A stretch of DNA of 64,000 nucleotides, from positions 154,546 through 218,545 of the forward strand of contig JAFTPS010000014.1 of NCBI GenBank assembly GCA_017463185.1. The letters are read 5' to 3'. Positions within the stretch are counted from its first letter, which is position 1, and each line of letters opens with the position of its first letter. Source of the DNA: Alphaproteobacteria bacterium. Lineage in GTDB: Bacteria > Pseudomonadota > Alphaproteobacteria > Rs-D84. This document shows, in pieces, positions 1 to 64,000 of the stretch. Made by a program: the position numbers and the translations under genes. The notes beneath the pieces were generated by a model. The model worked only from the letters and a program-made list of their open reading frames with translations. It was not told the DNA's origin and did not search any database.

Positions 1-12
1 CATTCCACATCC

Positions 13-1239
13 CTAAAAAACGTATCTCAAAGACAAACCACCTGTGTGATTAACCACATCTGTATGTAATCTTAAATCATAATTTAGGCGTAAATTTATG
101 CCGCTAATATTATATTCAGCCCAAATGCCAAATTCTGCCCCCAGTGGTCGTTCTGTGTCTTCTATTTCAAAATTGTATTTATATCCCAATACATCTAAAT
201 CTACTTTATTGTCTGGTTGTGTAATATTATATTCAACAAATGCACGACCACCCAATACAAAATCACCAATCGCATGTTCATAACCCGCCCCTGCAACAAC
301 ACTATAAAAATCACTTTTGGATTTTTTTAAGTATTCACTGTTTTGATTTAATTCTATATTTGTGTATCTGATACCAATTTCTGGACTTAATCCGTATTCT
401 GTTTTATAACCCGCCATAACCGATGCAAACAAACCAGATACATCACCATTATTCAATTCACTATCTATATACTCATAATCTGCAAAGTTATACGCAACCA
501 GCCCATTTACATAGAATTTGCTCGGTTGCCATTTTGAATATAAAAATACACTGCCTGTATCAAATAATATATCAGACGGATTTATATCTATATCAACATT
601 TGAATAACTGTATCCCGCACCCATTAAAACACTATCTGACAACTGTAAATCCGCCCCCAGAATAACCCCCAGTCCATTTGTTGAATAATTGTATTTACCA
701 GACTTATTCATTGAATTAAGTAATGTTGTTCCCCATACAGAAAACTTATCATCATTAAACCCTATATTACCAAAAACAGAATTATAAATATCAATATTAT
801 GTTGTTTTACAATATTTCTTGAAATGCCAATAACCGATAAATCCGTCAATTCAGAAACATTATTCGCAACCCAATTATCAAATTGATTTTTTAAGTCTGC
901 TACATTCTGTAAAACAAATTCATCCCCCTCTAAACCTATTTCCTTATCAAAATTTTCAAACGTTATACCAGAATAATAAAATTCACTTGGACTATAAGGT
1001 GCCTGATATTCATAACCGTTTCCATCACCCAACCATTCTGTTTGAGTTAATACTAAACTATGTTCAAACGGTTTATAATAATAGTAAATATCTGAAATTT
1101 GTGTTAATTGTCCAGCCGCAGCATATGCAGGGTCAATAACACTATACATATTACCATCATATGAAACCAACGTTAAATCCACTGCATGTGCAGAAATTGC
1201 ACAAAATATACCAACCAAACCAAATATTATCTTTTTCAT
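13..1239 (-). CDS. Outer-membrane beta-barrel protein (autotransporter/OMP-like), signal peptide
   Basis: N-terminal signal peptide MKKIIFGLVGIFCAISAHA. Gly/Tyr-rich amphipathic beta-strand pattern throughout and a C-terminal ...LSLRYVF ending in aromatic Phe, typical of OM beta-barrels. Preceded by the conserved structured leader (copy 1). Confidence 0.55.
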   Translation of the reverse strand: MKKIIFGLVGIFCAISAHAVDLTLVSYDGNMYSVIDPAYAAAGQLTQISDIYYYYKPFEHSLVLTQTEWLGDGNGYEYQAPYSPSEFYYSGITFENFDKEIGLEGDEFVLQNVADLKNQFDNWVANNVSELTDLSVIGISRNIVKQHNIDIYNSVFGNIGFNDDKFSVWGTTLLNSMNKSGKYNYSTNGLGVILGADLQLSDSVLMGAGYSYSNVDIDINPSDILFDTGSVFLYSKWQPSKFYVNGLVAYNFADYEYIDSELNNGDVSGLFASVMAGYKTEYGLSPEIGIRYTNIELNQNSEYLKKSKSDFYSVVAGAGYEHAIGDFVLGGRAFVEYNITQPDNKVDLDVLGYKYNFEIEDTERPLGAEFGIWAEYNISGINLRLNYDLRLHTDVVNHTGGLSLRYVF

Positions 1240-1490
1240 ACTACACCCTTTGTAAAAAAAACACCGCCAATAAAGGATATTGACGGTCGGGCGTTTCCAA
1301 AAATCATACTGTAAATGACTCCCATTGCGTTCAGGTTGCCCTTATTGTATTACAACGGGTGGCCCGACCAAAGGTCAGGCATAACGATGCGAATGCACCA
1401 TTTGCAAAAGTGGATAACGATGCATATCGCACCGTACAGTATGGGCTTTTGGAACCCGAACCCGCTAGTCCCCTATCGGATTCAATACTT
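1240..1490 (-). promoter_or_regulatory. Conserved structured 5' leader, copy 1 (terminator hairpin plus U8 abutting the RBS; upstream complementary antiterminator segment)
   Basis: In RNA orientation the leader reads ...GGGUUCGGG...CCUGACC..GGUCGGGCC...UAUGAUUU..GCCCGACCGUCAAUAUCCUUUAUUGGCGGUGUUUUUUUU-ACAAAGGG-N7-AUG. GGUCGGGC is complementary to GCCCGACC, which overlaps the terminator stem. The same architecture and motifs recur at 9328-9595 and 16493-16715. Confidence 0.55.
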
Positions 1491-1534
1491 ATAATAACAG
1501 TAAATACCTATAAATGCAAAAAATAAAAAAACGA

Positions 1535-2188
1535 CTAAATTGTTTCATCAACAAGCTTAGATATAAAATCTACAAAATCACTGGAAAATTTTATATCCAA
1601 ATTTTCATTACAAGAGATTAAATTTTTAATATTTTCTATATTTTGGAAATCTAGCCAACATTCATCACCTGTTTTACATGGGATAATCCTATCAGCCTCA
1701 CCTTTATAAAAGGCAGCAACCATAGGATTAATAAAATGATTATTTTGTTCACAAAAATCCTGCCACAACATAACAACATCGCCTCCATGACACATAGATA
1801 AAAAATCTTCACCATTCATGTAATTAAAACATAATTTTACGGGCAAATTAGCAACCCTTAAACCACGAGGCAAATTTACAAGAGCACGATTTATTTCTTG
1901 CTGACACATTTCTTTTATTTCTTCTAAAGATAAGTTATTATATTTTCTCTTAAATAGATCTACATCTAACCAAATACACAGCTCATCAAAATCACCTTTT
2001 ACAGATTTTAAAGCATCCTTTATTCTTGATATATAATTACTTACTGTTATACCACCACATAAATTACTAGACATTATAGTAACAATTTGCTTATCTGTAT
2101 ATTCTCTAAAAAACTTTTTCAATACTTTTATATACCTTTCTTCGCTTCCACCCTCACAAACCACCAAAATATATTTATATACACACAT
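1535..2188 (-). CDS. RloB/TOPRIM-like small protein (AbiLii / DUF4276-like partner of an ABC-type ATPase)
   Basis: N-terminal motif ILVVCEGGSEERYIK matches the RloB/OLD-TOPRIM (v)EGxxE signature. 217 aa; its start overlaps or abuts the upstream ATPase gene (2188 vs 2198). The gene is very AT-rich compared with its neighbours. Confidence 0.55.
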   Translation of the reverse strand: MCVYKYILVVCEGGSEERYIKVLKKFFREYTDKQIVTIMSSNLCGGITVSNYISRIKDALKSVKGDFDELCIWLDVDLFKRKYNNLSLEEIKEMCQQEINRALVNLPRGLRVANLPVKLCFNYMNGEDFLSMCHGGDVVMLWQDFCEQNNHFINPMVAAFYKGEADRIIPCKTGDECWLDFQNIENIKNLISCNENLDIKFSSDFVDFISKLVDETI

Positions 2189-2197
2189 GTCAAACCC

Positions 2198-3541
2198 CTA
2201 ATCCAAAATAATAGGCTGCCCCCTATACATCCCAGAAACATACCTATCTCTGAAATTAACCTCATTCCTTTTTTCTATAGAAGATAATCTAACCAAGACA
2301 GAACCGTTTTTTTTGTTTTTATTAACAAAGGCAAATTCATCTGTTTTATAAATCTTATTTTCTAAAATATCAGTTGTATGCAAAGTAGCTATTAGCTGCG
2401 CTCCATTCTTATTCAAATTTTTATATTTAAACCTTTTAATTAAACCTTCTAAAACTTTTGGATGTATAGAACGATCCATTTCATCTATTATAATCAAAAC
2501 ACCTTTTTCAACTGCCCCTAATATTAAACCAGCCAATTTAAATATTTCTTGAGTACCAACGGATAATTCATTATGAAAATTAAAAGGAACATCTTTTCCT
2601 GTATCATCTTCTAAATAAGGAATAATATCATCAACATAAACCTTGTCTTCATCAAAATTTTTTATAAAATCAAACGGAATTTCAACATTCATCAAACTCT
2701 CTTGAGAATACTCTTTATATTTATGCTCAAAACGTTTAACATCTACATCAAACATCTGAATAAACTTTGATATTTTATCCAAACTAACACATATATCTTC
2801 ATCCTTATCAGAATCAGCTAAATATCTAATAGAAGAAAATGCTCTTAAACTATCTTTTGCTGAAATTATTTTTATATTATTAGAAATATAATAAAAAACA
2901 TCCGATAACCTACTATCTAAGTTAGGAAATTGCCAAACAAATTTTTCTAAAAAAGTATTTTTTTGATAATCTTGTCCATCCTTACCACGAACAATAGCAG
3001 CAGTTTCGTATATTTTATCTAACAAAACATAATCAAAACCATCACAGTCAATATTATCAAAATAAGTTTTTTGATTTTCTATTTTGTATATAGATATATT
3101 ATTAGTTAAATCAATTAATTCTTCATAAACAATGGAATTCTCATCAAAAGCCAAAATATAACTATACTTACGTGAATTAACAAAAAATTCTATACTAAAA
3201 CACGTTGGTTCTTTTATAAAACGCAATTTGTTTGGTTGATACGAAGAAAAAACCAAACCATCTACTACAATCTCACGAAAAACTTTTATCGCCTTAACTA
3301 TATTACTTTTACCACTAGCATTAGGACCATATATACATTCCACAGGAACAACCCTGTCAGCAATTTTTTTTGTTGGTTCCAATGCATAAATTACATCTTT
3401 CTCAACCAATCTTTTTTGGCCAAAAGACATATCCAACGTCAAATCAACAATGGATTTAAAATTTTTTATATTTAATCTATACAACATGTTTTTTACCTTA
3501 GGCGAGCATATTATACCATAAAAAAGAAAAAAATTCAACAA
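2198..3541 (-). CDS. AAA_21/ABC-type ATPase (AbiLi / RloA / PARIS AriA-like defense ATPase)
   Basis: Walker A GPNASGKSN near the N-terminus. A long helical middle region, then Walker B/D-loop LIIIDEMDRSIHP and an H-loop-like ATLHT near the C-terminus; this split ABC ATPase architecture is typical of the AAA_15/21 family. Forms an operon with the TOPRIM-like gene. Confidence 0.65.
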   Translation of the reverse strand: MLNFFLFYGIICSPKVKNMLYRLNIKNFKSIVDLTLDMSFGQKRLVEKDVIYALEPTKKIADRVVPVECIYGPNASGKSNIVKAIKVFREIVVDGLVFSSYQPNKLRFIKEPTCFSIEFFVNSRKYSYILAFDENSIVYEELIDLTNNISIYKIENQKTYFDNIDCDGFDYVLLDKIYETAAIVRGKDGQDYQKNTFLEKFVWQFPNLDSRLSDVFYYISNNIKIISAKDSLRAFSSIRYLADSDKDEDICVSLDKISKFIQMFDVDVKRFEHKYKEYSQESLMNVEIPFDFIKNFDEDKVYVDDIIPYLEDDTGKDVPFNFHNELSVGTQEIFKLAGLILGAVEKGVLIIIDEMDRSIHPKVLEGLIKRFKYKNLNKNGAQLIATLHTTDILENKIYKTDEFAFVNKNKKNGSVLVRLSSIEKRNEVNFRDRYVSGMYRGQPIILD

Positions 3542-3630
3542 TAAACAACTTTTTTGTTTATATTATAAAAAAACAAACACAACAAACACAAAAACACATA
3601 CAATAATATTATTATAAACAAAAAAATTGT

Positions 3631-4803
3631 TTATAATACCACAAACCCCAGCATTTTATCTGTGGCGGTTTGCATAGAATCACGAATTGGGTCAACGGTC
3701 AGGCGACTATAAACCTGTGTTGCGCTGGTGGATTTATGGCCAAGTGATTTACCAATAACCGGCAAACTGGCACCCGATATTGCCTGCCACGACCCCATTG
3801 TGCGACGCAGGTCATGAATCCGCATATCTGTGATGTTTGCCGCCTTTAACAAAGATTGCCACGGACGTTTCGGGTCTTCCAGATGTCCACTGGCACTTTT
3901 ACTACTCGGCAATACCCAACCTTTTTTCTTGCCTTGATTGATTTTTAACAGCAATTCACGCAACTGATTCACCATTGGAATCTGCAACGGTTGCCCACCT
4001 TTGGAATCAGGCACATATATCAACCCCGACGTAAAATCAACATGTTCCCAGCGCATAGTCAGCACATTATTCCGCCGCATCCCAGTCATCAGCGATATCA
4101 TCACATAGTTTTTGAACACATCGTTTTTACATTCCGCCAAGGCCGTCCAGAACCTTTTTAATTCATCACCATTCAAGAATCTGTCCCGACTTTTTTCTGT
4201 AAATTTACGAATTCCGCCGGCCGGATTACCACGTAACCCCATTAAGCCCTTTTTCACTGCAATCACATACATATGCTTAATCAACGACAACACCCGATTG
4301 GCCGTATATGGACTGTGTGTTTTACAAGTCTCCGCATGCAGGCGTTCAATCTCGTCCGCTTTGATACTTAACAACTTGCGATTATGAAATTGATTCAACC
4401 GGTGCTTGAACACACTGTCATCATTTACAACCGAATGTTGCTTTTTATAGATTGTGGAATATTCGGGTTTATAGATATTTTCATAAAACTGGCGCAGGGT
4501 CATATCATTCAGATTTTCCCGTCTTTGAATACTGGGGTCTGTGCCATTAGTCGCCATTTCTTTTAAGCTATGCGCCTGCCGCCGTGCATCACACAGTTTA
4601 ATCTGCCCCACACGCCCGATTTTTATACGCTTTGGTGTGCCTTGGAATTTCATATAGGCATAATAAGTCTTTGCCCCGCCATAGGTCACAATAACACACA
4701 GACCATCATGACTGCCCGTGTCATAATAAACCGCCTGCCCCGATGCAGGAACGGCTAAATTTTCCAACGCCCGTTCTGTAAAATTGATACGATTTGACGA
4801 CAT
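3631..4803 (-). CDS. int: Tyrosine site-specific integrase (P4-type)
   Basis: 390 aa. C-terminal catalytic residues R..HDLRRT..HKSTSATQVYSRL (R-H-R-Y), with an N-terminal arm-binding region. The gene directly abuts the Bro-N gene and lies about 1 kb from a tRNA 3'-end fragment. Confidence 0.85.
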   Translation of the reverse strand: MSSNRINFTERALENLAVPASGQAVYYDTGSHDGLCVIVTYGGAKTYYAYMKFQGTPKRIKIGRVGQIKLCDARRQAHSLKEMATNGTDPSIQRRENLNDMTLRQFYENIYKPEYSTIYKKQHSVVNDDSVFKHRLNQFHNRKLLSIKADEIERLHAETCKTHSPYTANRVLSLIKHMYVIAVKKGLMGLRGNPAGGIRKFTEKSRDRFLNGDELKRFWTALAECKNDVFKNYVMISLMTGMRRNNVLTMRWEHVDFTSGLIYVPDSKGGQPLQIPMVNQLRELLLKINQGKKKGWVLPSSKSASGHLEDPKRPWQSLLKAANITDMRIHDLRRTMGSWQAISGASLPVIGKSLGHKSTSATQVYSRLTVDPIRDSMQTATDKMLGFVVL

Positions 4804-5634
4804 TTATTCTTTAGCCACACGCTTTAACAGTTTTGAATTTGTGCCCGACACAACCCTTTTTCCGGTTTCTTGTTCCAGCTGTAATCGTGCCTGACGGGCA
4901 ACATTACCGCCACGCTTGGCCACCGCCATATTTTGTGCCAGTCCCATTGGATTTTCATTTTTTGCAATCTCGGTCGCAGACAGTTCCGCCAACATATTCA
5001 GAACCAATTCAGCATTCGTCATATTATCACGCAAGGATTCTTTCTTTAGCCCTTTGTGCTGTTTATATTCTTTGGTCTTCATACCCGACCAAGAACGTGT
5101 AATTTCATCTGTCAGCAAGGCGTATTCCAATCCTTTCTTAATTCCACCCTTGTCCCATTGATTGGTCAGGTCTTTACGAATTTCAATAGAACGCAACCGC
5201 TGGGCAATCCATTCATCCGAATAACCCAACCGCTGGTAATAATTCAATGCACGTTGAATTGCGATTTCGGGGTCTGATATTTCATCAATTCTTTCACTAC
5301 CCACACTGGCCAGCCACAACTTAAATGGTTCTGCTTTCTTAGATGGCACAGATTGAATCAAGCGCAACAACTGTTCTGTGTCCGCCACATCGGTCATACG
5401 CAACTTGCCATCTGGTGCAACCAATTTCAACTGGTTACAATTTGTAACCGTTTCATTTCCTTCCGCCTTCAGACGGCTTTTCAAAACCTTCCAATAATTA
5501 CGTGAATGTTGATAATCCGATTCCGTCAATGCTGCAATAACATCAACAATGGAAAAATACCACTTTTCAGCATCCGCATCCCATTGGGTTCTGATATTTG
5601 TATCTTGGAACAGTTTTAGTGTCGTATCCGTCAT
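4804..5634 (-). CDS. Bro-N domain protein (DinD / phage antirepressor KilAC-like)
   Basis: N-terminal Bro-N-like segment WDADAEKWYFSIVDVIAALTES...YWKVLKSRL and a C-terminal KilAC-like region. 276 aa, a length matching the DinD family. Contiguous with int. Confidence 0.55.
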   Translation of the reverse strand: MTDTTLKLFQDTNIRTQWDADAEKWYFSIVDVIAALTESDYQHSRNYWKVLKSRLKAEGNETVTNCNQLKLVAPDGKLRMTDVADTEQLLRLIQSVPSKKAEPFKLWLASVGSERIDEISDPEIAIQRALNYYQRLGYSDEWIAQRLRSIEIRKDLTNQWDKGGIKKGLEYALLTDEITRSWSGMKTKEYKQHKGLKKESLRDNMTNAELVLNMLAELSATEIAKNENPMGLAQNMAVAKRGGNVARQARLQLEQETGKRVVSGTNSKLLKRVAKE

Positions 5635-5784
5635 TTTTTACCCCTGTAAATTTGACCCGTTATCTTTTTCGTTTTGCTACCAATTTTTATTAAATCTTGT
5701 TAAAGTTATTATGCGACACAATACGCAGAAAATCAAGAAAAATTAAACAATATTAAACAATGTTAAACACTTGACCCGTTAACT

Positions 5785-5819
5785 GAAGATCAGTGGTTCA
5801 AATCCATTCCCCGCAACCA
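5785..5819 (+). other. tRNA 3'-end fragment (T-arm GGTTCAAATCC plus acceptor 3' strand plus CCA); putative att repeat of the integrase island
   Basis: The sequence ...agtggTTCAAATccattccccgcaACCA has a T-arm and acceptor 3' half. There is no complementary 5' acceptor strand or D-arm upstream, so it is a fragment and not a functional tRNA gene. Confidence 0.5.
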
Positions 5820-5889
5820 GTTTTAATAAAAAATGCCCCTAATCCGGGGTGTTTTTTATTAAACCAAAATTATTTTATCCCAATCAAAA

Positions 5890-5914
5890 AATCACCCAAA
5901 TGGGTGATTTTTTA
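5890..5914. terminator. Bidirectional intrinsic terminator (tcaccc-aaa-tgggtga flanked by T/A runs)
   Basis: Perfect 7-bp stem followed by a T-run, immediately downstream of the lipoprotein operon end. Confidence 0.5.
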
Positions 5915-6931
5915 TCATTTTGATATATCAGATATCAATATTTCCATCAATTCATCTGACACTTTTTTTACCAATGCATTTTCAACTGTATTACACGATG
6001 CGCCAGATTCATAATGAATTGACTTTGAAACAGAATCAGTGGACACAATTTCCATTGTTGCAGTTTCTATAAGTTTATAGGAAACAGTCAATTTAGCATC
6101 TGTTTTTTGAACTTTTTCGCCTGTCAATTGAATAGTTTTATCTGTACGATTGATATTAAATCTTTCAATTCTACCAACCAACAGATAATCAGCTATTTCC
6201 AATTGTTTTAATTTATTTAAATTTTCTCGTTTTGCTATATCATCATTCAGTAATCCTAATTCTTTTGCTTGTTTATCAAAATTACTTCTGTCGACAACGG
6301 TCAATTTTTTTGACCTAGAGATATCCTTTTCCCACGCTGTTATTAAATCAGCATCTGTTAAACAATCCCATTTTTTCTTGCCTTCAAACCCTGTTATCAC
6401 CACACTATATTTTGATTTTTTTACCAAATCTGGTGAAACATAGTCATCTGTGACAAATACTTTTGCTTCAATCTCGACTGTATATTTTCCTTTTTTTTCT
6501 GATACAGATTTTACAGAATATCCCTCTATTTTTCCTTGATATTTTTGGTTGATATTTCTTTCTTCTATGCGCAAAGATTCATCAATTTTTCCACCTTTGT
6601 AATCTACAAAAACATCTTCCTTATAATCTGCTGAAACCTGTTGTTTATCATCATCAAACCAACCATCCGTAATTGATTTAAACCAAGATTTCTTTTCAAC
6701 CTTTGCTTTTATTTCACGTGTATCTTCCAGATGATAATCAGCAGAAACTATTTTCGCACTGTCTGCACCACCAGACACCACAGAAGTCTGTCTTATAGCA
6801 TTATCAATCGCATCAATAGTAGCTTCATATTCTGATTTTCCGTATCCCGTTGCACCTACATTTTGAATTTTTGCATTTGCATAATTTATAACACCGCAAA
6901 ACATTAAAAATACAATGAAAAATTTTTTCAT
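5915..6931 (-). CDS. Secreted protein, possibly CsgG/LpoB-fold lipoprotein-operon component
   Basis: Signal peptide MKKFFIVFLMFCGVINYANA (start taken at the internal Met). C-terminal ...KYSVVITGFEG..ADYLLVGRIERFNI.. resembles CsgG-family motifs. Last gene of the four-gene operon. Confidence 0.4.
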   Translation of the reverse strand: MKKFFIVFLMFCGVINYANAKIQNVGATGYGKSEYEATIDAIDNAIRQTSVVSGGADSAKIVSADYHLEDTREIKAKVEKKSWFKSITDGWFDDDKQQVSADYKEDVFVDYKGGKIDESLRIEERNINQKYQGKIEGYSVKSVSEKKGKYTVEIEAKVFVTDDYVSPDLVKKSKYSVVITGFEGKKKWDCLTDADLITAWEKDISRSKKLTVVDRSNFDKQAKELGLLNDDIAKRENLNKLKQLEIADYLLVGRIERFNINRTDKTIQLTGEKVQKTDAKLTVSYKLIETATMEIVSTDSVSKSIHYESGASCNTVENALVKKVSDELMEILISDISK

Positions 6932-6991
6932 TTTTACATCCTTTTTTGTAAAAAAACACCCAAACAAAATTTGAGTGTTTTTTATATTCGT

Positions 6992-7594
6992 TTACCAGGT
7001 TTGAGTATCTTTATCCACCAACTTTTTAATAATCTTATAATCTGACCATAATTCAGTACCATCTGATACATCCGTCAAAGATAAATCAAAAGTATATTCA
7101 ATCAGTTTATTTCTGCGATCAACATTTGTATTTTTTTGAGAAATACGCCCTGTCAGTGATAAATCAAATGCTTTTACTGTATTATTTTTCTTTACTGTTG
7201 ATTTATCAACCAACGAAGATTCGGCCAATTCTCTGGACGCAGCAACATCTGAATTTCTGTTTGAACCAAAAGAATTAGTTGCTTTTACATTTCCACTGCG
7301 TCTGACTTCTTTGGTTATAAACATTGTTAAATCGCGCATATTCAGCCGTTGTTGTGTATCATTTACAATTTCCGAAACCTTCATAATATATGGCTGACCA
7401 TTTGGTTTTGGGCTGGCCAATTCATGTGCCAGCATATCATTTAACATACTTTGGGCAGCAACTTCAAAATCATTACTTGATAATGTTGCAGATACAAATT
7501 CCTGGGATTCTGAATCAGTCAATACTTTTGGACTAGAAGAACATCCCACCCCCATAAAAGCTATTGCAATCATTAAATAAAAAACTTTTTTCAT
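6992..7594 (-). CDS. Lipoprotein (DUF799/LpoB-like?)
   Basis: Lipobox MGVGC|SSS. 200 aa. C-terminal pattern LSLTGRISQ...FDLSLTDVSDGTELWS is reminiscent of LpoB/CsgG-like folds. The family assignment is tentative. Confidence 0.4.
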   Translation of the reverse strand: MKKVFYLMIAIAFMGVGCSSSPKVLTDSESQEFVSATLSSNDFEVAAQSMLNDMLAHELASPKPNGQPYIMKVSEIVNDTQQRLNMRDLTMFITKEVRRSGNVKATNSFGSNRNSDVAASRELAESSLVDKSTVKKNNTVKAFDLSLTGRISQKNTNVDRRNKLIEYTFDLSLTDVSDGTELWSDYKIIKKLVDKDTQTW

Positions 7595-7607
7595 TTTTTT
7601 CCTTTTA

Positions 7608-7979
7608 TTATTGTTCTATTTTTGTATTTGATACATAAACTTTATAATCCACAGCCTTGCTTGATGGCGCGACAATGGTCCAATAAAAAGGCAATCCTTT
7701 TTTAACTGTCTGTTTTACATATTTAGACAACAAAGTATTTATTTTTATTCCACTATCATTAAACCAAGCTGTTGAATAATACAAATCTGTATCATTATAC
7801 ACTTCACCAGAAACGGTTATTTTCATATTTCCATTTTCTACATATTCAACCCCATTGATACGAATATTTTTTATACAATCGTCTGGCAGGCTATCTATAT
7901 GTATATGTTCAGGATTCAGATTTTGGGTGGTCGTACAACCACCCAAAACAATTCCTAAAATACAAATAATTTTTTTCAT
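7608..7979 (-). CDS. Small lipoprotein (DUF4810-like?)
   Basis: Lipobox LGGC|TTT. 123 aa. Sits in the operon between two other lipoproteins. Confidence 0.4.
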   Translation of the reverse strand: MKKIICILGIVLGGCTTTQNLNPEHIHIDSLPDDCIKNIRINGVEYVENGNMKITVSGEVYNDTDLYYSTAWFNDSGIKINTLLSKYVKQTVKKGLPFYWTIVAPSSKAVDYKVYVSNTKIEQ

Positions 7980-7992
7980 AATTTACCTGTAT

Positions 7993-9327
7993 TTAGTTCA
8001 GTTTACCAACAACTATTGCTGGCACTGCATTTGCCGTTGGGATACGAACAAATACAATTGCATTTTCAATACCTTCTGGGATAACAACTTCTAAGCCATC
8101 ATTGATAAATAATTTTCTATCAACAGGCATATTGACACGTGCCGTTTGAATTTCTGTTGGTATAGAATCCCAAGATCTTAAATCCCACGGTTTCTTTACA
8201 CTCATAACCCCGGTTACTGCCGCCGCTGTTGCTGCTGCCCTAAACGGAGTATCCTTAGCCGCTTCATTTGCTGCATATCCTGCTGCAGTTGCGGCGGCAA
8301 TTTTTCCAATTTCAAACGCTACTGAACTTATAATATTACGTGTCTTATATTTGTTATAATCAGTTTTAACAACAGAATCAACATTTACTAATTGTTGTGT
8401 TGTAACCGTTGTATCGCCAGATTTAACACTTATTGTTTCTAATGCTTTGGTTCCTGGGAATACATCAGGGATAGTCAGTTCAATACCCGCTTCAACCCCT
8501 AATGCTGACAATGGTTGTGTCAAAGGTTTCAAAACATCTGGTACCAATGAACGTTTTTGCAATTGTCCAACCATACCGTTTTCAAAAACAACATAAACAC
8601 TTCCTTTTTTCAAACCAGCAACATCTGATTTAACAAAAGTATTTTTTGGTGCAAATTTTGCAACTCTGCTCATACCATTGTTCGCATTACTATAATCACC
8701 GCTGGCACCATCATACAACGCCATCAACCAAGTAGTATATGGATTTGCATAATCTTTCATTGCGGTAATATCATCATCCAAAGACGATACATCTTTACTA
8801 ATGGAATCAGTAATAGAATCCAAACTTGGCACATTGATACCAAATTCTTTTAATATTTTTTGATCTTCTTTAAATTTCTCTTGTTCTTTTGCAATTTCAT
8901 CACTATTTTCGCTTATATTTTCTTTTTGTAAATCATATACCTGATTAAACACTTGCTTTGCATAAGAATCATCATTTGCAATCAGTCCAATTCCTTCATA
9001 AGTCTTGAACATAATCTTTTCATAACTTTTGATTTTATATGATGAATCTTCATCGGTTTCACCCTTTAATATAGAATTTACCGGTGAAAAACATGTTTCA
9101 AGTCCTTCTGCATTATTTGCCCATAAATATGCATTACCACACTGCAATCCACCCAAATAAACATTATTCGGTTCTTGATTTAATACAGTTGCCTTAGCCA
9201 TCTTTTCTGCTGCAACTTCGTAATTACCATTTGAAAAATCCTCGCGATATTGTTTGGAAATTTCTGCGTAATTACCATTACAGGCCGCCAATACCAGACA
9301 TCCTGTCAATAAAGTTATTTTTTTCAT
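7993..9327 (-). CDS. Lipoprotein, first gene of the four-gene envelope operon
   Basis: Start taken at MKKITLLTGCLVLAAC (lipobox LAAC). Ala/Thr-rich C-terminus. Immediately preceded by leader copy 2. Confidence 0.45.
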   Translation of the reverse strand: MKKITLLTGCLVLAACNGNYAEISKQYREDFSNGNYEVAAEKMAKATVLNQEPNNVYLGGLQCGNAYLWANNAEGLETCFSPVNSILKGETDEDSSYKIKSYEKIMFKTYEGIGLIANDDSYAKQVFNQVYDLQKENISENSDEIAKEQEKFKEDQKILKEFGINVPSLDSITDSISKDVSSLDDDITAMKDYANPYTTWLMALYDGASGDYSNANNGMSRVAKFAPKNTFVKSDVAGLKKGSVYVVFENGMVGQLQKRSLVPDVLKPLTQPLSALGVEAGIELTIPDVFPGTKALETISVKSGDTTVTTQQLVNVDSVVKTDYNKYKTRNIISSVAFEIGKIAAATAAGYAANEAAKDTPFRAAATAAAVTGVMSVKKPWDLRSWDSIPTEIQTARVNMPVDRKLFINDGLEVVIPEGIENAIVFVRIPTANAVPAIVVGKLN

Positions 9328-9595
9328 TGCACATCCCTTTGTTAAAAAATAAACCGTCAATGGAATTTGACGGTCGGGGAGTTAGCAAATCATATATGTC
9401 AATGATTCTGTCGCTTTTAGGTTTCCCCTGTTGTATAACGAACAGCCCCCCGACTGATTTACAGTCAGGGATAAATAACGACACAAAACCACAGGAATGA
9501 CATCGGATAACGATGCCATACGCAATTTTGCACCGGACATATAAAGGCTTGCTACAGCCCCGAACCCAATTCCCATTGGATTCATTTCCTAGTTT
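9328..9595 (-). promoter_or_regulatory. Conserved structured 5' leader, copy 2
   Basis: RNA orientation: GGGUUCGGGG...CCCUGAC..CAGUCGGGGGGCUGUUCGUUAUACAACAGG...UAUGAUUU...CCCCGACCGUCAAAUUCCAUUGACGGUUUAUUUUUU-AACAAAGGG-N8-AUG. Terminator-like hairpin plus U-tract. GUCGGGG is complementary to CCCCGAC. Confidence 0.55.
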
Positions 9596-9620
9596 AACAT
9601 AAAATATATAAAAAAGGCAA

Positions 9621-9650
9621 AAACAAAAAACGCCGCCAATCGGCGGGTTT
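9621..9650. terminator. Intrinsic terminator (cgccgccaatcggcggg flanked by A- and T-runs)
   Basis: GC stem-loop with a poly-A upstream and poly-T downstream. Lies downstream of rpmJ on the minus strand. Confidence 0.5.
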
Positions 9651-9785
9651 TTATTTTTTCTTGAATCCCTGTTTCGCTTTGAATTTTGGATTATCAGGGT
9701 CAATCAAGATAACTTGCTTTCCACGACGGATTTGTTTAACATTACCGCGTTTCTTCCAAGCCTTTAAGGAACTTAAAAATTTCAT
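9651..9785 (-). CDS. rpmJ: 50S ribosomal protein bL36 (type B, non-zinc form)
   Basis: A 44-aa ORF absent from the ORF track (below the size cutoff): MKFLSSLKAWKKRGNVKQIRRGKQVILIDPDNPKFKAKQGFKKK. This closely matches the YkgO/bL36 type-B pattern MKV.SSLK..K.R....IV.R.G...VI.K.NPRFKA.QG. It sits between the leader and a terminator. Confidence 0.8.
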   Translation of the reverse strand: MKFLSSLKAWKKRGNVKQIRRGKQVILIDPDNPKFKAKQGFKKK

Positions 9786-10039
9786 GTCGTTATCCTTTTT
9801 ACAGTGGCGATTATAAACATATTTTTTGAAAAATCAAATAATAATATTATTTATTGTTGTTTTAGTAGGGGCTGTTGAAATTGTTGATTTTAGAGTTTTT
9901 AGATTTTTTTAACCGTTTTTCAACAAAAAAATCCCAGGTTTATGGGGTGTTTATGCATTGTTGTTAAAAAATGCCCCTGTTTAATCAACAGTTGAAAAAT
10001 ATGCTGTTTTTAACACTTTTAACAAAAAGTTGGCTTGAC

Positions 10040-10080
10040 CTTTTTATGCTTGTTGAAAAATGTTGAAATTGTTATAATTC
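10040..10080 (+). promoter_or_regulatory. Putative promoter with extended -10 (TGtTATAAT) for virB3-virB4, embedded in TGTTGAAA iterons
   Basis: tgtTATAATtc at 10070-10080. The motif TGTTGAAA recurs four times on the + strand and once inverted within 9870-10070. Confidence 0.4.
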
Positions 10081-10101
10081 AAATACCGCGGGAGGGAATT
10101 T

Positions 10102-10398
10102 ATGAAACAGCAGGTTTTGAAAGCATTGGCAAATCCGGCGCACATATTTTATGTGCCATATAATTTAGCTGTGCTGAATTTTATATCGCTGTTCATTATT
10201 TTTGCGATTATTTTTATAACAGCGATGGTTGTAACGCGTGGAAAGATGGCGATAAATCCACTGTATTTCTTGGTTGTTGTGATAATAACACATTCAATAA
10301 TTGCAATTTTTTCTAAGCGGGACCCACAACTGGGCCAAATTGTAACGGCAAAAATTCAGTTGATGAAACGTAAAATACCCAGAAAATTGGCGGCATAA
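10102..10398 (+). CDS. virB3: Type IV secretion system protein VirB3-like
   Basis: 98 aa with two TM segments. Size, topology and position directly upstream of virB4 support the call. RBS ggaggg lies 8 nt upstream. Confidence 0.6.
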   Translation: MKQQVLKALANPAHIFYVPYNLAVLNFISLFIIFAIIFITAMVVTRGKMAINPLYFLVVVIITHSIIAIFSKRDPQLGQIVTAKIQLMKRKIPRKLAA

Positions 10399-10401
10399 GA
10401 T

Positions 10402-12828
10402 ATGAACACTATAAACGGATTTTTTGATTACTTTGCGGGCAGTGGATTTCCAATCACTTTGACTATTTTGGTGATGGTTGTTTTGTTTGTTTTTATTGTT
10501 TTAATGATGTTTGTACCAACTTTGACGCGTCGTATATTTCCGCATTTTGGATATGCCAAGTACTCAAATTACCTGCCGTTTGGAACGGTTTATAATGATA
10601 ATTCTATGTCATTGACCGATGGTGGATTGGTGCGCGCATACCGCGTGGCTGGTGTTCAAACCAGTATGCAGGATGACGCAACCAAAGAAAAATTTTTAGA
10701 ATTACGGGCGCAGTTATTTAATCAGATACGCGACCCGAATGTTGTTTTGCGTTTTTATATGGTGCGGGACGCGGCCGACGAAAATACGGATTATGAATTT
10801 GATCAACCGACTTTGCAAAGTATTTATAATAAATGGCGTGGCCAGGGATTAAAAATTTTCTTGAACAGTTATTATATAACCATATCTGTTTATGGACCAA
10901 ACGCGCGCGAAAGGTTAAATCAATATGGTAATTACATAGAATCAATATTAGCGGCGTATCGTCCACAAGTTTTACGTAATGACAGTTCTGATAATATGGC
11001 ACGATTTTTTGGTCGTATATTATCCCCTATTTCAAAGCCTGCACCTATGCGTGCTGATAATAATATCGCAAATCTGACAACGGTTGATGATATTGAATTT
11101 TTGCGTGATGGTATTGTACGTTATATCAGTGGTGGCAATCAATCCTTTGCAGCGTGTGTTTCTTTCAAGATATCACCGGATTATTTGGACGAAGAATTCT
11201 TTGATACTGTATCAACCATCCAGACAGAAATGATTTCTATGAATGGTTTTCGTATTATGGGTAATGCTGATATAGAAAGTACTATCCGTCAACGCCGCAG
11301 TACGGCTGATGAAAACACAACATCAACCGAGGAACAAATATCATCAGCCCAAAGTGCAATGGATGAAAATATATCTGGTAATCAAAGTCTGATAAATTAT
11401 TATCCTTTATTTGTAATATTTGGTGCAACCCGCGAAGATTTACAAAAATCAGTTGCAGAATTTAAAAAAATAGCCGCACAATTTGGTATTTCACCTATTG
11501 TTGAAACATTTGCATCCCAGGTTTCTTGGTTTGCACAAATTCCGGGATTTGATACATTTCCGCGCAGTTTTAAATTATTATCCCGCGCGGCGGCGATTTC
11601 AATTCCTATGTCAACCCAGCCACGTGGTGTTGAAAATTCTGATTGGGGGCCTGGCCCATTGGTTGTTTTTCCAACCGCCCAGGGAACACCGTACCAGTTC
11701 CAATTCCACGTATCGGACAAGCCTGCCGCCGTGGCACATACACTTACAATTGGTCCAACCGGTGGTGGTAAAACAACCTTGTTCAGTTTTCTGATAGCGC
11801 AATCTTTACGTCATCCAAAACTAAAAGCGTTTTTCTTTGATCGTAACAAAGGTGCGGAAATATTCACATTGGCAGTTGGTGGAAAATATATCACTATGCA
11901 GGGCAAAGAAAAAAATACAGACCCCATGGCACAAAATTTCCTGACGCGTTTAAACCCACTTAAAATGCCAGATACTGCGGCAAATCGCGCATTTTTACGT
12001 CGCTGGTTTGCGATTATATCGGGCCAGAATGATGCGGCATCGGCCGATGAAATCGCACGCGCGGTATCTGTGAATTTTGATTATTTGTCCGACCAGGATA
12101 AATTGTTAAAAAATTTATGGGAAAGTTGTTTTTCTTCATCTGGTAATATGCGCCCTGCCCTGAAAAAATGGATTGACCCGTTGCAGTACGGTGATATGTT
12201 TAATGATACATCTGATACATTAGATTTACAGGCGCGTCTTACAACATTTGATTTTACCGATATTTTACAAGATGAAACATTGGCCCCGGCGGTAATATCG
12301 TATATATTGCACAGAATAAATAATATCACTGTATCGGGTGGTAATCCTTCGTTGATTATGATTGACGAAACCGCTCCTATGTTGGAAAACAAAATGTTCC
12401 GTGACAGTTTTATAGCCGGCCTGCAAGAGGGGCGTAAAAATCGCCAGGCATACATGGCTGCATTCCAGCGCGCAAATGTTCTGGATAAGTTAGGAATTGG
12501 TGATGTGGTTCGTGGCCAAGCCCAGACAGTCTTGTTTTTCCGCAACCCAGCGGCAGACAGCAACGATTATGCACATTGGAATTTAAATCCATTAGAAATG
12601 GCGTTTATCCAAGGCAAGGCTTATCCTAACTTAAAACGTGCTTTGTTATTATCACGTCCTGTCACAGGTGAATCTGTGATTTTAAACACAGAATTGGGTG
12701 GATTGGGCAATTTATTGCGTTTATTTGAATCTGGGCGTTCGTCTGTATTACTGGCCGAAGAATTATATAAAATGTACGGCAATAATTTTGTAAATGAATA
12801 TCTAAAAAAACAGGGCGCGGCCGAGTAA
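10402..12828 (+). CDS. virB4: Type IV secretion ATPase VirB4/CagE/TrbE family
   Basis: 808 aa with N-terminal TM helices, Walker A GPTGGGKTT and Walker B IMIDETAPML. Overall architecture matches VirB4. Confidence 0.85.
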   Translation: MNTINGFFDYFAGSGFPITLTILVMVVLFVFIVLMMFVPTLTRRIFPHFGYAKYSNYLPFGTVYNDNSMSLTDGGLVRAYRVAGVQTSMQDDATKEKFLELRAQLFNQIRDPNVVLRFYMVRDAADENTDYEFDQPTLQSIYNKWRGQGLKIFLNSYYITISVYGPNARERLNQYGNYIESILAAYRPQVLRNDSSDNMARFFGRILSPISKPAPMRADNNIANLTTVDDIEFLRDGIVRYISGGNQSFAACVSFKISPDYLDEEFFDTVSTIQTEMISMNGFRIMGNADIESTIRQRRSTADENTTSTEEQISSAQSAMDENISGNQSLINYYPLFVIFGATREDLQKSVAEFKKIAAQFGISPIVETFASQVSWFAQIPGFDTFPRSFKLLSRAAAISIPMSTQPRGVENSDWGPGPLVVFPTAQGTPYQFQFHVSDKPAAVAHTLTIGPTGGGKTTLFSFLIAQSLRHPKLKAFFFDRNKGAEIFTLAVGGKYITMQGKEKNTDPMAQNFLTRLNPLKMPDTAANRAFLRRWFAIISGQNDAASADEIARAVSVNFDYLSDQDKLLKNLWESCFSSSGNMRPALKKWIDPLQYGDMFNDTSDTLDLQARLTTFDFTDILQDETLAPAVISYILHRINNITVSGGNPSLIMIDETAPMLENKMFRDSFIAGLQEGRKNRQAYMAAFQRANVLDKLGIGDVVRGQAQTVLFFRNPAADSNDYAHWNLNPLEMAFIQGKAYPNLKRALLLSRPVTGESVILNTELGGLGNLLRLFESGRSSVLLAEELYKMYGNNFVNEYLKKQGAAE

Positions 12829-12832
12829 ATCC

Positions 12833-13441
12833 TTGAAAAAAATAATTGCTATTTTTTGTACTTTGTTTTGTTGCCGGGCAATTGCCAATGATTGTCTGGC
12901 GTACAAATTAAATCCGCGAATTTTTATTGATAGCCCCGATTGGCAACGGCGCGTGGTACAACCCCTGGCACCAATGGATTTGTGGCACGGAAATGTGGTT
13001 GCAACATTGGTTGATAATTATGATATTATTGCCAACAGTACACCGGTTGAAAATGGTTTTTGTGTTGCGCTTAAAACGGTAAATGCAACCGTCGGATACA
13101 GTGATTTTTTAGTAAAAATAGATATGAGACACGCACCGGAATCGTGTTCTTATAATGCGGTTTTATCACACGAAGATGCACATATTCGGACATATCTGAA
13201 TGTTATAAATGATTTTAAGGGTGAATTGCAAAAATCTGTATTTTCCGCGGCTGATTCTATAATGCCTATATTTGTCCGTAATAAATCAGATTTAGATGCG
13301 GCAATTGATATGATGAATAATGAATTGCAATCACATCCAGATTTAATTTTAATAAAACAAAAAATTCACGCGGCTCAGGAAATTCGTAATAAACGTCTGG
13401 ATATGAATGATGATGGCGCAGAACTTAAAAAGTGTATCTAA
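12833..13441 (+). CDS. Secreted protein of unknown function, translationally coupled to virB4 (possible T4SS periplasmic component)
   Basis: TTG start 4 nt after the virB4 stop. Signal peptide MKKIIAIFCTLFCCRAIA. 202 aa with no recognisable catalytic motifs. Confidence 0.4.
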   Translation: MKKIIAIFCTLFCCRAIANDCLAYKLNPRIFIDSPDWQRRVVQPLAPMDLWHGNVVATLVDNYDIIANSTPVENGFCVALKTVNATVGYSDFLVKIDMRHAPESCSYNAVLSHEDAHIRTYLNVINDFKGELQKSVFSAADSIMPIFVRNKSDLDAAIDMMNNELQSHPDLILIKQKIHAAQEIRNKRLDMNDDGAELKKCI

Positions 13442-14042
13442 TTCCAATTTTTAATTCACTTACTTGTCTAAAAAAATCGTGTCGTACTGGCGCATACATA
13501 AACATAGTTCGTATCGCGGCTTGCTTATTTATATTATAAATCGCACCAATTCCAATTCGTGGTGCGGCACGATGGGTTGATACGGTTGTATCAATTCCAT
13601 CATATACACCGTTTTCCATTTCGCGATAATATGCATCTGTTTCAAAAATAAAGTTTGCAACACCAACAGATATTATGGCTTCCAGCCCGCGAAAGATATT
13701 ATAATATGTCTGAATATTCGCACCATAAATTTGATAACTTATTTGTGTTTTTAATTCCAGCCAATTGTATTCGTTGGTATAGCGGCTTTTTTCTGTATTT
13801 GTATCAAACGAATACCCATAAAAAATTTCCGCACCAAAACATTTGTTAAATCGTGCACCTGCATTGACTGTCACCGCGCCATATTTATCAGATATGTGAA
13901 CTGGATTTTCATTATAATCAACAAAAGCCAAACTTAAATCCACACCTACATATGGTTTAAAAGATTCTACTAATGGTTGTCGTATATTGGCATAACTTGA
14001 CACAGGTAATATAATAAAAAGTAAAAATAAAATGCGTATCAT
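13425..14042 (-). CDS. Small outer-membrane beta-barrel protein (OmpW/Omp25/OmpA-like 8-strand barrel)
   Basis: Signal peptide, alternating hydrophobic strands, and a C-terminal IGIRYTF. Confidence 0.55.
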   Translation of the reverse strand: MIRILFLLFIILPVSSYANIRQPLVESFKPYVGVDLSLAFVDYNENPVHISDKYGAVTVNAGARFNKCFGAEIFYGYSFDTNTEKSRYTNEYNWLELKTQISYQIYGANIQTYYNIFRGLEAIISVGVANFIFETDAYYREMENGVYDGIDTTVSTHRAAPRIGIGAIYNINKQAAIRTMFMYAPVRHDFFRQVSELKIGIRYTF

Positions 14043-14092
14043 ATATGATATTTTATAATTAAATTACACATATGAACATACGAATGTATTCA

Positions 14093-14773
14093 TTAAAAAT
14101 CGTTTTTGAATGCTTCTATCATAGCATTATTCACTTCTTCGCCAGATAAACCCGCCTGGCGCAGAAATAAAATTTGTGCATCATTTGGTCTGTAAATACT
14201 TGCACTGTGTTCCGCCGATATTGGTTCGGCACTGATACGTTGTGATGGCATAAATTCAATTTTTGCGTTTTGTTCGGCCAAAGCACTGAACCCAATATCT
14301 GACTCACACCCATCACATCCATTATCAATAATCGCAGTACCCGATAATTTAGATTTTGAATTTTCCCGGCCAAATAACTTAGTTTTTACAAAAATGCCGG
14401 TGTTTTTTTCCGTGTGATGTGCTGTACAGTCATATTCAAATTCGTTTTCATTTGTTATCATAACTTGACCGTAAATTTCAGAATTTTTTCCGGCGTTTTT
14501 AATAAAAATGTTTAAAAAAGCCGGCTTTTTTATTTTTATGTCTGCGCTAAAAAAAACTTTCTGGTTTTTAACCAATACGTCAATATTTAACCGGTTTTTC
14601 CCGGTGATTTCGCCAATGTATATAATATGTACTGGTAAATCATAATTTTTATCAATGGGCGCATTTTCCAATGTTGATAAATCGGCCATATATATACCAT
14701 CACGGAAAACAATTGTTTCCGCCGGAAAGGTTTTTATATTGAATTCATTCCACAGGTATGACATATTAAACAC
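14093..14773 (-). CDS. SufD/SufB-family protein (short, stand-alone)
   Basis: The C-terminus ...SAEHSASIYRPNDAQILFLRQAGLSGEEVNNAMIEAF matches the SufB/D C-terminal signature (HgAt.G.ld.eqLFYL.sRGi.eeA...gF). At 226 aa it is about half the length of canonical SufD. No sufB/sufC is adjacent. Confidence 0.55.
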   Translation of the reverse strand: MFNMSYLWNEFNIKTFPAETIVFRDGIYMADLSTLENAPIDKNYDLPVHIIYIGEITGKNRLNIDVLVKNQKVFFSADIKIKKPAFLNIFIKNAGKNSEIYGQVMITNENEFEYDCTAHHTEKNTGIFVKTKLFGRENSKSKLSGTAIIDNGCDGCESDIGFSALAEQNAKIEFMPSQRISAEPISAEHSASIYRPNDAQILFLRQAGLSGEEVNNAMIEAFKNDF

Positions 14774-14791
14774 ATTATAAAGGATTTAATT

Positions 14792-15871
14792 ATGGGATTC
14801 AATTGTGGAATTGTGGGCCTGCCAAATGTTGGCAAATCCACATTATTTAATGCTTTGACACAAAGTGCTGCGGCGGATGCACAAAATTATCCGTTTTGTA
14901 CCATTGAACCAAATACTGGACGTGTTGTTGTACCGGATGCAACATTACATGAACTTGCGCGTGTAGCTGGTTCCCAGAAAATAATTCCAACACAATTAGA
15001 AATTGTGGATATAGCCGGGCTGGTAAAAGGCGCATCCGCAGGCGAGGGATTGGGTAATAAATTTTTGGGAAATATCCTGTCAACAGATGCAATAATTCAC
15101 GTTGTTCGTTGTTTTGAAAATGATGATATTGTCCACGTAAACGGGCGTATAGACCCATTATCAGACATTGAAACTATTGAAACAGAATTGATGTTAGCGG
15201 ACCTGGAAAGCATAGATAAACAAATAAAAAACTTGGAAAAAAAGGCCCGTGGTCTGGATAAAGATGCTATAAAATTATTAGCCGATGCGAATGTAATAAA
15301 AACTAACCTTGAAAAATCAATTCCGGCACGCAATGGCGATGTTGATGCATCTCCATTTAATCTGTTGACATCAAAACCGGTTATTTATGTTTGTAATGTG
15401 GAAGAATCCGCAGCCGCCACCGGTAATAAATATTCCGATATTGTAAAACAAAAATTTGGCAATACGGCGGATGTCTTGGTTATTTCATCAAAAATAGAAA
15501 TGGAAATTTCACAAATTGTTGACCCAGACGAACGTAAAATGTTTCTTGATGATTTGGGGTTGTCTGAATCTGGTCTGGACCAGGTAATAAAAACAGGATA
15601 TAAAACATTGGGCCTGCAAACATATTATACCATAGGACCCAAGGAAGCACACGCCTGGACTATCACAGTCGGTATGACAGCACCACAGGCTGCTGGTAAA
15701 ATTCACACTGATTTTGAACGTGGATTTATCCGTGCCGAAGTTATCAGCCCCGACGATTTTATATCCTTGGGTGGTGAAGTAGCGGTTAAAGAGGCCGGCA
15801 AAATGCGCTTGGTTGGTCGTGATTATATAATGCAACCCGGTGACATTTGCCATTTTTTGTTTAATACATAA
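14792..15871 (+). CDS. ychF: Ribosome-binding ATPase YchF (Obg-family GTPase)
   Basis: MGFNCGIVGLPNVGKSTLFNAL G1 motif. C-terminal TGS domain. 359 aa. Confidence 0.9.
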   Translation: MGFNCGIVGLPNVGKSTLFNALTQSAAADAQNYPFCTIEPNTGRVVVPDATLHELARVAGSQKIIPTQLEIVDIAGLVKGASAGEGLGNKFLGNILSTDAIIHVVRCFENDDIVHVNGRIDPLSDIETIETELMLADLESIDKQIKNLEKKARGLDKDAIKLLADANVIKTNLEKSIPARNGDVDASPFNLLTSKPVIYVCNVEESAAATGNKYSDIVKQKFGNTADVLVISSKIEMEISQIVDPDERKMFLDDLGLSESGLDQVIKTGYKTLGLQTYYTIGPKEAHAWTITVGMTAPQAAGKIHTDFERGFIRAEVISPDDFISLGGEVAVKEAGKMRLVGRDYIMQPGDICHFLFNT

Positions 15872-15882
15872 ATAAAAATGTT

Positions 15883-15914
15883 AAAAAAACACCGGTAATT
15901 GCCGGTGTTTTTGT
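15883..15914. terminator. Bidirectional intrinsic terminator (caccggtaattgccggtg)
   Basis: Perfect palindrome flanked by A- and T-runs, between the convergent ychF and OMP genes. Confidence 0.55.
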
Positions 15915-16492
15915 TAGAAACGATAACCAATACTGGTTGTTATGGCAAAACCAGATGTATCAACTGTATATTCATAACCGTTTACATCAGTTTCAAAATT
16001 CATAATTTGATATTCTAATCCACCCTTTATAGACAGATTATCATTGAAATTATATTTCACACCGGCGCCAATGCCATAGGCAACGGCTGTATCATCAAAG
16101 CTTAAACTTCCGTCATCATATTCCATATTTGCAAATCCTAATTCTGCTGAAATGTATGGTTGTGTTTTTCCGTCCAAGAATGGAACAATAGCTCTTAAAC
16201 TAACACCAAATATTTCTTCCGTTTCTGTTTCTGAAAATTCTGGTGCAATACCAATTTGAATACCGTCAAAATCAATGCCGACATATGCAGAACCATTACC
16301 GTTAAAAGCAGAAGAATCTGCTTCTGTAATTTTTGTTCCGTCTAATTCATATTCCGCAGATGTGTTTGAATACAAACTGATTCCATATTCAATAAAAAAT
16401 CGTGGGTTTAATTTATTTTGTTGAACACTTTCTTCTGCAAAAGAAGTCACCGGCAACAAAGCCAATGCGGCAATTATTGAAATTTTTTTCAT
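15914..16492 (-). CDS. Small outer-membrane beta-barrel protein (Omp25/OmpW-like)
   Basis: Signal peptide MKKISIIAALALLPVTSFA and a C-terminal ...TTSIGYRF. Preceded by leader copy 3. Confidence 0.6.
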   Translation of the reverse strand: MKKISIIAALALLPVTSFAEESVQQNKLNPRFFIEYGISLYSNTSAEYELDGTKITEADSSAFNGNGSAYVGIDFDGIQIGIAPEFSETETEEIFGVSLRAIVPFLDGKTQPYISAELGFANMEYDDGSLSFDDTAVAYGIGAGVKYNFNDNLSIKGGLEYQIMNFETDVNGYEYTVDTSGFAITTSIGYRF

Positions 16493-16715
16493 ATTTTCTC
16501 CCTTTGGTTAAAATTTAAACCGTCAGAAATGACGGTCGGGGTGGTTGATAAATCATAGTTTAGGAAATGACTCTGTTGTCTTTGGGAAAATCCCTGTTAT
16601 ATAACAAACAGCCCCCCGACCGTTATAGGTCAGGGATATTTCAGTGTGTAATAAACACTGCCTAAACTATTGGGTTATCACACCCCGAACCCACATCCCT
16701 GCAGGTTCATTAAAA
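16493..16715 (-). promoter_or_regulatory. Conserved structured 5' leader, copy 3
   Basis: RNA orientation: GGGUUCGGGG...CCCUGACC..GGUCGGGGGGCUGUUUGUUAUAUAACAGG..UAUGAUUU..CCCCGACCGUCAUUUCUGACGGUUUAAAUUUU-AACCAAAGGGAG-N4-AUG. Confidence 0.5.
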
Positions 16716-16803
16716 AGTATATATTAAATATCACTACTTTTCAACCCAAAGCAAAAATATATAAATAATTCATATAAATTAAAATTTCTCAGGAACACAA
16801 TAG

Positions 16804-16884
16804 ACCCCGGCCTGCGCCGGGGTGACGATTAGTTATTTGTATATAGATTTTAGACTCGTCATACCGGCGTAGGCCGGTATCCAC
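16804..16884. repeat. Two GC-rich REP-like palindromes upstream of the GIY-YIG gene (ccccggc-ctgc-gccgggg; ataccggc-gtag-gccggtat)
   Basis: GC-rich hairpins in an AT-rich context. Homologous hairpins flank the second GIY-YIG paralog at 63552-63577 and 63968-63997. Confidence 0.5.
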
Positions 16885-16939
16885 TGCGTTCTTGATAGTC
16901 CTTGCACTTGAATATAAAAAACAATAAAATTAAATTATT

Positions 16940-17254
16940 ATGAAATCTGGTGGTTGGATTTATATTTTATCAAATAAAAAAATGGGTACTTTGTATGTTG
17001 GTTCAACAACCGATTTAGTTGGACGAACATGGCAACATAAAAATCGTTGGATTCCTGGTTTTACATCCAAATACAATATTGATAAACTGGTGTATTATGA
17101 ATGGCATGACAGTCTTGAAAATATGGTTTTGCGTGAACGTCAAATAAAAGAATGGAAACGTGCATGGAAATTAAGACTAATAATAGATTTTAACCCCGAT
17201 TGGCTTGATTTATATAATGAGTTGTTAACTAAATCAGGCTATATCCCAGAATAA
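16940..17254 (+). CDS. GIY-YIG nuclease family protein (UPF0213/COG2827-like)
   Basis: GIY-YIG core ...GWIYILSNKKMGTLYVGSTTDLVGRTWQHKN... About 70% identical to the paralog at 63596-63910. Flanked by 24-bp direct repeats: caggaacacaatagaccccggcct at 16790-16813 and cacagaacacaatggactccggcct at 17261-17285. Confidence 0.75.
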   Translation: MKSGGWIYILSNKKMGTLYVGSTTDLVGRTWQHKNRWIPGFTSKYNIDKLVYYEWHDSLENMVLRERQIKEWKRAWKLRLIIDFNPDWLDLYNELLTKSGYIPE

Positions 17255-17343
17255 AAACATCACAGAACACAATGGACTCCGGCCTAGTATCACCCACAAA
17301 AATTTTCAATTTTTGCGGGACCCGAAGCCGGGGTTATGTGCAA

Positions 17344-17406
17344 TCACTACCCACTAACCACTTACACTAACCACTATAAAAATCCCGCCATTGGCAGGAT
17401 TTTTAT
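17344..17406 (+). ncRNA. Candidate small RNA 3' end: CA-rich motif (cactaaccacttacactaaccacta) followed by an intrinsic terminator; copy A
   Basis: A 33-nt motif nearly identical to 43881-43913, in both cases immediately followed by aaaaatccc-GC hairpin-tttt. No ORF is present. Confidence 0.3.
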
Positions 17407-18428
17407 ATATACCATTCAACTGTTTTTATAATGCCGGTATCAAATGTTTCATCAGCGCGCCACCCCAGCTCTGTTTCCAGTTTGGTTGCATCAATTGCAT
17501 ATCGGAAATCGTGACCGGCACGATCAGCAACAAATGTAATCAATTCTTCATACTTTTTGCCATCGGCGCGCGGACGCTTTTCATCCAGTATGGCACAGAT
17601 TGTTTTTACAATTGTAATATTGTTGCGTTCATTATGCCCGCCAATATTATATGTTTCACCTGCACGTCCTTTGTGGAAAATTAAATCAATTGCCTTGCAG
17701 TGGTCCAGCACATACAGCCAGTCACGAACATTTTCACCCCGTCCGTAAATAGGCAAAGGTTGCAATGCCAACGCTTTGCCAATAATATGCGGAATCAGTT
17801 TTTCATTATGCTGTTTTGGACCATAATTGTTGGAACAATTTGATGTTGTTACATTCATTCCATATGTATGATGATATGCGCGTACCAGAAAGTCAGACGA
17901 TGCTTTTGATGCTGAATATGGACTGTTTGGTGCGTATGGTGTATCCTCGCGGAACATACCAGTTGCGCCCAATGCGCCATAAACTTCATCTGTTGAAATA
18001 TGATGAAAACGTGCATCTTCATAGCCTGATTTTATTTTACCGGGCCCATCCATCCAATGCTTGCGTGCCGCATCCAGTAAATTAAAAGTTCCTATAATAT
18101 TAGTATTGATAAATGCGCGTGGTCCTTTTATAGAATTATCCACATGACTTTCTGCGGCAAAATGGATTACACCACGAATATCATTTTCTGTAAATAATTT
18201 TTCAATTAAATCCACATCGCAAATATCGCCCTGAACAAAAGTATAGTTGGGCATATTTTCACATTCACGCAAATTATCCAGATTTCCCGCATATGTCAGT
18301 TTATCCAGATTGATAATTTTATATTCGGGATATTTTTCACAAAAATATGGAACAAAATTAGAACCAATAAATCCCGCACCACCTGTGATTAAAATTGTTT
18401 TATACATTTTTCCAAACCTTTTTTCCAA
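17403..18428 (-). CDS. rfbB: dTDP-glucose 4,6-dehydratase
   Basis: TILITGGAGFIGSNFV Rossmann motif, the NLDKLTYAGNLDNL hallmark, and a YxxxK catalytic pair. The true start is probably the internal Met (MYKT) at 18407. Confidence 0.9.
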   Translation of the reverse strand: MEKRFGKMYKTILITGGAGFIGSNFVPYFCEKYPEYKIINLDKLTYAGNLDNLRECENMPNYTFVQGDICDVDLIEKLFTENDIRGVIHFAAESHVDNSIKGPRAFINTNIIGTFNLLDAARKHWMDGPGKIKSGYEDARFHHISTDEVYGALGATGMFREDTPYAPNSPYSASKASSDFLVRAYHHTYGMNVTTSNCSNNYGPKQHNEKLIPHIIGKALALQPLPIYGRGENVRDWLYVLDHCKAIDLIFHKGRAGETYNIGGHNERNNITIVKTICAILDEKRPRADGKKYEELITFVADRAGHDFRYAIDATKLETELGWRADETFDTGIIKTVEWYI

Positions 18429-19210
18429 TGTTGAATTTCAATACCAAAAGTCGTTTTAATTTTTTCTTTGTCTAAAACGCTGTAAAACGGGCGTACAGCA
18501 CGTGTTGGATATTGTGCGGACTTGATTGGGTTGACGCAACATTTAAGCCCCGACATATTCATAATTTCACACGCAAAATCATACCACGAACAAACCCCCA
18601 TATTTGTAAAATGATATATCCCGGAATTTTGTTCCGACATCTGTGGAATAATTTTTACAATTGCCGCGGCCAAATCGCCGGCAAACGTAGGTGTGCCTAT
18701 TTGATCAGCAACGACATTGATAGATTCTTTTTCTGCACCAAGTTTCCGCATAGTCTTTACAAAATTATTTCCGTGATTGCTGTACAGCCAAGCTGTGCGA
18801 ATAATAACCGCGCATTTTGCATTTTCCAATACCGCTAATTCACCGGCACGCTTTGTTTTTCCGTACACAGACACTGGATTTGTCGGCGCGTCGGCATCAT
18901 ATGGTGTATGCGCCGTTCCATCAAAGACATAGTCCGTGGAAATATGAATAATTTTTGCACCACTTTGTGCCAAGTTTCGCGGACCATCTGTATTTATTTT
19001 TGTTGCGATATCTATTTCGTCTTCGGCCCGGTCTACCGCCGTATAGGCGGCACAGTTGATAATTACATCAATATTATTTTCACGCACAAAATTTTTTACC
19101 GCCACCGCATCTGTGATATCCAGCATATCAACATCCGCACAAATCGCATCCGGCAACAGTTTTGCAATTTCCGTCCCCAGTTGCCCTTTACAACCCGTTA
19201 TCAGGTACAT
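18389..19210 (-). CDS. rfbD: dTDP-4-dehydrorhamnose reductase
   Basis: MYLITGCKGQLG N-terminus, 273 aa, positioned between rfbC and rfbB. Confidence 0.8.
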   Translation of the reverse strand: MYLITGCKGQLGTEIAKLLPDAICADVDMLDITDAVAVKNFVRENNIDVIINCAAYTAVDRAEDEIDIATKINTDGPRNLAQSGAKIIHISTDYVFDGTAHTPYDADAPTNPVSVYGKTKRAGELAVLENAKCAVIIRTAWLYSNHGNNFVKTMRKLGAEKESINVVADQIGTPTFAGDLAAAIVKIIPQMSEQNSGIYHFTNMGVCSWYDFACEIMNMSGLKCCVNPIKSAQYPTRAVRPFYSVLDKEKIKTTFGIEIQHWKKGLEKCIKQF

Positions 19211-19739
19211 CTTTTAACCCCTTGGCTTGTCTGTCTTTGTCACTTGTAATAATTTTATCGGCCGGCACGCGCCAATCCACCCCAATATCTGGGTCATCAA
19301 AACGAATACCAAATTCTGCCCCTGGCGCATACAGATTATCACACTTGTACGCAAATACCGCCGTATCGGACAGTACCGAAAACCCATGCAAAAATCCGCG
19401 TGGAATAAAAAGTTGACGTTTATTTTCGTCTGATAATTCAACGGCTACATATTTACCAAATGTTGGCGAATTTTTACGAATATCAACGGCTACATCTAAT
19501 ACACATCCCGATAATACGCGCACCAGTTTTGCTTGGGCGTGTTCCCCCAGTTGACAATGCAGACCGCGTACAACGCCGTATGTGGATTTAGATTGATTAT
19601 CCTGGACGAATTTATTTGGAATACCATTTTTGATAAATTCAGCTTCGTTATAACTTTCAAAGAAATATCCGCGTGCATCGGTAAATACGCGTGGTTCAAC
19701 GATTATAACGCCGTCTATTTCTGTTTTAATAAAGTTCAT
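19188..19739 (-). CDS. rfbC: dTDP-4-dehydrorhamnose 3,5-epimerase
   Basis: 183-aa cupin with ...DARGYFFESY...GLHCQ... motifs. Confidence 0.85.
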   Translation of the reverse strand: MNFIKTEIDGVIIVEPRVFTDARGYFFESYNEAEFIKNGIPNKFVQDNQSKSTYGVVRGLHCQLGEHAQAKLVRVLSGCVLDVAVDIRKNSPTFGKYVAVELSDENKRQLFIPRGFLHGFSVLSDTAVFAYKCDNLYAPGAEFGIRFDDPDIGVDWRVPADKIITSDKDRQAKGLKDVPDNGL

Positions 19740-20613
19740 GTTTTTCCTCGTATACTTTCTGCAAATAATCTTTATAATTCCCGGCTTTTAATTCGTTTAT
19801 CAAATCCAGCATTTGTGTGTCATTGATAAAACCTTGTTTGTATGCAATCTCTTCTATACAGGCGATTTTAAGGCCTTGACGTTGTTCAATAATCTGAACA
19901 AATTGCCCGGATTCCATTAAACTATCTGGTGTTCCTGCATCCAACCAGGCATTTCCACGTCTCATTGGGACAACGGACATACGCCCCTCGCGCAGGTATT
20001 CATTATTCAAATCTGTTATTTCCAATTCGCCGCGTTGTGATGGTGTTAAATTGCGGGCACGTGCCACAACATCGCCCGGATAGAAATACAGTCCCACCGA
20101 CGCATAATTTGATTTTGGATTTTTGGGTTTTTCTTCTATGGAAATGGCGCGATGGCTTTTATCAAATTCAACAACACCGAATCTTTCTGGGTCAGATACA
20201 TGGTACGCAAATATGGTTGCACATTTGCCGGCGTTTTTGGCAACCTCTGCCTGAAAAGACGGCAGTTGTCCACCCATATAGAAAATATTATCCCCCAGAA
20301 TTAAACATACATCATCTGTGCCGATAAAATCTGCCCCAATCGTAAAAGCCTGGGCGATACCTTTGGGTTCTGGTTGTACGGCATATTGAATATTTAATCC
20401 GATTTTTTTACCATCCCCAAACAGTTTTTCAATATTCGGCGTATCCTGGGGCGTGGAAATAATCAAAATATCACGAATCCCGAACATCATCAGTGTTGAT
20501 AACGGATAATAAATCATAGGTTTATCATATACCGGCAATAATTGCTTAGATGTAGTTTTTGTCAGCGGGTAAAGGCGTGTCCCACTGCCCCCCGCCAGGA
20601 TAATTCCTTTCAT
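19726..20613 (-). CDS. rfbA: Glucose-1-phosphate thymidylyltransferase
   Basis: MKGIILAGGSGTRLYPLT signature. 295 aa. Confidence 0.9.
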   Translation of the reverse strand: MKGIILAGGSGTRLYPLTKTTSKQLLPVYDKPMIYYPLSTLMMFGIRDILIISTPQDTPNIEKLFGDGKKIGLNIQYAVQPEPKGIAQAFTIGADFIGTDDVCLILGDNIFYMGGQLPSFQAEVAKNAGKCATIFAYHVSDPERFGVVEFDKSHRAISIEEKPKNPKSNYASVGLYFYPGDVVARARNLTPSQRGELEITDLNNEYLREGRMSVVPMRRGNAWLDAGTPDSLMESGQFVQIIEQRQGLKIACIEEIAYKQGFINDTQMLDLINELKAGNYKDYLQKVYEEKHELY

Positions 20614-20687
20614 AAAGCATCCTTTTTATTGTTTGAAGTTCAAAGAACAGTTTGATATTAGTCAAAAGATATATATAAATCAACCGA

Positions 20688-22307
20688 TTAAATATTCATT
20701 AGTTTATCTAACTTTTCCTGGGCGGATATTATATCGCTGTCAACGGCGCAAATCTGCGTACGCACAGATTCGTCACCACCCAATAATTGGGCCGTCAATT
20801 CACGCTTTTGTATATTCAGTTTTTCCAAATATCGCTGAATTTTTAAAGATACAATATATTTTTCCGCTGCTGTTTTATCAAATGTCAAATCCGCCGCCAC
20901 ACCATCAAAATCAATGTTTAGTGTTCCTAAAAATTCCATATACTGTTCGGCCAATTCTGGAAAATTATTTACAATATAAATCAGTGTACCTTTTGTAATC
21001 GCGTCAACATCCGGCAAAGCAATATTGACCGCGGAATTATTTTTTTTCCATTTATGCCATGAATTAAATTTGCGCGCGTTGTATTCTTTCTCAAATTCAG
21101 ATTTAAGGTCAGGGTCTGCAATTTTTTCTAATTCTTTTTTCAGGAATTTTTCCGCTTGGCTGCGTCCCCCGGGGGTTGATACAACAAAATTTTTATTTGC
21201 TAATTCCCATAAAAAATCAACCAATGGCATAGCGTCATCAATAATTTTGCGCATAGCATCCACGCCACCGGTTTTAAGTATTTCATCTGGGTCTTTGCCA
21301 CCACTAACAAAAGCAAATCTTACATCTGATGTATCACGCAAAAACGGCATCATAATACCGCACGCACGTCCAGCCGCCTTTTGCCCTGCCCCGTCCCCAT
21401 CAAAACAAAATGTAATATTGCGATTTGATTTACAAAGTAATGCAATATGGTCCTCAGTCAAAGCTGTTCCCAATGGTGCAACCGTTTCAGGAAATCCATT
21501 TGTTTGCATTTTTATTGCGTCTATTTGTCCCTCTACCACGATGGTGCGATTAGCGCGATGAATTGCATCGCGTGCAAAGTTTAATCCAAACACGGTTTTA
21601 CGCTTGTGGAAAATATCGGTATCAGTTGTATTTATATATTTGGGCTCAGACCCATCCAAACTGCGTCCAGAAAAGGCAACAATTTTGCCGTTTGCATTAA
21701 ATATAGGAAACATCAATTTATCGCGGAAAAAATCATACATACCATAATCGCTGCGCCGACACAGCCCCGAATCAATCAGGTGCCGTGAATTTGCATATTT
21801 GTTTGCAATAATATTATTTTTTGGTGCATACCCGATACGATATTTTTTTATCAGTTCATCAGAAAATCCACGATTTCGTGCGTATGCAAGGGCATGCGCC
21901 CCATCGTCAGTAAATAATTTTTCCGCATATGTTTGTGCGGCGCGTTCGCATATATCAAATAAACTTTCCTCGCGTTCAACAATGCGTGGGTCGCGTGGTT
22001 TATAGTCCGGCATTTTTAAGCCAGCCTGATTTGCTAATTCACTAATCGCCGCTTTAAAATCCATATTATTATGTTTCATTGTGAACGATATAATATCACC
22101 GTGTTCACCACAACCAAAACAGTGATAAAATCCCTTTTCTTCGTTCACAGAAAAACTGGGGGTTTTTTCATTATGAAACGGACAGCATCCCCAATAATTT
22201 TGTCCCTTGCGCGTCAAAGGCACAACGCGTCCAACAACATCAACCACAGACAGGCGCGCACGCAGTTCATCGGTAAAGTTGGAATAGTTGTACTTGCCAG
22301 ATGCCAT
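20688..22307 (-). CDS. dnaG: DNA primase
   Basis: Zinc-binding CPFHNEKTPSF...CFGCGEHGD motif, a TOPRIM core, 539 aa. Confidence 0.9.
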   Translation of the reverse strand: MASGKYNYSNFTDELRARLSVVDVVGRVVPLTRKGQNYWGCCPFHNEKTPSFSVNEEKGFYHCFGCGEHGDIISFTMKHNNMDFKAAISELANQAGLKMPDYKPRDPRIVEREESLFDICERAAQTYAEKLFTDDGAHALAYARNRGFSDELIKKYRIGYAPKNNIIANKYANSRHLIDSGLCRRSDYGMYDFFRDKLMFPIFNANGKIVAFSGRSLDGSEPKYINTTDTDIFHKRKTVFGLNFARDAIHRANRTIVVEGQIDAIKMQTNGFPETVAPLGTALTEDHIALLCKSNRNITFCFDGDGAGQKAAGRACGIMMPFLRDTSDVRFAFVSGGKDPDEILKTGGVDAMRKIIDDAMPLVDFLWELANKNFVVSTPGGRSQAEKFLKKELEKIADPDLKSEFEKEYNARKFNSWHKWKKNNSAVNIALPDVDAITKGTLIYIVNNFPELAEQYMEFLGTLNIDFDGVAADLTFDKTAAEKYIVSLKIQRYLEKLNIQKRELTAQLLGGDESVRTQICAVDSDIISAQEKLDKLMNI

Positions 22308-24550
22308 TATTTTTTCTTAGCCTTTTTGTTTATCATATCAATTGCTGTTTCTAAATCAGGTTGCGTTGCAACCGATACATTTACACGATTTGATGAAATA
22401 TACGGACCGTAACGTCCCGTTGGATAAAAGAAAATCATCTTTTTGGTTTCGGGGTTTTCTCCGATTTTTATTGGTTCGGCTTTTTTGCCTGCATTTGCCA
22501 ATAATTCACGTGCCGCATCCAGTGTGATTGTTTCTGCGGTGTATTGTTTGGCCGCAACATTTTTTGCACCATCGGTCACATATGGGCCAAATTTTCCAAC
22601 ACGAAATTCTATTCCGTCCCCCAGTTCAACCGCATCAGATTGCACTGTTTGTGGTTTTACATCACTGTTTTTTGTATTTTGTTCATTGTTTTTTAGTTGT
22701 TTAGTATATTTACAGTTTGGATATTTTTCACAACCAATAAACGGTCCAAACTTAGATAGTTTTATCCCCAATTTACCACCACATTCTGGGCATATATCAT
22801 TACCATCCGCGAACAAGTGATTGTGCATAAATATGTTTATTTCATCAATAATATCGGATGTTTTTATTCCACGTGCGCCATCAATCATACCACTGGTTGG
22901 TTCCCAGAAATTCTTCAGTGCAATTATTTTATCCTGTTTTCCATTTGAAACATCGTCCAATGTATCTTCTGTTTTTGCGGTAAAGTTCACATCCACCAAA
23001 TCTGTAAAATATTTGTTCAGATATGATGCGATAACCCATCCGCCACTTGTTGGGTGAAAGCGGCGTTGTTTATCCTGTTCCACATAAGCACGGTCAACAA
23101 TTGTTGACATAATTGTTGCATATGTTGAAGGACGACCAATCCCCAGTTCTTCTAATTTTTTTACCAATGATGCTTCGGTATACCGTGGTGGTGCCTGTGT
23201 AAAGTGCTGTTCGGGGATAATTTCAGAAACGGCAATTTTATCGCCAATATTCAATGATGGTAATTTTGCTTCTTTTTTATCATCTTCATCATCTTTATCC
23301 TCGGTATAAACTTTCATAAAACCATCAAATGTGCGCGTAGACCCGACCGCGTGAAATATTGCAATTTTATTTTCTGTTTCAATATCAGCAGCAACCGAAT
23401 CAAATTCAGCATTTTTCATCTGACAGGCGATTGTTCTTTTCCAGATAAGATTGTATAACTTTGCCTCGTCCCCAGATAAATTTTTTGCAGGTCCTTCAAA
23501 ATGTGTTGGGCGAATAGCTTCGTGTGCTTCTTGTGCGTTTTTAGATTTTGTTGCGTAAACATTTGGTGTTTTTGGCACAAAGTTTTCACCGTATTCACGC
23601 GCAATAAAGCCGCGGATTTCATTTACCGCGTCCGCATTCAGGTTTGTTGCATCGGTACGCATATATGTAATCAACCCTTGTTCATACAGGTGTTGAGCCG
23701 CACTCATTGTGCGTTTTGATGCAAAGTATAATTTACGCGCCGCTTCCTGTTGCAGGGTAGATGTTGTAAAAGGTGCGGCTGGTTTTCGTGTGGTCTTTTT
23801 CTTTTCAATATTGATAACGGATGCTGCGATTTCAGGCGTACCTATTTTACCCAAAATATCATCAACCATTGATTTGTTTTCAATGGTCATTTTTTCAATT
23901 TTTTGTCCATTGAATTTTACTAATCCTGCATTGAACATTTGTTCTTTGTTCTTTGCACATTGCGCATTGACAGACCAATATTCAATGGGCTTAAAACTTT
24001 CTATTTCTTTTTCGCGATCAACGACCAATTTTACAGCCACCGATTGCACGCGTCCCGCAGATTTTCCCAGATTTCTGCGCCATAATAATGGTGAAATACC
24101 AAACCCAATCAGGTAATCTAACGCCCGCCGCACCAGATACGCATCAACCAAATCTTGGTCTATTTCACGTGGATTGGCAATGGCTTCTTGGACAGCTTTT
24201 TTTGTGATTTCATGAAAAGCTACACGATATACTTTTTTATCTTTTAATAATTTTTTGTTTTTTAATATATCTAATAAATGCCATGCAATGGCCTCGCCCT
24301 CGCGGTCAGGGTCGCTTGCTAAATATACGGCATCGGCTTTTTTTAATTCTTCGGTAATAAGTTTTATTTGTTTTTCTTTACCCGGCATAATTTGCCATTT
24401 CATTGCAAAATTATTTTCCGTATCAACACTGCCATTTTCCGGCACTAAATCGCGCACGTGACCAACCGACGCAATCACGCGCCACCCATTGCCCAGGTAT
24501 TTTTCAATGGTCTTTGCTTTTGACGGAGATTCCACAATCAGTAAATTCAT
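22307..24550 (-). CDS. topA: DNA topoisomerase I
   Basis: Start taken at MNLLIVESPSKAKTIEKYLG (TOPRIM). C-terminal zinc ribbons CPECGG...CEKYPNC. The ORF-track N-terminal extension is likely spurious. Confidence 0.9.
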   Translation of the reverse strand: MNLLIVESPSKAKTIEKYLGNGWRVIASVGHVRDLVPENGSVDTENNFAMKWQIMPGKEKQIKLITEELKKADAVYLASDPDREGEAIAWHLLDILKNKKLLKDKKVYRVAFHEITKKAVQEAIANPREIDQDLVDAYLVRRALDYLIGFGISPLLWRRNLGKSAGRVQSVAVKLVVDREKEIESFKPIEYWSVNAQCAKNKEQMFNAGLVKFNGQKIEKMTIENKSMVDDILGKIGTPEIAASVINIEKKKTTRKPAAPFTTSTLQQEAARKLYFASKRTMSAAQHLYEQGLITYMRTDATNLNADAVNEIRGFIAREYGENFVPKTPNVYATKSKNAQEAHEAIRPTHFEGPAKNLSGDEAKLYNLIWKRTIACQMKNAEFDSVAADIETENKIAIFHAVGSTRTFDGFMKVYTEDKDDEDDKKEAKLPSLNIGDKIAVSEIIPEQHFTQAPPRYTEASLVKKLEELGIGRPSTYATIMSTIVDRAYVEQDKQRRFHPTSGGWVIASYLNKYFTDLVDVNFTAKTEDTLDDVSNGKQDKIIALKNFWEPTSGMIDGARGIKTSDIIDEINIFMHNHLFADGNDICPECGGKLGIKLSKFGPFIGCEKYPNCKYTKQLKNNEQNTKNSDVKPQTVQSDAVELGDGIEFRVGKFGPYVTDGAKNVAAKQYTAETITLDAARELLANAGKKAEPIKIGENPETKKMIFFYPTGRYGPYISSNRVNVSVATQPDLETAIDMINKKAKKK

Positions 24551-24554
24551 TTCC

Positions 24555-25700
24555 CTAACTTCCTTTGGCAGATAATTGTTGGTCTTTGTGAATATGCGCG
24601 TTTTGGCACAGTCCGAACCCAAACATCAGTGATAACAGACTGCTGCCGCCAAACGACATCAGCGGCAACGGCACGCCAACGGTTGGCAATAATCCCAAAA
24701 CCATAGAGATATTTATAAAGTAATAAATAAAAAAGTTCAACATAAAACCAAAACAGATTAGTTGCCCAAACCGATTGCGACATGTTTTTGCCGCCCAAAA
24801 CAATGCGATAATAATCCATGAGTATACAGCCAATAATCCAAATGCGCCAATAAATCCAAATTCTTCGCCCAGCATAGTGAAAATAAAATCGGTCTGTTTT
24901 TCCGGCAGGAAAGATTGCTGGGATTGCGAACCGTTCATATATCCTTTGCCAGTGATACCACCGCTGCCAAAAGCGATTTTAGCCTGGGTTATTTGATAGC
25001 CTGCGCCCTGAACATCGCTGTCGGGATTTACAAATGTAATCACGCGTTGACGCTGGTAATCGTGCATACCACCAAACCAGATAACCGGGGCCGCCATACA
25101 TCCTAATATTGCCGCAATAATAAACCACTTTTTATTTGCCCCAACAATATAGAACACTCCAACAGTAATCATCCCCAACGACAGGGCTGTTCCCAAATCA
25201 GGTTGTGCAACAATTAAACCAAATGGCACCAAGAGCATCAATCCCGGCACCAGATAATTTTTAAATTGTGATAATTCCACCGAATTAAACCACGCAAAAT
25301 ATCGCGCCAATGCCAATACCAGTGCAATTTTAATCAATTCAGACGGCTGAATATGAATAATCCCCAGATTTAACCACCGCTGCGCCCCCATACCCGTATG
25401 CCCAACAAATGTCACCAAAATAATCATAATCAGTGCAATGGCATAAATCAGATATGCGGATTTTAACCATGTCTTGATATTTGTAAATGCCGCAAAAAAG
25501 AAAACACCAAACCCCAGCAATATTTTCATCAACTGTGAAAACGCAAAGGGTCGCCAATTACCGCCACCGGCCGAATACAGCACCACAATTGATATCGCCA
25601 GCACCATACACATAGGCACAAACAGTCCCCACGAAAAACGCGACAGTTTTTCCGACAATGTCATCATATTTGCATTTGAAACGCGGGTCTGGCGTGCCAT
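24555..25700 (-). CDS. mrdB: Peptidoglycan glycosyltransferase RodA (SEDS family)
   Basis: 381-aa polytopic FtsW/RodA-family protein, adjacent to the PBP2 and mreCD genes. Confidence 0.85.
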   Translation of the reverse strand: MARQTRVSNANMMTLSEKLSRFSWGLFVPMCMVLAISIVVLYSAGGGNWRPFAFSQLMKILLGFGVFFFAAFTNIKTWLKSAYLIYAIALIMIILVTFVGHTGMGAQRWLNLGIIHIQPSELIKIALVLALARYFAWFNSVELSQFKNYLVPGLMLLVPFGLIVAQPDLGTALSLGMITVGVFYIVGANKKWFIIAAILGCMAAPVIWFGGMHDYQRQRVITFVNPDSDVQGAGYQITQAKIAFGSGGITGKGYMNGSQSQQSFLPEKQTDFIFTMLGEEFGFIGAFGLLAVYSWIIIALFWAAKTCRNRFGQLICFGFMLNFFIYYFINISMVLGLLPTVGVPLPLMSFGGSSLLSLMFGFGLCQNAHIHKDQQLSAKGS

Positions 25701-25701
25701 T

Positions 25702-27477
25702 TTATTTATCCCCCTTTAACAGTTCGCGCATAACCGCGGCCGCGCTGCGAGCGGCCGGGCCACTGCCCCCGGAATGCTCGGTTATAACACATACGGCATA
25801 TTTTGGATTATCCGTTGGTGCATACCCAACAAACAAACCGTGATTTCGCATATTCCATTTTAATTGTTCGTTGGTTAAAACACCTTTGGCGCGTTCCGCC
25901 TTAGAAATACTGCGTACCTGGGATGTTCCGGTTTTGCCACCCATTTTTGCCCCGTTGACATTTATCGCGCTGCCCGCGGCCGTTCCCCCCGGTTTTGTCA
26001 CCTGTTCCAGTCCATTTAACACAAAGCGGATATTTTTCTGTTGCAGGTGCATAGATTCAAATACCGGCTTTTTGTTGTCATAAATCAATCTGGGGACAAC
26101 CTGGGTATTTGATGTTGCGCGTGCAATCATTACTGCCATTTGCAGGCAATTTGCCAATATAAAACCTTGGCCAATGCCGGAAATAACGGTATCCCCGTGA
26201 ACCCAGCGACTGCCAATTTGTTTTTCTTTCCAGTATCTATCTGGAATAATGCCTGGCATTTCGCGTGATAAAATATCATCCATATATTTTTGCGTAAATC
26301 CCAGACGCACCGCCATAGCCTTTATCGCGTCAATTCCAATACGCAGGGCGATTTGATAAAAATAAATATCGCACGAATGCTTTAATGCCCCAGCCAGGTC
26401 CACCCAACCGTGTCCCTTGTCTTCCCAGCAATGATATCTGCGGTCGCCATAGTCCCAATGTCCAGGACAGAAAATCTTTTCTTTGGGTGTGATTGCACCT
26501 GATTCTAATGCGGCCAGTGCAACAACAATTTTAAATGTAGAACCCGGGGGGTACAGACCTTCTATGGTTTTGTTCATAAATGGTTTTGCATAATCAGCGC
26601 GCAGTGTTTCTATATATTCGTCGCCGTCATCACCACTAAATATATTTGGGTCAAAACTGGGGGTGGACACCATTGCCAAAATATCCCCGGTTTTTATATC
26701 CAGCACAACCCCACACCCCGACCTGTGCTGGGTCAGTGCATCGTACAGTGCGCGTTGCGCCCCGTCATTTATGGTTGTTTGAACATCACCACCAATAATT
26801 GGGGCAATGTATTGTGATTTATCCTCGCCCGTGACGCGACCAACCGCATTGGTAATCATAACGGTTTGCCCCGCCGTTCCCTTCATAACATCATCAAAAC
26901 GTTTTTCCAGCCCCGTCACCCCAGTTGTGAAAAATGGTGCGTTTGCAACCTGTTGTCGTGGTTCGCCCACATAGCCAAAAATCTGGGCGCCAGCTGGCCC
27001 CAGTTCATACACACGACCATATCCGCTTTCCACATGTAATCCTGGTAAATTGCGTGCCTGTAATCGTGCCAGTGTATTCCAATCAGCATTTTCACTGACC
27101 AGAACAGGTTGAAATTTCAATTGTTTTTTTATTTTAGCACGGATGCGGTCAACGCGCTTTTGTTTCAGGTTTAATTCCCGTGCCACAATATCAACCAATG
27201 AATTTATGTCATGTGATTCCTCTGGTACAATGTAGATACGATAAATCGGTGCGTCGCGTGAAATAGGTGTGCCGCCGGCCGTCAAAATTCGTCCTCGTTC
27301 CGGCATATTTATTTGGATACGAAATGAATTATTTTGACTTCTTCGTGTGTATTCGCGGTAATTAAATACCTGCATCTGCAACATACGCAAAATCAGCACA
27401 GATGTCAGCACCGCCCCTGCTGTTAAAAACAGTGCGCTTCTGCGATCAAAAGTACGTGAAACCTCTGTATCAATCAT
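25702..27477 (-). CDS. mrdA: Penicillin-binding protein 2 (elongasome transpeptidase)
   Basis: STFK (SxxK), SGI.. and KTGTS motifs plus an N-terminal TM segment. Start taken at MIDTEV; the ORF-track extension to 27534 is probably spurious. Confidence 0.85.
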   Translation of the reverse strand: MIDTEVSRTFDRRSALFLTAGAVLTSVLILRMLQMQVFNYREYTRRSQNNSFRIQINMPERGRILTAGGTPISRDAPIYRIYIVPEESHDINSLVDIVARELNLKQKRVDRIRAKIKKQLKFQPVLVSENADWNTLARLQARNLPGLHVESGYGRVYELGPAGAQIFGYVGEPRQQVANAPFFTTGVTGLEKRFDDVMKGTAGQTVMITNAVGRVTGEDKSQYIAPIIGGDVQTTINDGAQRALYDALTQHRSGCGVVLDIKTGDILAMVSTPSFDPNIFSGDDGDEYIETLRADYAKPFMNKTIEGLYPPGSTFKIVVALAALESGAITPKEKIFCPGHWDYGDRRYHCWEDKGHGWVDLAGALKHSCDIYFYQIALRIGIDAIKAMAVRLGFTQKYMDDILSREMPGIIPDRYWKEKQIGSRWVHGDTVISGIGQGFILANCLQMAVMIARATSNTQVVPRLIYDNKKPVFESMHLQQKNIRFVLNGLEQVTKPGGTAAGSAINVNGAKMGGKTGTSQVRSISKAERAKGVLTNEQLKWNMRNHGLFVGYAPTDNPKYAVCVITEHSGGSGPAARSAAAVMRELLKGDK

Positions 27478-27925
27478 TGGCGACCCTTTTGAAAATGGCG
27501 CAACTGGGTAAATAAAGTGCCGCCGACCACGCAAAAATCCATATGCCGCGAATTAAATTTGCAAAACTAAAATCCATAATCAATAAAACAATCAATCCAA
27601 GACCAATAAAAAATAAAAAAGCCAATGCCCCGTCCATATCCATACGGCTGATATCAATATAGCTTTGAAAGCCATTGACCGAATACCCCAGGCAATAAAT
27701 CGCCAACCATAAACAGACACTGTTAAATTGATAGTCCAATAAAAAACACATTAAAATCGCAAACGGTGTAAACCACGGTATGCGCCGTACAAACGAATAG
27801 TAAAAAATAGGAATAATTGCCAAAACACCGGCCGGATTCCAAAATGGTACAGCCAATCGCCACAGCGCAAGCGTTACTAAAAACGGAAACGCCACGTGTA
27901 AAACTTTAACTATTTTTTCTTTCAT
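27470..27925 (-). CDS. mreD: Rod shape-determining protein MreD
   Basis: 151-aa polytopic membrane protein between mreC and mrdA. Confidence 0.7.
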   Translation of the reverse strand: MKEKIVKVLHVAFPFLVTLALWRLAVPFWNPAGVLAIIPIFYYSFVRRIPWFTPFAILMCFLLDYQFNSVCLWLAIYCLGYSVNGFQSYIDISRMDMDGALAFLFFIGLGLIVLLIMDFSFANLIRGIWIFAWSAALYLPSCAIFKRVAND

Positions 27926-28752
27926 TTATATTCGTTATTTGTATCAAATTGCAAAACCATCACCCGCAACAAAGACGCAGGATTTATGATTTTTACATCT
28001 GTCTCGTTTTTCATTTCACCGACAATCAATCCATCCGGTAAAACACCGCTAATATTACTGGTGACCAGTTTTATACCACCTGTCGCCTGAAATTCCGGGT
28101 CGCTGAAAAATCCCATAACTGGCACTCCTGACCCATCGCCACGCATAAAACCATAAACTTCGGACCCGACAACACGCACGGCAATATTTGTATCACTGTC
28201 CGTTAGGGCGCGTACACGCGAAAAATTCGGTGCGGCATCAATAACAATGCCAACCAATACCATATCGGGTGATACAACAACCTGGCCCGGTTCTATGCCA
28301 CGATTTGATCCACGATTTATAATATATGTATTGTGACCCATTGCGCTGTTGTCATGAATAACATTGGCAATAACGGTTTTGCGCGGACTGTTTTGTACCA
28401 TATCCAATTTACGAACCAACTTTTGGTTTTCCGCAATTGCAATATCACAGGCGTGCTTGTTTGCCAATGCCGCGTCCAACCGTACGCGTAATTCTTCGTT
28501 TTCATCGCGCAGTGTGGCTAATTCGCGCACATTATCAATCGTATTTCCAATCACACGCACGGGCCACGTAATAACATCACCCACGACCTGGGCCACCGGT
28601 ACAACCACATGTGATAAAGCATTCATCAATTTATAATCCGGTTTTGCAATCATAATATATATAAACAGCACCGGCAACACCGCGCCGGCCGCAACGGATT
28701 TAATCAGTGGATATACCTTGGAAGATAGTTTGTTCTGGTTCATCGGGCGCAT
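27922..28752 (-). CDS. mreC: Rod shape-determining protein MreC
   Basis: N-terminal TM segment, a coiled coil (LRDENEELRVRLDAA), and C-terminal beta domains. Start taken at MRPMNQ; the ORF-track start at 28827 is an alternative. Confidence 0.8.
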   Translation of the reverse strand: MRPMNQNKLSSKVYPLIKSVAAGAVLPVLFIYIMIAKPDYKLMNALSHVVVPVAQVVGDVITWPVRVIGNTIDNVRELATLRDENEELRVRLDAALANKHACDIAIAENQKLVRKLDMVQNSPRKTVIANVIHDNSAMGHNTYIINRGSNRGIEPGQVVVSPDMVLVGIVIDAAPNFSRVRALTDSDTNIAVRVVGSEVYGFMRGDGSGVPVMGFFSDPEFQATGGIKLVTSNISGVLPDGLIVGEMKNETDVKIINPASLLRVMVLQFDTNNEYK

Positions 28753-28882
28753 TTTAGTCACAAAAAGGTAATTATTCAATAAAAACTTGATTTTTCCTTT
28801 AATTATGCCAAAATAGCACTCAGTCAAAGTGGCAAGGCATTGCCATCAGACCAGAAAAACATATCTACAAAAAGGATAAAAA

Positions 28883-29086
28883 ATGCCAAAATTAAAAACA
28901 AAGTCGTACTTAAAAAAACGTGCGTCTATGACCGCGACCGGTAAAATCCGTGTTGCCCGTAACGCCCACAAGAAATTGCTGCGTAAAAAATCTGCGCGCG
29001 CAAACAATGCGGGTTCTAAACCACAGTATTTGAACGAAAATATGGTCGGACAGGCTAAAATCCTGGCTCCATACGGTTTGAAATAA
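28883..29086 (+). CDS. rpmI: 50S ribosomal protein bL35
   Basis: MPKLKTKSYLKKRASMTATGKIRV... matches the L35 pattern. Confidence 0.85.
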   Translation: MPKLKTKSYLKKRASMTATGKIRVARNAHKKLLRKKSARANNAGSKPQYLNENMVGQAKILAPYGLK

Positions 29087-29099
29087 TAGGGGGTAAGTT

Positions 29100-29468
29100 A
29101 TGGCAAGAGTAAAACGCGGAACAACCGTAAAACAAAAGCACAACAAGATTTTGGCGCGCGCCAAAGGTTATTTGGGCCGTCATCATTCAACATATCGCGC
29201 CGCCCGTGAAAAAACGGAAAAAGCGGGTCAGTACGCATATCGCGATCGTCGCGTTAAAAAACGTGAATTTCGTGGTTTGTGGATTGTTCGTATCAATGCC
29301 GCTGTGCGCGCAAACGGTATGACTTACAGCCAGTTTATGAATGGCTTGAAAAAGGCTGGCGTTGCCCTTGACCGCAAGGTTTTGGCCGAAATGGCATATG
29401 CGGGTGATGCAAACTTCACAAAATTGGTTGATACAGCGAAACGATTTAGCACCGCCGAATCTAAATAA
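29100..29468 (+). CDS. rplT: 50S ribosomal protein bL20
   Basis: [24 protein letters not shown]... is canonical L20. Confidence 0.95.
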
Positions 29469-29496
29469 TCCCTTGTCGGTGGGGTAATTGTTTTGT

Positions 29497-29531
29497 CATA
29501 ATAAAGACCGTCAAAAGACGGTCTTTATTTA
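29497..29531 (+). terminator. Intrinsic terminator / attenuator between rplT and pheS (aaagaccgtc-aaaa-gacggtcttta)
   Basis: Perfect 10-bp stem followed by a T-run, 30 nt upstream of the pheS start. Confidence 0.55.
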
Positions 29532-29561
29532 TTATACTAATTTTATCTAAGGTAAAAGATT

Positions 29562-30509
29562 ATGCAGGAACAGATTAAAAATATAAATAACTTGGACGAA
29601 TTACAAGCGTTATATACTGCCACATTTGGTAAAAACGGTACGATGACCGTGCGGTTAAAGGAAATGAAAAATCTGGACAATGACGCGCGTGCCGCGTTAA
29701 ACCGTGAAAATCAGACTTTGCGTGAATTGTTTAAAGTCCGTCAAACCGAAATAGAAAACGCGGTGTTGATGGCGGGATTGGAAAAACAAAAATTGGATGT
29801 GTCATTAAACCCAATGCCGGAAAATCGTGGAACTTTGCACCCATTGACACAAAGTTTAACTGAAATAGCATCTATTTTAGAATCTTTTGGCTATACAATG
29901 CATACCGGCCCAGAAATAGAGGATGACTGGCATAATTTTACCGCTTTAAATACACCGGCCCATCACCCTGCCCGTGATATGCAAGACACATTCTTTTTGC
30001 CAAATGGAAATGTTTTGCGCACCCAGACATCTGCAATTCAAATTCGCGCAATGGAATCAGATGGTGTGCCAATTAAAATGTTTGGGATTGGTTCTACCTA
30101 TCGCAAGGAAATGGATGCCACCCACAGTCCAATGTTTCATCAGATAGAAGGGTTGTATATTGATAAAAATATAACAATGTCTGATTTGATTGCTGATATT
30201 CGTGCATTTTTATCACGCTTTTTTGGAATTGATAATGTGGAACTGCGTATCCGCCCGTCATACTTTCCATTTACCGATCCCAGCATAGAAGTGGACCTGA
30301 AATGGCGGGGTTCAAAATGGCTGGAAATTATGGGGGCTGGTATGGTTCATCCAAATGTTCTGCGTAATTGTGGCATTGACCCAAATGTGTACCAGGGCTT
30401 TGCTTTTGGTTTTGGTTGGGATCGTTTGGCAATGTTGAAATACAACCTGCCAGACATTCGCCAGTTTTATGACAGTGATGTTCGTTGGTTAAAAAACAGT
30501 GGATTTTAA
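29562..30509 (+). CDS. pheS: Phenylalanine--tRNA ligase alpha subunit
   Basis: Class II aaRS motifs (FPFTDPS...GAGMVHP). 315 aa. Confidence 0.9.
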   Translation: MQEQIKNINNLDELQALYTATFGKNGTMTVRLKEMKNLDNDARAALNRENQTLRELFKVRQTEIENAVLMAGLEKQKLDVSLNPMPENRGTLHPLTQSLTEIASILESFGYTMHTGPEIEDDWHNFTALNTPAHHPARDMQDTFFLPNGNVLRTQTSAIQIRAMESDGVPIKMFGIGSTYRKEMDATHSPMFHQIEGLYIDKNITMSDLIADIRAFLSRFFGIDNVELRIRPSYFPFTDPSIEVDLKWRGSKWLEIMGAGMVHPNVLRNCGIDPNVYQGFAFGFGWDRLAMLKYNLPDIRQFYDSDVRWLKNSGF

Positions 30510-30524
30510 TTTAGGGGTACAGAA

Positions 30525-32828
30525 ATGAAATGGACACTTGATTGGTTACAACAATATTTAAAAACGGATAAAAACGCCGAACAAATTGCGGATACCCTGA
30601 CGCGTATAGGGCTAGAGGTAGAGGAAGTTGTTTCCCCTATATCGCCTGTTGCGGCAAAAATTATTGAATGCAAACCACATGAAAACAGCGATCATTTGCA
30701 CGTATTGATGGTGGATGATGGTAGCGGCACATTGCGTCAGGTTGTTTGTGGTGCGCCAAATGCGCGTGTTGGTTTGATTTCTGCATTGGCGATACCAGGC
30801 TGTGTTATTGACGGACATGAAATTACATCTGGTAAATTACGCGGTGTAGTATCCGATGGAATGATGTGTTCGGCCCGTGAATTGGGAATCAGCGATGACC
30901 ACAGTGGCATTATAGAATTACCCGCCGATACAAAAATTGGTTCACCTGTTGTTGAATCCAAGACGGTTTTTGATGCTGGTATTACCCCAAATCGTCCGGA
31001 TTATTTGTCTGTGCGTGGTATTGCGCGCGACCTGTCTGCGGCGGGTGTTGGTGAATATATTGATGTGGCGGCACATAAATTATCCACCATTGCGGGTACG
31101 CGCAGTGTAATTTTAAAAACCGATAAATGTGGTGCATACAAATTGTGCGAAATTCATAATATCAATATAGCCCCCAGTTGTAATGATATTGCATCTCGTC
31201 TGCGTGCAATTGGCATAAATCCAAAAAATGCCGCTGTGGATGCAACGAACTATATTTGCTATGATATGGGTCAACCAATGCATTGTTTTGATGCGGATGA
31301 AATTGTTGGTGATATAACCGTCCGTATGGCACAAAACGGTGAAAAATTTACAGATCTGTTTGGAAACGCGCACGATTTGACAGAATCTGATATGGTTATT
31401 GCTGACAATGCTGGGATTTTAGCATTGGCGGGTGTAATTGGTGGTGCGCGTGGCGCAACAACCGACAATACAAAAAATATAATCCTGGAATCCGCATATT
31501 TTGACCCGGTATCGGTCCGTAAATCGGCCAAGCGTTTGGGCCTGTCAACCGATGCATCGTATCGCTATGAACGCGGCATAGATCCAACGATAACCGGACC
31601 TGCAATCGCATATGCGGCGGATATTATTATGTCGGCCTGTGGTGGGGAAATTGTCGGTACTTTTGCCGCTGGCAATGACGCTGATTCTGATGTTAAAATT
31701 GCATACAGTCCAGAATATTTTAAGCAAAAAACTGGAATTGATATGGATATCAATACTCAGCATGATATTTTAATTGCGCTGGGCTATAAAGTTGATTGTG
31801 CATCTAATCCATGGATTGTTGTACCCCGCCCTGCCCGTGTGGATGTTCAAATCCCGGAAACGATTGTTGCGGATTTAATTCGTATCTATGGATATGAAAA
31901 AATCGCAACCGCGTCTAAGCATACATCGGGTGAAGCCAAGCCACACAATACGCATGATTTATATATCAAACGGGCTTTGAGTGCGCGCGGATTAAATGAA
32001 TGTCGTTCGTTTGGTTTCGGAAATTCTGTAATGGAAAATTTATTGTCTGATAAGCCAATTGTAAAAATAGCAAATCCAATCACAACAGATTTTGATACAA
32101 TGCGCAATGGTCTGTTGGGTGGATTGTTGACCGCGGTATCAAACAATGAAAAACGTGGTTTTGCGGACATGAATTTATTTGAATTGGGAACGGTGTTTGA
32201 TGGTGATACGCCTGGGGCTCAACATACATCATTGTGTATAGTTCGTACGGGTAATACCGCACCAAAACATTGGTCGTCACGCAATCGTTGTGTTGATATC
32301 TATGATGTCAAAGCAGATTTAATTGCATTGCTAAACGGCCAGCGTTTTACGGTATCCACCGAGAACGCACCTCTATGGGCGCATCCATTCCGTTATGGCG
32401 CAATAATGCAGGGCAAGAAAAAGATTGCTGAATTTGGTGAATTGCATCCGTCAGTCGCAAAAAAATTGCGTATAAAAACAAACACAGTTATCGCAATTGT
32501 GGATAATGTTGAAAACCTGCCTGGGGCGCATCGGCCGCGACACATAATATTGTCGGAATTTCAGCCAATAACCCGCGATTTTGCGTTTATTGTAAATGCG
32601 GATATGCCGGCTGAAAAATTGACGGGCGTTGCCATGTCCACAGACCCGCGTATTACAGATGTAGTTGTGTTTGACGCATTTGAAATGGCTGAAAACCAAA
32701 AATCAATCGCGTTCACAATTACAATCCAGCCGACAGACAATATGACCGACGCGGATTTGGCTAAATTACAGACCTGTGTAATAGATGCCGTTGAAAAAAA
32801 GTGTAATGCAAAAATTCGTGATAAATAA
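30525..32828 (+). CDS. pheT: Phenylalanine--tRNA ligase beta subunit
   Basis: 767 aa containing tRNA-binding, B3/B4, B5 and FDX-ACB domains. Follows pheS. Confidence 0.9.
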   Translation: MKWTLDWLQQYLKTDKNAEQIADTLTRIGLEVEEVVSPISPVAAKIIECKPHENSDHLHVLMVDDGSGTLRQVVCGAPNARVGLISALAIPGCVIDGHEITSGKLRGVVSDGMMCSARELGISDDHSGIIELPADTKIGSPVVESKTVFDAGITPNRPDYLSVRGIARDLSAAGVGEYIDVAAHKLSTIAGTRSVILKTDKCGAYKLCEIHNINIAPSCNDIASRLRAIGINPKNAAVDATNYICYDMGQPMHCFDADEIVGDITVRMAQNGEKFTDLFGNAHDLTESDMVIADNAGILALAGVIGGARGATTDNTKNIILESAYFDPVSVRKSAKRLGLSTDASYRYERGIDPTITGPAIAYAADIIMSACGGEIVGTFAAGNDADSDVKIAYSPEYFKQKTGIDMDINTQHDILIALGYKVDCASNPWIVVPRPARVDVQIPETIVADLIRIYGYEKIATASKHTSGEAKPHNTHDLYIKRALSARGLNECRSFGFGNSVMENLLSDKPIVKIANPITTDFDTMRNGLLGGLLTAVSNNEKRGFADMNLFELGTVFDGDTPGAQHTSLCIVRTGNTAPKHWSSRNRCVDIYDVKADLIALLNGQRFTVSTENAPLWAHPFRYGAIMQGKKKIAEFGELHPSVAKKLRIKTNTVIAIVDNVENLPGAHRPRHIILSEFQPITRDFAFIVNADMPAEKLTGVAMSTDPRITDVVVFDAFEMAENQKSIAFTITIQPTDNMTDADLAKLQTCVIDAVEKKCNAKIRDK

Positions 32829-32932
32829 AAATTTTGATTATGCTTATCACCCCGCATAAACTTAGTTTTTGCGGGGTATTTTTTATTGAAATTCTATGCT
32901 GATTTGCTATGCTTTGAACAAAGGAATTTTTT

Positions 32933-34498
32933 ATGGACAGCAATTACACAGTTTTAGCCCGCAAATACCGCAGTCAGGATTTTAAATCACTGATAGGTCA
33001 GGATGTTTTGGTCAAAACCTTGACCACTGCAATAAATACTTCACGTATTGCGCACGCATATATTTTTACCGGTATTCGTGGTACTGGTAAAACCAGTACG
33101 GCCCGCATATTGGCCAAGGCTTTAAATTGCCTGTCATCGGACCATGCAACATCCACCCCATGTGGTGAATGTGAAAATTGTCGTGCAATTGCGGCGGGGC
33201 AGCATATTGATGTTATGGAAATTGACGCTGCGTCCCATACGGGCGTGGATAATATGCGTGATATTCTGGACGCTGCACAATACCGCCCAACAAATGGTCG
33301 CTACAAGGTTTATATTATTGACGAAGTTCATATGTTATCCACCAGTGCTTTTAATGCTTTGTTAAAAACATTAGAGGAACCACCTGCCCACGTAATTTTT
33401 ATCCTGGCTACAACCGAAATCAGAAAAGTCCCCGTGACAATTTTATCCCGGTGCCAGCGTTTTGACCTGGTCCGTGTTTCGGTTGAAACATTAAAGAAGC
33501 ATTTTGCCTGGATTGCTGATGCTGAAAAAATAGAATTATCTGATGCGGCAAATGAATTGTTGGCGCGTGCCGCCGACGGTTCGGTTCGTGATGGATTGTC
33601 CCTGTTGGACCAGGCGATTGCCCAAACCGGTGGTCACGTGGACGAGGGTGCGGTCCTTGATATGTTAAAGCGCGCTGACCGTGGCGTTGTTGTTGATTTT
33701 ATGAAAACATTGTTATCGGGTGATGTTGCGCGCGCCCTGAATAAAGTGGACGAAATATATAACAATGGTGCGGATTTGGCAATGTTATTGACGGATATGA
33801 TGGAATGGACACACTGGGCAACGCGTATGCATCCGTCTTTGCGTGCGGGCGAGGCTACTAATTCCCCATATACTGCCGACCAGCGCGACCAGATTATGGA
33901 TATAAATTCGCGTATAACATTAAATACCCTTTCCCGTATATGGCAGGTTATGGTTGCATCTGTTTCCGAAATGCAGGCGGCGGGTAATCAGAAACAGTGT
34001 TTTGATATGTTGATAATTCGCCTGATGCATATTGCTGATATGCCTTCTGTGCCTGAAATTTTGAAACAACAGGAATCTGAAAATCGTATGCGCGATGTTA
34101 AAAATATTTTGGCGGATCGTATGGCGCAATCGCAACCCGAACCAGAAGCCGCCAAATCCGCCGTATGCGTAATAAGTTCTGCGGGTGACTTGGCGTGCGC
34201 ATTACAGGACAGCAAGGAAATATTACTTTATTCATATTTTAGTGGAAATATAGAAGTTTCCGAAATAACTGACGGTCATATCAAATATTTTGACCGCAAA
34301 GGTGACGCGGATTTTGCACATAAATTAGCATCCTGGTTAAATGATAAAACGGGACATCCTTGGACATTGGAACGTGTCAGCCAATCTGTGAATGTTCATA
34401 CTGTGTCGGAACAAAAACAAGAAGAATTGGTTGCAGATCCATTGGTTGCCAGCGCGATGAGTTTGTTTGAAAATGCAGAAATAATCGGGGTAAAATAA
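32933..34498 (+). CDS. dnaX: DNA polymerase III subunit tau/gamma
   Basis: GIRGTGKTSTARILAKALNC Walker A, the zinc module C..C..C..C and the SRC motif. Confidence 0.9.
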   Translation: MDSNYTVLARKYRSQDFKSLIGQDVLVKTLTTAINTSRIAHAYIFTGIRGTGKTSTARILAKALNCLSSDHATSTPCGECENCRAIAAGQHIDVMEIDAASHTGVDNMRDILDAAQYRPTNGRYKVYIIDEVHMLSTSAFNALLKTLEEPPAHVIFILATTEIRKVPVTILSRCQRFDLVRVSVETLKKHFAWIADAEKIELSDAANELLARAADGSVRDGLSLLDQAIAQTGGHVDEGAVLDMLKRADRGVVVDFMKTLLSGDVARALNKVDEIYNNGADLAMLLTDMMEWTHWATRMHPSLRAGEATNSPYTADQRDQIMDINSRITLNTLSRIWQVMVASVSEMQAAGNQKQCFDMLIIRLMHIADMPSVPEILKQQESENRMRDVKNILADRMAQSQPEPEAAKSAVCVISSAGDLACALQDSKEILLYSYFSGNIEVSEITDGHIKYFDRKGDADFAHKLASWLNDKTGHPWTLERVSQSVNVHTVSEQKQEELVADPLVASAMSLFENAEIIGVK

Positions 34499-34499
34499 A

Positions 34500-34958
34500 A
34501 TGAAATGTGAATCAGGACGTTCTTTGATAGAGGTTATCGGTGTATTGGCTATTGCTGGTATTATGACCGTTTCGGCGGTTGGAATGTATAATATGATACG
34601 CAAAAATCAGTCGCGGATGATTGCAAATTCTGAACTGGAACAAATTGCATCTGATACAAAAATCTTGATGGAAATGCGTGGCACTTACGAAGGGGTGTCC
34701 ATTGATTATCTTATCAAAGCTGGTGCATTAAAATCAGATGTTGCGCCACTGGGGGGTGATGATTGGTCGGTTATATCCAGCGTGGATGGCGAATCCTTTT
34801 CCATAAATTTGACCCAGTTATCCCAGGGCGAATGTAATTATTTTACAACATCTGCGCCAAAATGGGTGTCGGCAATTGTTGTCAATGGATATGAAAACGA
34901 TGGTGCTGACCATTGCTTTTCATCTGATACAAATCAAATATCATTTATTGTGGAATAA
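34500..34958 (+). CDS. Type IV pilin-like protein (class III signal; N-methylation domain; C-terminal disulfide loop)
   Basis: MKCESG|RSLIEVIGVLAIAGIM has Glu at +5 after the G cleavage site and a hydrophobic alpha1 helix. The C-terminal Cys...Cys pair is 28 residues apart (disulfide-bonded D-region), as in type IVa pilins. The gene starts 2 nt after the dnaX stop. Confidence 0.6.
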   Translation: MKCESGRSLIEVIGVLAIAGIMTVSAVGMYNMIRKNQSRMIANSELEQIASDTKILMEMRGTYEGVSIDYLIKAGALKSDVAPLGGDDWSVISSVDGESFSINLTQLSQGECNYFTTSAPKWVSAIVVNGYENDGADHCFSSDTNQISFIVE

Positions 34959-35639
34959 ATGCGTATAACAAAATTATTTTTTGTTGGATTGTTTTCTTTA
35001 TTGATGGTGGCGTGTGCCCCCTATCACAGTCCAGACCGTGCCACCTGGCGTACATACCTGAACGGGGCCAGTTTTACCGATATGACCGAAACCAGTCGTA
35101 TTGCCAAGCGTCCCGTATACTTGGGGGCTGGCGGTGTATTGGTAACGGATATTGTTTCGTCCGCCAAAATGGAATACGGGGACAAAACAACAAACGATAA
35201 TGCCATCGCAACATATTATATGGCCAATCTAGAATACGAATTATATGATGCTTTACGAAAGCCCGGAATTTCTGTTCAGCGTGCCGGTACAGATGTGGTT
35301 GTGATATTGGTGCGTGACGCGATTATGGAATTAGATGTTGCTGATATTTCCCAAACCGGGGATGACACATTAAAAACAATCGCAAAAATATTAAAAAAGC
35401 ATAATGCAACATTCTTGGAAATTGCGGGTTATACCGATGCAATGCGTGATACAAATGCGGCATATGCCCTATCGCTGGATATGGCCCAGCGTGTTGCGGT
35501 GCATTTATCACAGCACGATGTAAATACTGCGCGTATGTTTATTGTGGGGCGTGGTTCGGCACGTCCAATCGCCGCCCAGGATGACATAGGTCGCCTGACC
35601 AATCGTCGTGTAGAATTGCGTATTGCGCCCGCCCGCTAG
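34959..35639 (+). CDS. OmpA-family lipoprotein (peptidoglycan-binding OmpA/MotB C-terminal domain)
   Basis: Lipobox LMVAC. C-terminal GYTDAMRDTNAAYALSLDMAQRVAVHL...NRRVELRI is the OmpA_C signature. Translationally coupled to the pilin-like gene. Confidence 0.7.
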   Translation: MRITKLFFVGLFSLLMVACAPYHSPDRATWRTYLNGASFTDMTETSRIAKRPVYLGAGGVLVTDIVSSAKMEYGDKTTNDNAIATYYMANLEYELYDALRKPGISVQRAGTDVVVILVRDAIMELDVADISQTGDDTLKTIAKILKKHNATFLEIAGYTDAMRDTNAAYALSLDMAQRVAVHLSQHDVNTARMFIVGRGSARPIAAQDDIGRLTNRRVELRIAPAR

Positions 35640-35694
35640 TAAAATAATATCAAGATAAGTTTCTCTTTTACTTTCAATTTTTTATTGTTATAGT

Positions 35695-36390
35695 GTGGCT
35701 ATAACAAAACAAAGGACGGAAAAAATGGCTACAAAAGCAACAGAAAATAAAGTCGTAAAAAACTATAAAAAGACTGGTATTATCGCGGCAATTGTTATTG
35801 TTGTTGCGGTGTTGGGTGTTTGGGCGGTTCGTGCGCTGAACGGTGGTTCGTCTGCATCTGTATCAGAGGCGATGGAAGTTGTGACCAGCGACGCTGCAAA
35901 CGGCGCAAATATGCGTATCGCGGTTATTCGTATGGACGAAATCCAGACCCAGGCGGCGGCATTAAAAGACCTGCGTGCGCAAAAGGAAAAATATGAATCA
36001 AAATTGCGTGATGAATTAACCCGCGACCAGAAGGCATTGGAAAAAGAAAAAGCAGAAATTGAAAAGTCCCAGGATGTATTATCCCGTGAAGCCCTGCAAC
36101 GCCGTGTTGTTGACTATCAAAACAAAGTCACTAAATTACAACGTGATTTGACCGAACGCGCACAAAGCATTGAGGCGTCATATATGAAAGCTCTTAGCGA
36201 TTTACAGGCAAAACATCTGGACCCGATTATAGAGGGTGTAATCGCGAAAAAGAATTTGTCATTGGTTTTGGATGGTCGCTATGCGCGTACAGGTGCGGAT
36301 GCAAGTAATCTGGACATCACAGACGAAGTAATCAAGGCGTTGGATAAAAAAGTATCCTCGGCCAAAATGGAAACACCTTTGGGGTTCTAA
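35695..36390 (+). CDS. OmpH/Skp-like periplasmic chaperone (coiled coil)
   Basis: N-terminal hydrophobic anchor, a long coiled-coil region, and a MRIAVIRMDEI.. start typical of OmpH-family proteins. 231 aa. Confidence 0.45.
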   Translation: MAITKQRTEKMATKATENKVVKNYKKTGIIAAIVIVVAVLGVWAVRALNGGSSASVSEAMEVVTSDAANGANMRIAVIRMDEIQTQAAALKDLRAQKEKYESKLRDELTRDQKALEKEKAEIEKSQDVLSREALQRRVVDYQNKVTKLQRDLTERAQSIEASYMKALSDLQAKHLDPIIEGVIAKKNLSLVLDGRYARTGADASNLDITDEVIKALDKKVSSAKMETPLGF

Positions 36391-36397
36391 TTCTTAA

Positions 36398-36428
36398 AAA
36401 ATCCCGCCATCGGCGGGATTTTTTTTGC
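36398..36428 (+). terminator. Intrinsic terminator (atcccgccatcggcgggat + T8)
   Basis: Perfect GC palindrome followed by a poly-T. Confidence 0.6.
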
Positions 36429-36632
36429 CACTCGTGTTCTTTTTTACGAATAACGAGTTCCAAGTAATGAATGACGATAAATGCTTGAAAACCCATAAAT
36501 ATGCTTTATAATTTACGGGTGCGAAGATGAAATTGTTCTTTTATACATTTTTGTGCAAATGTATGAATGAATGATTTTTCTTCGCGTTGTGAAAAAAAAC
36601 AAAAAAACTTAAAAAATAATGGAGAAAAACTA

Positions 36633-38804
36633 ATGTTATTTGGTTTATTTAACAAAGATGAAAAGACTCATCTGAATAATCCTGTTGTTGTTGAATTCCC
36701 ATATGGTGATGAAACACTGCGTCTGGAAACGGGCCGTATGGCGAAACAGGCCAACGGTTCTGTATTGGCAACAATGGGGGGGACAATGGTTTTGGCAACT
36801 GTGTGCGCCGAAAAATCTGCGGTAGAGGGCCAGGATTTCTTCCCTTTGACCGTTGATTACCAGGAAAAATTTGCGTCTGCTGGTCGTATTCCGGGTTCGC
36901 GCGACAGACGCGAAGGAAAAGCGTCAACCGCCGAAACATTAACTGCGCGTTTGATTGACCGTCCAATCCGTCCGTTGTTTCCGGAAACTTTCAAGAACAA
37001 AGTTCAAATCATCGCCCAGGTATTTTCTTATGACAAGAAGAACCAGCCAGACATTCTGGCGATGATTGCGTCATCTGCGGCATTGGCACTGTCGGGTGTT
37101 CCTTTCCAGGGGCCAATTGGTGCGGCACGTGTGGGGTATGCTGATGGTAAATATTTGTTAAACCCATCCAAAAAAACAACCGAAGATTCCGAAATGGATT
37201 TGGTTGTTGCCGCGACCAAGGACGGCGTTTTGATGGTTGAATCTGAAATTGGAGAATTGGACGAAGCAACGGTTTTGGGTGCGGTTAAATTTGGTTTTGA
37301 TGCGCAGCAGCCTGTTATCGCCGCAATCAACGAATTGGCGGAAAAGGCTGGCAAAGACCGCTGGGCAACACCGGAAAAGACCTCAGAACAAATCGCAATG
37401 GAATCCAACTTTGAACAGTTTGCACCCGCGATTGAATCCGCCCTGCAAATCAAAGAAAAATTAGTTCGTCTGGAAACATTGGCGGGCATTCATGCCGACG
37501 CCAAGGCGCGTATCCCTGAATTATTCCCGGAATCCGAACGTGCCGCGTCAACGTTGGAATCTTGGGCAGACGAAGTTATAGAAAACCTGACTGCGCGTAT
37601 TATGCGTGGCAATATCTTGTCGGGCAAACCACGTATTGACGGTCGTGATAATAAAACCGTGCGTCCAATTGAAATTGAATTGGGCGTATTGCCACGTGCA
37701 CATGGTTCTGCGTTGTTCACGCGTGGTGAAACCCAGGCACTGGTGTCTTTGACATTGGGTGGTGGCAAAGATGCGTTGCCAATTGAATCACTGGACGGGT
37801 CCGAGGAACGCGATTTTATCCTGAATTATAATTTCCCGGGATACTCTGTTGGTGAATGCAAAGGCTTAAAGTCACCAGGTCGTCGTGAAATTGGTCATGG
37901 TAATTTGGCGTGGCGTGCTGTTCATCCGATGGTTCCAACCCGTGATAAATTTGACTATGTAATCCGTATTGTGTCTGACATTTTGGAATCCAACGGTTCT
38001 TCTTCTATGGCGACCACATGTGGTGCAACATTGGCGATGATGGACGGTGGTGTTCCAATGACACGTCCGGTTGCGGGTATTGCAATGGGCCTGATTAAAG
38101 AAGGTGAAGACTATGCCATTTTAACCGACATCTTGGGTGACGAAGACCATCTGGGTGATATGGACTTTAAAGTGACAGGTACCGACCAGGGTATCACAGC
38201 GTTGCAGATGGATATTAAAATCACATCTATTACATTTGAAATCATGGAACGTGCCTTGGCCCAGGCAAAAGATGGTCGTATGCACATCTTGGGTAAAATT
38301 GAAAAAGCAATCAAAGCCCCGCGTGCACACGTATCTGAGTATGCGCCCCAGGCTTATACAATGAAAATCAATCCTGACAAGGTTCGCGATGTTATCGGCA
38401 AAGGTGGCTCTGTTATCCAGGCTTTGACCCGTGAAACTAATACACAGATTGATTTAGAAGATGACGGCACAATCAAAATTATGGCTGTCGCCAAAGAAGA
38501 TGCCGATGCCGCTATTGCGCGTATCAAAGACATCGTAGCCGAACCAGAGGTTGGCGAAATCTACGAAGGTGTTGTATCTGGGATGAAAGATTTTGGATTG
38601 TTTGTAAAAATCCTGAATGGGTTTGAGGCAATGGTCCATATTTCTGAAATCACTGGTGAACGCATTGCCAAAATAGAAGATACAAAAATCAAAGAAGGCG
38701 ATAAAGTGTTCGTAAGATATCTGGGGGCCGATAAACGTGGTAAAACGCGTATGTCTATGGTTGGGATTGACCAGAAAACAGGTAAGGAAATTGTAAAGGA
38801 ATAA
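36633..38804 (+). CDS. pnp: Polyribonucleotide nucleotidyltransferase (PNPase)
   Basis: Two RNase PH domains, KH (..IGKGGSVIQAL..) and S1 domains. Start taken at MLFGLFNKDEK; a sigma70-like promoter TTGAAA-17-TATAAT lies at about 36485-36514. Confidence 0.9.
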   Translation: MLFGLFNKDEKTHLNNPVVVEFPYGDETLRLETGRMAKQANGSVLATMGGTMVLATVCAEKSAVEGQDFFPLTVDYQEKFASAGRIPGSRDRREGKASTAETLTARLIDRPIRPLFPETFKNKVQIIAQVFSYDKKNQPDILAMIASSAALALSGVPFQGPIGAARVGYADGKYLLNPSKKTTEDSEMDLVVAATKDGVLMVESEIGELDEATVLGAVKFGFDAQQPVIAAINELAEKAGKDRWATPEKTSEQIAMESNFEQFAPAIESALQIKEKLVRLETLAGIHADAKARIPELFPESERAASTLESWADEVIENLTARIMRGNILSGKPRIDGRDNKTVRPIEIELGVLPRAHGSALFTRGETQALVSLTLGGGKDALPIESLDGSEERDFILNYNFPGYSVGECKGLKSPGRREIGHGNLAWRAVHPMVPTRDKFDYVIRIVSDILESNGSSSMATTCGATLAMMDGGVPMTRPVAGIAMGLIKEGEDYAILTDILGDEDHLGDMDFKVTGTDQGITALQMDIKITSITFEIMERALAQAKDGRMHILGKIEKAIKAPRAHVSEYAPQAYTMKINPDKVRDVIGKGGSVIQALTRETNTQIDLEDDGTIKIMAVAKEDADAAIARIKDIVAEPEVGEIYEGVVSGMKDFGLFVKILNGFEAMVHISEITGERIAKIEDTKIKEGDKVFVRYLGADKRGKTRMSMVGIDQKTGKEIVKE

Positions 38805-38808
38805 TTGT

Positions 38809-39171
38809 ATGAAGCCTGAACAATTAAATTGGACGGATAAACAATGGGCATCCCACCTGGCGTGGGATGTCCGTGATATCCCAGCATTACGCAAATGGGT
38901 GACAGAAAATTATTTTCCGGGTATTGCAAAAAACAAAGAAAATGGAAAGTTTGTTTTCTTTATTACTAAACTGGACCGGACACCATCGGGGGCAACACGG
39001 GTATTACCATTTGTTTCATCCGACAAAGAATTTGAATCTTTGACACTTGCAACCCAGTATGCTAACCAGGAAATTTTACCACGTATGGAATTTTCACCCG
39101 TTGTTGCTAAAATGATGGGTGTGCCAATGCGTGCATTACAAATGTTGCATATCAACGAAAAACAAAAATAA
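38809..39171 (+). CDS. Hypothetical protein (120 aa)
   Basis: ORF coupled to the pnp stop; no recognisable motifs. Confidence 0.3.
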   Translation: MKPEQLNWTDKQWASHLAWDVRDIPALRKWVTENYFPGIAKNKENGKFVFFITKLDRTPSGATRVLPFVSSDKEFESLTLATQYANQEILPRMEFSPVVAKMMGVPMRALQMLHINEKQK

Positions 39172-39184
39172 AACGGGGGGATAA

Positions 39185-39484
39185 ATGGATATGGAAAATT
39201 TAATGGCCCAGGCTGCTGCCCTGCAAAATAAAGTTGCCGCGGCCCAGGAACAATTGGCAAAAACTGTGGTCAAGGGTATTGCCACGGATGGCACATGTAT
39301 TATTGATATGACCGGTAAATATGATTTGGTAAAACTTACCATTCGTCCGGATATTTTATCCCGTGGTGCGGATGTGGTGGCGGATGCTGTTATGGCGGCC
39401 TATCATGATGCCAAGACCAAAGCCGACAATATTATTGACACGGTTATGGGTGATGCCACCGCTGGCATACCAATGCCACAATAA
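39185..39484 (+). CDS. ybaB: Nucleoid-associated protein YbaB/EbfC
   Basis: 99 aa; MDMENLMAQAAALQNKVAAAQEQLAKT... matches the YbaB family. Confidence 0.85.
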   Translation: MDMENLMAQAAALQNKVAAAQEQLAKTVVKGIATDGTCIIDMTGKYDLVKLTIRPDILSRGADVVADAVMAAYHDAKTKADNIIDTVMGDATAGIPMPQ

Positions 39485-39583
39485 AAAACTTGTCTTTTAA
39501 TATAATACAGTGTAAACTGCACACCAATGAAACAGGCAACAATAATTATTATTAAATAATCGGCAACTGCGCTTCTGCGGTGG

Positions 39584-39611
39584 CTGGGGCGCATATGCGC
39601 CCGTTTTTAAT
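39584..39611 (+). terminator. Terminator-like palindrome GGGCGCATATGCGCCC + T5, 20 nt upstream of the ileS start (candidate leader attenuator)
   Basis: Perfect 7-bp GC stem plus gttttt. There is no room for a promoter between it and the ileS ATG. Confidence 0.4.
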
Positions 39612-39626
39612 ATAAAAACAGACAGG

Positions 39627-42600
39627 ATGAAAAATATGTCATACAAAAAAACAGACCCACGCCCAGACTTAACCGCCTTGGAACAGCAAATGTTGTCCAA
39701 ATGGGCATCTGAAAACACTTTTCATAAATCATTGGACAAGACTAAATCGGGTCGTCCATTCTCGTTCTATGATGGTCCCCCGTTTGCAAATGGTTTACCA
39801 CACTGGGGGCATTTGGGGGTATCTGTTGTCAAAGATATGGTTGCGCGTTATCAAACAATGACGGGACGTCATGTGTCACGCGAACTGGGGTGGGATTGTC
39901 ACGGTTTGCCTGCGGAAAATTCGGTTGAAAAAAAGCAAAATCGCCCCGCCAAGGATATTGTTGCGTGCGACGGTATTGCGGCGTTCTGTGATATGTGCCG
40001 CAGTGACGTTATGACATATACAAATGAATGGAATCATTTTATTACCCGCATGGGTCGCTGGGTTGATATTGGCGATGGGTATGGTTATAAAACCATGGAT
40101 AAAAATTATATGGAATCCATGCTGTGGACATTAAAGGAATTGTATAACCGTGGTCTGTTGTACAAAGATTACAGTGTAAATCCATACGACTGGGTCAATG
40201 GCACCGTTGTTTCTAATTCCGAAGCGTCCCAGGATTACCGTGAAATTGTTGATGATGCAGTGACGGTATGGTTCCAATTAGAAAACGGCGACCGCGCAAT
40301 TGCCTGGACGACAACCCCGTGGACATTGCCTGCGAATTCTGCATTGGCGGTAAATCCGAATATGGAATACCTGCGCATGGCGGACAGTGATGGTGCAATC
40401 TATGTTATCGCCGCCAGCCGATTAAAAGCATATGAAAAACAGTTCGCCAACGCAACTGAAATTGGGCGCATTATGGGTGCAGATTTGGTCGGGTTGCATT
40501 ATACGCCATTGTTTCCATACTATGCAGGCACATCTGAATTATTATACCAGGTAATCCCAGCCGACTATGTATCTGATTCTGATGGTACAGGTATCGTACA
40601 TATCGCGCCGGCGTATGGGGCGGATGACTTTTGGGCGGCAAAAAATATTGACCCAAAATTCCCAGTTCTGTTGAACGTTGACACATATGGTAATTTTGAT
40701 GAAACAGTTATTGATTTTGCGGGTCAAAATATCTTTGACGCAACACCTGCGATTTTGGATTGGCTGAAATCAAATGGTCGCCTGGTCAAAAAAGAACAGT
40801 ACAAGCATTCGTATCCATTTGGCGACCGTTCAAAAGAAAAGTTAATTTATCGTGCGACGGATTCTTGGTATATTGATGTGCCAAAAATCAAGGATAAATT
40901 ATTGGCAAATAATGCCCAGGTGAATTGGACATCGGCGGGTGAACGTTTCCGTTCATGGATTGAAAACGCTCGCCCATGGTCAATATCGCGCAATCGTTTC
41001 TGGGGCATGCCATTGCCAATCTGGGAACGTGATGGCGAATATATGGTGTTCGGGTCAATCGCAGAACTTCAGGAATTCTTTGGCGTAGAAATAAATGATT
41101 TGCACCGTCCGACATTGGATAAACTGACCAAAGACGGTTGGACCCGTATCCCCGATGTATTGGATTGCTGGGTGGAATCTGGGTCTATGCCATGGGCGTC
41201 ATTGCATTACCCATTTGAAAACGTGGATAAATTCAACGCAACATTCCCGGCGGATTATATCATAGAAGGCCAAGACCAAACCCGTGGATGGTTCTATGCG
41301 TTAATGGTTTTGGCAACGGCATTGTTTGATAAACCCGCGTTCCGTGCGGTATCTGCCAATGGTATGGTGGTTGATGAAAACAAGAAAAAGTTTTCAAAAT
41401 CCCTGCGTAACTTTGTGAACCCTGCGGATCAGATTGAACAATATGGCGCAGACGCAGTGCGATTATATATCCTGGGGTCTAATTTTATGAAGGCTGAACC
41501 TGTTCCTGTGGACAAAGATGGCAAAGTATTCGCAGAATCTACAAAAACGATTCTCACGCCACTGTGGAATGCGTATCACTTCTTTACACTGTACGCAAAC
41601 GCCGGAAATGTTATCGCGCACGAAATGACAAACCCAACAAACCCGTTGGATAAATATATCTTGGCGGAATTGAACATGTTGACGGACATTGTGCGCGACG
41701 CGTTAACCGAATACAAACCAGATGTCGCCGTCAAAGAATTTGTGCGTTTCCTGGATATCTTGAACAATTGGTATATTCGTCGTGGTCGTGCGCGTTTCTG
41801 GGACGAAGAACAGGACGCATTTGATACTCTGTACACGGTTTTGACACGATTCTGTCGTACACTGGCACCGTTTGCGCCATTTGTATCTGAATATATCTAT
41901 ACGAATCTGACGGGTGACGAATCTGTGCATTTAACATCGTTCCCAGAATCGGGTGACGCGGACAATAAAATTGTTGATGATATGCGTCGTGTACAGGCAA
42001 TTGTATCCACTGGTAAACAGTTGCGCGAACAATATAAATTGCGTAATCGCCTGCCGTTAAATTCTTTGACTGTTGCGGGTGCGAATATGCCCGAATACGC
42101 AGATATCATTCGTGAAGAATTGAATGTAAAATCGGTTGTGTTCCGTGAAACATTTGATGATGTGGCGGACAGTTTTGTATACATGATAACACCAAAAATC
42201 GGTGCTCGTCTGGGTGGTGCATTAAAAGACATAATTCCGGCCGTCAAGCGTGGCGATTATGAATTGTCGGGCGATAAATTGGTCGCGGCGGGTCATGAAT
42301 TGAATTCGGACGAATTTGAAATGCGCCTGAATATGCGCGATGGTGTATCTGGTGCGGCATTACCAGATAATACGGCTGTGGTCGTACTGGATACAGAAAT
42401 CAATTCCGAACTGGTCGCCGAAGGTTTGGCAAACGACGCCCTGCGCTTTATCCAAGACACGCGCAAGGCCGCAAACCTGGACGTATCTGACCGCATTGTT
42501 TTGACGTACAGTGCAGACCCGGCCCTGGCAAACGCGCTGGAAAACCATAAAAAACGAATAATGCACGAAGCGTTAATTGTTGAAATGACCACCGGCGACG

Positions 42601-42659
42601 GTGAATATGAAACCGAAATAGAAGGCTATAACCTGAACATTTCTGTAAAGAAAGCATAA
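39627..42659 (+). CDS. ileS: Isoleucine--tRNA ligase (long type-2 form)
   Basis: HIGH-like PPFANGLPHWGHL, the WTTTPWTLPAN editing-domain motif, and KMSKS-like KKFSKS. 1010 aa. Confidence 0.8.
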   Translation: MKNMSYKKTDPRPDLTALEQQMLSKWASENTFHKSLDKTKSGRPFSFYDGPPFANGLPHWGHLGVSVVKDMVARYQTMTGRHVSRELGWDCHGLPAENSVEKKQNRPAKDIVACDGIAAFCDMCRSDVMTYTNEWNHFITRMGRWVDIGDGYGYKTMDKNYMESMLWTLKELYNRGLLYKDYSVNPYDWVNGTVVSNSEASQDYREIVDDAVTVWFQLENGDRAIAWTTTPWTLPANSALAVNPNMEYLRMADSDGAIYVIAASRLKAYEKQFANATEIGRIMGADLVGLHYTPLFPYYAGTSELLYQVIPADYVSDSDGTGIVHIAPAYGADDFWAAKNIDPKFPVLLNVDTYGNFDETVIDFAGQNIFDATPAILDWLKSNGRLVKKEQYKHSYPFGDRSKEKLIYRATDSWYIDVPKIKDKLLANNAQVNWTSAGERFRSWIENARPWSISRNRFWGMPLPIWERDGEYMVFGSIAELQEFFGVEINDLHRPTLDKLTKDGWTRIPDVLDCWVESGSMPWASLHYPFENVDKFNATFPADYIIEGQDQTRGWFYALMVLATALFDKPAFRAVSANGMVVDENKKKFSKSLRNFVNPADQIEQYGADAVRLYILGSNFMKAEPVPVDKDGKVFAESTKTILTPLWNAYHFFTLYANAGNVIAHEMTNPTNPLDKYILAELNMLTDIVRDALTEYKPDVAVKEFVRFLDILNNWYIRRGRARFWDEEQDAFDTLYTVLTRFCRTLAPFAPFVSEYIYTNLTGDESVHLTSFPESGDADNKIVDDMRRVQAIVSTGKQLREQYKLRNRLPLNSLTVAGANMPEYADIIREELNVKSVVFRETFDDVADSFVYMITPKIGARLGGALKDIIPAVKRGDYELSGDKLVAAGHELNSDEFEMRLNMRDGVSGAALPDNTAVVVLDTEINSELVAEGLANDALRFIQDTRKAANLDVSDRIVLTYSADPALANALENHKKRIMHEALIVEMTTGDGEYETEIEGYNLNISVKKA

Positions 42660-42660
42660 A

Positions 42661-43332
42661 ATGTCACTCTCGCCGCAAAGATATTTTGAACTGGTTCCCC
42701 CGACCGTAGACATGACGATACGGTCGGAATTGTATCACACAAACGAATTTAACTTTGCGGTGGCGGTGATTTTGTCGGCCCAGGCGACTGATAAAAAGGT
42801 AAACGAAGTCACGCCTGAATTATTCCGCGTCGCACCAACACCACAGAAAATGTTGGAATTGGGAATTGATGGACTTAAAAATCATATTCGTGTTATTTCA
42901 TTTTTTAATAACAAGGCAAAAAACATAATTGCGCTTAGCGCGCAATTATGTAAAGAGCAAAGCGCAGAGAGCAAAGAGCAATTAGATTATAAGTTTCCAC
43001 TAGAATACCACAATCGCGATGCGTTGATGAAATTACCCGGCATTGGTCAGAAAACCGCAAATGTTGTGTGTAATGTTTTGTGGGGTGCACCGAACATAGG
43101 CGTGGATACACACGTTTTCCGCAATGCGCACCGATATGGTTGGGTGGATGAAACGGACAACACACCAGAAAAGGTGGAACAGAAATTGTTAAAAAAAATT
43201 CCACGTAAATATCATGCGATTGTAAATCATGTAATGGTCCTGCATGGCCGCTATACGTGCAAGGCTTTGCGTCCAGATTGTAAAAATTGCCCCGTGGCAA
43301 ATTGGTGTCCCGCCCCAGATAAAAAAATTTAA
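42661..43332 (+). CDS. nth: Endonuclease III
   Basis: HhH-GPD (LPGIGQKTANVV) and an [4Fe-4S] cluster motif C-x6-C-x2-C-x5-C (CKALRPDCKNCPVANWC). Confidence 0.85.
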   Translation: MSLSPQRYFELVPPTVDMTIRSELYHTNEFNFAVAVILSAQATDKKVNEVTPELFRVAPTPQKMLELGIDGLKNHIRVISFFNNKAKNIIALSAQLCKEQSAESKEQLDYKFPLEYHNRDALMKLPGIGQKTANVVCNVLWGAPNIGVDTHVFRNAHRYGWVDETDNTPEKVEQKLLKKIPRKYHAIVNHVMVLHGRYTCKALRPDCKNCPVANWCPAPDKKI

Positions 43333-43686
43333 TTATATGATTTTATCAAATTCCTGTCTGCGTTCATGATATATTTTATCGTACACGCGATAATTGCTTT
43401 CACGATTGATGATTTTCTCTAAATCCTGTAATACAGATTTCAGATTCAGAAATGCACTAAACACCGCAGTATATATTTCTTCGTGTGTCGGTCTGTTTTT
43501 GCGCGATTCAGTTATTGCCTGTGCGATTTCCAACAATGTTTTATTTTTTGCTTCTTCGTTCATGACCGTACCCCTATCGTAAAATCCCACTTTGTGGAAT
43601 AAACAAAAACCGCATTTGAAAACAAAAGCGGTTGGAGTTTTAGAACAATTAAGCGAATTGCATGCCTTATTCAATATATTCGGCAT
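43333..43686 (-). CDS. Hypothetical small protein (true start possibly at internal MNEEAKN, about 76 aa)
   Basis: ORF only; no motifs recognised. Confidence 0.25.
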   Translation of the reverse strand: MPNILNKACNSLNCSKTPTAFVFKCGFCLFHKVGFYDRGTVMNEEAKNKTLLEIAQAITESRKNRPTHEEIYTAVFSAFLNLKSVLQDLEKIINRESNYRVYDKIYHERRQEFDKII

Positions 43687-43880
43687 ACTCCAACCGCAAT
43701 GGTCGGAGTATTTAACACCTCTTCAGGTGCGCTCAAAGGGTTCTAAAGCCCCACACTGAAAAACCTCAGTGCCAGCACATTATATGATATATAAAATACA
43801 ATTTCAAATGCTTAGATAAATAAAAGTTTATCAGAGTGGTAAGTGTTTGCACTATAATGTGCGGCATTCGCCACACGCAT

Positions 43881-43941
43881 TCACTAATCACTAACCACTT
43901 ACACTAACCACTAAAAAATCCCCCCATCTGGGGGATTTTTT
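43881..43941 (+). ncRNA. Candidate small RNA 3' end: CA-rich motif plus intrinsic terminator; copy B
   Basis: tcactaatcactaaccacttacactaaccacta followed by aaaaaatcccccc-atct-gggggatttttt. A possible promoter (ttatca..N19..tataat) lies about 60 nt upstream at 43818-43848. Confidence 0.3.
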
Positions 43942-45274
43942 AGTCATATGGATTTTCGGATTTTTCATAATCTATTATAATCGGCAGGTGTTCCCACTTT
44001 AACGCCGTCGCAATTCCACGCCGTAAATATCGTGTGTATGATTCGGGGATATCCGATGCACCGCCGACATTTATTGTAATTTTCATTGGGTGGCGACCGG
44101 TCTGGCGCGCAAATTTTATTTTCATTGGACGTTTTAGACGCGACATAGGTGGCTGTCGTTCCGCAACCAATTTTTCCACAATGCGGTTTACCAAACTGGT
44201 TGGTGCCTGGGCCATTGAAATATCCCATTGTTCATAAATGCGTCGGAACATATTCTGAACACCCATCCCCGTTTCCGCGGATACGGCCAAAATCATAGGC
44301 TTTATAATTTGATGAAAAGAATTTGAAAATTGATGTTTTAACTTTAACAATTTTTCATCGCGAATTTCAGGTTCAACCAAGTCCCACTTGTTCAGTGCAA
44401 CACACAAAATTTTGCCCGCGTTATACACACGTGCGGCAATTCCCAAAGCCTGGTTTTCAATATTACGCGTAGCATCCACCATTAAAATAACCACATCTGC
44501 CTTATCAATTGCATCCAGTGATTTTAACGCAGACAATGTTTCAACATCATCTGTCACCCCCGCTTTGCGGCGCAGACCCGCCGTATCCATCAGAATGATA
44601 TCGCGTCCATAAAATTTGGTCGGGATTTTTACTGTGTCGCGTGTAATTCCCGGCGCATCCATAACAATCTGACGCCGCTCCCCCAGGACGCGATTTACAA
44701 ATGTAGATTTTCCAACATTTGGCTGGCCCAAAACGGCAATTTTAATACGGTTATCGGTGGCCTTGTCTGGGGAGGGCTGGGTTGCTGCATCACCCGCAAT
44801 TTTGTCTAAAAATTCATAGATTTCCGTGAATCCGGTCTTGTGCTCGGCTGAAATTAAAACAGGTTCACCAAACCCCAGTTTATAAAAATCGTGAATATTC
44901 CCCAGTCTTTTTTGTGATTCGGATTTATTGACCAACAATAAAATCGGTGCCTTGGTTTTACGACGAACCAATCGGGCCCAGTCTAAATCCTTGCTTGTCA
45001 AGCCAACGCGTCCATCAACAACAAATAAAACGGCATCGGCATCAGCAATTGCCGCAATTGCCATATTTGTGGAATCCAGCGCAATCCCAGATTTTGCGCT
45101 TTCCAAACCAGCTGTATCAAATAATTGATATGGGCGATTACAAAATACCCCCCCCATACAGTCACGGGTTACCCCAGGACGGTCGTGAACCAGCGCGTCC
45201 CGCGTTCCTGTCAGGGCGTTATAAAGTGTTGACTTGCCCGTGTTCGGGCGACCTGCAATAGTTATCTTTATCAT
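43940..45274 (-). CDS. der: Ribosome biogenesis GTPase Der (EngA)
   Basis: Tandem GTPase domains (GRPNTGKST, GQPNVGKST) and a C-terminal KH-like domain. Start taken at MIKITIAG. Confidence 0.9.
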   Translation of the reverse strand: MIKITIAGRPNTGKSTLYNALTGTRDALVHDRPGVTRDCMGGVFCNRPYQLFDTAGLESAKSGIALDSTNMAIAAIADADAVLFVVDGRVGLTSKDLDWARLVRRKTKAPILLLVNKSESQKRLGNIHDFYKLGFGEPVLISAEHKTGFTEIYEFLDKIAGDAATQPSPDKATDNRIKIAVLGQPNVGKSTFVNRVLGERRQIVMDAPGITRDTVKIPTKFYGRDIILMDTAGLRRKAGVTDDVETLSALKSLDAIDKADVVILMVDATRNIENQALGIAARVYNAGKILCVALNKWDLVEPEIRDEKLLKLKHQFSNSFHQIIKPMILAVSAETGMGVQNMFRRIYEQWDISMAQAPTSLVNRIVEKLVAERQPPMSRLKRPMKIKFARQTGRHPMKITINVGGASDIPESYTRYLRRGIATALKWEHLPIIIDYEKSENPYD

Positions 45275-45340
45275 TACTTTTTCCATTGATTTTTTGTAAT
45301 TATAAAGCAAAAATATAAATAATCAAATGGGGGCGTAAAT

Positions 45341-45937
45341 ATGAAGAAAAAAATCAAAAATGGATTTCGTCACGTGCGTGACATAGTTGTCAATCCAAAG
45401 CGTTATTTTACAAAGATTGTTGCTGACGGTAATCTAGAGGAATCTATGTTAAAGGCTTTTATGTACGGCCTGTTGGGTGGATGTTTGGTATTGTTGTTAC
45501 GTTTGTTGGGTGGTGCAACAATCACATTGGGTTCTGTATTTACAGCAATTGTAATAGTCCCGGTTTTGGCGGTGGCATTACTGTTCGTTATGGGCGGGTT
45601 GCTGATGCTGGTATCAGAAATTACCGGGGGCGAACGCGACTGGGAAATAGCTATAAAAGGCCTGGCATCAATATTCTTTATCTATCCGATGATTTTGGTG
45701 CTGAATGCATTGGCATTTAATTGCACTTCTATGTGGGTGATAAGTTTGCTGGTTGATATTTACATATTATTCCTGTTTTATAATATTTCCGTGTATTGTA
45801 TGCGTGGCAAGCGTTCAAATGTAATTGTGGTGATTGGAATATTAGCATTATTTATCGCAACCGTATATGCCACAGATTATCGCATAGGTTGGTTTATGTT
45901 AAAAAATACCAGTGCTACCTTGGCGTGTCTGCTATAA
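45341..45937 (+). CDS. Polytopic membrane protein (Yip1-domain-like)
   Basis: 198 aa with about five TM helices; no catalytic motifs. Confidence 0.35.
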   Translation: MKKKIKNGFRHVRDIVVNPKRYFTKIVADGNLEESMLKAFMYGLLGGCLVLLLRLLGGATITLGSVFTAIVIVPVLAVALLFVMGGLLMLVSEITGGERDWEIAIKGLASIFFIYPMILVLNALAFNCTSMWVISLLVDIYILFLFYNISVYCMRGKRSNVIVVIGILALFIATVYATDYRIGWFMLKNTSATLACLL

Positions 45938-46024
45938 AACACCCGGCAAATGCCGGGATTTTTTATTGTACCAATATAGAACATTCAATGTTATAATACT
46001 CTTAAATTTTTCAAGAGAGAGATT

Positions 46025-46747
46025 ATGAAACCCAAATCAGAAAATATAATTTCATTACAACATATCAACAAAAGTTTTCCACTGGAAATTGGTGGTGAAC
46101 AACAGGTTTTATTTGATATAAATTTTAATGTGCGTGTTGGCGAGTTTGTCGCAATTATGGGGCCATCTGGGTCGGGCAAATCCACATGTATGAATATTAT
46201 TGGTGCATTGGATACACCGTCATCTGGCACATATGAATTATATGGTCGTAATGTAACCAATCTGACCACCGATGAATTGGCGATTGTACGAAACGAACAT
46301 ATTGGTTTTGTGTTTCAACAATTTAATTTGTTGTCAAAGCGCAGTGTGCTGGACAATGTAATGTTGCCGTTGATGTATCGTGGTATGACAATGGCCGAGC
46401 GTCAATCCCGTGCCCGCGAAATGTTGCGTCGCGTTGGATTGGAAAATTTTGAAACATACCTGCCCAATCAGTTATCCGGTGGTATGAAACAGCGTGTTGC
46501 CATTGCGCGTGCATTGGCGGGGGACCCTAAATTGATTCTGGCGGATGAACCAACGGGTGCGCTGGACAGTAAAATGGGTAATGAAATTTTGAAATTCTTT
46601 AAGCAATTAAACCAAGAACTGGGGATAACAATTGTTATGATTACCCACGAATTTGATATTGCCAAATATGCGGACCGCCTGATACATATTCGCGATGGCA
46701 AAATCAATTATGATGGGCGTATTCCGCGGGACGAGCGTAATTTATAA
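46025..46747 (+). CDS. ABC transporter ATP-binding protein (MacB/LolD family)
   Basis: Walker A GPSGSGKST, ABC signature LSGGMKQR and Walker B ILADEPTGALD. Confidence 0.9.
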   Translation: MKPKSENIISLQHINKSFPLEIGGEQQVLFDINFNVRVGEFVAIMGPSGSGKSTCMNIIGALDTPSSGTYELYGRNVTNLTTDELAIVRNEHIGFVFQQFNLLSKRSVLDNVMLPLMYRGMTMAERQSRAREMLRRVGLENFETYLPNQLSGGMKQRVAIARALAGDPKLILADEPTGALDSKMGNEILKFFKQLNQELGITIVMITHEFDIAKYADRLIHIRDGKINYDGRIPRDERNL

Positions 46748-46750
46748 TAA

Positions 46751-47983
46751 TTGTGGGGGGAATCTATGACATTTAACGATATTATCAAAGAATCATGGCT
46801 GTCAATCAGTGGCAACAAAGTCCGTTCTTTTTTAACGGTATTAGGTATTATTATCGGCGTTATGGCGGTTGTGATAATGGTCGCTGTTGGTGAAACTGTG
46901 CAAAAGCAAATCACAGACCAGTTTTCATCACTGGGGACAAATACGATTATGATTCGTGCTGGCGCGGCCCAGACCGCAGGTGTCCGCACGGGCAGTCGCC
47001 AAACCCTGACAATGGATGACGCAGAATTTATCGCAAAATTACCCGATGTTATGGCGGTCACACCGGTCCAGAACGGCGCAGCCCAGGTAATTTACGGTAA
47101 TAAAAACTGGGCCACATCAATGGTCGGTGTGTATCCAGATTATACAACCGTTCAAAATGTTGAAATTGAATACGGCACATTTTTTGACCAGGCGGCGGTC
47201 CGTAATGCATCCACTTATGCGGTAATTGGGCCCGAAACGGCCGAAGAATTGGGGATGGATAAAAATCCCGTTGGCCAGGTTATTCGTATTCAAAACACAC
47301 CGTTTACAATTATTGGTGTGACGCGGGCTAAGGGTGATTCCGCAATGGGCAGCCAGGATGATATGGTAATCATTCCCGTGACCACATTGAAAAAACGCCT
47401 TTCGGGCAGTCGTTTCCCCAATGCGGTCCAGATGATAGCCCTGAAATTATATGAAAATTCGGACAATAACCTGGCCATTGACCAGATTACCGCCCTGTTG
47501 CGCGACCGCCATAAATTAAAAGACGACGCGGCGGACGATTTCCAAATCATGGATATGAAACAGATTATGGAAACAATGAATAATGTGACTGGATATTTGA
47601 AATTATTACTGATTGCTATTGCAGCGGTATCGCTGTTGGTTGGCGCAATTGGAATTATGAATATGATGTTGGTGTCGGTTGCCGAGCGTACACGCGAAAT
47701 CGGTATTCGCAAGGCAATTGGCGCGCGCGAACGCCATATTATCACGCAATTTCTGGCCGAATCAGTTATGATTTCATTTATTGGTTCTATGGTTGGTTTG
47801 ATATTGGGGGTTGGCCTGTCCCAGGGTGTGGGGCGTTTTGTAATGGGATACAATGTCCCGTTCAGTGCCTGGCCAGTGGTGCTGTCGGTCACCGTTGCGG
47901 TTGTGGTTGGATTGTCATCGGGTGTAATGCCCGCGATGAAGGCCGCAAAACTGAATCCAATTGACAGTTTAAGACATGAATAA
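46751..47983 (+). CDS. ABC transporter permease, FtsX/MacB-type with periplasmic domain
   Basis: 410 aa: TM1, a large periplasmic domain, and three C-terminal TM helices (FtsX fold). Follows the ATPase gene. Confidence 0.8.
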   Translation: MWGESMTFNDIIKESWLSISGNKVRSFLTVLGIIIGVMAVVIMVAVGETVQKQITDQFSSLGTNTIMIRAGAAQTAGVRTGSRQTLTMDDAEFIAKLPDVMAVTPVQNGAAQVIYGNKNWATSMVGVYPDYTTVQNVEIEYGTFFDQAAVRNASTYAVIGPETAEELGMDKNPVGQVIRIQNTPFTIIGVTRAKGDSAMGSQDDMVIIPVTTLKKRLSGSRFPNAVQMIALKLYENSDNNLAIDQITALLRDRHKLKDDAADDFQIMDMKQIMETMNNVTGYLKLLLIAIAAVSLLVGAIGIMNMMLVSVAERTREIGIRKAIGARERHIITQFLAESVMISFIGSMVGLILGVGLSQGVGRFVMGYNVPFSAWPVVLSVTVAVVVGLSSGVMPAMKAAKLNPIDSLRHE

Positions 47984-48060
47984 GTAAAATAATCAAAAGG
48001 GACGGCAGTTTCGTCCCTTTTAGTTTCTTGAATAATTTTATTATTCCTATTATAATTTAT

Positions 48061-48261
48061 CCGTCAACGGGTTTTCCGTTGACGAGGCCTGATAACCTCA
48101 CTCAGTGCGTCGGAATAGATTTTTCTTGTTGCGACGTTAAATCATCTCCTGACCCCGGTCAGGAGGGTTGTGAATATATTGAATAAGCACGCAATTCACT
48201 GAGTTGTTATCAGCCTCCTGACCACCTAAATACGGTGGTTTTGTTTTTATCTGGAGGAAAA
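48061..48261 (+). promoter_or_regulatory. Structured 5' leader with long-range P1 stem, internal hairpin and RBS-proximal terminator hairpin (candidate riboswitch/attenuator)
   Basis: gaggcctgataacctcactcagtg (48085-48108) pairs with cactgagttgttatcagcctc (48194-48214). The inner hairpin is ctcctgacc-ccg-gtcaggag. cctcctgacc is repeated at 48213. accacc-taaatac-ggtggt + tttgttttt lies immediately before the RBS ggagg and ATG. Confidence 0.4.
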
Positions 48262-48627
48262 ATGAAATATCTTTTAACTTTTGTTTTTGGAATATTTTTG
48301 GCAACAAATGCGCAGGCTGTACCCAGTACAGTTTGCATGACGCGCATTGAATGCCAGACGGAATTAGCCACCCTGGGCAGCACATATCGCTGCTGTGCAC
48401 GAACCCAGACATCCTATACCTGTCCCACGGGCTGGCACGCATTGGGGACATCAACCTGTTATCGGTTGCCGGTGGCCAACGGCGAATCTGACCAGAAAGG
48501 ATACCTGGGCACAAAATACGGCAGTTGCGCTGTCATATCCAGCACCAAGACCTGCTATTACACAACGACGGGAACATGTCTGGCAACGGATTTACCCATA
48601 GATTCAGAATTAGAGGCTATTCAATGA
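48262..48627 (+). CDS. Small secreted cysteine-rich protein (121 aa)
   Basis: Signal peptide MKYLLTFVFGIFLATNAQA. The mature region has 10 Cys. RBS ggagg. Confidence 0.5.
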   Translation: MKYLLTFVFGIFLATNAQAVPSTVCMTRIECQTELATLGSTYRCCARTQTSYTCPTGWHALGTSTCYRLPVANGESDQKGYLGTKYGSCAVISSTKTCYYTTTGTCLATDLPIDSELEAIQ

Positions 48628-48911
48628 GGAAACTAATTGTGTCCCTGCTCTTGTCTGTTCTGTTTTCGCCCGCGTTTTGCTCTTGTAAAGAAACCGGCAC
48701 AGTTTATGTCGCATGCAAACCGGGATATTATCTGGAAAGTTATGATTGCAAACGTTGCCCATCGTCCGGCGGCGTATATGGCACAACCGTTGATAATAAC
48801 AAGGGCGACATAACCAGTTGTTATATCCCAACCGACAAATTATCGGCAGAGGATAACAGTGGCTATTTTACCTGTGGGGCGGATACATATTATGTAAAAC
48901 CATCACAATAA
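48624..48911 (+). CDS. Small secreted cysteine-rich protein (95 aa)
   Basis: Signal peptide MRKLIVSLLLSVLFSPAFC, with 8 Cys in the mature region. ATGA overlap with the upstream gene. Confidence 0.45.
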   Translation: MRKLIVSLLLSVLFSPAFCSCKETGTVYVACKPGYYLESYDCKRCPSSGGVYGTTVDNNKGDITSCYIPTDKLSAEDNSGYFTCGADTYYVKPSQ

Positions 48912-48938
48912 AAATCCCGGCATTTGCCGGGATTTTTA

Positions 48939-49211
48939 TTACTTACGCAGACCCAATTTTTTAATCAGTTCCTCGTAATCAGCCACATTGCGCTTTTTGA
49001 TATAAGCCAACAATTTTTTGCGACGGTTTACCATCAGCAACAGACCGCGTTTTGAATGTTGGTCTTTGTGATTGGCTTTCATATGTTCTGTCAAATTGCG
49101 AATGCGTTCTGTCAAAACTGCAACCTGGGATTCCGCGGAACCACCATTATCTTTTTCAGTTGTTTTATACGCCTGAATCAGTTCTGATTTTTTTTCTTTT
49201 GTCACGGACAT
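48939..49211 (-). CDS. rpsO: 30S ribosomal protein uS15
   Basis: 90 aa; ...[19 protein letters not shown]... is canonical S15. Confidence 0.95.
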
Positions 49212-49228
49212 TTTATTTCCTTTTAGTT

Positions 49229-50104
49229 TTATATCGTTCGTTTTGGGCGCAACTTTCCATCCACAATCGTGCCAATCCCAATGAATATTTCACCGTTATA
49301 GACCCGCCGTGGACCGCTATTGCCACCCACATTGATAAAGCCACCGTTTTTATAAAATTCGGTATCTTTATCGCCCAGATTCTGAACCGGAATGTCCCCC
49401 AGCCCAAAATCAATTGGTTTGAGATATTGTCCCAAATTCCTGCTATTATTAAACAGATTTTCCAAAAAATCAAGTTTTACAGCATCTTTTACATCAAAAC
49501 CGTTGGTCTGTGTTCGGCGTATCATATCAACGGTTGCCATCGCGCCACACATTTTGGCAATATCTCGTGCAATGCTGCGTACATAGGTACCACGACTGCA
49601 TCGTACCCGAAAATCCCAGGATTTTCCCCGTACACCACAAAATTCTAAATCAAAAATTTCTATTTCGCGCGGTGGTATTTCAATCGCCCCACCCTGTCGT
49701 GCTATATCATATGCGCGTCGTCCATCAACATGTACGGCCGAATAAAGTGGTGGCGTTTGCATAATTTTACCAATTAAATTTGGTATCACAGCCCGCACGA
49801 CATTCTGGCTTGGGATAAAATCATCGCGTGCAATTTCACGCCCCGTTATATCCAGCGTATCTGTTTCAAATCCAAATTGCAGGGAAAATAAATATTCCTT
49901 GGTATGGGGATTGGTTGCTTCTACAAATGGAATCATTTTTGTGGCATCGCCTATCGCGATTGGCAGTACGCCCGTTGCCATCGGGTCCAGCGTTCCAATA
50001 TGTCCAAATTTTTTTGTCCCCAGTATACGTGCTACACGCCCACCTGCCGTGCGTGAAAACAGCCCGCTTTCTTTGTCTAAAATAATCCAACCAGATTGTG
50101 CCAT
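49229..50104 (-). CDS. truB: tRNA pseudouridine(55) synthase
   Basis: [19 protein letters not shown] catalytic Asp motif. Confidence 0.9.
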
Positions 50105-50107
50105 CTT

Positions 50108-52624
50108 TTATCCAAATAAACTCAGTTGTGGTGGCGTGTTGTCTGCAATTGGCGCTTTCTTTTTCTGGGGGGCGTGTATCTGTGCACATTCCGGTACAAT
50201 TTGTGGTTCACTGTTTTCCAATGCGCTTAAAACACATTCAGCACGTGCCACAACTGATGCCGGCATGCCCGCCATTTTTGCCACATGAATCCCGTATGAA
50301 CGATTGGCCACCCCCGCCACAATTTTATGCATAAACACAATTTCGTTATTGTGTTCGCGCACATCAATGGTCAAGCACGATACATTGTTTAAACCGCCGT
50401 TATTTGTCAGTGCTGTCAATTCGTGGTAATGCGTTGCAAACAGTGTTCTGGGTTGCATTTTGTCCAGGTATTCTAATACCGCCTGGGCAATAGCCATCCC
50501 ATCATATGTTGCTGTACCTCGCCCTATTTCATCAAAGATTATAAAAGAGTGTTTTGTTGCTCGGTTCAGAATATTGGCGGTTTCGCTCATTTCCACCATA
50601 AATGTGGATTGTCCCGCCGCCAGGTTGTCCGACGCACCCACACGACTAAATAATTGGTCGCATACACCGATTGTGGCACTTTGTGCCGGCACAAAGGACC
50701 CCAAGTGTGCCAATACCACAATAATCGCATTTTGGCGCAGGTATGTGGATTTACCCGCCATATTTGGCCCGGTCAATAATGCAATCGCGCGTGCATTCAA
50801 ATTGCAATCGTTTTTAACAAAATTATCCCCGCGCATCCGCAGAACCATTTCAATTACGGGATGTCGCCCGCCCACAATATCAAACGCGCAATCATCGGTT
50901 ATTGTTGGGCGCACCCATGAATATTTTTCTGCGACACACGCCAGGCTGACCCAAACATCCGCGTCTGCCAATAAATCCGCTGTCCCCAGCAAATCATCCG
51001 CGATGGCGCGAATTTGTTCAATAAAACCCGATATAATTTCGGCCTCAATCGCTGCGGCCTTTTCCGCCGCGCTGCGAACATCGTTGTCCAAATCAATCAA
51101 ACGCGCGGTTGTAAAACGCATATTTCCGGACATAGTCTGGCGATGAATAAACCCTGATTCGGGCTTCATCAGTATGTCTGCGCGCGCGGATGGAACCTCT
51201 ATAAAATACCCCAGAATATTGTTGTATTTGATTTTAAGGTTATGAACCCCGGTTGATGCAACATATTCGGCCTGTAAAGATGCAATTGTTTCCTTGGCTC
51301 CGTGTGACAGCCCACGCATATGGTCCAGTGGCCCATTAAATCCATCACGAATAACCCCACCATCACGGAAAAATGTCGGCAGTTCATCCGCCAACGCACG
51401 GTTTAATTCCACCGCAAGTGCGCTGTGAGTATTTATTTCCTGGAATCTGTTTGCCAATCCTGCATCCAGACGCGACGATAAAATCTGGGCCCGTGGTAAT
51501 TCAATCATAAAGTCCGCCACATGTCGCATATCGCGTGGTGTCCCACGCCCAGACAATAATCGCGATAAACTGCGCCCAACATCCGGCACAGATGATAAAA
51601 CATTGGCCACCATTGTCATAACATCATTGTTTAATAAAAAATGATTTATGTGTGTCTGGCGTTTTTGAATTTCATCCCTGTCCGCTGACAGACTACGCAA
51701 ATACGCGCGCAATTTACGCGCCCCTGCGGCGGTTTTTGTGTTATCCAACACATCCATCAGGCAAGACCCACCGTCATTTATCGGCGTGTCAATTTCCAAA
51801 CTGCGCCAGGTCGCCGAATCAATCAACAACTGGCGACCGGACTTAAAAGTGTATGGTGCGCGAAATGTAATAGTTGCCCCGCGCTGGGTATTAAATAGAT
51901 ATCCTGCCAACAGGCAAATTGCGCTGTCGGGACGTATGCCCGTGTCAACACCAACCGCCCCGCCGAATACACGCATTACAACCATATCTATATCCGCACG
52001 ATGATACAATTTTTCATACACCGGGGTTGCTTTGAACGTATCGCGCAGTGATTGGATAACCGTTTCCTCGGCCGCACCGAATGGGAAAATAACCTCAGCT
52101 GGGTTTATGCGTACCAAATCATCAACTGCATCCGCGGTTTGTCCAACAAAAAATTCACCAGTTGAAATATCGCAACCTGCAATGTCATATTGACCTTTTT
52201 CCATTGGCGCAACTGCCACCAGAAAATTAGATTTTTTTGGTGTCAGTAAATTTTCATCTGTCAGTGTTCCGGGCGTTAAAACACGAATAACTTTGCGTTC
52301 TATAAACTTGTGTCCGCGGGCTTTGGCCTCGGCCGGGGTTTCCATTTGTTCCACCAATGCTACCTTAAAACCCGCCCGTACCAGACGACCAAAATAGTTG
52401 TCCGCCGCGTGCCATGGAATCCCACACATGGGAATGTCCGCGCCATCCGCATCCGTACCGCGTGCCGTTAAAACCAGCCCTAAATTAGAACTGATAGTTT
52501 TTGCATCGTCAAAAAACGATTCGTAAAAATCCCCCAGACGAAACATCAGCAACGCATCTGGATTTTCCGCTTTAATATCCACATACTGTTGCATAACCGG
52601 GGTCAGTTTGCTTTTTTCCGCCAC
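50108..52624 (-). CDS. mutS: DNA mismatch repair protein MutS
   Basis: 838 aa with Walker A GPNMAGKSTYLRQ and ABC-like DEIGRGT. Confidence 0.9.
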   Translation of the reverse strand: MAEKSKLTPVMQQYVDIKAENPDALLMFRLGDFYESFFDDAKTISSNLGLVLTARGTDADGADIPMCGIPWHAADNYFGRLVRAGFKVALVEQMETPAEAKARGHKFIERKVIRVLTPGTLTDENLLTPKKSNFLVAVAPMEKGQYDIAGCDISTGEFFVGQTADAVDDLVRINPAEVIFPFGAAEETVIQSLRDTFKATPVYEKLYHRADIDMVVMRVFGGAVGVDTGIRPDSAICLLAGYLFNTQRGATITFRAPYTFKSGRQLLIDSATWRSLEIDTPINDGGSCLMDVLDNTKTAAGARKLRAYLRSLSADRDEIQKRQTHINHFLLNNDVMTMVANVLSSVPDVGRSLSRLLSGRGTPRDMRHVADFMIELPRAQILSSRLDAGLANRFQEINTHSALAVELNRALADELPTFFRDGGVIRDGFNGPLDHMRGLSHGAKETIASLQAEYVASTGVHNLKIKYNNILGYFIEVPSARADILMKPESGFIHRQTMSGNMRFTTARLIDLDNDVRSAAEKAAAIEAEIISGFIEQIRAIADDLLGTADLLADADVWVSLACVAEKYSWVRPTITDDCAFDIVGGRHPVIEMVLRMRGDNFVKNDCNLNARAIALLTGPNMAGKSTYLRQNAIIVVLAHLGSFVPAQSATIGVCDQLFSRVGASDNLAAGQSTFMVEMSETANILNRATKHSFIIFDEIGRGTATYDGMAIAQAVLEYLDKMQPRTLFATHYHELTALTNNGGLNNVSCLTIDVREHNNEIVFMHKIVAGVANRSYGIHVAKMAGMPASVVARAECVLSALENSEPQIVPECAQIHAPQKKKAPIADNTPPQLSLFG

Positions 52625-52653
52625 GATAAATCCGTTTTATTATTTGTATGAAA

Positions 52654-52848
52654 TCATGCACCGACTTTTAATGTTTCAATTTTCAATTCGGCTTCTTTTA
52701 ACAATTGTTCGCAGTATGCTTTCAATTTGATTCCCTGTTCATATGCTGCGACCGAATCGGCCAACGGTAATTCGCCAGATTCCATTTTTTTTACCAGTTC
52801 CATCAACTGCTTGTACGCATCTTCAAAACTCAACTTATTTTCGTCCAT
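52654..52848 (-). CDS. xseB: Exodeoxyribonuclease VII small subunit
   Basis: 64 aa; FEDAYKQLMELVKKMESGELPLADSVAAYEQGIKL matches the XseB pattern. Confidence 0.8.
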   Translation of the reverse strand: MDENKLSFEDAYKQLMELVKKMESGELPLADSVAAYEQGIKLKAYCEQLLKEAELKIETLKVGA

Positions 52849-52932
52849 TTTTATCCCCTTAAAATCACGAATTTACGGTACAAAAAGAAACGAAAATATG
52901 CAATAAAAAAACGCCCAAACGGGCGTTTTTTA

Positions 52933-53352
52933 TTATTTAACGGTTGTGGTTGCATTACGATTCCACTTCCAGACTTCTTCGCCTGTACCCTGTACCAAAG
53001 GACGTTCTTTGCCATAGGAAATAGTGGAAATGCGACTTGCATCAACGCCGTCATTCACGATAACTGCTTTTGCAGCATTTGCACGGCGTGCACCCAAAGC
53101 CAAGTTGTATTCTGTTGAGCCACGTTCGTCGCAATTACCAGCGATTTGGATTTTTGTATCTGCGTGGTTTTTCATATACAACGCCTGACCCAGCAAATTA
53201 TCTTTTGCTTCGTCAGAAATTTCAGATGAATTTAACGCGAAGAATACGCGCTGTTCGTTCAAATCAGCTGGTTCTACAATCTTAGATGAACCGCCACATG
53301 CGGCCAACAAGCCTGCAATACCCGCCAACATAGCAAAGTTTTTAATTTTCAT
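52933..53352 (-). CDS. pal: Peptidoglycan-associated lipoprotein (OmpA family)
   Basis: Lipobox LLAAC, with the OmpA_C motif ...NLALGARRANAAKAVIV..G.....I...SYGKERP. Confidence 0.75.
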   Translation of the reverse strand: MKIKNFAMLAGIAGLLAACGGSSKIVEPADLNEQRVFFALNSSEISDEAKDNLLGQALYMKNHADTKIQIAGNCDERGSTEYNLALGARRANAAKAVIVNDGVDASRISTISYGKERPLVQGTGEEVWKWNRNATTTVK

Positions 53353-53429
53353 GAAAATACTCCCTTGAGTTTCTGTTGCTCGTGTTCTATTGTACTATAA
53401 AATGTTTGAATTATCAAGGAAAAACACTT

Positions 53430-54200
53430 ATGTCATATAACGCGTTGATGGATTTAAATTTGGCTGGCGTGCGTTGGGAATTGACAGACACGCCGAATCT
53501 GGTGGGGCAAAATCGCGCCCCTGCCCAGTCGCCCGCAACGCCTGCACCATTGGCGGGCGGGGACCCGGCGCGTACATCGGCTATCGTTGTGCCTCCAATT
53601 GCGCCCGCTACAACCGTGTCATTGGATACTGTGCGCGCAATGGCTTCTCGCCCAAATGATATGAGTGCACTGAACCGTATGATTGGTGAGTTTAATCATC
53701 CACTGCGTACGGCGGCAACAAATACCACCCTGCCCTTTGTCGCATCAAATCCAAATGGGCTGGTTATTTTAACGGATATCCCATCATCGGACGATGACGC
53801 AACGGGAAAAATCCTGTCGGGCGCGTCTGGGGAATTGATGGATAAAATGTTGGCTGCAATTGGAATGTCGCGTGAAAATGTGTCTATTGTGCCAATGCTG
53901 TTTTGGCGCACGCCTGGTGGGCGCAGTCCTTTGCGCGCGGAATTGGATATGGCACGCCCTTTTGTGGACCGTGCGCTGGAATTGCTAAATCCGCGTGTTA
54001 TTTTAACATTGGGCACTTTACCGGCAATGGAAATAGCGGGAATCAACCTGGCAAAGGCCCACGGTAAGCCAATTGCCCAGGAAAATGGATACATAATTAT
54101 GCCCATATTTCATCCAAATTATTTGATATTAAAGCCCGCCGCCAAACGCGAAGTGTGGACTGCATTGCAAAATGTTCAAAATATCTTGAAAAACGCGTAA
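53430..54200 (+). CDS. Uracil-DNA glycosylase superfamily protein (family 4/5-like) with N-terminal Pro/Ala-rich linker
   Basis: Motifs GASGELMDK..G, ...VSIVPMLFWRTPGGRSP... and HPNYLI (equivalent to the HPSPL motif). A GC-rich low-complexity segment PAQSPATPAPLAGGDPA lies near the N-terminus. No 4Cys cluster. Confidence 0.6.
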   Translation: MSYNALMDLNLAGVRWELTDTPNLVGQNRAPAQSPATPAPLAGGDPARTSAIVVPPIAPATTVSLDTVRAMASRPNDMSALNRMIGEFNHPLRTAATNTTLPFVASNPNGLVILTDIPSSDDDATGKILSGASGELMDKMLAAIGMSRENVSIVPMLFWRTPGGRSPLRAELDMARPFVDRALELLNPRVILTLGTLPAMEIAGINLAKAHGKPIAQENGYIIMPIFHPNYLILKPAAKREVWTALQNVQNILKNA

Positions 54201-54279
54201 AAATAAATAATAATTTGACAAAATAATAACAAAGGAGCCTACAATTAAACCTTCATTTAACCGTGATAATCGTCGCGAT

Positions 54280-54792
54280 ATGGGACCGCGTATGAACAAT
54301 CGGATTTTCGCAAAATCTGTTCAGGTAATCAGTTCTACTGGCCAGAATATGGGTGTTATGCCCATTGCCCAGGCTTTACAAATGGCCGCGGATGATGGAC
54401 TGGATTTGGTTGAAATCAACGCCAATGGTGCTGTGCCAATTACCAAAATTATGGATTATGGTAAATTTAAATATGAACAGAAAAAGCGTGCGTCAGAGGC
54501 TCGTAAAAATCAAAAAACGATTGAAATGAAAGAGGTTTGGGTAAAACCATTCATAGAAGAAAACGACCTGAACATCAAAATGAAAAAAGTTTTTGAATTT
54601 TTGGCTGACGGCAACAAAGTAAAAATTGCCGTAATGACTCGTGGCTCTAAAAAGGTTCTGGCCCGTGGCAAGGATGCCGTACCAGAATTATTTGCCCGTA
54701 TTATGGAAATGATTGGGGACAAGGGGGCATTGGAATCTAAATCCAAACCCGACGAACGAACGAAATCAATTATCGTTGCGCCCGCAAAATAA
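54280..54792 (+). CDS. infC: Translation initiation factor IF-3
   Basis: 170 aa; ...VRVI..G..LGV....AL..A...GLDLVEI... The true start may be a non-ATG codon (AUU), as is typical. Confidence 0.85.
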   Translation: MGPRMNNRIFAKSVQVISSTGQNMGVMPIAQALQMAADDGLDLVEINANGAVPITKIMDYGKFKYEQKKRASEARKNQKTIEMKEVWVKPFIEENDLNIKMKKVFEFLADGNKVKIAVMTRGSKKVLARGKDAVPELFARIMEMIGDKGALESKSKPDERTKSIIVAPAK

Positions 54793-54814
54793 AAGCCGGC
54801 ATTTGCCGGCGTTT

Positions 54815-55678
54815 TTATATGTTTAATTTCGTTTGCATTTCAATCAATACTGGGGTATTTATCCCCAGGCTTTTTGCCCGTGCAATCAACCCGCGCAGGG
54901 CGAAAATACCTTCTACTGTACCTTCGGGGGTGTTGCCTTGGGCGATTGCCATACCACCTGCATAGTTGCGGCTGGTTGCCGATGTTGCCGACAGGAACAA
55001 GTCCCCTATTCCACATAGTCCCAGGAATGTACGCAAATTTCCCCCCGCGGCCAGTCCCAAATCCACAACTTCGTTCCAAGCGCGTGTAAATATCATCGCG
55101 CGGTCATTTTCACCCTGGGCGGCAATACTGTTGTAGCCGCATATCAGTGCAACCGCATTTTTTCCAACACCACAAACCTCGGTTCCGATAACATCACTGC
55201 TTTCCACCAGGTATAATTTATTCAGTATTTCGCGTCCTGCATTCAACGCGCGTGTCGTTCCTGCAAGTGTAGAGCCTGTTGGTACGCCGCGTGCAACCTC
55301 GGCTGCGAATTGTGGACCTGACAACACACCAAAGTCACTGCATTCTGGTAATTCGGTTTGCAGAATTTCCGACATAAATTGCCCGGTACTGCTTTCTGCG
55401 CCTTTGGTGCATATAATAATCGGTTGACCGTTATATACATTACGAGCTTTGCGCAACGTTTCGCGGAAATATGCCGCAGGGGTTACAATCAACCACGCAT
55501 CCATATCGCGCATTTTGCCCATATCGTCGGTTACATTCAGGTTTTGTGGTGTTGGTACACCATCAAATACTTTATGTTCCCCGTCATATGACCATAACAT
55601 TACATTTGCGCCACCTCGCGCAGATATTATGCTAAGCGCAGTTCCCCATGCGCCCGCACCAATAACACCAACATTCAT
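54815..55678 (-). CDS. gpsA: Glycerol-3-phosphate dehydrogenase [NAD(P)+]
   Basis: MNVGVIGAGAWGTALS Rossmann motif. 287 aa. Confidence 0.8.
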   Translation of the reverse strand: MNVGVIGAGAWGTALSIISARGGANVMLWSYDGEHKVFDGVPTPQNLNVTDDMGKMRDMDAWLIVTPAAYFRETLRKARNVYNGQPIIICTKGAESSTGQFMSEILQTELPECSDFGVLSGPQFAAEVARGVPTGSTLAGTTRALNAGREILNKLYLVESSDVIGTEVCGVGKNAVALICGYNSIAAQGENDRAMIFTRAWNEVVDLGLAAGGNLRTFLGLCGIGDLFLSATSATSRNYAGGMAIAQGNTPEGTVEGIFALRGLIARAKSLGINTPVLIEMQTKLNI

Positions 55679-57294
55679 TTTATTTTCCTTAGTTTTCTTT
55701 CAATTATGGGGACGACTGTCAATCCATCATCAGACAATTCAATAGCACGCAAGTATGCATTACGGGCATTTTCGTATTCACCCACCTCTACATACAGGTC
55801 CCCCAGGTGCTCAAATAAAGACGAACACGTCTCGGATACTTCGCCAACGCGTTCCAATACATCCAGTGCGGCAATCACACCTTCGCGCACCGCGACCACA
55901 CATCCCAACGTATCCCACGCCAAGACATCGGTCGGATTTCGTTTTACTAAATTCATTGCATATTCATACGCGTTTTCAATTTCGCGATTTTGTGCGGCCC
56001 ATATTTTTGCCTGCAAAGAAACGATTTCGCCATCAATCATCAGTGTGTCTGATGCGGTGCGAATATCATCCTGGGCGGCTTTCAGGTCGCCAAACGCATA
56101 GTGAACCTGGGCGCGGGATTTAATGAAAAACGCCCTGCCCGCTTCATTTAATTCGTTGCTGTCCAATGCGCGGTCAATCACACGCAGTGCCGACCGTTTA
56201 TTTCCATGCTGAATATGATATCCAACCAGTTTGTTTGCCGCCGGTACAAACAACGGATGGTCGCGCATAACCTGTTCCAGTTTTTTTATATCGCCACCAT
56301 TTTCCGCATCGCGTAATACAGCGAATAAATAGAAAGGGCTGTCTGGGTTTATCTTGGAAAAATATTTTTGATAATCGCCAACATTATTGTAAAAGAATTG
56401 CCCCAGATAATAATTTATTGCGTCTGCGTTTTTACCAAAATCTGGTGCGGTAATTTCTGCAAATCGTAACAATAATATTGCCAAATCTGAATACATCATA
56501 ATCTGGGTGTGTGACACATTTTGAACCAAACTGAACCCCAGTTGATTTTCATATCCGCTATACATTGACCAGTCTGGGATATTGTCGTAATCGGACATAA
56601 ACAGCCCGCCCGGGCGGGTTGTAAATTCCGCCCGCAAAGCATCTGCTTTATCAGCCATATCGTGATGAGTATAAAACGACATTATATACAGATAGTCGTT
56701 TATATTCATAAAATCGGGCGATACTTTTTCAAAGTATTCTGCTGCTTTGTCTTGGTCGCCTAATTCTGCATAAATTTGTCCACAAATAAATGATTTCCAG
56801 GATTCGTTTGTAGGCAGTTTATCAATAAAATTAAAAGTTTTTGTTCTATAATCATTTTTTATTGCTGACCAAATCCGCAACGGTGCCGCCAATGCAGATT
56901 CGTCGTTTTTATGGCGATTGTGTAATTCTTTCCATTCGCCTTGTTGTACCAGATATGCGTCATAAATCAGGCGGGCTGGCATACTTTTTTCAGATTTTAA
57001 CAATTTTGCATTCTGTGGCATATAACCGCTCAGGAACTCGGATATATATTTTGTGTTTTGAACAATCGGATATTCTGTTTCCGTCAATGCGTATGAAAAA
57101 TTGGCGGCACTGTCAAAGTCATTGATATAAATTGCGTGCTGTGCCGCCAAGAAATTACCATATTTAGATGCGGGAAAATGATATTGTTCCCCTGCGCTGT
57201 TTCTTTCGCCAATATGATGCCATATTGCTGTTCCTGTTACCGCTATGACAGCAAACAAACTAATGCCTATAAATAATTTCTCTATTTTTCTCAT
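55675..57294 (-). CDS. TPR-repeat protein with N-terminal signal anchor
   Basis: Start taken at MRKIEKLFIGISLFAVIAVTG. Multiple 34-aa TPR-like repeats, e.g. ...AYEYAMNLVKRNPTDVLAWDTLG... Confidence 0.55.
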   Translation of the reverse strand: MRKIEKLFIGISLFAVIAVTGTAIWHHIGERNSAGEQYHFPASKYGNFLAAQHAIYINDFDSAANFSYALTETEYPIVQNTKYISEFLSGYMPQNAKLLKSEKSMPARLIYDAYLVQQGEWKELHNRHKNDESALAAPLRIWSAIKNDYRTKTFNFIDKLPTNESWKSFICGQIYAELGDQDKAAEYFEKVSPDFMNINDYLYIMSFYTHHDMADKADALRAEFTTRPGGLFMSDYDNIPDWSMYSGYENQLGFSLVQNVSHTQIMMYSDLAILLLRFAEITAPDFGKNADAINYYLGQFFYNNVGDYQKYFSKINPDSPFYLFAVLRDAENGGDIKKLEQVMRDHPLFVPAANKLVGYHIQHGNKRSALRVIDRALDSNELNEAGRAFFIKSRAQVHYAFGDLKAAQDDIRTASDTLMIDGEIVSLQAKIWAAQNREIENAYEYAMNLVKRNPTDVLAWDTLGCVVAVREGVIAALDVLERVGEVSETCSSLFEHLGDLYVEVGEYENARNAYLRAIELSDDGLTVVPIIERKLRKIK

Positions 57295-57316
57295 AATGTA
57301 TGATAGAATAACGCTT

Positions 57317-57877
57317 ATGGATAATAATGTCAAATTTGAACAGTATGCACAAATGTTGCGGGAATGGTCCGGGCGTATGAACCTGGTCGCGCCCAGCACA
57401 TTGCCCGATATAAAAACGCGTCATTTTGCGGACAGTGCTCAACTGGCGAATATTTTACCGCGTGATGTTGATGTTGCTGATTTGGGCAGTGGTGCTGGTT
57501 TTCCAGGGGTTGTGTTGGCAATATTAGGGTGGCGGGTAACCTGTATTGAATCTATTGGTAAAAAGGTTGCGTTTTTGACCGCGGTAAAGGAAAAGTTAGG
57601 GCTGGATAACCTGACAATTTATCACGGTCGTGTTGAAAATTTTGTCCGGGATTTGCCGGCAAAAACACCAAATTTAGTATTTACGGCACGGGCATTTGCG
57701 TCATTGTTGAAAATTATGGATTATGTAGCATCTACAAAATGCCGGCTTTTTTTACTAAAAGGCCGGGAAATAGAATCTGAAATAGCCACCGCAAAAACAA
57801 AATATAAATTTAGTTATGATTTAACCCCATCGCGTACCGGGGACGGTTTTATAATTTCTGTGCGTTTTGACCGGTAA
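57317..57877 (+). CDS. rsmG: 16S rRNA (guanine527-N7)-methyltransferase RsmG (GidB)
   Basis: SAM motif DLGSGAGFPG. Located upstream of parAB, as in the conserved gidB-parA-parB arrangement. Start taken at MDNNVKFEQY. Confidence 0.85.
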   Translation: MDNNVKFEQYAQMLREWSGRMNLVAPSTLPDIKTRHFADSAQLANILPRDVDVADLGSGAGFPGVVLAILGWRVTCIESIGKKVAFLTAVKEKLGLDNLTIYHGRVENFVRDLPAKTPNLVFTARAFASLLKIMDYVASTKCRLFLLKGREIESEIATAKTKYKFSYDLTPSRTGDGFIISVRFDR

Positions 57878-57889
57878 TTTCATATGAAA
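57878..57889. promoter_or_regulatory. parS-like palindrome TTTCATATGAAA (copy 1)
   Basis: A 12-bp perfect palindrome matching parS (TGTTTCACGTGAAACA) at 13/16 positions when extended. Part of a ~45-bp direct repeat with 58091-58137. Confidence 0.35.
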
Positions 57890-58088
57890 TAAACGTTATT
57901 ATGTTGATTTTAGCGTGATTTCCAATTTGTTAAAAAATAGGCGTTTTTGCCGGTGTTATTGCTGTATTTGCATCGTGTGATGTCGCTGAACCCGGTGTCA
58001 GCAGTTATTGTGATTGACCAAGAAAATAGTTTTTTGGATTTTATAATGTTGCTATTATAATAAAAATATAAATTTGTCTACAAAACAG

Positions 58089-58104
58089 TGTTTCATATGA
58101 AATA
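58089..58104. promoter_or_regulatory. parS-like palindrome tGTTTCATATGAAAta (copy 2), 115 bp upstream of parA
   Basis: Same palindrome; 13/16 match to consensus parS. Confidence 0.4.
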
Positions 58105-58217
58105 AAAAATATTTGTTTGATTTTAGGTTATATTTTGTTTGTACGTGTTTAATGCCTTGACCGAATCGTTGCGATTTAATAAGGTAAAAAACAAAAGTAG
58201 GACACTAGGAAAGGAAT

Positions 58218-59000
58218 ATGGTACGAATAATCGCTTTTGCAAATCAAAAGGGCGGGGTGGGCAAAACCACGACCGCAATAAATATAGGGGCGTCATTGGC
58301 GGCAATCAAAAAACGTGTGTTGCTGATTGATTTAGATCCCCAGGGAAACGCCGGTACGGGATTGGGGTTTGTGCGTGCTTCACATCGCCAAAGTGTTTAT
58401 GGGGTGATTATGGGGACGGCAAATGCCGCGGACAATATTCTGTCCACAGCGGTGCCAGGAATGCATATTTTGCCATCTTCCCAGGCACTGGCGGGCGCAG
58501 ATTTAGATTTGCAAGGGATGGATAATATGGAATATCGTCTGCGCGATGCTTTGCAGCCGATTTTACCACACTATGATTATATTTTACTGGACTGCCCGCC
58601 TGCTTTGGGAACCTTAACTTTGAATGCATTGACAACAGCGGACAGCGTAATTGTTCCTTTGCAGTGCGAATTTTTTGCACTAGAGGGTATACAACAGCTG
58701 ACCGAAACAATCAAAGCTGTAAAGCAAAAATGGAATCCTGACTTAGAAATTCTTGGGGTGTTACTAACTATGTACGACCGCAGATATGGTTTGACGCGCG
58801 CTGTTGATGATGATGTGCGAAAAACATTTGGTGATTTAGTGTTTAAAACTGTCGTGCCACGCAATGTTCGCGTGTCAGAGGCACCCAGTCACGGGAAGCC
58901 CGCATTGTTTTATGATTTTAATTCAACTGGTGCCCAGGCATATTTGCGTGTTGCAACCGAAGTTGTACAACGAACCGAAGGGGGCGAAAATGTCTTCTAA
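58218..59000 (+). CDS. parA: Chromosome partitioning ATPase ParA (Soj)
   Basis: Deviant Walker A KGGVGKTTTAINIGASLA. 260 aa. Confidence 0.9.
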   Translation: MVRIIAFANQKGGVGKTTTAINIGASLAAIKKRVLLIDLDPQGNAGTGLGFVRASHRQSVYGVIMGTANAADNILSTAVPGMHILPSSQALAGADLDLQGMDNMEYRLRDALQPILPHYDYILLDCPPALGTLTLNALTTADSVIVPLQCEFFALEGIQQLTETIKAVKQKWNPDLEILGVLLTMYDRRYGLTRAVDDDVRKTFGDLVFKTVVPRNVRVSEAPSHGKPALFYDFNSTGAQAYLRVATEVVQRTEGGENVF

Positions 59001-59868
59001 ATTTGGATTGGGACGCGGTTTGTCCGACCTTAAAAATGAAATGGGAAATATTCCAGATATTAGTATTTTAACCGGAACAGAGCGTGTTATTGTAAAGCAA
59101 GTGCCTCTGATTCAAATCGGTGCAAATCCGGACCAGCCCCGTAAAACATTTTCCGATGCAGAATTGGCTGATTTGGCCGCTTCAATTCGTGAAAAAGGTG
59201 TTTTACAGCCTATTATTCTGCGAACTGTTACAGGGCGGCCTTATATGTATGAAATTGTCGCGGGCGAACGTCGTTATCGTGCATCTCAGATTGCGGGGTT
59301 AAATGAAATTCCTGCGTTGGTTAAAACCCTGTCCAATGAAAACGCGATGGAAATCGCATTGATTGAAAATGTTCAACGCGAAAATTTAAACCCAATAGAA
59401 GAGGCCAACGCCTATAAAAATTTGATGGAACGTTGTCAGTATGAAATGGCGGATGTGGTTCGTCTGATTGGCAAATCTGAAAGTTATATTCGTAACTGTT
59501 TGCGTCTGACAGGGTTGCCAGATGCGGTAAAAAAAATGTTAGAGCAGGGTGATTTATCTGCATCCCACGCACGAACAATTGCCGCATCTGCTGACCCATT
59601 GGCGTTGGCTGAAAAAATAATTGCTGAAAAATTATCCGTTGCCGCAACGGAAAATATGGTAAAAAACGCACCGCGTGCCACGAATGCGCGTCCGCGTGTA
59701 CAAAAAACTATTGACCCGGCAACGGTGCGTGAAATTGAAACGCGTATTCGTGCGGCAATTGGCGTTCCCGTAAAATTGACCGAGCGTCGTGGTGGGGCAG
59801 GGCAGATTACATTATCTTTTTCAACCCGCACACAAATGTACGAATTGGTTGATACTTTGACTAAATAA
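58990..59868 (+). CDS. parB: Chromosome partitioning protein ParB (Spo0J)
   Basis: Start taken at MSSKFGLGRGLSDL. ParB box GERRYRAS and an HTH region. Overlaps the parA stop. Confidence 0.9.
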   Translation: MSSKFGLGRGLSDLKNEMGNIPDISILTGTERVIVKQVPLIQIGANPDQPRKTFSDAELADLAASIREKGVLQPIILRTVTGRPYMYEIVAGERRYRASQIAGLNEIPALVKTLSNENAMEIALIENVQRENLNPIEEANAYKNLMERCQYEMADVVRLIGKSESYIRNCLRLTGLPDAVKKMLEQGDLSASHARTIAASADPLALAEKIIAEKLSVAATENMVKNAPRATNARPRVQKTIDPATVREIETRIRAAIGVPVKLTERRGGAGQITLSFSTRTQMYELVDTLTK

Positions 59869-59892
59869 AAAAGCCGGCTTTTGCCGGCTTTT

Positions 59893-60957
<1,065 letters not shown>

Positions 60958-61020
60958 TTATGATTTTTTTGAACTATAAATCACGATACTTAAAAAATCA
61001 AGGCAACCCGATAAATTTAT

Positions 61021-61401
61021 TTGATTTATCAGATAATCTGGTATTATAAGCGCACTATGCGTGATACTATAAAGGCTCATAAAGATTTTTTAATGGCTGA
61101 CGGCGACCCGTCGGCCCGCAGTGCATTCTTTTTAATTCGTGCGAAAACGGCGCGTTTTGCGGATAATCCGCGTTATGGTCTGACGGTGACCAAGCGTACT
61201 TTTCGTCACGCTGTGGACCGTAATCGTGCCAAGCGTTTGTTGCGCGATTGGGTTCGTTTTAATGAAAAATTATTACGCCCAGATTTGGACTATGTTTTTA
61301 TTGCCCGTCGTGCGATATTGGACGCAACGCGCACCGATGGTCGGGTCGCGATGAAAAAGGCCTTAAATTACCTGCGTAAATTAAAGACAGATGAACAATA
61401 A
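61021..61401 (+). CDS. rnpA: Ribonuclease P protein component
   Basis: The RNR-like motif ...RNRAKRLLRDWVRF... plus overlap with yidD support the call. True start possibly at MRDTIK (61057). Confidence 0.75.
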   Translation: MIYQIIWYYKRTMRDTIKAHKDFLMADGDPSARSAFFLIRAKTARFADNPRYGLTVTKRTFRHAVDRNRAKRLLRDWVRFNEKLLRPDLDYVFIARRAILDATRTDGRVAMKKALNYLRKLKTDEQ

Positions 61402-61627
61402 ACTTTCGTTATCAAAGCGGATTGCGATTAGTCTGGTGCGCGTGTACCAGGCGGCTATTTCCCCATTTGTCGGGGGCAGGGCGGCGTGTCGTTTTATCCC
61501 CAGTTGCAGTGAATATACCCGGCAATCAATTGAAAAGTATGGGGTGTTTCGCGGTATAGTTTTAGGGGCGCGTCGTATTCTGCGTTGTCGCCCCGGTGGT
61601 GGTTTTGGGTACGACCCTGTTCCTTGA
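61391..61627 (+). CDS. yidD: Membrane protein insertion efficiency factor YidD
   Basis: 78 aa; ...YQAAISPFVGGRAACRFIPSCSEYTRQSIEKYG... is canonical YidD. Confidence 0.9.
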   Translation: MNNKLSLSKRIAISLVRVYQAAISPFVGGRAACRFIPSCSEYTRQSIEKYGVFRGIVLGARRILRCRPGGGFGYDPVP

Positions 61628-61690
61628 CAACGGGGCTGATTATGGTACAATTCGGTCTGACCGAAAAATAACAGATAAAGGATTTATATT

Positions 61691-62131
61691 ATGTCTTTTC
61701 GTGCAACAGTTGAATCAATGTCCAAAATTATGGATGAAATGGGCATTACGGAATTAGAGCTGGAACGCCAGTTTTTGTTTGGCGTGTACCGCAAACACAT
61801 TCATTTATCTAAACAGACGGGCACAACCGCGGTTGCTATGCCATCCTTGCCGGTGGCTGAGGCTAAATCCACCAACGCAGAACCCGCCCCAGTCAGTGGT
61901 TATTCATTAAAATCGCCAATGGTGGGGGTTGTGTACCTGGCCCCGGAACCTGGCGCAGACACTTTTGTAAAGGTTGGCACATCGGTAAAGGTCGGCGATA
62001 CAGTTGCTTTGGTAGAGGCTATGAAAACGTTCAATCCGATAAAATCTGACAAAGATGGCGTGGTCAAGGAAATCTTGGTATCGGATGGCGCGGCGGTTGA
62101 ATTTGACCAGCCCTTGATTATCATTGAATAA
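61691..62131 (+). CDS. accB: Acetyl-CoA carboxylase biotin carboxyl carrier protein
   Basis: Biotinyl-lysine motif EAMKT; C-terminal lipoyl-like domain. Confidence 0.9.
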   Translation: MSFRATVESMSKIMDEMGITELELERQFLFGVYRKHIHLSKQTGTTAVAMPSLPVAEAKSTNAEPAPVSGYSLKSPMVGVVYLAPEPGADTFVKVGTSVKVGDTVALVEAMKTFNPIKSDKDGVVKEILVSDGAAVEFDQPLIIIE

Positions 62132-62144
62132 AAACAGATAAAAT

Positions 62145-63494
62145 ATGTCACAAATAAAAAAAGTATTGATTGCCAATCGTGGCGAAATCGCACTGCGTGT
62201 AATTCGTGCGTGTCGCGATATGGGTATACGCACGGTTGCGGTGTATTCAACCGTTGACCGTGATGCAATGCATGTACAGTTGGCGGATGAATCCGTATGT
62301 ATTGGTCCAGGACCGGCCCGTGATTCATATTTAAACGAATCTGCAATTTTAACGGCGGCATTGTTGACTAATGCGGATGCAATTCACCCGGGATATGGAT
62401 TTTTGTCTGAACGTGCCGACTTTGCACAAAAGGTTGAACAGCACGGAATGATTTGGATTGGGCCATCACCGGAAATGATTATCCGTATGGGTGATAAAGT
62501 AAATGCTAAACAGACCGCAATTGAATGTGGGCTGCCCGTTGTGCCGGGGTCTGATGGCGCGTTAGAATCATTAGATGACGCCCTGGCCACCGCTGAAAAA
62601 ATTGGTTATCCAGTTATGTTAAAGGCATCGGCCGGTGGTGGTGGTCGTGGTATGCGCCCCGTTATGAGTGCCGGCGACATGGCAGAGGCGTATCAGCTGA
62701 CTAAAAATGAGGCCAAGTCTGCCTTTGGTGATGATACGCTGTATATGGAAAAGTTATTGTTACATCCGCGTCATATAGAATTTCAGGTTCTGGGCGACAA
62801 ACACGGTAATGTGGTAATATTTGGCGAACGCGATTGTTCCTTGCAACGTCGTAATCAAAAAGTGATGGAGGAATGTCCCGCCGCTGCGTTATCCCAGAAA
62901 CAGCGTGATGATATGATAGATATTTGCAAAACCGCGGCCAAAAAAATGGGCTATACCAATGCCGGAACATTTGAATTTATGTTTGAGGACGGTAAATTCT
63001 ATTTCCTGGAAATGAACACCAGATTACAGGTGGAACATCCCGTCACAGAAATGGTATATGGCGTTGATTTGGTGCGCGAACAAATCCGCGTTGCTGCCGG
63101 TGAAAAATTGGGTTATACCCAGTCTAATGTTGTCCCGCATGGTCACGCGATTGAATTTCGTATCAATGCCGAAGACCCCGAAACTTTTATCCCAAATCCT
63201 GGAAAAATCACATTATATGCACCCTCGGGTGGATTGGGGGTACGTGTTGACAGTGCGGTCTATACCGGGTACGCGATTCCGCCGACATACGATTCAATGA
63301 TTGCAAAATTGATTGTTCACGCCCAGAATCGCCCCGCGTGTATTATGCGTGCAACGCGCGCCCTGGACGAGTTTGTAATAGAAGGTGTAAAAACCACTAT
63401 CCCATTACAACAGAAATTATTATCCAACAAGGATGTAAAACAATTAAACTTTGACAATCATTGGTTGGAAAATTTCTTGAAAAAAGATGAATAA
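62145..63494 (+). CDS. accC: Acetyl-CoA carboxylase biotin carboxylase subunit
   Basis: ATP-grasp fold with MSQIKKVLIANRGEIALRVIRAC. 449 aa. Confidence 0.95.
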   Translation: MSQIKKVLIANRGEIALRVIRACRDMGIRTVAVYSTVDRDAMHVQLADESVCIGPGPARDSYLNESAILTAALLTNADAIHPGYGFLSERADFAQKVEQHGMIWIGPSPEMIIRMGDKVNAKQTAIECGLPVVPGSDGALESLDDALATAEKIGYPVMLKASAGGGGRGMRPVMSAGDMAEAYQLTKNEAKSAFGDDTLYMEKLLLHPRHIEFQVLGDKHGNVVIFGERDCSLQRRNQKVMEECPAAALSQKQRDDMIDICKTAAKKMGYTNAGTFEFMFEDGKFYFLEMNTRLQVEHPVTEMVYGVDLVREQIRVAAGEKLGYTQSNVVPHGHAIEFRINAEDPETFIPNPGKITLYAPSGGLGVRVDSAVYTGYAIPPTYDSMIAKLIVHAQNRPACIMRATRALDEFVIEGVKTTIPLQQKLLSNKDVKQLNFDNHWLENFLKKDE

Positions 63495-63551
63495 AAACCC
63501 GGCATTTGCCGGCGTTTTTATATTCAAACAATTTGGTCCCTGCGGGGCAAT

Positions 63552-63577
63552 AGATACCCGCCTGCGCGGGTATGACG
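63552..63577. repeat. GC-rich REP-like palindrome (atacccgc-ctgc-gcgggtat) flanking GIY-YIG paralog 2
   Basis: Homologous to the hairpins at 16804-16884. Confidence 0.45.
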
Positions 63578-63595
63578 CGAGTTTTTAGCTATATG

Positions 63596-63910
63596 TTATT
63601 CTGGGGAATAGCCCTCAGCCAAAAGAATATCGTTATACAAATCACGCCAATCAGGATTTTTTTGAATTATTAGTCTGTATTTCCAATTACGATTCCATTT
63701 TTTTAACTGTCGTTCGCGCGCAACCATATTTTCTAATCGCTCGTGCCATTCATAATAAACCAATTTATCAACATTATATTTGGATGTAAAACCTTTGATA
63801 GCTTTGTTTTTGTGCTGCCAAATTCGTCCAACTAAATCAGAAGAAGAACCAATGTATAATGTCCCCATGGGACCGCTTGCTAAAATATAAACATATCCAC
63901 CAGATTTCAT
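63596..63910 (-). CDS. GIY-YIG nuclease family protein (paralog 2)
   Basis: MKSGGYVYILASGPMGTLYIGSSSDLVGRIWQHKN... is about 70% identical to 16940-17254. The ORF-track N-terminal extension to 63994 runs into the flanking palindrome and is likely spurious. Confidence 0.75.
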   Translation of the reverse strand: MKSGGYVYILASGPMGTLYIGSSSDLVGRIWQHKNKAIKGFTSKYNVDKLVYYEWHERLENMVARERQLKKWNRNWKYRLIIQKNPDWRDLYNDILLAEGYSPE

Positions 63911-63967
63911 AATGATATTATGATAATAACCGCATATCTTTTCAAACAAAAATTCATCAACACAGCC

Positions 63968-63997
63968 GTCATACCTGCGCAGGCGGGTATCCATTGC
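63968..63997. repeat. GC-rich REP-like palindrome (cgtcatacctgcgcaggcgggtatcc) flanking GIY-YIG paralog 2
   Basis: Near-identical to cgtcataccggcgtaggccggtatcc at 16858-16884. Lies at the window edge. Confidence 0.45.
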
Positions 63998-64000
63998 TAG

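Follow-up and report, generated by a model that had tools for sequence, protein, structure and literature searches.

A promoter-linked structured leader with two mutually exclusive folds, probably an RNA switch of surface-protein genes in gut Alphaproteobacteria

sRNA-Xcc1 (RF02221) is an RNA of ~88 nt from integron cassettes of Xanthomonas, also known from plasmids, phages and Xylella islands. The literature treats it as an sRNA that acts in trans rather than as a leader, and Rfam-based pipelines widely annotate it as a virulence sRNA of this kind; its transcript of ~88-100 nt, with the 5' end at P1, was mapped in X. campestris. The discrete ~88-nt transcript of Xanthomonas campestris has been reported (PMC2996969). 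The hosts of this RNA are mobile elements of Gamma- and Betaproteobacteria, and the genes downstream are of the toxin or phage type, namely, symE, genes of ORF6N-domain proteins and genes of the BRO family. Classical attenuators and ON-type riboswitch platforms (the trp leader, pbuE adenine) are based on alternating 1:2/2:3/3:4 pairing upstream of an ORF, and in the ON-type platforms P1 and the terminator have one strand, the 3' strand of P1, in common. The c-di-GMP-I/II and c-GAMP riboswitches are represented by multi-copy structured leaders before pili, adhesin and outer-membrane genes. Putative mobile promoters are homologous 5' regions located before non-homologous genes, within and across related genomes (Matus-Garcia et al., NAR 2012; PMC3488235).

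The element described here, a leader of ~230 nt preceding surface-protein genes of gut Alphaproteobacteria, has features in common with all of these systems. With sRNA-Xcc1 it shares a three-way junction with P1 of the form GUCGGGnG/CnCCCGAC, a P2 arm with the internal loop AUACAAnA, a small GC hairpin and an A-rich 3' side, a short P3 and a U-rich J3/1 ending in AA, as well as the position directly 5' of a co-oriented gene. In contrast to sRNA-Xcc1, the leader additionally contains a 5'-terminal hairpin (P0), a long-range (LR) helix, variable hairpins, a decoy (region 1) and a separate terminator, none of which is visible around the Pseudomonas copy of sRNA-Xcc1. Its promoter lies ~125-205 nt upstream of the 3' portion of the junction, with P0 and LR in between, unlike the P1 start of sRNA-Xcc1. 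Classical attenuators differ from the leader in having a leader peptide; the leader has a conserved AUG in varying frames, an overlap of 3-4 nt, an additional 20-bp long-range lock, a conserved promoter and many copies per genome. As in classical attenuators, its segments are predicted to pair alternately, 1:2 as a putative anti-antiterminator, 2:3 as antiterminator and 3:4 as terminator, and like ON-type platforms it shares the 3' strand of P1 with the terminator. Unlike putative mobile promoters, its conserved block consists mostly of a covarying RNA of ~230 nt and a terminator, and no mobilisation mechanism is evident. With the second-messenger riboswitches the analogy is one of regulon only, since the architecture differs and there is no Rfam match at a permissive E-value.

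Rfam scans at the gathering threshold, covering the window and 18 related loci, assigned the element to no family; permissive scans returned sRNA-Xcc1 alone, below threshold, and no ribozyme or riboswitch families. Copy 2 matched RF02221 along the entire model (positions 1-87) with 36.4 bits, the gathering threshold being 53 bits, while copies 1 and 3 gave no match at E<=5; as a positive control, the Pseudomonas plasmid copy of sRNA-Xcc1 scored 72.6 bits. Conversely, the covariance model of the element (R1) matched this bona fide sRNA-Xcc1 with 23.5 bits (E 1e-5), exactly over the junction. A BLAST search of plasmids with the Rfam consensus gave a single match. By these scores, the match between the junction core and sRNA-Xcc1 holds in both directions but stays below threshold. 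The earlier claim of an undescribed system needs qualification with respect to this junction core; a literature search for a published description of the leader in Enterousia found none. Because sRNA-Xcc1 is also located directly upstream of genes, it may itself be the core of a cis-acting leader module.

The window, i.e., the whole analysed stretch of 64,000 nt, contains five copies of the element, two of them belonging to a divergent subtype, type 2 (Table 1). A reading based on the sequence only had described three copies of ~220-270 nt; these copies are real, but the total is five in two subtypes, and the unit reaches upstream to the promoter. In every copy the order of parts is the same: sigma-70 promoter, 5'-terminal hairpin, structured leader, hairpin with U-tract, Shine-Dalgarno (SD) sequence and ORF. 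The motifs listed in that reading were all found on the minus strand. CCUGACC corresponds to region 1, GGUCGGG(G/C) to region 2, the hairpin CUGUU..AACAG to P2 (in copy 1 as a compensated variant), GGGUUCGGG to the 3' arm of the 5' hairpin with the G-run after it, and (C)CCCGACC to region 3, fused to the hairpin CCGUCA-loop-UGACGG with its U-tract; AAAGGG and ATG follow ~15 nt further on, and UAUGAUUU, containing the conserved AUG, is also present.

Table 1. Positions of the element copies, the parts of copy 1 and the adjacent genes in the window
Feature	Position	Strand	Description
Copy 1, whole unit	1254-1519	-	from -35 hexamer through U-tract
Copy 1, -35 hexamer	1514-1519	-	TTGCAT
Copy 1, -10 hexamer	1491-1496	-	TATTAT
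Copy 1, P0	1458-1483	-	5'-terminal hairpin GAAUCCG...CGGGUUC
Copy 1, LR helix 5' strand	1435-1457	-	GGGUUCCAAAAGCCCAUACUGUA; from MFE and duplex energies
Copy 1, variable hairpin domain	1385-1433	-	LR 5' strand to region 1
Copy 1, region 1	1373-1380	-	GCCUGACC; partner of region 2 in the 1:2 hairpin
Copy 1, region 2	1362-1369	-	GGUCGGGC; partner either region 1 or region 3
Copy 1, P2 arm	1321-1361	-	internal loop AAUACAAUA, small hairpin, A-rich 3' side
Copy 1, P3 hairpin	1303-1319	-	GUCAU-loop-AUGAU
Copy 1, LR helix 3' strand	1289-1313	-	P3 loop and 3' arm, J3/1, start of region 3
Copy 1, region 3	1285-1292	-	GCCCGACC; 3' strand of P1, last 3 nt also base of terminator stem
Copy 1, terminator-like hairpin	1254-1287	-	ACCGUCAAU...AUUGGCGGU and U8; independently called by terminator scan
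Copy 1, SD and downstream ATG	1237-1251	-	AAAGGGUG
Gene after copy 1	13-1239	-	408 aa, signal peptide, autotransporter beta-domain (PF03797, E 2.6e-14)
Copy 2, whole unit	9344-9599	-	extended -10 TGTTAAACT through U-tract; 115.6 bits, covariance model
Copy 2, SD and ATG	SD 9332-9340, ATG 9325-9327	-	
Upstream terminator	9631-9646		divides copy 2 from the preceding gene (terminator scan)
Operon after copy 2	5915-9327	-	444-aa lipoprotein, DUF1425 protein, LpoB, CsgG-like protein
Copy 3, whole unit	16510-16744	-	-35 TTGAAA (-10 TATACT) through U-tract; 96.3 bits
Copy 3, SD	16498-16505	-	
Gene after copy 3	15914-16492	-	192-aa OMP beta-barrel (Opacity/OprF-like)
Copy 4 (type 2)	43601-43807	-	31.9 bits, E 1.3e-6; promoter TTGAAA-17-TATAAT, then P0; regions 1, 2, 3 CUCCGACC, GGUUGGAG, CUCCAACC; P2 loop AAUAUAUUGAAUAA; terminator AACCGC..GCGGUU and U-tract
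ORF after copy 4	ATG 43561-43563		76 aa, without signal peptide
Copy 5 (type 2)	48028-48248	+	30.7 bits, E 2.8e-6; promoter TTGAAT-17-TATAAT, then P0; regions 1, 2, 3 CUCCUGACC, GGUCAGGAGG, CCUCCUGACC; terminator ACCACC..GGUGGU and U-tract
Gene after copy 5	ATG at 48262		protein N-terminus MKYLLTFVFGIFLATNAQA (signal peptide)

The motif CCCGACCGTCA occurs exactly three times in the window, once in each of copies 1-3; with one mismatch allowed there are five matches versus 0.54 expected in shuffled sequences, and 0 of 100 shuffles reached five. A covariance model derived from relatives gives copies 1-3 scores of 96-116 bits (E 1e-24 to 1e-29), and their folding z-scores relative to shuffles are -5.0, -7.5 and -6.7, respectively. 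The proposed conserved structured RNA family is real.

A pattern scan of a genome collection yielded 102 stretches, ~85 of which are true members, nearly all of them from metagenome-assembled genomes of gut or rumen Alphaproteobacteria ('Candidatus Enterousia' and relatives), which to our knowledge have never been cultured; ~19 pattern matches were discarded as chance matches within ORFs of unrelated phyla (Flavobacterium and others). The model R1 gave 92 matches in 630 kb of loci and five in the window, 97 in total, with reverse-strand scores of ~10 bits. In 94 of the 97, a co-oriented SD and ORF follow, with an element-to-ORF gap of 15-25 nt and the start codon at a median of 19.5 nt downstream; eight matches outside the selection by the search pattern have the identical layout. 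Many scattered copies outside 5' leaders would have indicated a MITE, but all five window copies and 94 of the 97 matches are in the leader position.

The genes downstream are unrelated to one another, as had been noted for copies 1-3, and encode mainly envelope proteins. A signal-peptide-like N-terminus is present in 78 of the 94 downstream ORFs (83%) compared with 29% of 469 background ORFs. Pfam domains of the downstream proteins are represented by Autotransporter (12), Chlam_PMP (7), OMP_b-brl (4), Opacity (2) and YadA_anchor (1), while ~15% of the associated genes, including small HTH-like ORFs, a glycosyltransferase and LicD, have no signal peptide.

The family promoter has the consensus TTGaat-N17-(tg)n-TAtAaT at a fixed distance, 4-10 nt upstream of P0; TAnnnT was found there in 72 of 79 members, and the promoter of copy 3 shows 10/12 matches. 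Transcription presumably starts at the foot of P0, as judged from the position of this predicted promoter, which puts the predicted 5' ends of copies 1-5 at a G near window positions 1483, 9583, 16708, 43771 and 48061. P0 is a 9-bp hairpin, usually with the GNRA tetraloop GGGA; it is present in 79 of 83 members, with 42 distinct stem sequences and the GGGA loop in 56. As in second-messenger riboswitches, such a GNRA tetraloop on a peripheral hairpin hints at tertiary folding; for docking of the GGGA loop on the P2 internal loop as a tetraloop receptor, a crude co-loss test was not significant.

At the other end of the leader, on the sense strand between promoter and ORF, a GC-rich hairpin is followed immediately by a U-tract, as in an attenuator. 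The hairpins of copies 1-3 were called terminator-like by the terminator scan, in line with the sequence-only reading. The stem is paired in 96.7% of cases among 84 sequences and covaries in member L102 and in type 2, where it has changed (CCACC/GGUGG, as in copy 5) with the 3-4 nt overlap and the U-tract retained; the U-tract is conserved throughout the alignment. From this conservation the hairpin presumably acts as a terminator, with predicted 3' ends in the U-tracts at about 1254-1261, 9344-9350 and 16510-16516 for copies 1-3. At column pair 238:261, half of the members have GACGGU rather than GGCGGU, and an RfaH ops-like reading of the GGCGGU arm was rejected on these grounds. In member L085, the start codon is located inside the hairpin and the U-tract is absent; this layout points to translational rather than transcriptional control in that member.

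Between P0 and the terminator, two folds are predicted. Fold A, the minimum-free-energy (MFE) fold, consists of the long-range helix, the 1:2 hairpin and the full terminator: the segment after P0 pairs over ~20 bp with the P3 loop, the 3' arm of P3, J3/1 and the C-run of region 3, and region 2 (GGUCGGGG) is sequestered by region 1 (CCCUGACC). Fold B is the three-way junction P1/P2/P3, closed by region 2 and region 3 (CnCCCCGACC), in which P1 borrows 3-4 nt of the terminator base, and region 1 and the 5' segment are freed. The strongly exclusive pairings are the LR helix and the 1:2 hairpin on one side and P1 and P3 on the other, an alternative that the sequence-only reading had missed.

Evidence for fold B comes from covariation. 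Among its cells, 92% are paired, and its covariation score is 0.373 versus 0.142 in shuffles (reached by 0 of 500), with slid controls at <=0.09. In 84 relatives, double-sided changes were found in all eight P2 pairs and in three inner P1 pairs, and covariation also links region 2 to region 3 (CCCCGACC), a segment that adjoins the terminator and partly overlaps it. P3 is 97.6% paired but invariant. As P3 and some of region 3 and of the terminator were fixed by the search pattern, their lack of variation in the large alignment is partly built in; type 2 copies retain P3 with a different sequence. In type 2, as seen in copy 5, regions 1, 2 and 3 have changed jointly, region 2 reading AGGAGG, a perfect SD-like sequence, with CCUCC in regions 1 and 3, and the P1/terminator overlap of just 3-4 nt is kept in both subtypes despite the sequence differences. 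Fold A is represented by an LR duplex with a cognate energy of -23.9 versus -12.5 kcal/mol for non-cognate pairs, 98% of sequences ranking their own partner in the best 5%, and by the 1:2 hairpin, paired in 88% of cells, with columns 97:128 and 104:121 covarying. On the evidence of the alignment, the element thus has two covariation-supported, incompatible folds. P1 covariation and P3 retention are hard to explain without a second functional conformation, because both are incompatible with the ground state; two conserved, mutually exclusive shapes therefore make an RNA switch probable. The ~20-bp lock of this natural RNA, in which both incompatible folds are backed by covariation, spans ~150 nt and would be useful for studies of co-transcriptional folding.

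Thermodynamically, fold A dominates. In the MFE folds of 51 full leaders, the partner of region 2 is region 1 in 42 cases and never region 3; region 3 pairs with the 5' segment in 41 and with the SD region in eight; the latter pairing was also found in the MFE fold of copy 1. Forcing the P1 core costs on average +13.5 kcal/mol, and 43 of the 51 leaders nevertheless keep a predicted terminator. The terminator and an upstream antiterminator had been proposed to be mutually exclusive. Of this, the covarying 2:3 pairing and its overlap with the terminator are confirmed, but the overlap is short and the terminator survives forced P1; for the latter reason antitermination does not follow from equilibrium folding and requires the assumption of kinetic control or a strong effector.

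The element as a whole, composed of promoter, ~230-nt leader and terminator hairpin, is probably an RNA switch gating the cell-surface proteome. More specifically, with confidence slightly better than even, it is interpreted as a self-contained expression unit in which a four-segment transcription attenuator (1:2 / 2:3 / 3:4) is combined with an additional long-range lock. The two folds would interconvert in vivo. Termination would be the default state, resulting in a leader RNA of ~230 nt; a trans-acting signal stabilising the junction, or occupying region 1 or the 5' segment, would lead to read-through and thus to expression of all surface-protein genes bearing the leader. The putative trans partner may be a protein, or an sRNA that contains either GGUCAGGG or a sequence complementary to GGGUUCGGGG. 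A leader peptide was rejected, as the spacing from the conserved AUG to region 3 varies by 8-10 nt and the frame is not kept; in copy 2, the reading from this AUG is AUG AUU UGC UAA, with a stop after three codons, and type 2 copies have no shared leader ORF. Should the leader prove to be a switch, its regulon of surface and secreted proteins could be defined from sequence alone, which would give a direct handle on host-facing surface remodelling in the uncultured 'Candidatus Enterousia' and relatives.

It is possible, and is proposed tentatively, that the leader represents a new class of RNA sensors with sRNA-Xcc1 as its minimal relative. The junction would bind a small molecule, a second messenger or a protein or RNA factor and, via the long-range lock, would switch together dozens of surface-protein genes, including those of autotransporters, Pmp-like adhesins, porins and lipoproteins. 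Were this so, it would be a global RNA-based regulator of the surface proteome in uncultured, genome-reduced gut Alphaproteobacteria. The specific suggestion of a ligand-sensing riboswitch was not supported: the conserved unpaired nucleotides are located mainly in the P2 internal loop, whereas the sequence of J3/1 is variable and covaries with the 5' segment, which is unlike typical metabolite aptamers and speaks rather against a small-molecule pocket in the junction.

An unlikely reading is that of a constitutive cassette, i.e., a 'mobile promoter' that has spread together with a stabilising 5' UTR and does no switching. The strong promoter, P0 and LR would give high, nuclease-resistant expression of abundant surface proteins, and the hairpin would serve as a leaky terminator, as an insulator or to stabilise the mRNA. 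Hairpins at the 5' terminus, as in the ompA 5' UTR, are classic mRNA stabilisers; the near-consensus promoter is conserved together with the leader, one fold dominates the thermodynamics, and homologous promoter regions before non-homologous genes have already been described (PMC3488235). The five copies in 64 kb suggest dozens per genome, and a high copy number suggests a general expression cassette rather than a specific sensor. Such a cassette hardly explains inner P1 covariation and the P3 kept in type 2, both incompatible with the ground-state fold, nor the P1/terminator overlap preserved in both subtypes, and a U-tract hairpin between a strong promoter and its sole gene would be counter-productive unless regulated. 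Even in the case of no switching, a promoter-plus-UTR cassette reused over a whole functional gene class would be striking.

It is quite unlikely that the elements are independent sRNA genes, long relatives of sRNA-Xcc1, whose ~230-nt RNA acts in trans or as a sponge, the gene downstream being expressed merely by incidental read-through. The reciprocal, sub-threshold match to RF02221, the discrete transcript of sRNA-Xcc1 in X. campestris (PMC2996969) and the promoter and terminator that delimit a discrete RNA in each element agree with such genes. However, in 94 of the 97 copies an ORF of the same orientation follows, and the element stops 15-25 nt short of its SD; this gap is too small for a second promoter, so that the gene depends on the leader transcript. 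The enrichment of one functional class downstream favours a cis role, and sRNA-Xcc1, too, is located directly 5' of genes.

Translational control, in which the C-runs of regions 1 and 3 (CCCC or CCUCC) act as anti-SD sequences masking a G-rich SD depending on the fold, with the hairpin as a structural spacer, is very unlikely for the family. Downstream SDs are GGGG-rich in 47% of cases versus 11% in the background, for which the start sites are crude; the pairing of region 3 with the SD in the minority of MFE folds and in copy 1, the SD-like region 2 with its CCUCC partners in type 2, and the start codon of L085 within the hairpin agree with this type of control. On the other hand, region 3 pairs with the 5' segment, not the SD, in 41 of 51 MFE folds, and both subtypes retain the U-tract despite differing stems, a hallmark of intrinsic terminators.

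A DNA-level dispersed repeat (MITE, REP, attC-like site or invertible promoter segment), intergenic by chance, is largely refuted and scarcely credible. In its favour, the element recurs in multiple copies, contains many inverted repeats and is GC-rich within an AT-rich genome, and sRNA-Xcc1 occurs in integron cassettes. Against it, 94 of 97 copies have the same place and direction with respect to the start codon, the similarity stops at the -35 and the SD, neither terminal inverted repeats nor target duplications are visible, and compensatory evolution of internal stems is not expected of transposon ends. A phage or mobile origin was rejected, the scan of viral contigs for the element having given 0 matches, as was an invertible promoter, since the inverted repeats lie downstream of the promoter and inversion would not uncouple it. 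An integron attC site was likewise rejected: the window copies are 5-27 kb apart with no cassette array and have their own promoters. The element is an RNA rather than an attC site, because many of its pairs are strand-specific G-U pairs, which would be C-A mismatches on the opposite strand (GU at 196:217 in 62 sequences, UG at 238:261 in 50 and UG at 100:125 in 36).

A real, widespread and previously undescribed family of structured leaders was identified; its members come with a promoter and a terminator and are dedicated to genes of envelope and surface proteins. Three stretches singled out by the sequence-only reading (copies 1–3, type 1, minus strand) align over ~230 nt, contain all the motifs listed there and end ~15 nt before AAAGGG and the ATG; the genes following them are, as had been stated, mutually unrelated. 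The 11-mer CCCGACCGTCA has one exact occurrence in each copy and, with one mismatch, 5 matches in the window versus 0.54 expected. All three stretches fold far better than dinucleotide shuffles (z-scores of -5.0, -7.5 and -6.7). With filters off, R1, the covariance model of the element core (135 positions and 31 pairs, from region 1 to the U-tract), gave 96–116 bits for these copies and matched two divergent copies, termed type 2. The order of parts in the latter is the same as in type 1: each has its own promoter (TTGAAA or TTGAAT, 17 nt, TATAAT), followed by the hairpin P0, long-range complementarity, the alternately pairing regions 1, 2 and 3, helices P2 and P3, a terminator with a U-tract, and an SD. 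Five copies in 64 kb suggest that there are many per genome. A further OMP beta-barrel gene, encoding 205 aa and located ~50 nt from the preceding SufBD-like ORF, has no leader of this family 5' of it; thus, the element is not present on every envelope gene in this genome.

Features of the leader family and of neighbouring elements
Feature	Sequence	Positions	Strand	Description
P0 hairpin, copy 1	window	1458-1483	-	
P0 hairpin, copy 2	window	9562-9583	-	
P0 hairpin, copy 3	window	16687-16708	-	
Gene after copy 1	window	13-1239		autotransporter beta-domain protein
Operon after copy 2	window	5915-9327		444-aa lipoprotein, then DUF1425, LpoB, CsgG-like protein
Gene after copy 3	window	15914-16492		OMP beta-barrel
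R1 match, divergent type 2 copy	window	43600-43719	-	~31 bits, E ~1e-6
R1 match, divergent type 2 copy	window	48135-48248	+	~31 bits, E ~1e-6
OMP beta-barrel gene lacking the leader	window	13425-14042		
Mobile or defence island	window	1535-4803		RloB-like protein, AAA_21 (AbiEii-type) ATPase, tyrosine integrase with Arm DNA-binding domain
AT-rich hairpin	window	5823-5954		
VirB4/TrbE-like ATPase	window	10402-12828		
Double-hairpin repeat	window	16780-16870		
GIY-YIG ORF	window	16940-17254		
Variant leader	L085	7355-7534		
Bona fide sRNA-Xcc1	L109, P. aeruginosa plasmid NZ_CP093017.1	1498-1580		72.6 bits

Relatives were collected by scanning one genome per species for the pattern TATGATTT-N6-12-CCCGACCGTCA. 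Among the 102 stretches obtained, ~85 contained the whole element; the remainder, located inside ORFs of unrelated phyla, were rejected as chance matches. The hosts are almost all metagenome-assembled genomes of gut or rumen Alphaproteobacteria (Candidatus Enterousia, 'uncultured Rickettsiales' and RGIG bins), and the window itself comes from a metagenome-assembled contig. Contig CAZJGX010000008.1, binned as 'uncultured Muribaculaceae' and probably mis-binned, has three copies (loci L012 and L049), two of type 1 and one of type 2.

In the MAFFT consensus of 83 full-length copies, conservation begins with a sigma-70 promoter, TTGaat-N17-(tg)n-TAtAaT, which ends a few nt 5' of P0 and from which we infer a transcription start site. 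The motif TAnnnT is located 4–10 nt 5' of P0 in 72 of 79 copies, TTG occupies the -35 position in 58 copies, and an extended -10 TG is present in 30. P0 was found in 79 of the 83 copies; its stem occurs in 42 different sequences, and its loop is GGGA, a GNRA tetraloop, in 56 of these 79 members. A vague resemblance to a tetraloop receptor is seen in the P2 internal loop (UAUAYAACAGG / CCnAAAG); co-loss of this loop and the P0 GGGA tetraloop was not significant in a crude test.

On 630 kb of related loci, R1 produced 92 matches, 8 of which (4 of each type) were outside the search-pattern selection; all 8 have the same layout, with a signal-peptide ORF next in 7. A co-oriented SD and ORF follow 94 of 97 R1 matches, the start codon being located a median of 19.5 nt past the match (interquartile range 15–25). 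A signal-peptide-like N-terminus was found in 78 of the 94 downstream ORFs; among 469 background ORFs taken from these loci the share was 29%, both signal-peptide calls and background start sites being heuristic. Pfam domains of 90 downstream proteins are represented by Autotransporter (12), Chlam_PMP (7), OMP_b-brl (4) and Opacity (2), as well as YadA_anchor, LicD, glycosyltransferases and PAP2; the majority of these proteins have no Pfam domain. A MITE or dispersed repeat, the alternative named at the outset as a refutation of a regulatory leader, is unsupported, since the layout before ORFs is fixed in this one 5' context and a scan of viral contigs gave 0 copies.

Two folds of the leader were recognized. 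In fold B, a three-way junction, region 2 (GGUCGGGGnG) and region 3 (CnCCCCGACC) pair as P1, the helix that closes around P2 and P3. In the alignment of 84 sequences, 92% of the cells are paired, and the covariation score is 0.373 versus 0.142 for shuffles (reached by 0 of 500) and at most 0.09 for slid partners; shuffle controls overstate significance because the sequences are mutually related, the slid-partner and cognate/non-cognate tests being less affected. Two-sided changes occur in all 8 P2 pairs and in the 3 inner P1 pairs, for example, GGGGAG/CUCCCC, GGGGUG/CACCCC, GGGAAG/CUUCCC and GGGC/GCCC. No variation is seen in P3 of type 1, in part owing to the search pattern; type 2 keeps P3 with different sequences (CAAUU/AAUUG, CUAU/AUAG). 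The large alignment was collected by a 19-nt exact pattern, so UAUGAUUU and CCCGACCGUCA are invariant by construction; only the 8 extra R1 matches and type 2 are free of this bias.

In fold A, a long-range helix is formed by the 30 nt that follow P0 and the stretch from the P3 loop through J3/1, the strand between P3 and P1, to the C-run of region 3. In an alignment-free test, this duplex has -23.9 kcal/mol for cognate versus -12.5 kcal/mol for non-cognate partners, and its own partner is among the best 5% in 98% of sequences. Region 2 is held by region 1 (CCCYGACC) in a 1:2 hairpin, which is 88% paired and shows covariation at column pairs 97:128 and 104:121. The ground state predicted by folding is fold A: among 51 full leaders, 42 have region 2 paired with region 1 and 0 have it paired with region 3, region 3 is paired with the 5' segment in 41, and 48 have an intact terminator. 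Type 2 has regions 1, 2 and 3 altered jointly (CUCCUGACC / GGUCAGGAGG / CCUCCUGACC), which is hard to explain unless region 2 uses both partners. Judging from its frequent G-U pairs, the structure is located on the sense strand of the downstream gene; R1 scores on the reverse strand are ~10 bits. The two alternative folds, both supported by covariation, point to a switch.

The hairpin and U-tract of copies 1–3 were independently called by a simple terminator scan. Across the family the stem is 96.7% paired, and it covaries in locus L102 (GCCA/UGGC) and in type 2 (CCACC/GGUGG, AACCGC/GCGGUU), the U-tract being retained each time. Mutual exclusivity of the terminator and the helix formed by region 2 had been proposed. 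The last 3–4 nt of the P1 3' strand do double as basal nucleotides of the terminator stem in both subtypes, but the coupling is weaker than described: with the P1 core forced (+13.5 kcal/mol on average), the terminator was still predicted in 43 of 51 leaders. The robust exclusivity is that of the long-range helix and 1:2 hairpin versus P1 and P3. GGGG-rich SDs precede 47% of associated genes versus 11% of crude background starts, and some predicted folds have region 3 paired with the SD; an additional translational component is therefore possible. In the variant leader of locus L085, the 'terminator' hairpin is enlarged, with the start codon of the signal-peptide ORF in its loop and a coding 3' arm (UUGACGG), and a clean U-tract is absent; it looks like a variant shifted towards translational control.

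The unit may operate as a four-segment attenuator (1:2, 2:3, 3:4) that has a long-range lock in addition and is transcribed from a strong constitutive promoter. In the default state, the distal segment would be captured on emergence by the 5' segment already waiting for it, and region 2 would remain on region 1, so that the terminator would form and the ~230-nt leader RNA would be released. A putative signal would stabilise the junction, or occupy region 1 or the 5' segment; region 2 would then invade region 3, weakening the terminator base and allowing read-through into the surface-protein gene. All copies conserve region 1 and the 5' segment, so one factor could act on all of them. No conserved leader ORF was found. 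The variability of J3/1 and its covariation with the 5' segment speak against a classical junction pocket; an effector that is a protein or an RNA is somewhat favoured, or else recognition of the P2 internal loop, which is conserved.

No Rfam family was detected at threshold on the window or 18 related loci, and the sole Rfam similarity is to sRNA-Xcc1 (RF02221). Membership in that family was rejected by the Rfam criterion, copy 2 scoring 36.4 bits over the full 87-position model against a gathering score of 53. Conversely, R1 matched the bona fide sRNA-Xcc1 of a Pseudomonas aeruginosa plasmid (23.5 bits, E 1e-5) exactly over the junction. Common to both are P1 (GUCGGGnG/CnCCCGAC), the P2 internal loop AUACAAnA with a nested hairpin and an A-rich return, a short P3 and a U-rich J3/1, whereas P0, the long-range lock, the decoy region 1 and a separate terminator belong to the leader family only, none being found around the Pseudomonas copy. 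The leader core is distantly related to sRNA-Xcc1, and the family has a distinct host range and regulon. sRNA-Xcc1 was described as a ~88-nt trans-acting sRNA (PMC2996969); it is located directly 5' of symE in Xanthomonas integron cassettes and of an ORF6N-domain protein gene in APSE phages. The plasmid copy lies ~38 nt 5' of a co-oriented BRO-family gene, beside a mer operon. Given these contexts, sRNA-Xcc1 may itself be a cis-acting leader, beyond a trans-acting sRNA alone. 'Promoter propagation' (PMC3488235) presents the same pattern of homologous 5' regions ahead of unrelated genes, but does not include RNA structure. In a text search of the literature, no account of a leader of this kind was found for Enterousia.

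A second GC-rich double-hairpin repeat, unrelated to the leader and REP- or MITE-like in appearance, recurs in these genomes (CCCCTTCACATTGTGAAGGGGTGGCACACGAAGTGTGGCGGGGTAG in loci). In the window it is represented by GACCCCGGCCTGCGCCGGGGTGACG and CATACCGGCGTAGGCCGGTATCC and adjoins a GIY-YIG ORF; it is located between the leader terminator and the ORF in loci L016, L028 and L073 and 5' of the promoter in L014. Directly 5' of copy 1 is a small island of mobile or defence genes. A perfect AT-rich hairpin of 12 bp (AAAAAATCACCCAAATGGGTGATTTTTT), which separates convergent or adjacent genes and has several weak sub-threshold Rfam matches (csRNA, Phe_leader, RNAI), is most likely merely a bidirectional terminator.

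Follow-up and report, generated by a model that had tools for sequence, protein, structure and literature searches.

We consider it probable that the window, that is, the whole stretch of 64,000 nucleotides analysed here, carries an AbiL/RloAB-type module of two genes as cargo of an approximately 6-kb integrative island located at the 3′-end of tRNA-Met(CAU), and that this module most likely serves as an anti-phage system, acting by abortive infection or in a toxin–antitoxin-like manner. The sequence apparently comes from the MAG of an uncultured alphaproteobacterium. Among the candidate anti-phage modules of the AbiL/RloAB class, which is already known, the pair is a new but fairly ordinary representative, and, apart from the palindrome described below, an automated annotation of defence genes would be expected to yield the same result. 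The locus is of interest as a well-delimited example of such a pair on a minimal mobile island, which consists of an integrase gene, a Bro/PDC-S13 gene and the presumed defence pair, and also since AbiL/RloAB pairs are widespread, although neither trigger nor target nor regulation is known for them as it is for PARIS, Gabija and OLD.

The ATPase and its RloB/AbiLii-type partner

The ORF translations bore out both members of the pair on the minus strand, as given in the preliminary description. The first gene (2,198–3,487 bp, minus strand) encodes an AbiLi-type ABC ATPase (Rad50/SMC-like, AAA_21) of 429 aa, which, by analogy, is presumed to be the sensor and regulator of the module. A length of 447 aa had been assigned to this protein on the basis of a TTG codon at 3,541 bp, but this start was rejected because the database protein P0003, which is identical to the window ATPase, consists of 429 aa and the ATG at 3,487 bp is the start in 22 of the 22 aligned ATPase homologues. 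The first base of this TTG (3,541–3,539 bp) falls on the final base of a palindrome, and its other two bases fill the 2 nt ahead of the promoter-like site.

The motifs reported earlier for the ATPase, namely Walker A GPNASGKS, the Walker B/D-loop LIIIDEMDRSIHP and the H-loop ATLHT, were all found in the translation, as was the N-terminal motif ILVVCEGGSEERY of the partner, and the four motifs map to invariant columns of the family alignments. Over 94 ATPase homologues, the invariant residues are G54/N56/G59/K60 of Walker A, G311 of the signature, D335-E336 of Walker B, H342, Q364 and H370 of the H-loop, and the signature residues S309 and T312 are present in at least 90%. The AAA_21-type assignment was upheld by Pfam (AAA_21, 5.3e-23; AAA_15, 2e-9), and AbiLi was the top PADLOC profile (8.5e-63, 210 bits), the best of 42 matching models. 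The ATPase homologues of three homologous loci (L001–L003) matched the same profile at 1.5e-59 to 3.9e-63. The AF2 model of the ATPase (pLDDT 94.7) had its top Foldseek matches in Rad50 heads (4e-11), Thermus OLD (1e-9), SMC heads and PtuA of Septu (3e-9). Judged from its sequence, the product of the first gene belongs to the Rad50/SMC-like ABC ATPases, more precisely to the AAA_21/AbiLi family, and has all of its nucleotide-binding motifs intact.

The second gene (1,535–2,188 bp, minus strand) encodes a divergent TOPRIM-like protein of the RloB/AbiLii family, 217 aa in length, presumed from analogous systems to be a metal-dependent nuclease effector. The earlier RloB/TOPRIM assignment of this partner holds at the level of the family, whereas the partner alone matched Pfam RloB (PF13707) along residues 7–97 only (22.6 bits, E = 1.4e-4), below the gathering threshold of 31.5 bits, and its match to PADLOC AbiLii was weak and limited to the N-terminal part (5.2e-4, 18.7 bits). 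Among the members of its family, 28 of 40 matched Pfam RloB (best 2.6e-12) and all 40 aligned members matched PADLOC AbiLii (best 2.1e-11). The hhalign comparison of the family with 51 canonical RloB partners gave 98.6% probability (E = 1.2e-15, 150 columns). A word-indexed search had recovered only two near-identical proteins as homologues of the partner, whereas the exhaustive HMMER search recovered the family. The placement of the partner as a divergent branch of RloB/AbiLii is supported by these sequence comparisons.

Relative to canonical RloB, the partner carries an insertion of approximately 15 residues, and its subfamily has conserved residues of its own, NxMNxEDF where the canonical proteins have NPCFELW, and the His of NHF..P. 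Residues E12, E16, D75, D77, E127, and D128 do not vary among 81 sequences and form the pattern E-x3-E, DxD, then a downstream acidic residue at a helix start. The two-metal site of Burkholderia pseudomallei OLD is built of E400/E404, D455/D457, and E508 (PMC6755086), with which both the order of the acidic residues and the E-x3-E spacing of the partner agree. The partner would thereby possess the conserved Glu, the DxD and the extra acidic ligands expected of a TOPRIM/OLD two-metal nuclease, and the locus defines a divergent RloB subfamily with clear candidate catalytic residues. Foldseek comparison of the partner with the PDB gave no significant match, and the family profile found nothing among PDB sequences (best E = 0.14). 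For AbiLii itself, a similarly partial superposition has been reported, with 123 residues aligned on the OLD entry 6NJV (PMC13064643), and the best reported HHpred hit of a lactococcal AriB is PH0156 (PMC11381338). The partner had been suspected to be a compact variant; this idea is unsupported, since RloB partners of related ATPases are 183–250 aa long and 217 aa is normal for RloB.

The two genes are separated by a 9-nt gap (2,189–2,197 bp), and a Shine–Dalgarno-like AGGGG spans the stop codon upstream of the partner gene. Translational coupling, as originally proposed, is not accompanied by any overlap of the genes, but operonic coupling of the two is plausible from their arrangement. The intergenic gap in homologous loci is mostly −4 to +12 nt. 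Related loci were found with the ATPase alignment by scanning one genome per species; the genome of the window is not among the species representatives, and the best match was 32% identical. More than 540 relatives were present among the matches listed. In 80 related ATPase loci from many phyla, RloB accounted for 53 of the 54 downstream ORFs scanned (180–260 aa).

The promoter-adjacent palindrome

A promoter-like site of the pair, TTGAAT, 17 nt, TG-TATAAT (3,510–3,538 bp, minus strand), lies 22 nt upstream of the ATG. This site, recognised by consensus match alone, agrees with the consensus at 10 of 12 positions, has an extended −10 box and is the best match in the region. An operator-like palindrome, ATAAAC-N9-GTTTAT (3,541–3,561 bp), is situated 2 nt from the −35 hexamer, and its distal copy (3,614–3,634 bp; inverted repeat I1) overlaps the stop codon of the integrase gene. 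These are the only two exact matches in the 64-kb window, both at this locus, compared with 0.11 expected, and the distal copy is also carried by the strain variants L088 and L091.

The palindrome adjoins the promoter region here and in eight related loci, four of them from other phyla. The related loci include those of Sphaerochaeta, Lentisphaerae, Methylacidiphilales and Sutterella, and their flanks are otherwise unconserved. In most of the eight, it is located approximately 60–89 nt upstream of the ATPase ATG, and much closer in one (L014). Its occurrence is restricted to the ATPase clade of the window. A role as terminator was ruled out by the lack of a T-run, the AT-only stem and the position upstream of the −35 box, and a role as integrase arm site by its presence in loci without integrase.

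The conservation of a palindrome next to the promoter suggests that the pair is autoregulated, and the palindromes beside the −35 box could act as the operator for self-regulated transcription, as in type II TA modules. Neither protein of the pair contains a recognisable DNA-binding domain that would account for an operator. The promoter-adjacent palindrome is not described in the literature found on such systems. We tentatively propose, as a possibility that at present has the odds against it, that the ATPase clade of the window, whose members mostly have a partner of the RloB subfamily with the insertion, forms a distinct self-regulated AbiL subtype, whose own proteins bind an ATAAAC-N9-GTTTAT operator travelling with the operon over at least four phyla, and that AbiL-type operons generally have clade-specific operators, that of another clade being TTGCA-N7-TGCAA. 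If so, AbiL-type operons would count as TA-like modules with autoregulation, possibly with effectors whose specificity is unlike that of the known TOPRIM defence nucleases. The palindrome also offers a concrete and cheap handle on how such systems stay silent.

Relation to known systems and putative function

AbiL is an experimentally defined Abi system, which is grouped with the ABC ATPase plus TOPRIM systems (PMC13064643, PMC11464382). Like AbiLi/AbiLii of the Lactococcus lactis plasmid pND861, the window pair is bicistronic with the ATPase gene first, its ATPase is a strong AbiLi match, and its partner belongs to a family in which AbiLii is matched by 40 of 40 members and whose structure is probably TOPRIM/OLD-like. 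It differs from AbiL in the weak N-terminal AbiLii match of the partner (5e-4), in the insertion of approximately 15 residues compared with canonical RloB, and in the carrier, which is a chromosomal tRNA island in an alphaproteobacterial MAG instead of a plasmid. The module had been described as belonging to the AbiL/PARIS class, of which the AbiL/RloAB-type part stands by the AbiLi match and the PARIS part does not, as the partner is devoid of DUF4435: at E ≤ 0.01, DUF4435 (PF14491) was matched neither by the partner nor by any of the 40 family members. PARIS (AriA/AriB) likewise combines an AAA_15/21 ABC ATPase with a separate TOPRIM-like effector and is often found on elements with P4-type integrases. 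However, the AriA match of the window ATPase (1.3e-25, 89 bits) is weaker than its AbiLi match (210 bits), and the partner, with its 217 aa, does not reach the size of the 35-kDa AriB (approximately 280 aa in the lactococcal homologue). The OLD family, comprising class 1 (P2 Old, Thermus OLD), class 2 (B. pseudomallei OLD) and GajA of Gabija, shares with the pair the order of acidic residues of the two-metal site, and structural matches were recovered for the ATPase head and, more tentatively, for the TOPRIM-plus-helical nuclease. In OLD and GajA, however, ATPase and nuclease are fused, whereas in the window they are encoded by separate ORFs, and Gabija requires a UvrD-like helicase (GajB), whereas no helicase is present in the window island.

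For the mechanism of the pair, we infer a sensor–effector scheme, which was borrowed from PARIS and OLD. The best mechanistic model is PARIS, in which the nuclease is sequestered by a hexamer of the ATPase and cleaves tRNA once a trigger has released it. If the pair works in a way analogous to PARIS, to OLD and to the TA-like AAA plus TOPRIM_OLD pairs, an oligomer of the window ATPase may keep the nuclease inactive and serve as infection sensor, a phage cue would lead to release or activation of the nuclease, and the nuclease would then cleave nucleic acid (tRNA/RNA or DNA) in a Mg2+-dependent manner, by which phage growth would be halted.

Alternatively, the pair could be primarily an addiction (toxin–antitoxin) module, in which the nuclease is the toxin, the ATPase is the antitoxin and the carrier island or plasmid is stabilised, with phage defence being incidental or absent. 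Toxin–neutraliser behaviour was validated for three pairs neutralised by an AAA protein, in two of which the toxin is TOPRIM_OLD (PMC10440598), the palindrome next to the promoter suits TA-style autoregulation, and the small carriers fit as well: besides Rop and MobA, such a pair is the only annotated cargo of 3.9-kb mobilizable Escherichia coli plasmids, and the integrase island here is minimal. Addiction is, however, compatible with defence, since PARIS is both TA-like and a defence system, and the prototype AbiL was defined by its phage-resistance phenotype (PMC13064643). Moreover, the pairs of L002 and L003 have no adjacent integrase or detectable att repeat, leaving no evident element to stabilise. 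We therefore regard a primary addiction role as unlikely and keep to the anti-phage reading.

The RloA/RloB pairs, annotated as ‘ATP-binding protein’ plus ‘RloB family protein’ on 3.9-kb ColE1-type plasmids of E. coli and in type I R-M loci of Campylobacter, resemble the window pair in the two-gene layout, the sizes (approximately 410–450 aa plus 183–250 aa), the Pfam families and the small mobile carriers. They differ in that the ATPases are only 24–32% identical, the window has no R-M genes and the palindrome is limited to the clade of the window. The RloB family, to which the partner belongs, was named after R-M-linked ORFs (PMC10440598, PMC13064643), which raises the question of whether the pair is an accessory of a type I restriction–modification locus, of the kind first observed in Campylobacter, and requires R-M genes to function. 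This is very improbable, since R-M genes are absent from the island and from 10 kb on each side, as well as from the homologous loci L001–L003 and the pair-bearing E. coli plasmids.

The tRNA-Met island and the mobility of the pair

The integrase-island context indicated by the preliminary description was confirmed with all of its elements (P4-type integrase, Bro-N gene and tRNA att repeat). The island of approximately 6 kb contains, in this order, the intact tRNA-Met just left of the window, an autotransporter gene, the pair, the integrase gene, the Bro-N gene and the att repeat. The P4-type tyrosine integrase (390 aa; 3,631–4,803 bp, minus strand) matched Pfam Phage_integrase (1.1e-24), Arm-DNA-bind_3 (1.9e-11) and the PHROG 1 integrase (2.8e-54). 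Its gene is contiguous with that of the Bro-N domain protein (276 aa; 4,804–5,634 bp, minus strand; Pfam Bro-N, 1.5e-9; phrog_15286, 6e-126), which is a full-length match (residues 1–273, 5.9e-128) to PDC-S13, a PADLOC candidate single-gene defence family. The attR site (5,783–5,863 bp, plus strand) is a direct repeat of the 3′ approximately 42 nt of tRNA-Met(CAU) and its terminator hairpin, 94% identical over 81–84 nt to 13,625–13,708 bp of the identical 264-kb contig L005, which is k141_239487 of ENA ERZ27256823. ARAGORN found no intact tRNA within the window; the intact tRNA-Met lies at 13,672–13,748 bp of L005, approximately 185–260 nt past the left edge of the window. The 25-nt 3′-end of the tRNA occurs once in the window, with 0 occurrences expected by chance. 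Thus, with an Arm-DNA-bind_3 integrase, an intact tRNA at one end and the repeat of its 3′-end at the other, the predicted element has the features of a tRNA-integrated island.

The autotransporter beta-domain gene (13–1,239 bp, minus strand; Pfam Autotransporter, 2.6e-14) is enclosed by the direct repeats, with the pair on one side and the intact tRNA on the other, and represents variable cargo: the strain variants L091 and L092 lack it, and other genes take its place in L088, whose homology with the window stops at the autotransporter start. A structured leader-like spacer of 300 nt (1,236–1,534 bp, minus strand), extending from the partner gene to the autotransporter gene, travels with the Bro–integrase–ATPase–partner block. 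It has a 65%-identical paralogue at 9,319–9,631 bp, a fold z-score of −6.5 and a terminator-like hairpin (1,287–1,263 bp) immediately 5′ of the ribosome-binding site.

The AT-richness of the pair noticed at the outset is real, 27.6% GC versus 41.2% for the whole window; windows of the same size have a mean of 41.3% GC (sd 4.3), and only 0.3% of them are as low as the pair. A genome background of approximately 32% GC, taken from the first 10 kb, was rejected in favour of the 41.2% of the whole window, which makes the pair, rather than the integrase, the compositional outlier. The integrase (44.7%) and Bro (43.0%) genes are close to the window average, about 16–17 points from the pair. This difference bears on the idea that the pair serves the life cycle of the island, for example, with the TOPRIM protein as a primase-like initiator of replication and the ATPase acting in partition or packaging, in the manner of P4-like satellites. 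The integrase is indeed of the P4 type and TOPRIM domains are found in primases. Nevertheless, the profiles matched by the partner are those of RloB, AbiLii and OLD-type proteins, primase and helicase domains are missing from it, and the pair occurs without integrase in L001–L003 and on ColE1-type plasmids, which replicate otherwise, so that such a role is hardly to be expected, and the pair is better read as anti-phage cargo of the island.

The homologous pairs of L001 and L003, too, are much lower in GC than their flanks, and att repeats were not found around the homologous pairs of L001–L003. In a related genome, a homologous pair is located at the same tRNA-Met, in low-GC DNA and with different neighbouring cargo. 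It is 43%/40% identical to the window pair, whereas four of five compared flanking genes are 74–93% identical (among them VirB4 81%, DUF374 74% and L36 93%), which points to turnover at a hotspot and not to a housekeeping gene kept at the locus in relatives. The possibility that the pair is a vertically inherited SMC/RecF/RecN-like DNA-repair ATPase with a cofactor, to which the shared tRNA-Met position and weak, P-loop-only SMC_N and RecF matches could be referred, is the least credible of all, given this divergence, the sub-cut-off SMC_N score, the RecF score of 15.5 bits against a cut-off of 172 bits, the extreme GC content, the patchy distribution over phyla and plasmids, and the position inside att repeats. 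By its composition and distribution, the pair is a low-GC cassette that moves horizontally. Adjacency to tRNA genes was rejected as a general trait of the family, since no more than 6 of 84 loci have a tRNA within 1 kb; the tRNA genes of the four closest contexts are convergent and downstream of the pair, within 0.15 to 3.6 kb.

Architecture of the gene pair and identity of its products

Two adjacent ORFs were found on the minus strand between 1535 and 3541. In the preliminary description, the ATPase was given a length of 447 aa, which corresponds to a TTG start codon at 3541; however, the identical database protein (P0003) comprises 429 aa and 22 of the 22 aligned homologues begin at the ATG at 3487, therefore the ATPase gene was assigned to 2198–3487. 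The 18 extra codons of the longer ORF span a promoter-like site (TTGAAT-17-TG-TATAAT, 3538..3510). The ATPase gene is separated from the partner gene (1535–2188, minus strand, a 217-aa ORF) by a 9-nt gap containing an AGGGG Shine–Dalgarno-like sequence, and the gap in homologous loci is mostly −4 to +12 nt. The two genes clearly constitute one predicted operon and their translational coupling is plausible. The motifs quoted earlier were all present and occupied invariant columns of the family alignments.

The first gene encodes an intact Rad50-like ABC ATPase. Pfam detected AAA_21 (5.3e-23) and AAA_15 (2e-9), and its SMC_N and RecF-type matches were sub-threshold and restricted to the P-loop. 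The AlphaFold2 model, obtained with 94 homologues as input, was confident (pLDDT 94.7, pTM 0.93) and its top PDB matches were Rad50 ATPase heads (4e-11), Thermus OLD (1e-9), SMC heads, and Septu PtuA (3e-9). All 94 homologues retain Walker A, Walker B, the signature glycine, and the H-loop histidine unchanged, and at least 90% of them also keep the signature Ser and Thr; judging from these motifs, the enzyme looks active. Among the defence-system profiles, AbiLi was by far the best (8.5e-63, 210 bits), followed by AriA of PARIS (89 bits) and, with lower scores, by other defence families with ABC ATPases.

Taken alone, the 217-aa partner makes a weak case for RloB/AbiLii, as Pfam RloB reached 22.6 bits against a threshold of 31.5 bits and PADLOC AbiLii gave 5e-4, with both matches limited to the N-terminal 90 residues. 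A word-indexed homologue search returned only two near-identical proteins, and an exhaustive HMMER search of 1.84 billion representatives recovered 90 clusters (E ≤ 0.001), the great majority of them 190–215 aa long. In this family, PADLOC AbiLii matched 40 of 40 members (best 2e-11), Pfam RloB 28 of 40 (best 2.6e-12), and OLD-like_TOPRIM 3 of 40, and profile–profile comparison of the family with 51 canonical RloB proteins of related loci gave a probability of 98.6% (E 1.2e-15, 150 columns). Since 217 aa is a normal RloB length, the earlier idea of a compact variant was unsupported. Compared with canonical RloB, the subfamily of the window has an insertion of approximately 15 residues, which ends just before the conserved His.

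The structural matches of the partner included PH0156 (2P62; 7.4, 150), the C-terminal region of the B. pseudomallei class 2 OLD (6.8, 137), Thermus OLD (5.9, 120), and GajA (5.5, 127). PH0156 is also reported as the best HHpred match of an AriB/DUF4435 protein from a lactococcus (PMC11381338). Because other Rossmann-like folds were interspersed among these matches, the modelled evidence for a TOPRIM/OLD-like partner is supportive rather than decisive. The acidic sequence pattern is more telling. E12, G13, E16, D75, D77, E127, and D128 are invariant in the family alignment, H151, Y172, and K174 are nearly so, and the E-x3-E, the DxD, and the acidic pair starting the next helix are arranged in the same order as E400/E404, D455/D457, and E508, by which the B. 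pseudomallei OLD coordinates two Mg2+ ions (PMC6755086). On this alignment, the product of the second gene is a conserved RloB/TOPRIM-like protein in which the set of candidate metal ligands is complete.

Of the classes proposed previously (AbiL, PARIS, Gabija, and OLD), only AbiL was retained: the AbiLi profile and the AbiL gene architecture were both found at the locus, and RloB/AbiLii was recognised in the partner at the family level only. PARIS was discarded since its defining DUF4435 is absent here, and so were Gabija and class 1 OLD, as the fusion defining them is absent and there is no helicase at the locus. AbiL is defined by phage resistance in Lactococcus (PMC13064643), and the pair probably represents an AbiL-type defence or TA-like module. 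A detailed sensor–effector scheme is less certain: the ATPase would restrain and license the partner nuclease, which would stop infection through cutting RNA or DNA. This scheme is based on analogy with PARIS, where AriB is sequestered by an AriA hexamer and freed by a trigger, whereupon tRNA is cut (PMC11464382, PMC12409363), with OLD nucleases, and with the AAA-neutralised pairs, which behave as toxin–antitoxin systems and include two in which the toxin is a TOPRIM_OLD protein (PMC10440598). The divergent RloB subfamily and a conserved putative operator are the only parts that we did not find described in the literature consulted on such systems; otherwise the locus is of the already known AbiL/RloAB kind.

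Distribution and mobile context of the pair

The ATPase–partner pairing is obligate across phyla. ATPase homologues at 36%–43% identity are each followed by a partner relative of 197–212 aa in differing neighbourhoods, adjoining a type IV secretion operon (L001), feoAB (L002), or pyruvate:ferredoxin oxidoreductase genes (L003). With one genome taken per species, at least 540 stretches encode ATPase relatives, and Spirochaetota, Lentisphaerae, Verrucomicrobia, Proteobacteria, Cyanobacteria, Bacteroidota, Firmicutes, and archaea are among those listed. Pfam RloB was found in 53 of the 54 downstream ORFs (180–260 aa) scanned, which were drawn from 80 of the at least 540 related loci (best 1.7e-49). 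The pair is carried on mobile elements: the family was found on 140 plasmids, among them mobilizable ColE1-type plasmids of E. coli with a length of 3.9 kb, on which nothing is annotated apart from Rop, MobA, an "ATP-binding protein", and an "RloB family protein".

A 264-kb metagenomic contig (L005) includes a segment identical to the window, and on this contig an intact tRNA-Met(CAU) lies approximately 185–260 nt past the left edge of the window. The att site suspected previously was located at 5783–5863, where the last ~42 nt of this tRNA and its terminator hairpin are repeated in direct orientation (94% over 81–84 nt). The repeats enclose about 6 kb containing, in order, an autotransporter beta-domain gene (13–1239), a 300-nt spacer (1236–1534, minus strand), the pair, a P4-type integrase gene (3631–4803, Arm-DNA-bind_3 and Phage_integrase domains), and, contiguous with it, a Bro-N gene (4804–5634, minus strand), the last two as anticipated. 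The AT-richness noted for the pair was also borne out (27.6% GC vs. 41.2% in the window as a whole; a value this low was seen in only 0.3% of same-size windows); the integrase and Bro genes have 43%–45% GC, similar to the rest of the window. The pairs of L001 and L003 have 25%–29% GC within flanks of 38%–45%.

A housekeeping gene conserved at this locus was rejected. In the related genome L001 the pair likewise lies on the 3′ side of tRNA-Met, but it is only 43%/40% identical to that of the window, while core genes share 74%–93% (VirB4 81%, DUF374 74%, L36 93%), the integrase is absent, and the neighbours differ (a DUF6119 gene and small ORFs). A diverged pair with different neighbours at the same site is characteristic of a tRNA integration hotspot whose fast-evolving cargo turns over. 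The pair is also directly beside a tRNA 3′ end in L002 (tRNA-Thr) and L003 (tRNA-Met), although a tRNA lies within 1 kb in only 6 of 84 loci of the wider family, thus the adjacency is not general. In L001 (7275–10445), the homologous pair shares the hotspot with three small ORFs and the gene of a 578-aa DUF6119 protein, all of them in low-GC DNA, and none of these additional genes had a PADLOC match.

Among strain variants, the block from Bro to the spacer is intact at 94% identity and divergence is seen beyond it. The autotransporter gene is replaced in L088 (4224–7540) by two small ORFs, a second integrase (526 aa), and an HTH_17 (excisionase-like) gene; it is missing from L091 and L092, with a single 92-aa ORF in L091 (2649–2927). 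The tRNA-proximal end of the island is hypervariable among these variants. Several short metagenomic contigs with the pair (L006, L007) end inside the integrase 3′-end (window ~3698–3766), and co-occurring strains may differ in the integrase–Bro segment or have it in repeated copies. The Bro-N gene matched over its full length both phrog_15286 (6e-126) and PDC-S13 (5.9e-128), a candidate family of single-gene defence systems in PADLOC; the island may therefore hold a second candidate for defence besides the pair, or PDC-S13 may be no more than a regulator common on islands. Just outside attR, a four-gene lipoprotein cluster (5915–9360, minus strand; CsgG-like and LpoB-like genes and a 455-aa protein) has 32.9% GC vs. 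42.4% in the remainder of the window and may also have been acquired. The spacer at 1236–1534 is 65% identical to a second ~300-nt element (9323–9631, minus strand). Each immediately precedes an outer-membrane or lipoprotein gene, ends in a terminator-like hairpin and U-run just 5′ of the ribosome-binding site, and folds much better than shuffled versions of itself (z −6.5 for the spacer and −4.8 for the second element), being a candidate for a structured leader or attenuator; the second had a sub-threshold match to Rfam sRNA-Xcc1 (36.4 bits, cut-off 53, E 1.7e-4).

Palindromes upstream of the ATPase gene

A 21-bp palindrome, ATAAAC-N9-GTTTAT, occurs twice upstream of the ATPase gene, once 2 nt from the −35 hexamer (3541–3561) and once over the integrase stop codon (3614–3634); these are the sole exact matches in 64 kb, where 0.11 is expected. 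The palindrome also precedes the ATPase start in L002, L003, L008 (Sphaerochaeta), L009 (Lentisphaerae), L011 (Methylacidiphilales), and L014, and with one mismatch in L013 (Sutterella) and L001, the background density of the one-mismatch pattern being ~3e-5 per nt. Its distance to the ATG is ~60–89 nt in most of these loci and much shorter in L014. In several of them it abuts a TTGAC-like −35 element, and its flanks are otherwise unalignable between loci. ATAAAC-N9-GTTTAT is found only among the closest relatives of the ATPase; among AbiLi-like loci that are more distant and come from unrelated phyla, TTGCA-N7-TGCAA occurs 36–71 nt upstream of the ATPase start (L026, L054, L068, L072, and L080; five loci vs. 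0.33 expected), which suggests clade-specific operators across the ATPase family.

No conserved regulator gene adjoins the pair, therefore the simplest reading is that ATAAAC-N9-GTTTAT is a putative operator bound by the system's own proteins in TA-style autoregulation. Neither the ATPase nor the partner has a recognisable DNA-binding domain, though both families act on nucleic acids. Looser versions of TTGCA-N7-TGCAA were seen in L018, L020, L036, L040, L071, and L075. Two close ATPase relatives with the ATAAAC-N9-GTTTAT palindrome, L008 and L013, have no RloB-like ORF directly downstream, the next ORF encoding 729 aa (L008, 7251–9640) or 110 aa (L013, 7293–7798), and these loci may have lost the effector or exchanged it for another. 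Between the two palindromes of the window lies a TG-rich tract, tgtatgtgtttttgtgtttgttgtgtttg (3566–3610, minus strand), which shows small length differences in the strain variants L088 and L091.

Follow-up and report, generated by a model that had tools for sequence, protein, structure and literature searches.

A cj0089-cj0090-cj0091-type envelope lipoprotein operon with a fourth gene and a structured leader RNA in an uncultured alphaproteobacterium

Gene organization

Four consecutive, tightly packed open reading frames, here designated g1 to g4, were read from the minus strand of the window, by which is meant the whole 64,000-nt stretch of DNA that was analysed. The initial annotation had placed them correctly. 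The operon and its hairpins are as follows.

9327-7993, minus strand: g1, COG3014-family lipoprotein, probably 444 aa from the downstream ATG, homologue of Cj0089/HP0018
7979-7608, minus strand: g2, small DUF1425/YcfL-type lipoprotein, 123 aa, homologue of Cj0090 (PDB 4GIO)
7594-6992, minus strand: g3, LpoB-family lipoprotein with a short linker, 200 aa, homologue of Cj0091
6983-6951, minus strand: A/U-flanked hairpin between g3 and g4 resembling a leaky terminator (-14 kcal/mol, z -4.2)
6931-5915, minus strand: g4, secreted two-domain periplasmic protein with a signal peptidase I site, probably 338 aa from the downstream ATG
5914-5885, minus strand: strong hairpin 3' of g4, an intrinsic terminator at the operon end (-15.6 kcal/mol, z -5.2)

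Signal peptides were read from the translations, and the initial description of three lipoproteins (g1, g2 and g3) and one secreted protein (g4) was retained. The lengths of 455 and 350 aa first given for g1 and g4 were not; these had been counted from TTG codons at 9360 and 6967, the most distant possible starts. Since both TTG codons lie within RNA hairpins and the homologue alignments of both proteins begin at the downstream ATG (MKK...), products of 444 and 338 aa are likely.

The intergenic gaps g1-g2, g2-g3 and g3-g4 measure 13, 13 and 60 nt, respectively. A terminator scan of the locus was negative for the gaps that separate g1, g2 and g3. Co-transcription of these three genes is indicated indirectly, by the 13-nt gaps, the lack of an internal terminator and a gene order kept in 18 loci. 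The g3-g4 hairpin ends only 20 nt from the g4 ATG, which leaves space for just a ribosome-binding site; in relatives the corresponding gap is mostly 9-19 nt and has no hairpin. The hairpin could uncouple g4 from the other three genes. The neighbours of the operon in the window are Bro-N and an integrase, and its host is uncultured and known as a MAG.

Leader RNA

The operon is preceded by a leader RNA, further copies of which occur in the window.

9620-9591, minus strand: promoter-like hexamers read from the sequence, -35 TTGCCT (9620-9615) and -10 TAAACT (9596-9591)
9586-9344, minus strand: structured leader RNA, about 240 nt, directly upstream of g1 (nhmmer, 192.7 bits)
9375-9344, minus strand: terminator hairpin and U-run of the leader (-11.8 kcal/mol, z -5.0)
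1486-1254, minus strand: leader copy 2, directly before the autotransporter beta-domain gene 1239-13 (nhmmer, 149.1 bits)
16711-16510, minus strand: leader copy 3, directly before the gene for a 192-aa outer-membrane beta-barrel, 16492-15914 (nhmmer, 141.9 bits)

The leader is a genuine structured RNA with strong covariation. It consists of a 5' hairpin, a long-range helix enclosing three to four hairpins, and a terminal intrinsic terminator. RNAalifold predicted 62 pairs, with compensatory double changes in 20; the slid controls gave 1-4 such pairs. Alignment cells were paired at 97.1%, compared with 87.0% in shuffles, and the minimum free energy is -94.5 kcal/mol (z -6.0). The terminator stem (helix 9) is conserved and has two compensatory pairs. 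Its end lies 17 nt from the g1 ATG, the start-codon distances ranging overall from 15 to 30 nt, with no room for a promoter in between. The window copy of the leader promoter scored under the promoter-scan threshold; two relatives have better hexamers at the same position (TTTACA...TATAAT and TTGATT...TAGAAT).

No Rfam family was matched by the leader, the best candidate being sRNA-Xcc1 (RF02221; 36.4 bits, E 0.001, gathering score 53), and four other copies likewise had no Rfam match. The resemblance to sRNA-Xcc1 is weak and is confined to the 3' 90 nt, in which a G-rich closing helix and AUACAA and GAAA motifs are shared. The leader, at about 240 nt, differs by having additional domains on its 5' side, and covariation backs a different pairing of its GUCGGGG segment. 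It is thus a well-supported structured RNA outside Rfam families.

All 12 leader copies are located immediately upstream of envelope genes and in the same orientation. The initial proposal of a structured leader upstream of the operon was borne out, while its specificity for this operon was not, as the two additional window copies precede outer-membrane protein genes: 1239-13 matches PF03797 (Autotransporter) and 16492-15914 matches PF13505 (OMP_b-brl). In the alignment, copy 3 lacks one internal hairpin. Among relatives the leader stands either before the module itself or before an operon composed of a small lipoprotein, a barrel and the module. In the closest g1 relatives (L001, L007 and L008), as well as in L016-L018, the module has no such leader upstream, hence regulation by the leader is not obligatory.

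The terminator of the leader is presumed to be the attenuation point. Alternatively, the leader could be a small RNA in its own right, with read-through being plain leakage at its terminator.

The COG3014 and DUF1425 proteins

The signal peptide of g1 is MKKITLLTGCLVLAAC, followed by N, and contains a lipobox (LAAC) whose cysteine, C16, is nearly invariant among homologues. A g1 profile search recovered 2773 representative clusters, one of which carries the NCBI name "COG3014 family protein". Aligned with Cj0089 by hhalign, g1 scored 99.8% (E 3.6e-29) over 396 columns. Pfam and PDB searches yielded nothing except generic TPR matches. In the AF2 model (pLDDT 85.7) an N-terminal TPR-like helical domain (helices in residues 20-241) is followed by a C-terminal alpha/beta domain. 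A COG3014 gene is present in every related locus, so that this large first lipoprotein, initially regarded as an addition to the operon, is a core member and the Cj0089 homologue. Fusions of COG3014 occur in other lineages, with a SurA_N chaperone-like domain as one partner and, as a weaker case, an outer-membrane barrel domain as another.

The g2 signal peptide ends in IVLGGC, followed by T, and C15 is invariant among homologues. As a single sequence g2 remained below the Pfam threshold for PF07233 (24.1 bits; cutoff 28.3). Its profile matched the DUF1425 structure PDB 3O0L (E 1.3e-3) and, with E 0.19, PDB 4GIO, which is Cj0090. Direct comparison with Cj0090 by hhalign gave 96.5% (E 7e-10) and comparison with E. 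coli YcfL gave 75% (E 2.6e-5).

The LpoB-family protein

The likeness to LpoB suggested by the initial annotation was upheld for g3, which scored 92.9 bits against PF13036 and 111.7 bits against the "LpoB" equivalog TIGR02722 (cutoff 110.55). Its signal peptide ends in FMGVGC, followed by S, with C18 invariant among homologues. In BLASTP, g3 and Cj0091 aligned along their entire length with 30% identity (E 2e-27), and both proteins have a C-terminal TW. With E. coli LpoB, half of the domain was aligned by hhalign (75%, E 2.5e-5). About 23 residues, conserved and not of low complexity, separate the lipid cysteine of g3 from the domain; the disordered linker of about 55 aa in E. coli LpoB has no counterpart in g3 and aligns to gaps. 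The E. coli ycfL-lpoB locus is similar in that an LpoB-family lipoprotein gene directly follows a DUF1425 gene, the two being remotely homologous to g3 and g2, respectively. It has no COG3014 gene, and its flanks (hinT, thiK, nagZ) differ.

The linker of E. coli LpoB lets it span the periplasm to reach PBP1B, which it reportedly activates, working, it is said, via the UB2H domain. That domain is to our knowledge confined to some Gammaproteobacteria. An operon in which g3 stimulates a peptidoglycan synthase as an LpoB-type activator of class A PBPs, with g1, g2 and g4 as helpers, is therefore unlikely: the UB2H route is so restricted, the only PBP among the scanned window ORFs is of class B (PBP_dimer and Transpeptidase, 27534-25702), the periplasm-spanning linker is missing, the equivalog cutoff is exceeded by just 1 bit, and the E. 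coli alignment covers half of the domain. On its side are the equivalog score itself, the order and remote homology shared with ycfL-lpoB, and the peptidoglycan-related role proposed for HP0018 and HP1457 (PMC11394524).

The secreted protein g4

The signal peptide of g4 ends in INYANA, followed by K, a site of the signal-peptidase-I type. No conserved cysteine was found at this position in 29 homologues, and g4 is not a lipoprotein. An N-terminal beta/alpha domain with a disordered insertion precedes a C-terminal CsgG/LpoB/FlgT-N-like domain; C190 and C313 are invariant in the homologue alignment. The AF2 model has a pLDDT of 69.5, with 75-93 in the C-terminal domain, low confidence in the N-terminal half and values below 50 for residues 51-132.

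CsgG likeness, as first noted, was found for the C-terminal domain (PF03783, 29.9 bits; threshold 20.8). The match is partial, residues 205-308 covering profile positions 49-155 of 210, and the closest fold is another. Foldseek ranked FlgT first (3W1E, E 6.3e-9), then CsgG (about 3e-6), GNA1162 (DUF799; 9.5e-6), PelC, HpaA and LptE; the LPHT ring chain 8Z5N_0 was also matched. The TM-score with FlgT is 0.32, and the domain order differs, the CsgG-like domain being C-terminal in g4. Among the homologues, Pfam matches to CsgG (25/29) and LpoB (15/29) predominated, with weak matches to FlgT_M (2/29) and FlgT_N (1/29), and one of the 29 touched GNA1162-like (E 0.36).

The C-terminal domain of g4 thus has the alpha/beta fold of the CsgG/GNA1162 (DUF799)/PelC/FlgT-N family, several members of which form rings under the outer membrane. 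Unlike these proteins, g4 is non-lipidated, carries the extra N-terminal domain with its disordered insertion, is accompanied by no DUF799 or DUF4810 partner that could be detected and shows no sign of transmembrane hairpins. Assignment to the CsgG/DUF799/DUF4810 operon, to which a resemblance had initially been suggested, was rejected: none of the four proteins matched DUF799 or DUF4810 in Pfam at E<=1, and the middle gene is DUF1425/YcfL.

The nonameric CsgG-like pore fold initially put up for testing is likewise unsupported by the AF2 monomer, for which FlgT is the best structural match. A CsgG-like outer-membrane secretion channel, in which g4 would be the pore and the lipoproteins accessory subunits like CsgE/CsgF or DUF799/DUF4810, is improbable. 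Its case consists of the above-threshold Pfam score, the CsgG matches of the homologues, the Foldseek values for CsgG and GNA1162, and the recurrence of CsgG-family genes beside the trio in distant lineages. Yet CsgG is a lipoprotein and g4 has no lipobox, the profile is matched over half of its positions, and the fold is common to the non-pore proteins LpoB, FlgT-N, PelC, LptE and HpaA. Read directly, the long strands of the domain (residues 249-289) contain no lipid-facing amphipathic hairpin pair. Beside the operon no csgE, csgF, csgA or csgB was seen, the neighbours being COG3014, DUF1425, LpoB, Bro-N and integrase genes; CsgE/F matches were lacking, and the operon has no candidate substrate gene.

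Distribution and comparison with known loci

The order g1-g2-g3-g4 recurs in 15 related loci (L001-L015) and g1-g2-g3 in 18 alphaproteobacterial loci, from which it follows that the cluster is not due to chance. In distant contexts an LpoB-family gene follows COG3014 in 8/9, and a CsgG-family gene adjoins the trio in 4/9 of the lineages sampled; one such neighbour (L023) resembles g4 in both domains (98.9%, E 2.6e-17). L016-L018, L024, L025 and C. jejuni lack g4, which is the variable member of the module.

The C. jejuni locus was recovered via a primer from PMC3100323; its genes scored 67 bits for DUF1425 and 154 bits for LpoB. The cj0089-cj0090-cj0091 operon shares the three families, their order and the tight spacing with the present one, and the products are of similar size (453/122/207 aa, compared with 444/123/200 aa for g1-g3), whereas identity is only 23-30%. 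C. jejuni lacks the fourth FlgT/CsgG-fold gene, cj0092 being unrelated to g4. The C. jejuni trio is co-transcribed, as determined by RT-PCR; CmeR binds its promoter, and no structured leader was reported (PMC3100323). The present locus is very probably, by identity and architecture, a cj0089-cj0090-cj0091-type envelope lipoprotein operon with a fourth gene. The trio is of the kind known from C. jejuni; the extra periplasmic protein and the conserved structured leader are added here.

Cj0091 was interpreted as an adhesin; a cj0091 mutant adhered less to INT 407 cells and was poorer in early chick colonisation, and for a cj0089 mutant no adherence or colonisation phenotype was reported (PMC3100323). 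That the operon as a whole serves surface adhesion has little probability. The reduced adherence may be an indirect consequence of changes in the envelope, the LpoB fold of E. coli is periplasmic, Cj0089 was found in the inner-membrane fraction (PMC3100323), and the module occurs across free-living and host-associated phyla.

In H. pylori, deletion of hp0018 made outer-membrane vesicles form chains and changed the shape of the cells, and AmiA and MltD co-precipitated with HP0018, partners that are based on co-IP and modelling only (PMC11394524). HP0018 is confined to Helicobacter species with sheathed flagella and is dispensable for sheath and motility (PMC11394524). It is very improbable that the operon encodes an outer ring or disk associated with flagella, in which g4 would play the part of FlgT in the Vibrio H-ring and the lipoproteins would join it in the ring, because the FlgT and LPHT matches, the weak FlgT_M and FlgT_N hits and the species range of HP0018 are opposed by the low TM-score and different domain order, by the lack of flagellar genes among the scanned window and locus neighbours, by the independence of sheath and motility from HP0018, and by the presence of the trio in ycfL-lpoB contexts of the E. 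coli type, which have no connection with flagella.

Proposed function

The best overall explanation, with a probability of about 0.55, is that of a four-gene envelope module controlled by leader attenuation and involved in coordination of outer membrane and peptidoglycan. Transcription of g1-g4 would depend on read-through of the leader terminator, as attenuation under some ligand or factor, and the weak hairpin before g4 would lower its expression relative to the trio.

For the proteins themselves, a role as a periplasmic scaffold beneath the outer membrane is put forward tentatively, by which the membrane would be kept in step with the remodelling of peptidoglycan. The hp0018 deletion phenotype, the AmiA and MltD partners of HP0018, the activation of PBP1B by E. 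coli LpoB and the COG3014 fusions speak for this role; the missing cj0089 phenotype, the adhesin reading of Cj0091 and the short linker of g3 speak against it. The four products would assemble beneath the outer membrane, where the TPR lipoprotein g1 may scaffold peptidoglycan-remodelling enzymes. The LpoB-fold (g3) and Ig-like (g2) lipoproteins would be its membrane-anchored partners, and g4 an accessory subunit that may oligomerise. Such a module, expressed along with outer-membrane proteins, would keep outer membrane and peptidoglycan coordinated and would not be a curli-type secretion pore.

The COG3014-DUF1425-LpoB trio is widespread and poorly understood. The recurrent FlgT/CsgG-fold fourth partner, the SurA-like and barrel fusions and the covarying leader shared in one clade are new handles on it, and these three assign the module to the homeostasis of outer membrane and peptidoglycan. 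A more speculative and rather doubtful extension is that the leader represents a new attenuator or riboswitch-like class defining an outer-membrane regulon in uncultured gut Alphaproteobacteria, and that the module with its g4-type partner is a periplasmic scaffold or ring, widely distributed and hitherto unrecognised, that serves outer-membrane biogenesis or couples membrane and peptidoglycan; the COG3014 fusions point in the same direction as the latter. Read as an attenuator, the leader would have as regulon members the autotransporter, small beta-barrels and the lipoprotein module. Carriers of the module include Campylobacter and Helicobacter pathogens.

Operon layout and starts

Four open reading frames were located at 5915-9360 on the minus strand of the window. 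The proposal of the initial annotation that they form a four-gene operon of lipobox and secreted proteins was borne out: the intergenic gaps g1-g2, g2-g3 and g3-g4 are 13, 13 and 60 nt, a strong terminator lies directly after g4, and g1-g4 are a real operon. The likely starts are:

9327, minus strand: ATG of g1, a COG3014 TPR lipoprotein; homologues all align from this MKK start
7979, minus strand: ATG of g2, a DUF1425/YcfL lipoprotein
7594, minus strand: ATG of g3, an LpoB-family lipoprotein
6931, minus strand: ATG of g4, a secreted, non-lipidated protein; homologues all align from this MKK start

TTG starts at 9360 and 6967, which would give 455-aa and 350-aa versions of g1 and g4, were rejected; both are within RNA hairpins, upstream of the conserved MKK starts. 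The lipoboxes are LAAC in g1, LGGC in g2 and GVGC in g3, with a cysteine that is invariant or nearly so among homologues. The signal peptide of g4 ends in a site of the signal-peptidase-I type (YANA|K), and its homologues have no conserved lipobox cysteine.

Family assignment

Searches against Pfam placed g3 in the LpoB family (PF13036, 92.9 bits), as did NCBIfam (TIGR02722, 111.7 against a cutoff of 110.55). In Pfam, g2 matched DUF1425 at 24.1 bits, under the cutoff, and in g4 residues 205-308 aligned with positions 49-155 of the 210-position CsgG profile (29.9 bits), a partial CsgG-like domain; neither g2 nor g4 had a family in NCBIfam, and g1 had none in either library. The operon had been likened to the CsgG/DUF799/DUF4810 lipoprotein operon and to LpoB. 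The LpoB likeness stood for g3 and the CsgG likeness for a partial domain of g4, but the label was wrong in its specifics, neither DUF799 nor DUF4810 being matched by any of the four proteins in Pfam or NCBIfam.

A profile of g1 homologues reached 2773 representative clusters in a library of 1.84 billion proteins, and one match shared a 90% cluster with a protein named "COG3014 family protein" by NCBI. A further word-indexed search of proteins, this time using a diverse COG3014 profile, gained no more matches, and tblastn of g1 against plasmids gave none. Searches of the PDB returned nothing meaningful by single sequence (g2, g3, g4) and nothing by profile (g1, g3, g4).

Conservation of the module

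The order g1-g2-g3 was kept in all 18 alphaproteobacterial loci retrieved (L001-L018; gut MAGs near Candidatus Enterousia), with g4 next in L001-L015 and absent after the trio in L016-L018. Among nine distant COG3014 contexts sampled, an LpoB-family gene followed COG3014 in eight, with DUF1425 between them in six, and four had an adjoining CsgG-family gene (L020, L023, L027, L028). The 416-aa neighbour in L023 matched the g4 family over both domains (98.9%, E 2.6e-17), and that in L027 in the CsgG-like domain only. The initial annotation had taken g1 for an additional first lipoprotein; since the order g1-g3 is constant in the 18 loci and a g4 or CsgG-family partner is found only in some loci, this logic is reversed, g1 being core and the CsgG-like protein recurrent but optional.

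Two distant COG3014 proteins are extended at the C-terminus: P0052 (L028 2499-4694) by a chaperone domain like the SurA N-terminus (E 2e-10), and P0065 (L029 543-2657) by a weakly matched outer-membrane beta-barrel domain (25.3 bits, under cutoff). On comparison, the 198-aa gene that follows the fusion in L029 showed no LpoB-likeness. Other recurrent trio neighbours in distant lineages were a PEGA-domain protein (L020 841-3009), CsgG-family proteins (292-293 aa; L027 657-1538) that carry a further beta-rich domain at the C-terminus, and a DUF6844 protein (L023 7396-9993). In several relatives a small lipoprotein of 87-93 aa, absent from the window, is syntenic upstream of g1 (L001 7649-7930, L015 5033-5296). 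The module stands in differing chromosomal contexts in relatives (YceG/flavodoxin, TatD/ThiF, UvrA).

Campylobacter jejuni sequences were taken from a dcuA-cj0089-cj0090-cj0091 metagenome contig, retrieved with a primer from PMC3100323. Cj0089 aligned with the g1 profile (hhalign, 99.8%, E 3.6e-29, 396 columns) and Cj0090, of which PDB 4GIO is the structure, with the g2 profile (96.5%, E 7e-10); Cj0091 and g3 are 30% identical over their full length (E 2e-27) and both have a C-terminal TW. No solved relative of Cj0091 was detectable by sequence. The C. jejuni trio differs in being without g4; Cj0092 was compared as a g4 homologue with a negative result. The ycfL-lpoB pair of E. coli is related to g2-g3 more remotely. 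The locus is a variant of a known, functionally obscure module, and the identity and architecture assigned here are held at a probability of about 0.9.

Predicted structures

In its N-terminal half the g1 model (pLDDT 85.7) is helical and TPR-like; the C-terminal half is alpha/beta. No PDB counterpart was found over its full length, the Foldseek matches being generic TPR proteins (AspH, BamD, NlpI; all E > 0.04). The g4 model (pLDDT 69.5) is confident in the C-terminal domain and poor at residues 51-132; its best Foldseek matches were FlgT (3W1E, E 6.3e-9, TM 0.32) and an LPHT-ring chain, followed by CsgG, GNA1162, PelC, HpaA and LptE. As modelled, the g4 fold is one common to pore and non-pore periplasmic proteins. 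A CsgG-like nonameric pore, raised initially as a fold to test for, is not supported in its curli-like form because g4 is without a lipid anchor and matches CsgG only in part; g4 may oligomerise.

Leader RNA

The structured leader proposed upstream of the operon was upheld by covariation, a terminator and conserved copies. A profile search with nhmmer found 12 copies of this conserved element of about 240 nt, nine in relatives and three in the window:

9586-9344, minus strand: upstream of g1, between the terminator of an L36 gene and g1
1254-1486, minus strand: directly before an autotransporter gene in the same orientation
16510-16711, minus strand: one internal hairpin missing; directly before a 192-aa 8-stranded-type outer-membrane barrel gene in the same orientation

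The nine copies in relatives lie directly before g1 or before an operon of small lipoprotein, barrel and g1-g4. Copies in the relatives L004, L010, L011, L012, L014 and L015 have an envelope gene directly downstream in the same orientation. This unclassified, well-supported RNA, common to the module and outer-membrane protein genes, is the most interesting by-product of the analysis. No leader precedes the module in L001, L007, L008 and L016-L018, and the link between the two is therefore clade-specific.

Of the 62 pairs in the consensus fold, 20 show compensatory double changes, against 1-4 in slid controls; the share of paired cells is 97.1%, and 87% in shuffles. Reading the region as coding (67-aa and 141-aa ORFs overlapping 9278-9703) was rejected, as the compensatory base changes and non-triplet indels fit RNA. 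Promoter-like hexamers stand at a fixed distance upstream of the copies, and the intrinsic terminator ends 15-30 nt before the start codon, leaving room for a ribosome-binding site only. We infer that the leader is a cis-acting attenuator. An invariant GUCGGGG segment pairs with CCCUGAC in the consensus fold, and an alternative partner, CCCCGAC, overlaps the terminator stem; alternation between the two partners would be a plausible putative switch.

Rfam has no family for the leader. A weak likeness to sRNA-Xcc1, a small RNA associated with integrons in Xanthomonas, was seen for the 3' part of one copy (9364-9455, minus strand; 36.4 bits against a gathering score of 53, E 0.001), and the other copies gave nothing; a distant relationship is possible. 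A public 526-aa call for the g1 homologue in L004 (8001-9581; also L005, L006, L013) runs through the leader (8008-8251), an annotation artefact due to the RNA being unrecognised.

Function of the module

E. coli LpoB activates PBP1B and has a long linker, which g3 lacks. In C. jejuni the three genes share a transcript, Cj0089 is recovered in the inner-membrane fraction and Cj0091 in the outer-membrane fraction, and a cj0091 mutant adheres and colonises less well (PMC3100323). Loss of HP0018, the H. pylori homologue of Cj0089, gives outer-membrane vesicle chains and altered cell shape, and AmiA and MltD, both peptidoglycan hydrolases, co-precipitate with HP0018 (PMC11394524). The best reading of these data, together with the SurA-like fusion and the regulation shared with outer-membrane protein genes, is a tentative one at less than even odds: the module may be a scaffold in the periplasm, beneath the outer membrane, that would couple the membrane to peptidoglycan remodelling.

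Genomic surroundings

Directly upstream of the leader is a 44-aa L36 paralogue (9651-9785, minus strand; PF00444, 25.7 bits against a cutoff of 26.1). It is taken here for the type-B form, and has a promoter-like TTGATT-16-TATAAT (9837-9810) and a terminator (9652-9625) of its own. Mobile-element-like genes flank the module, namely an AAA_21/RloB pair, a tyrosine integrase and a Bro-N protein (1535-5634, minus strand) and an isolated VirB3-VirB4 pair (10102-12828, plus strand). Housekeeping genes (DnaG, TopA, PheT, PNPase, IleS, MutS) make up the rest of the window.
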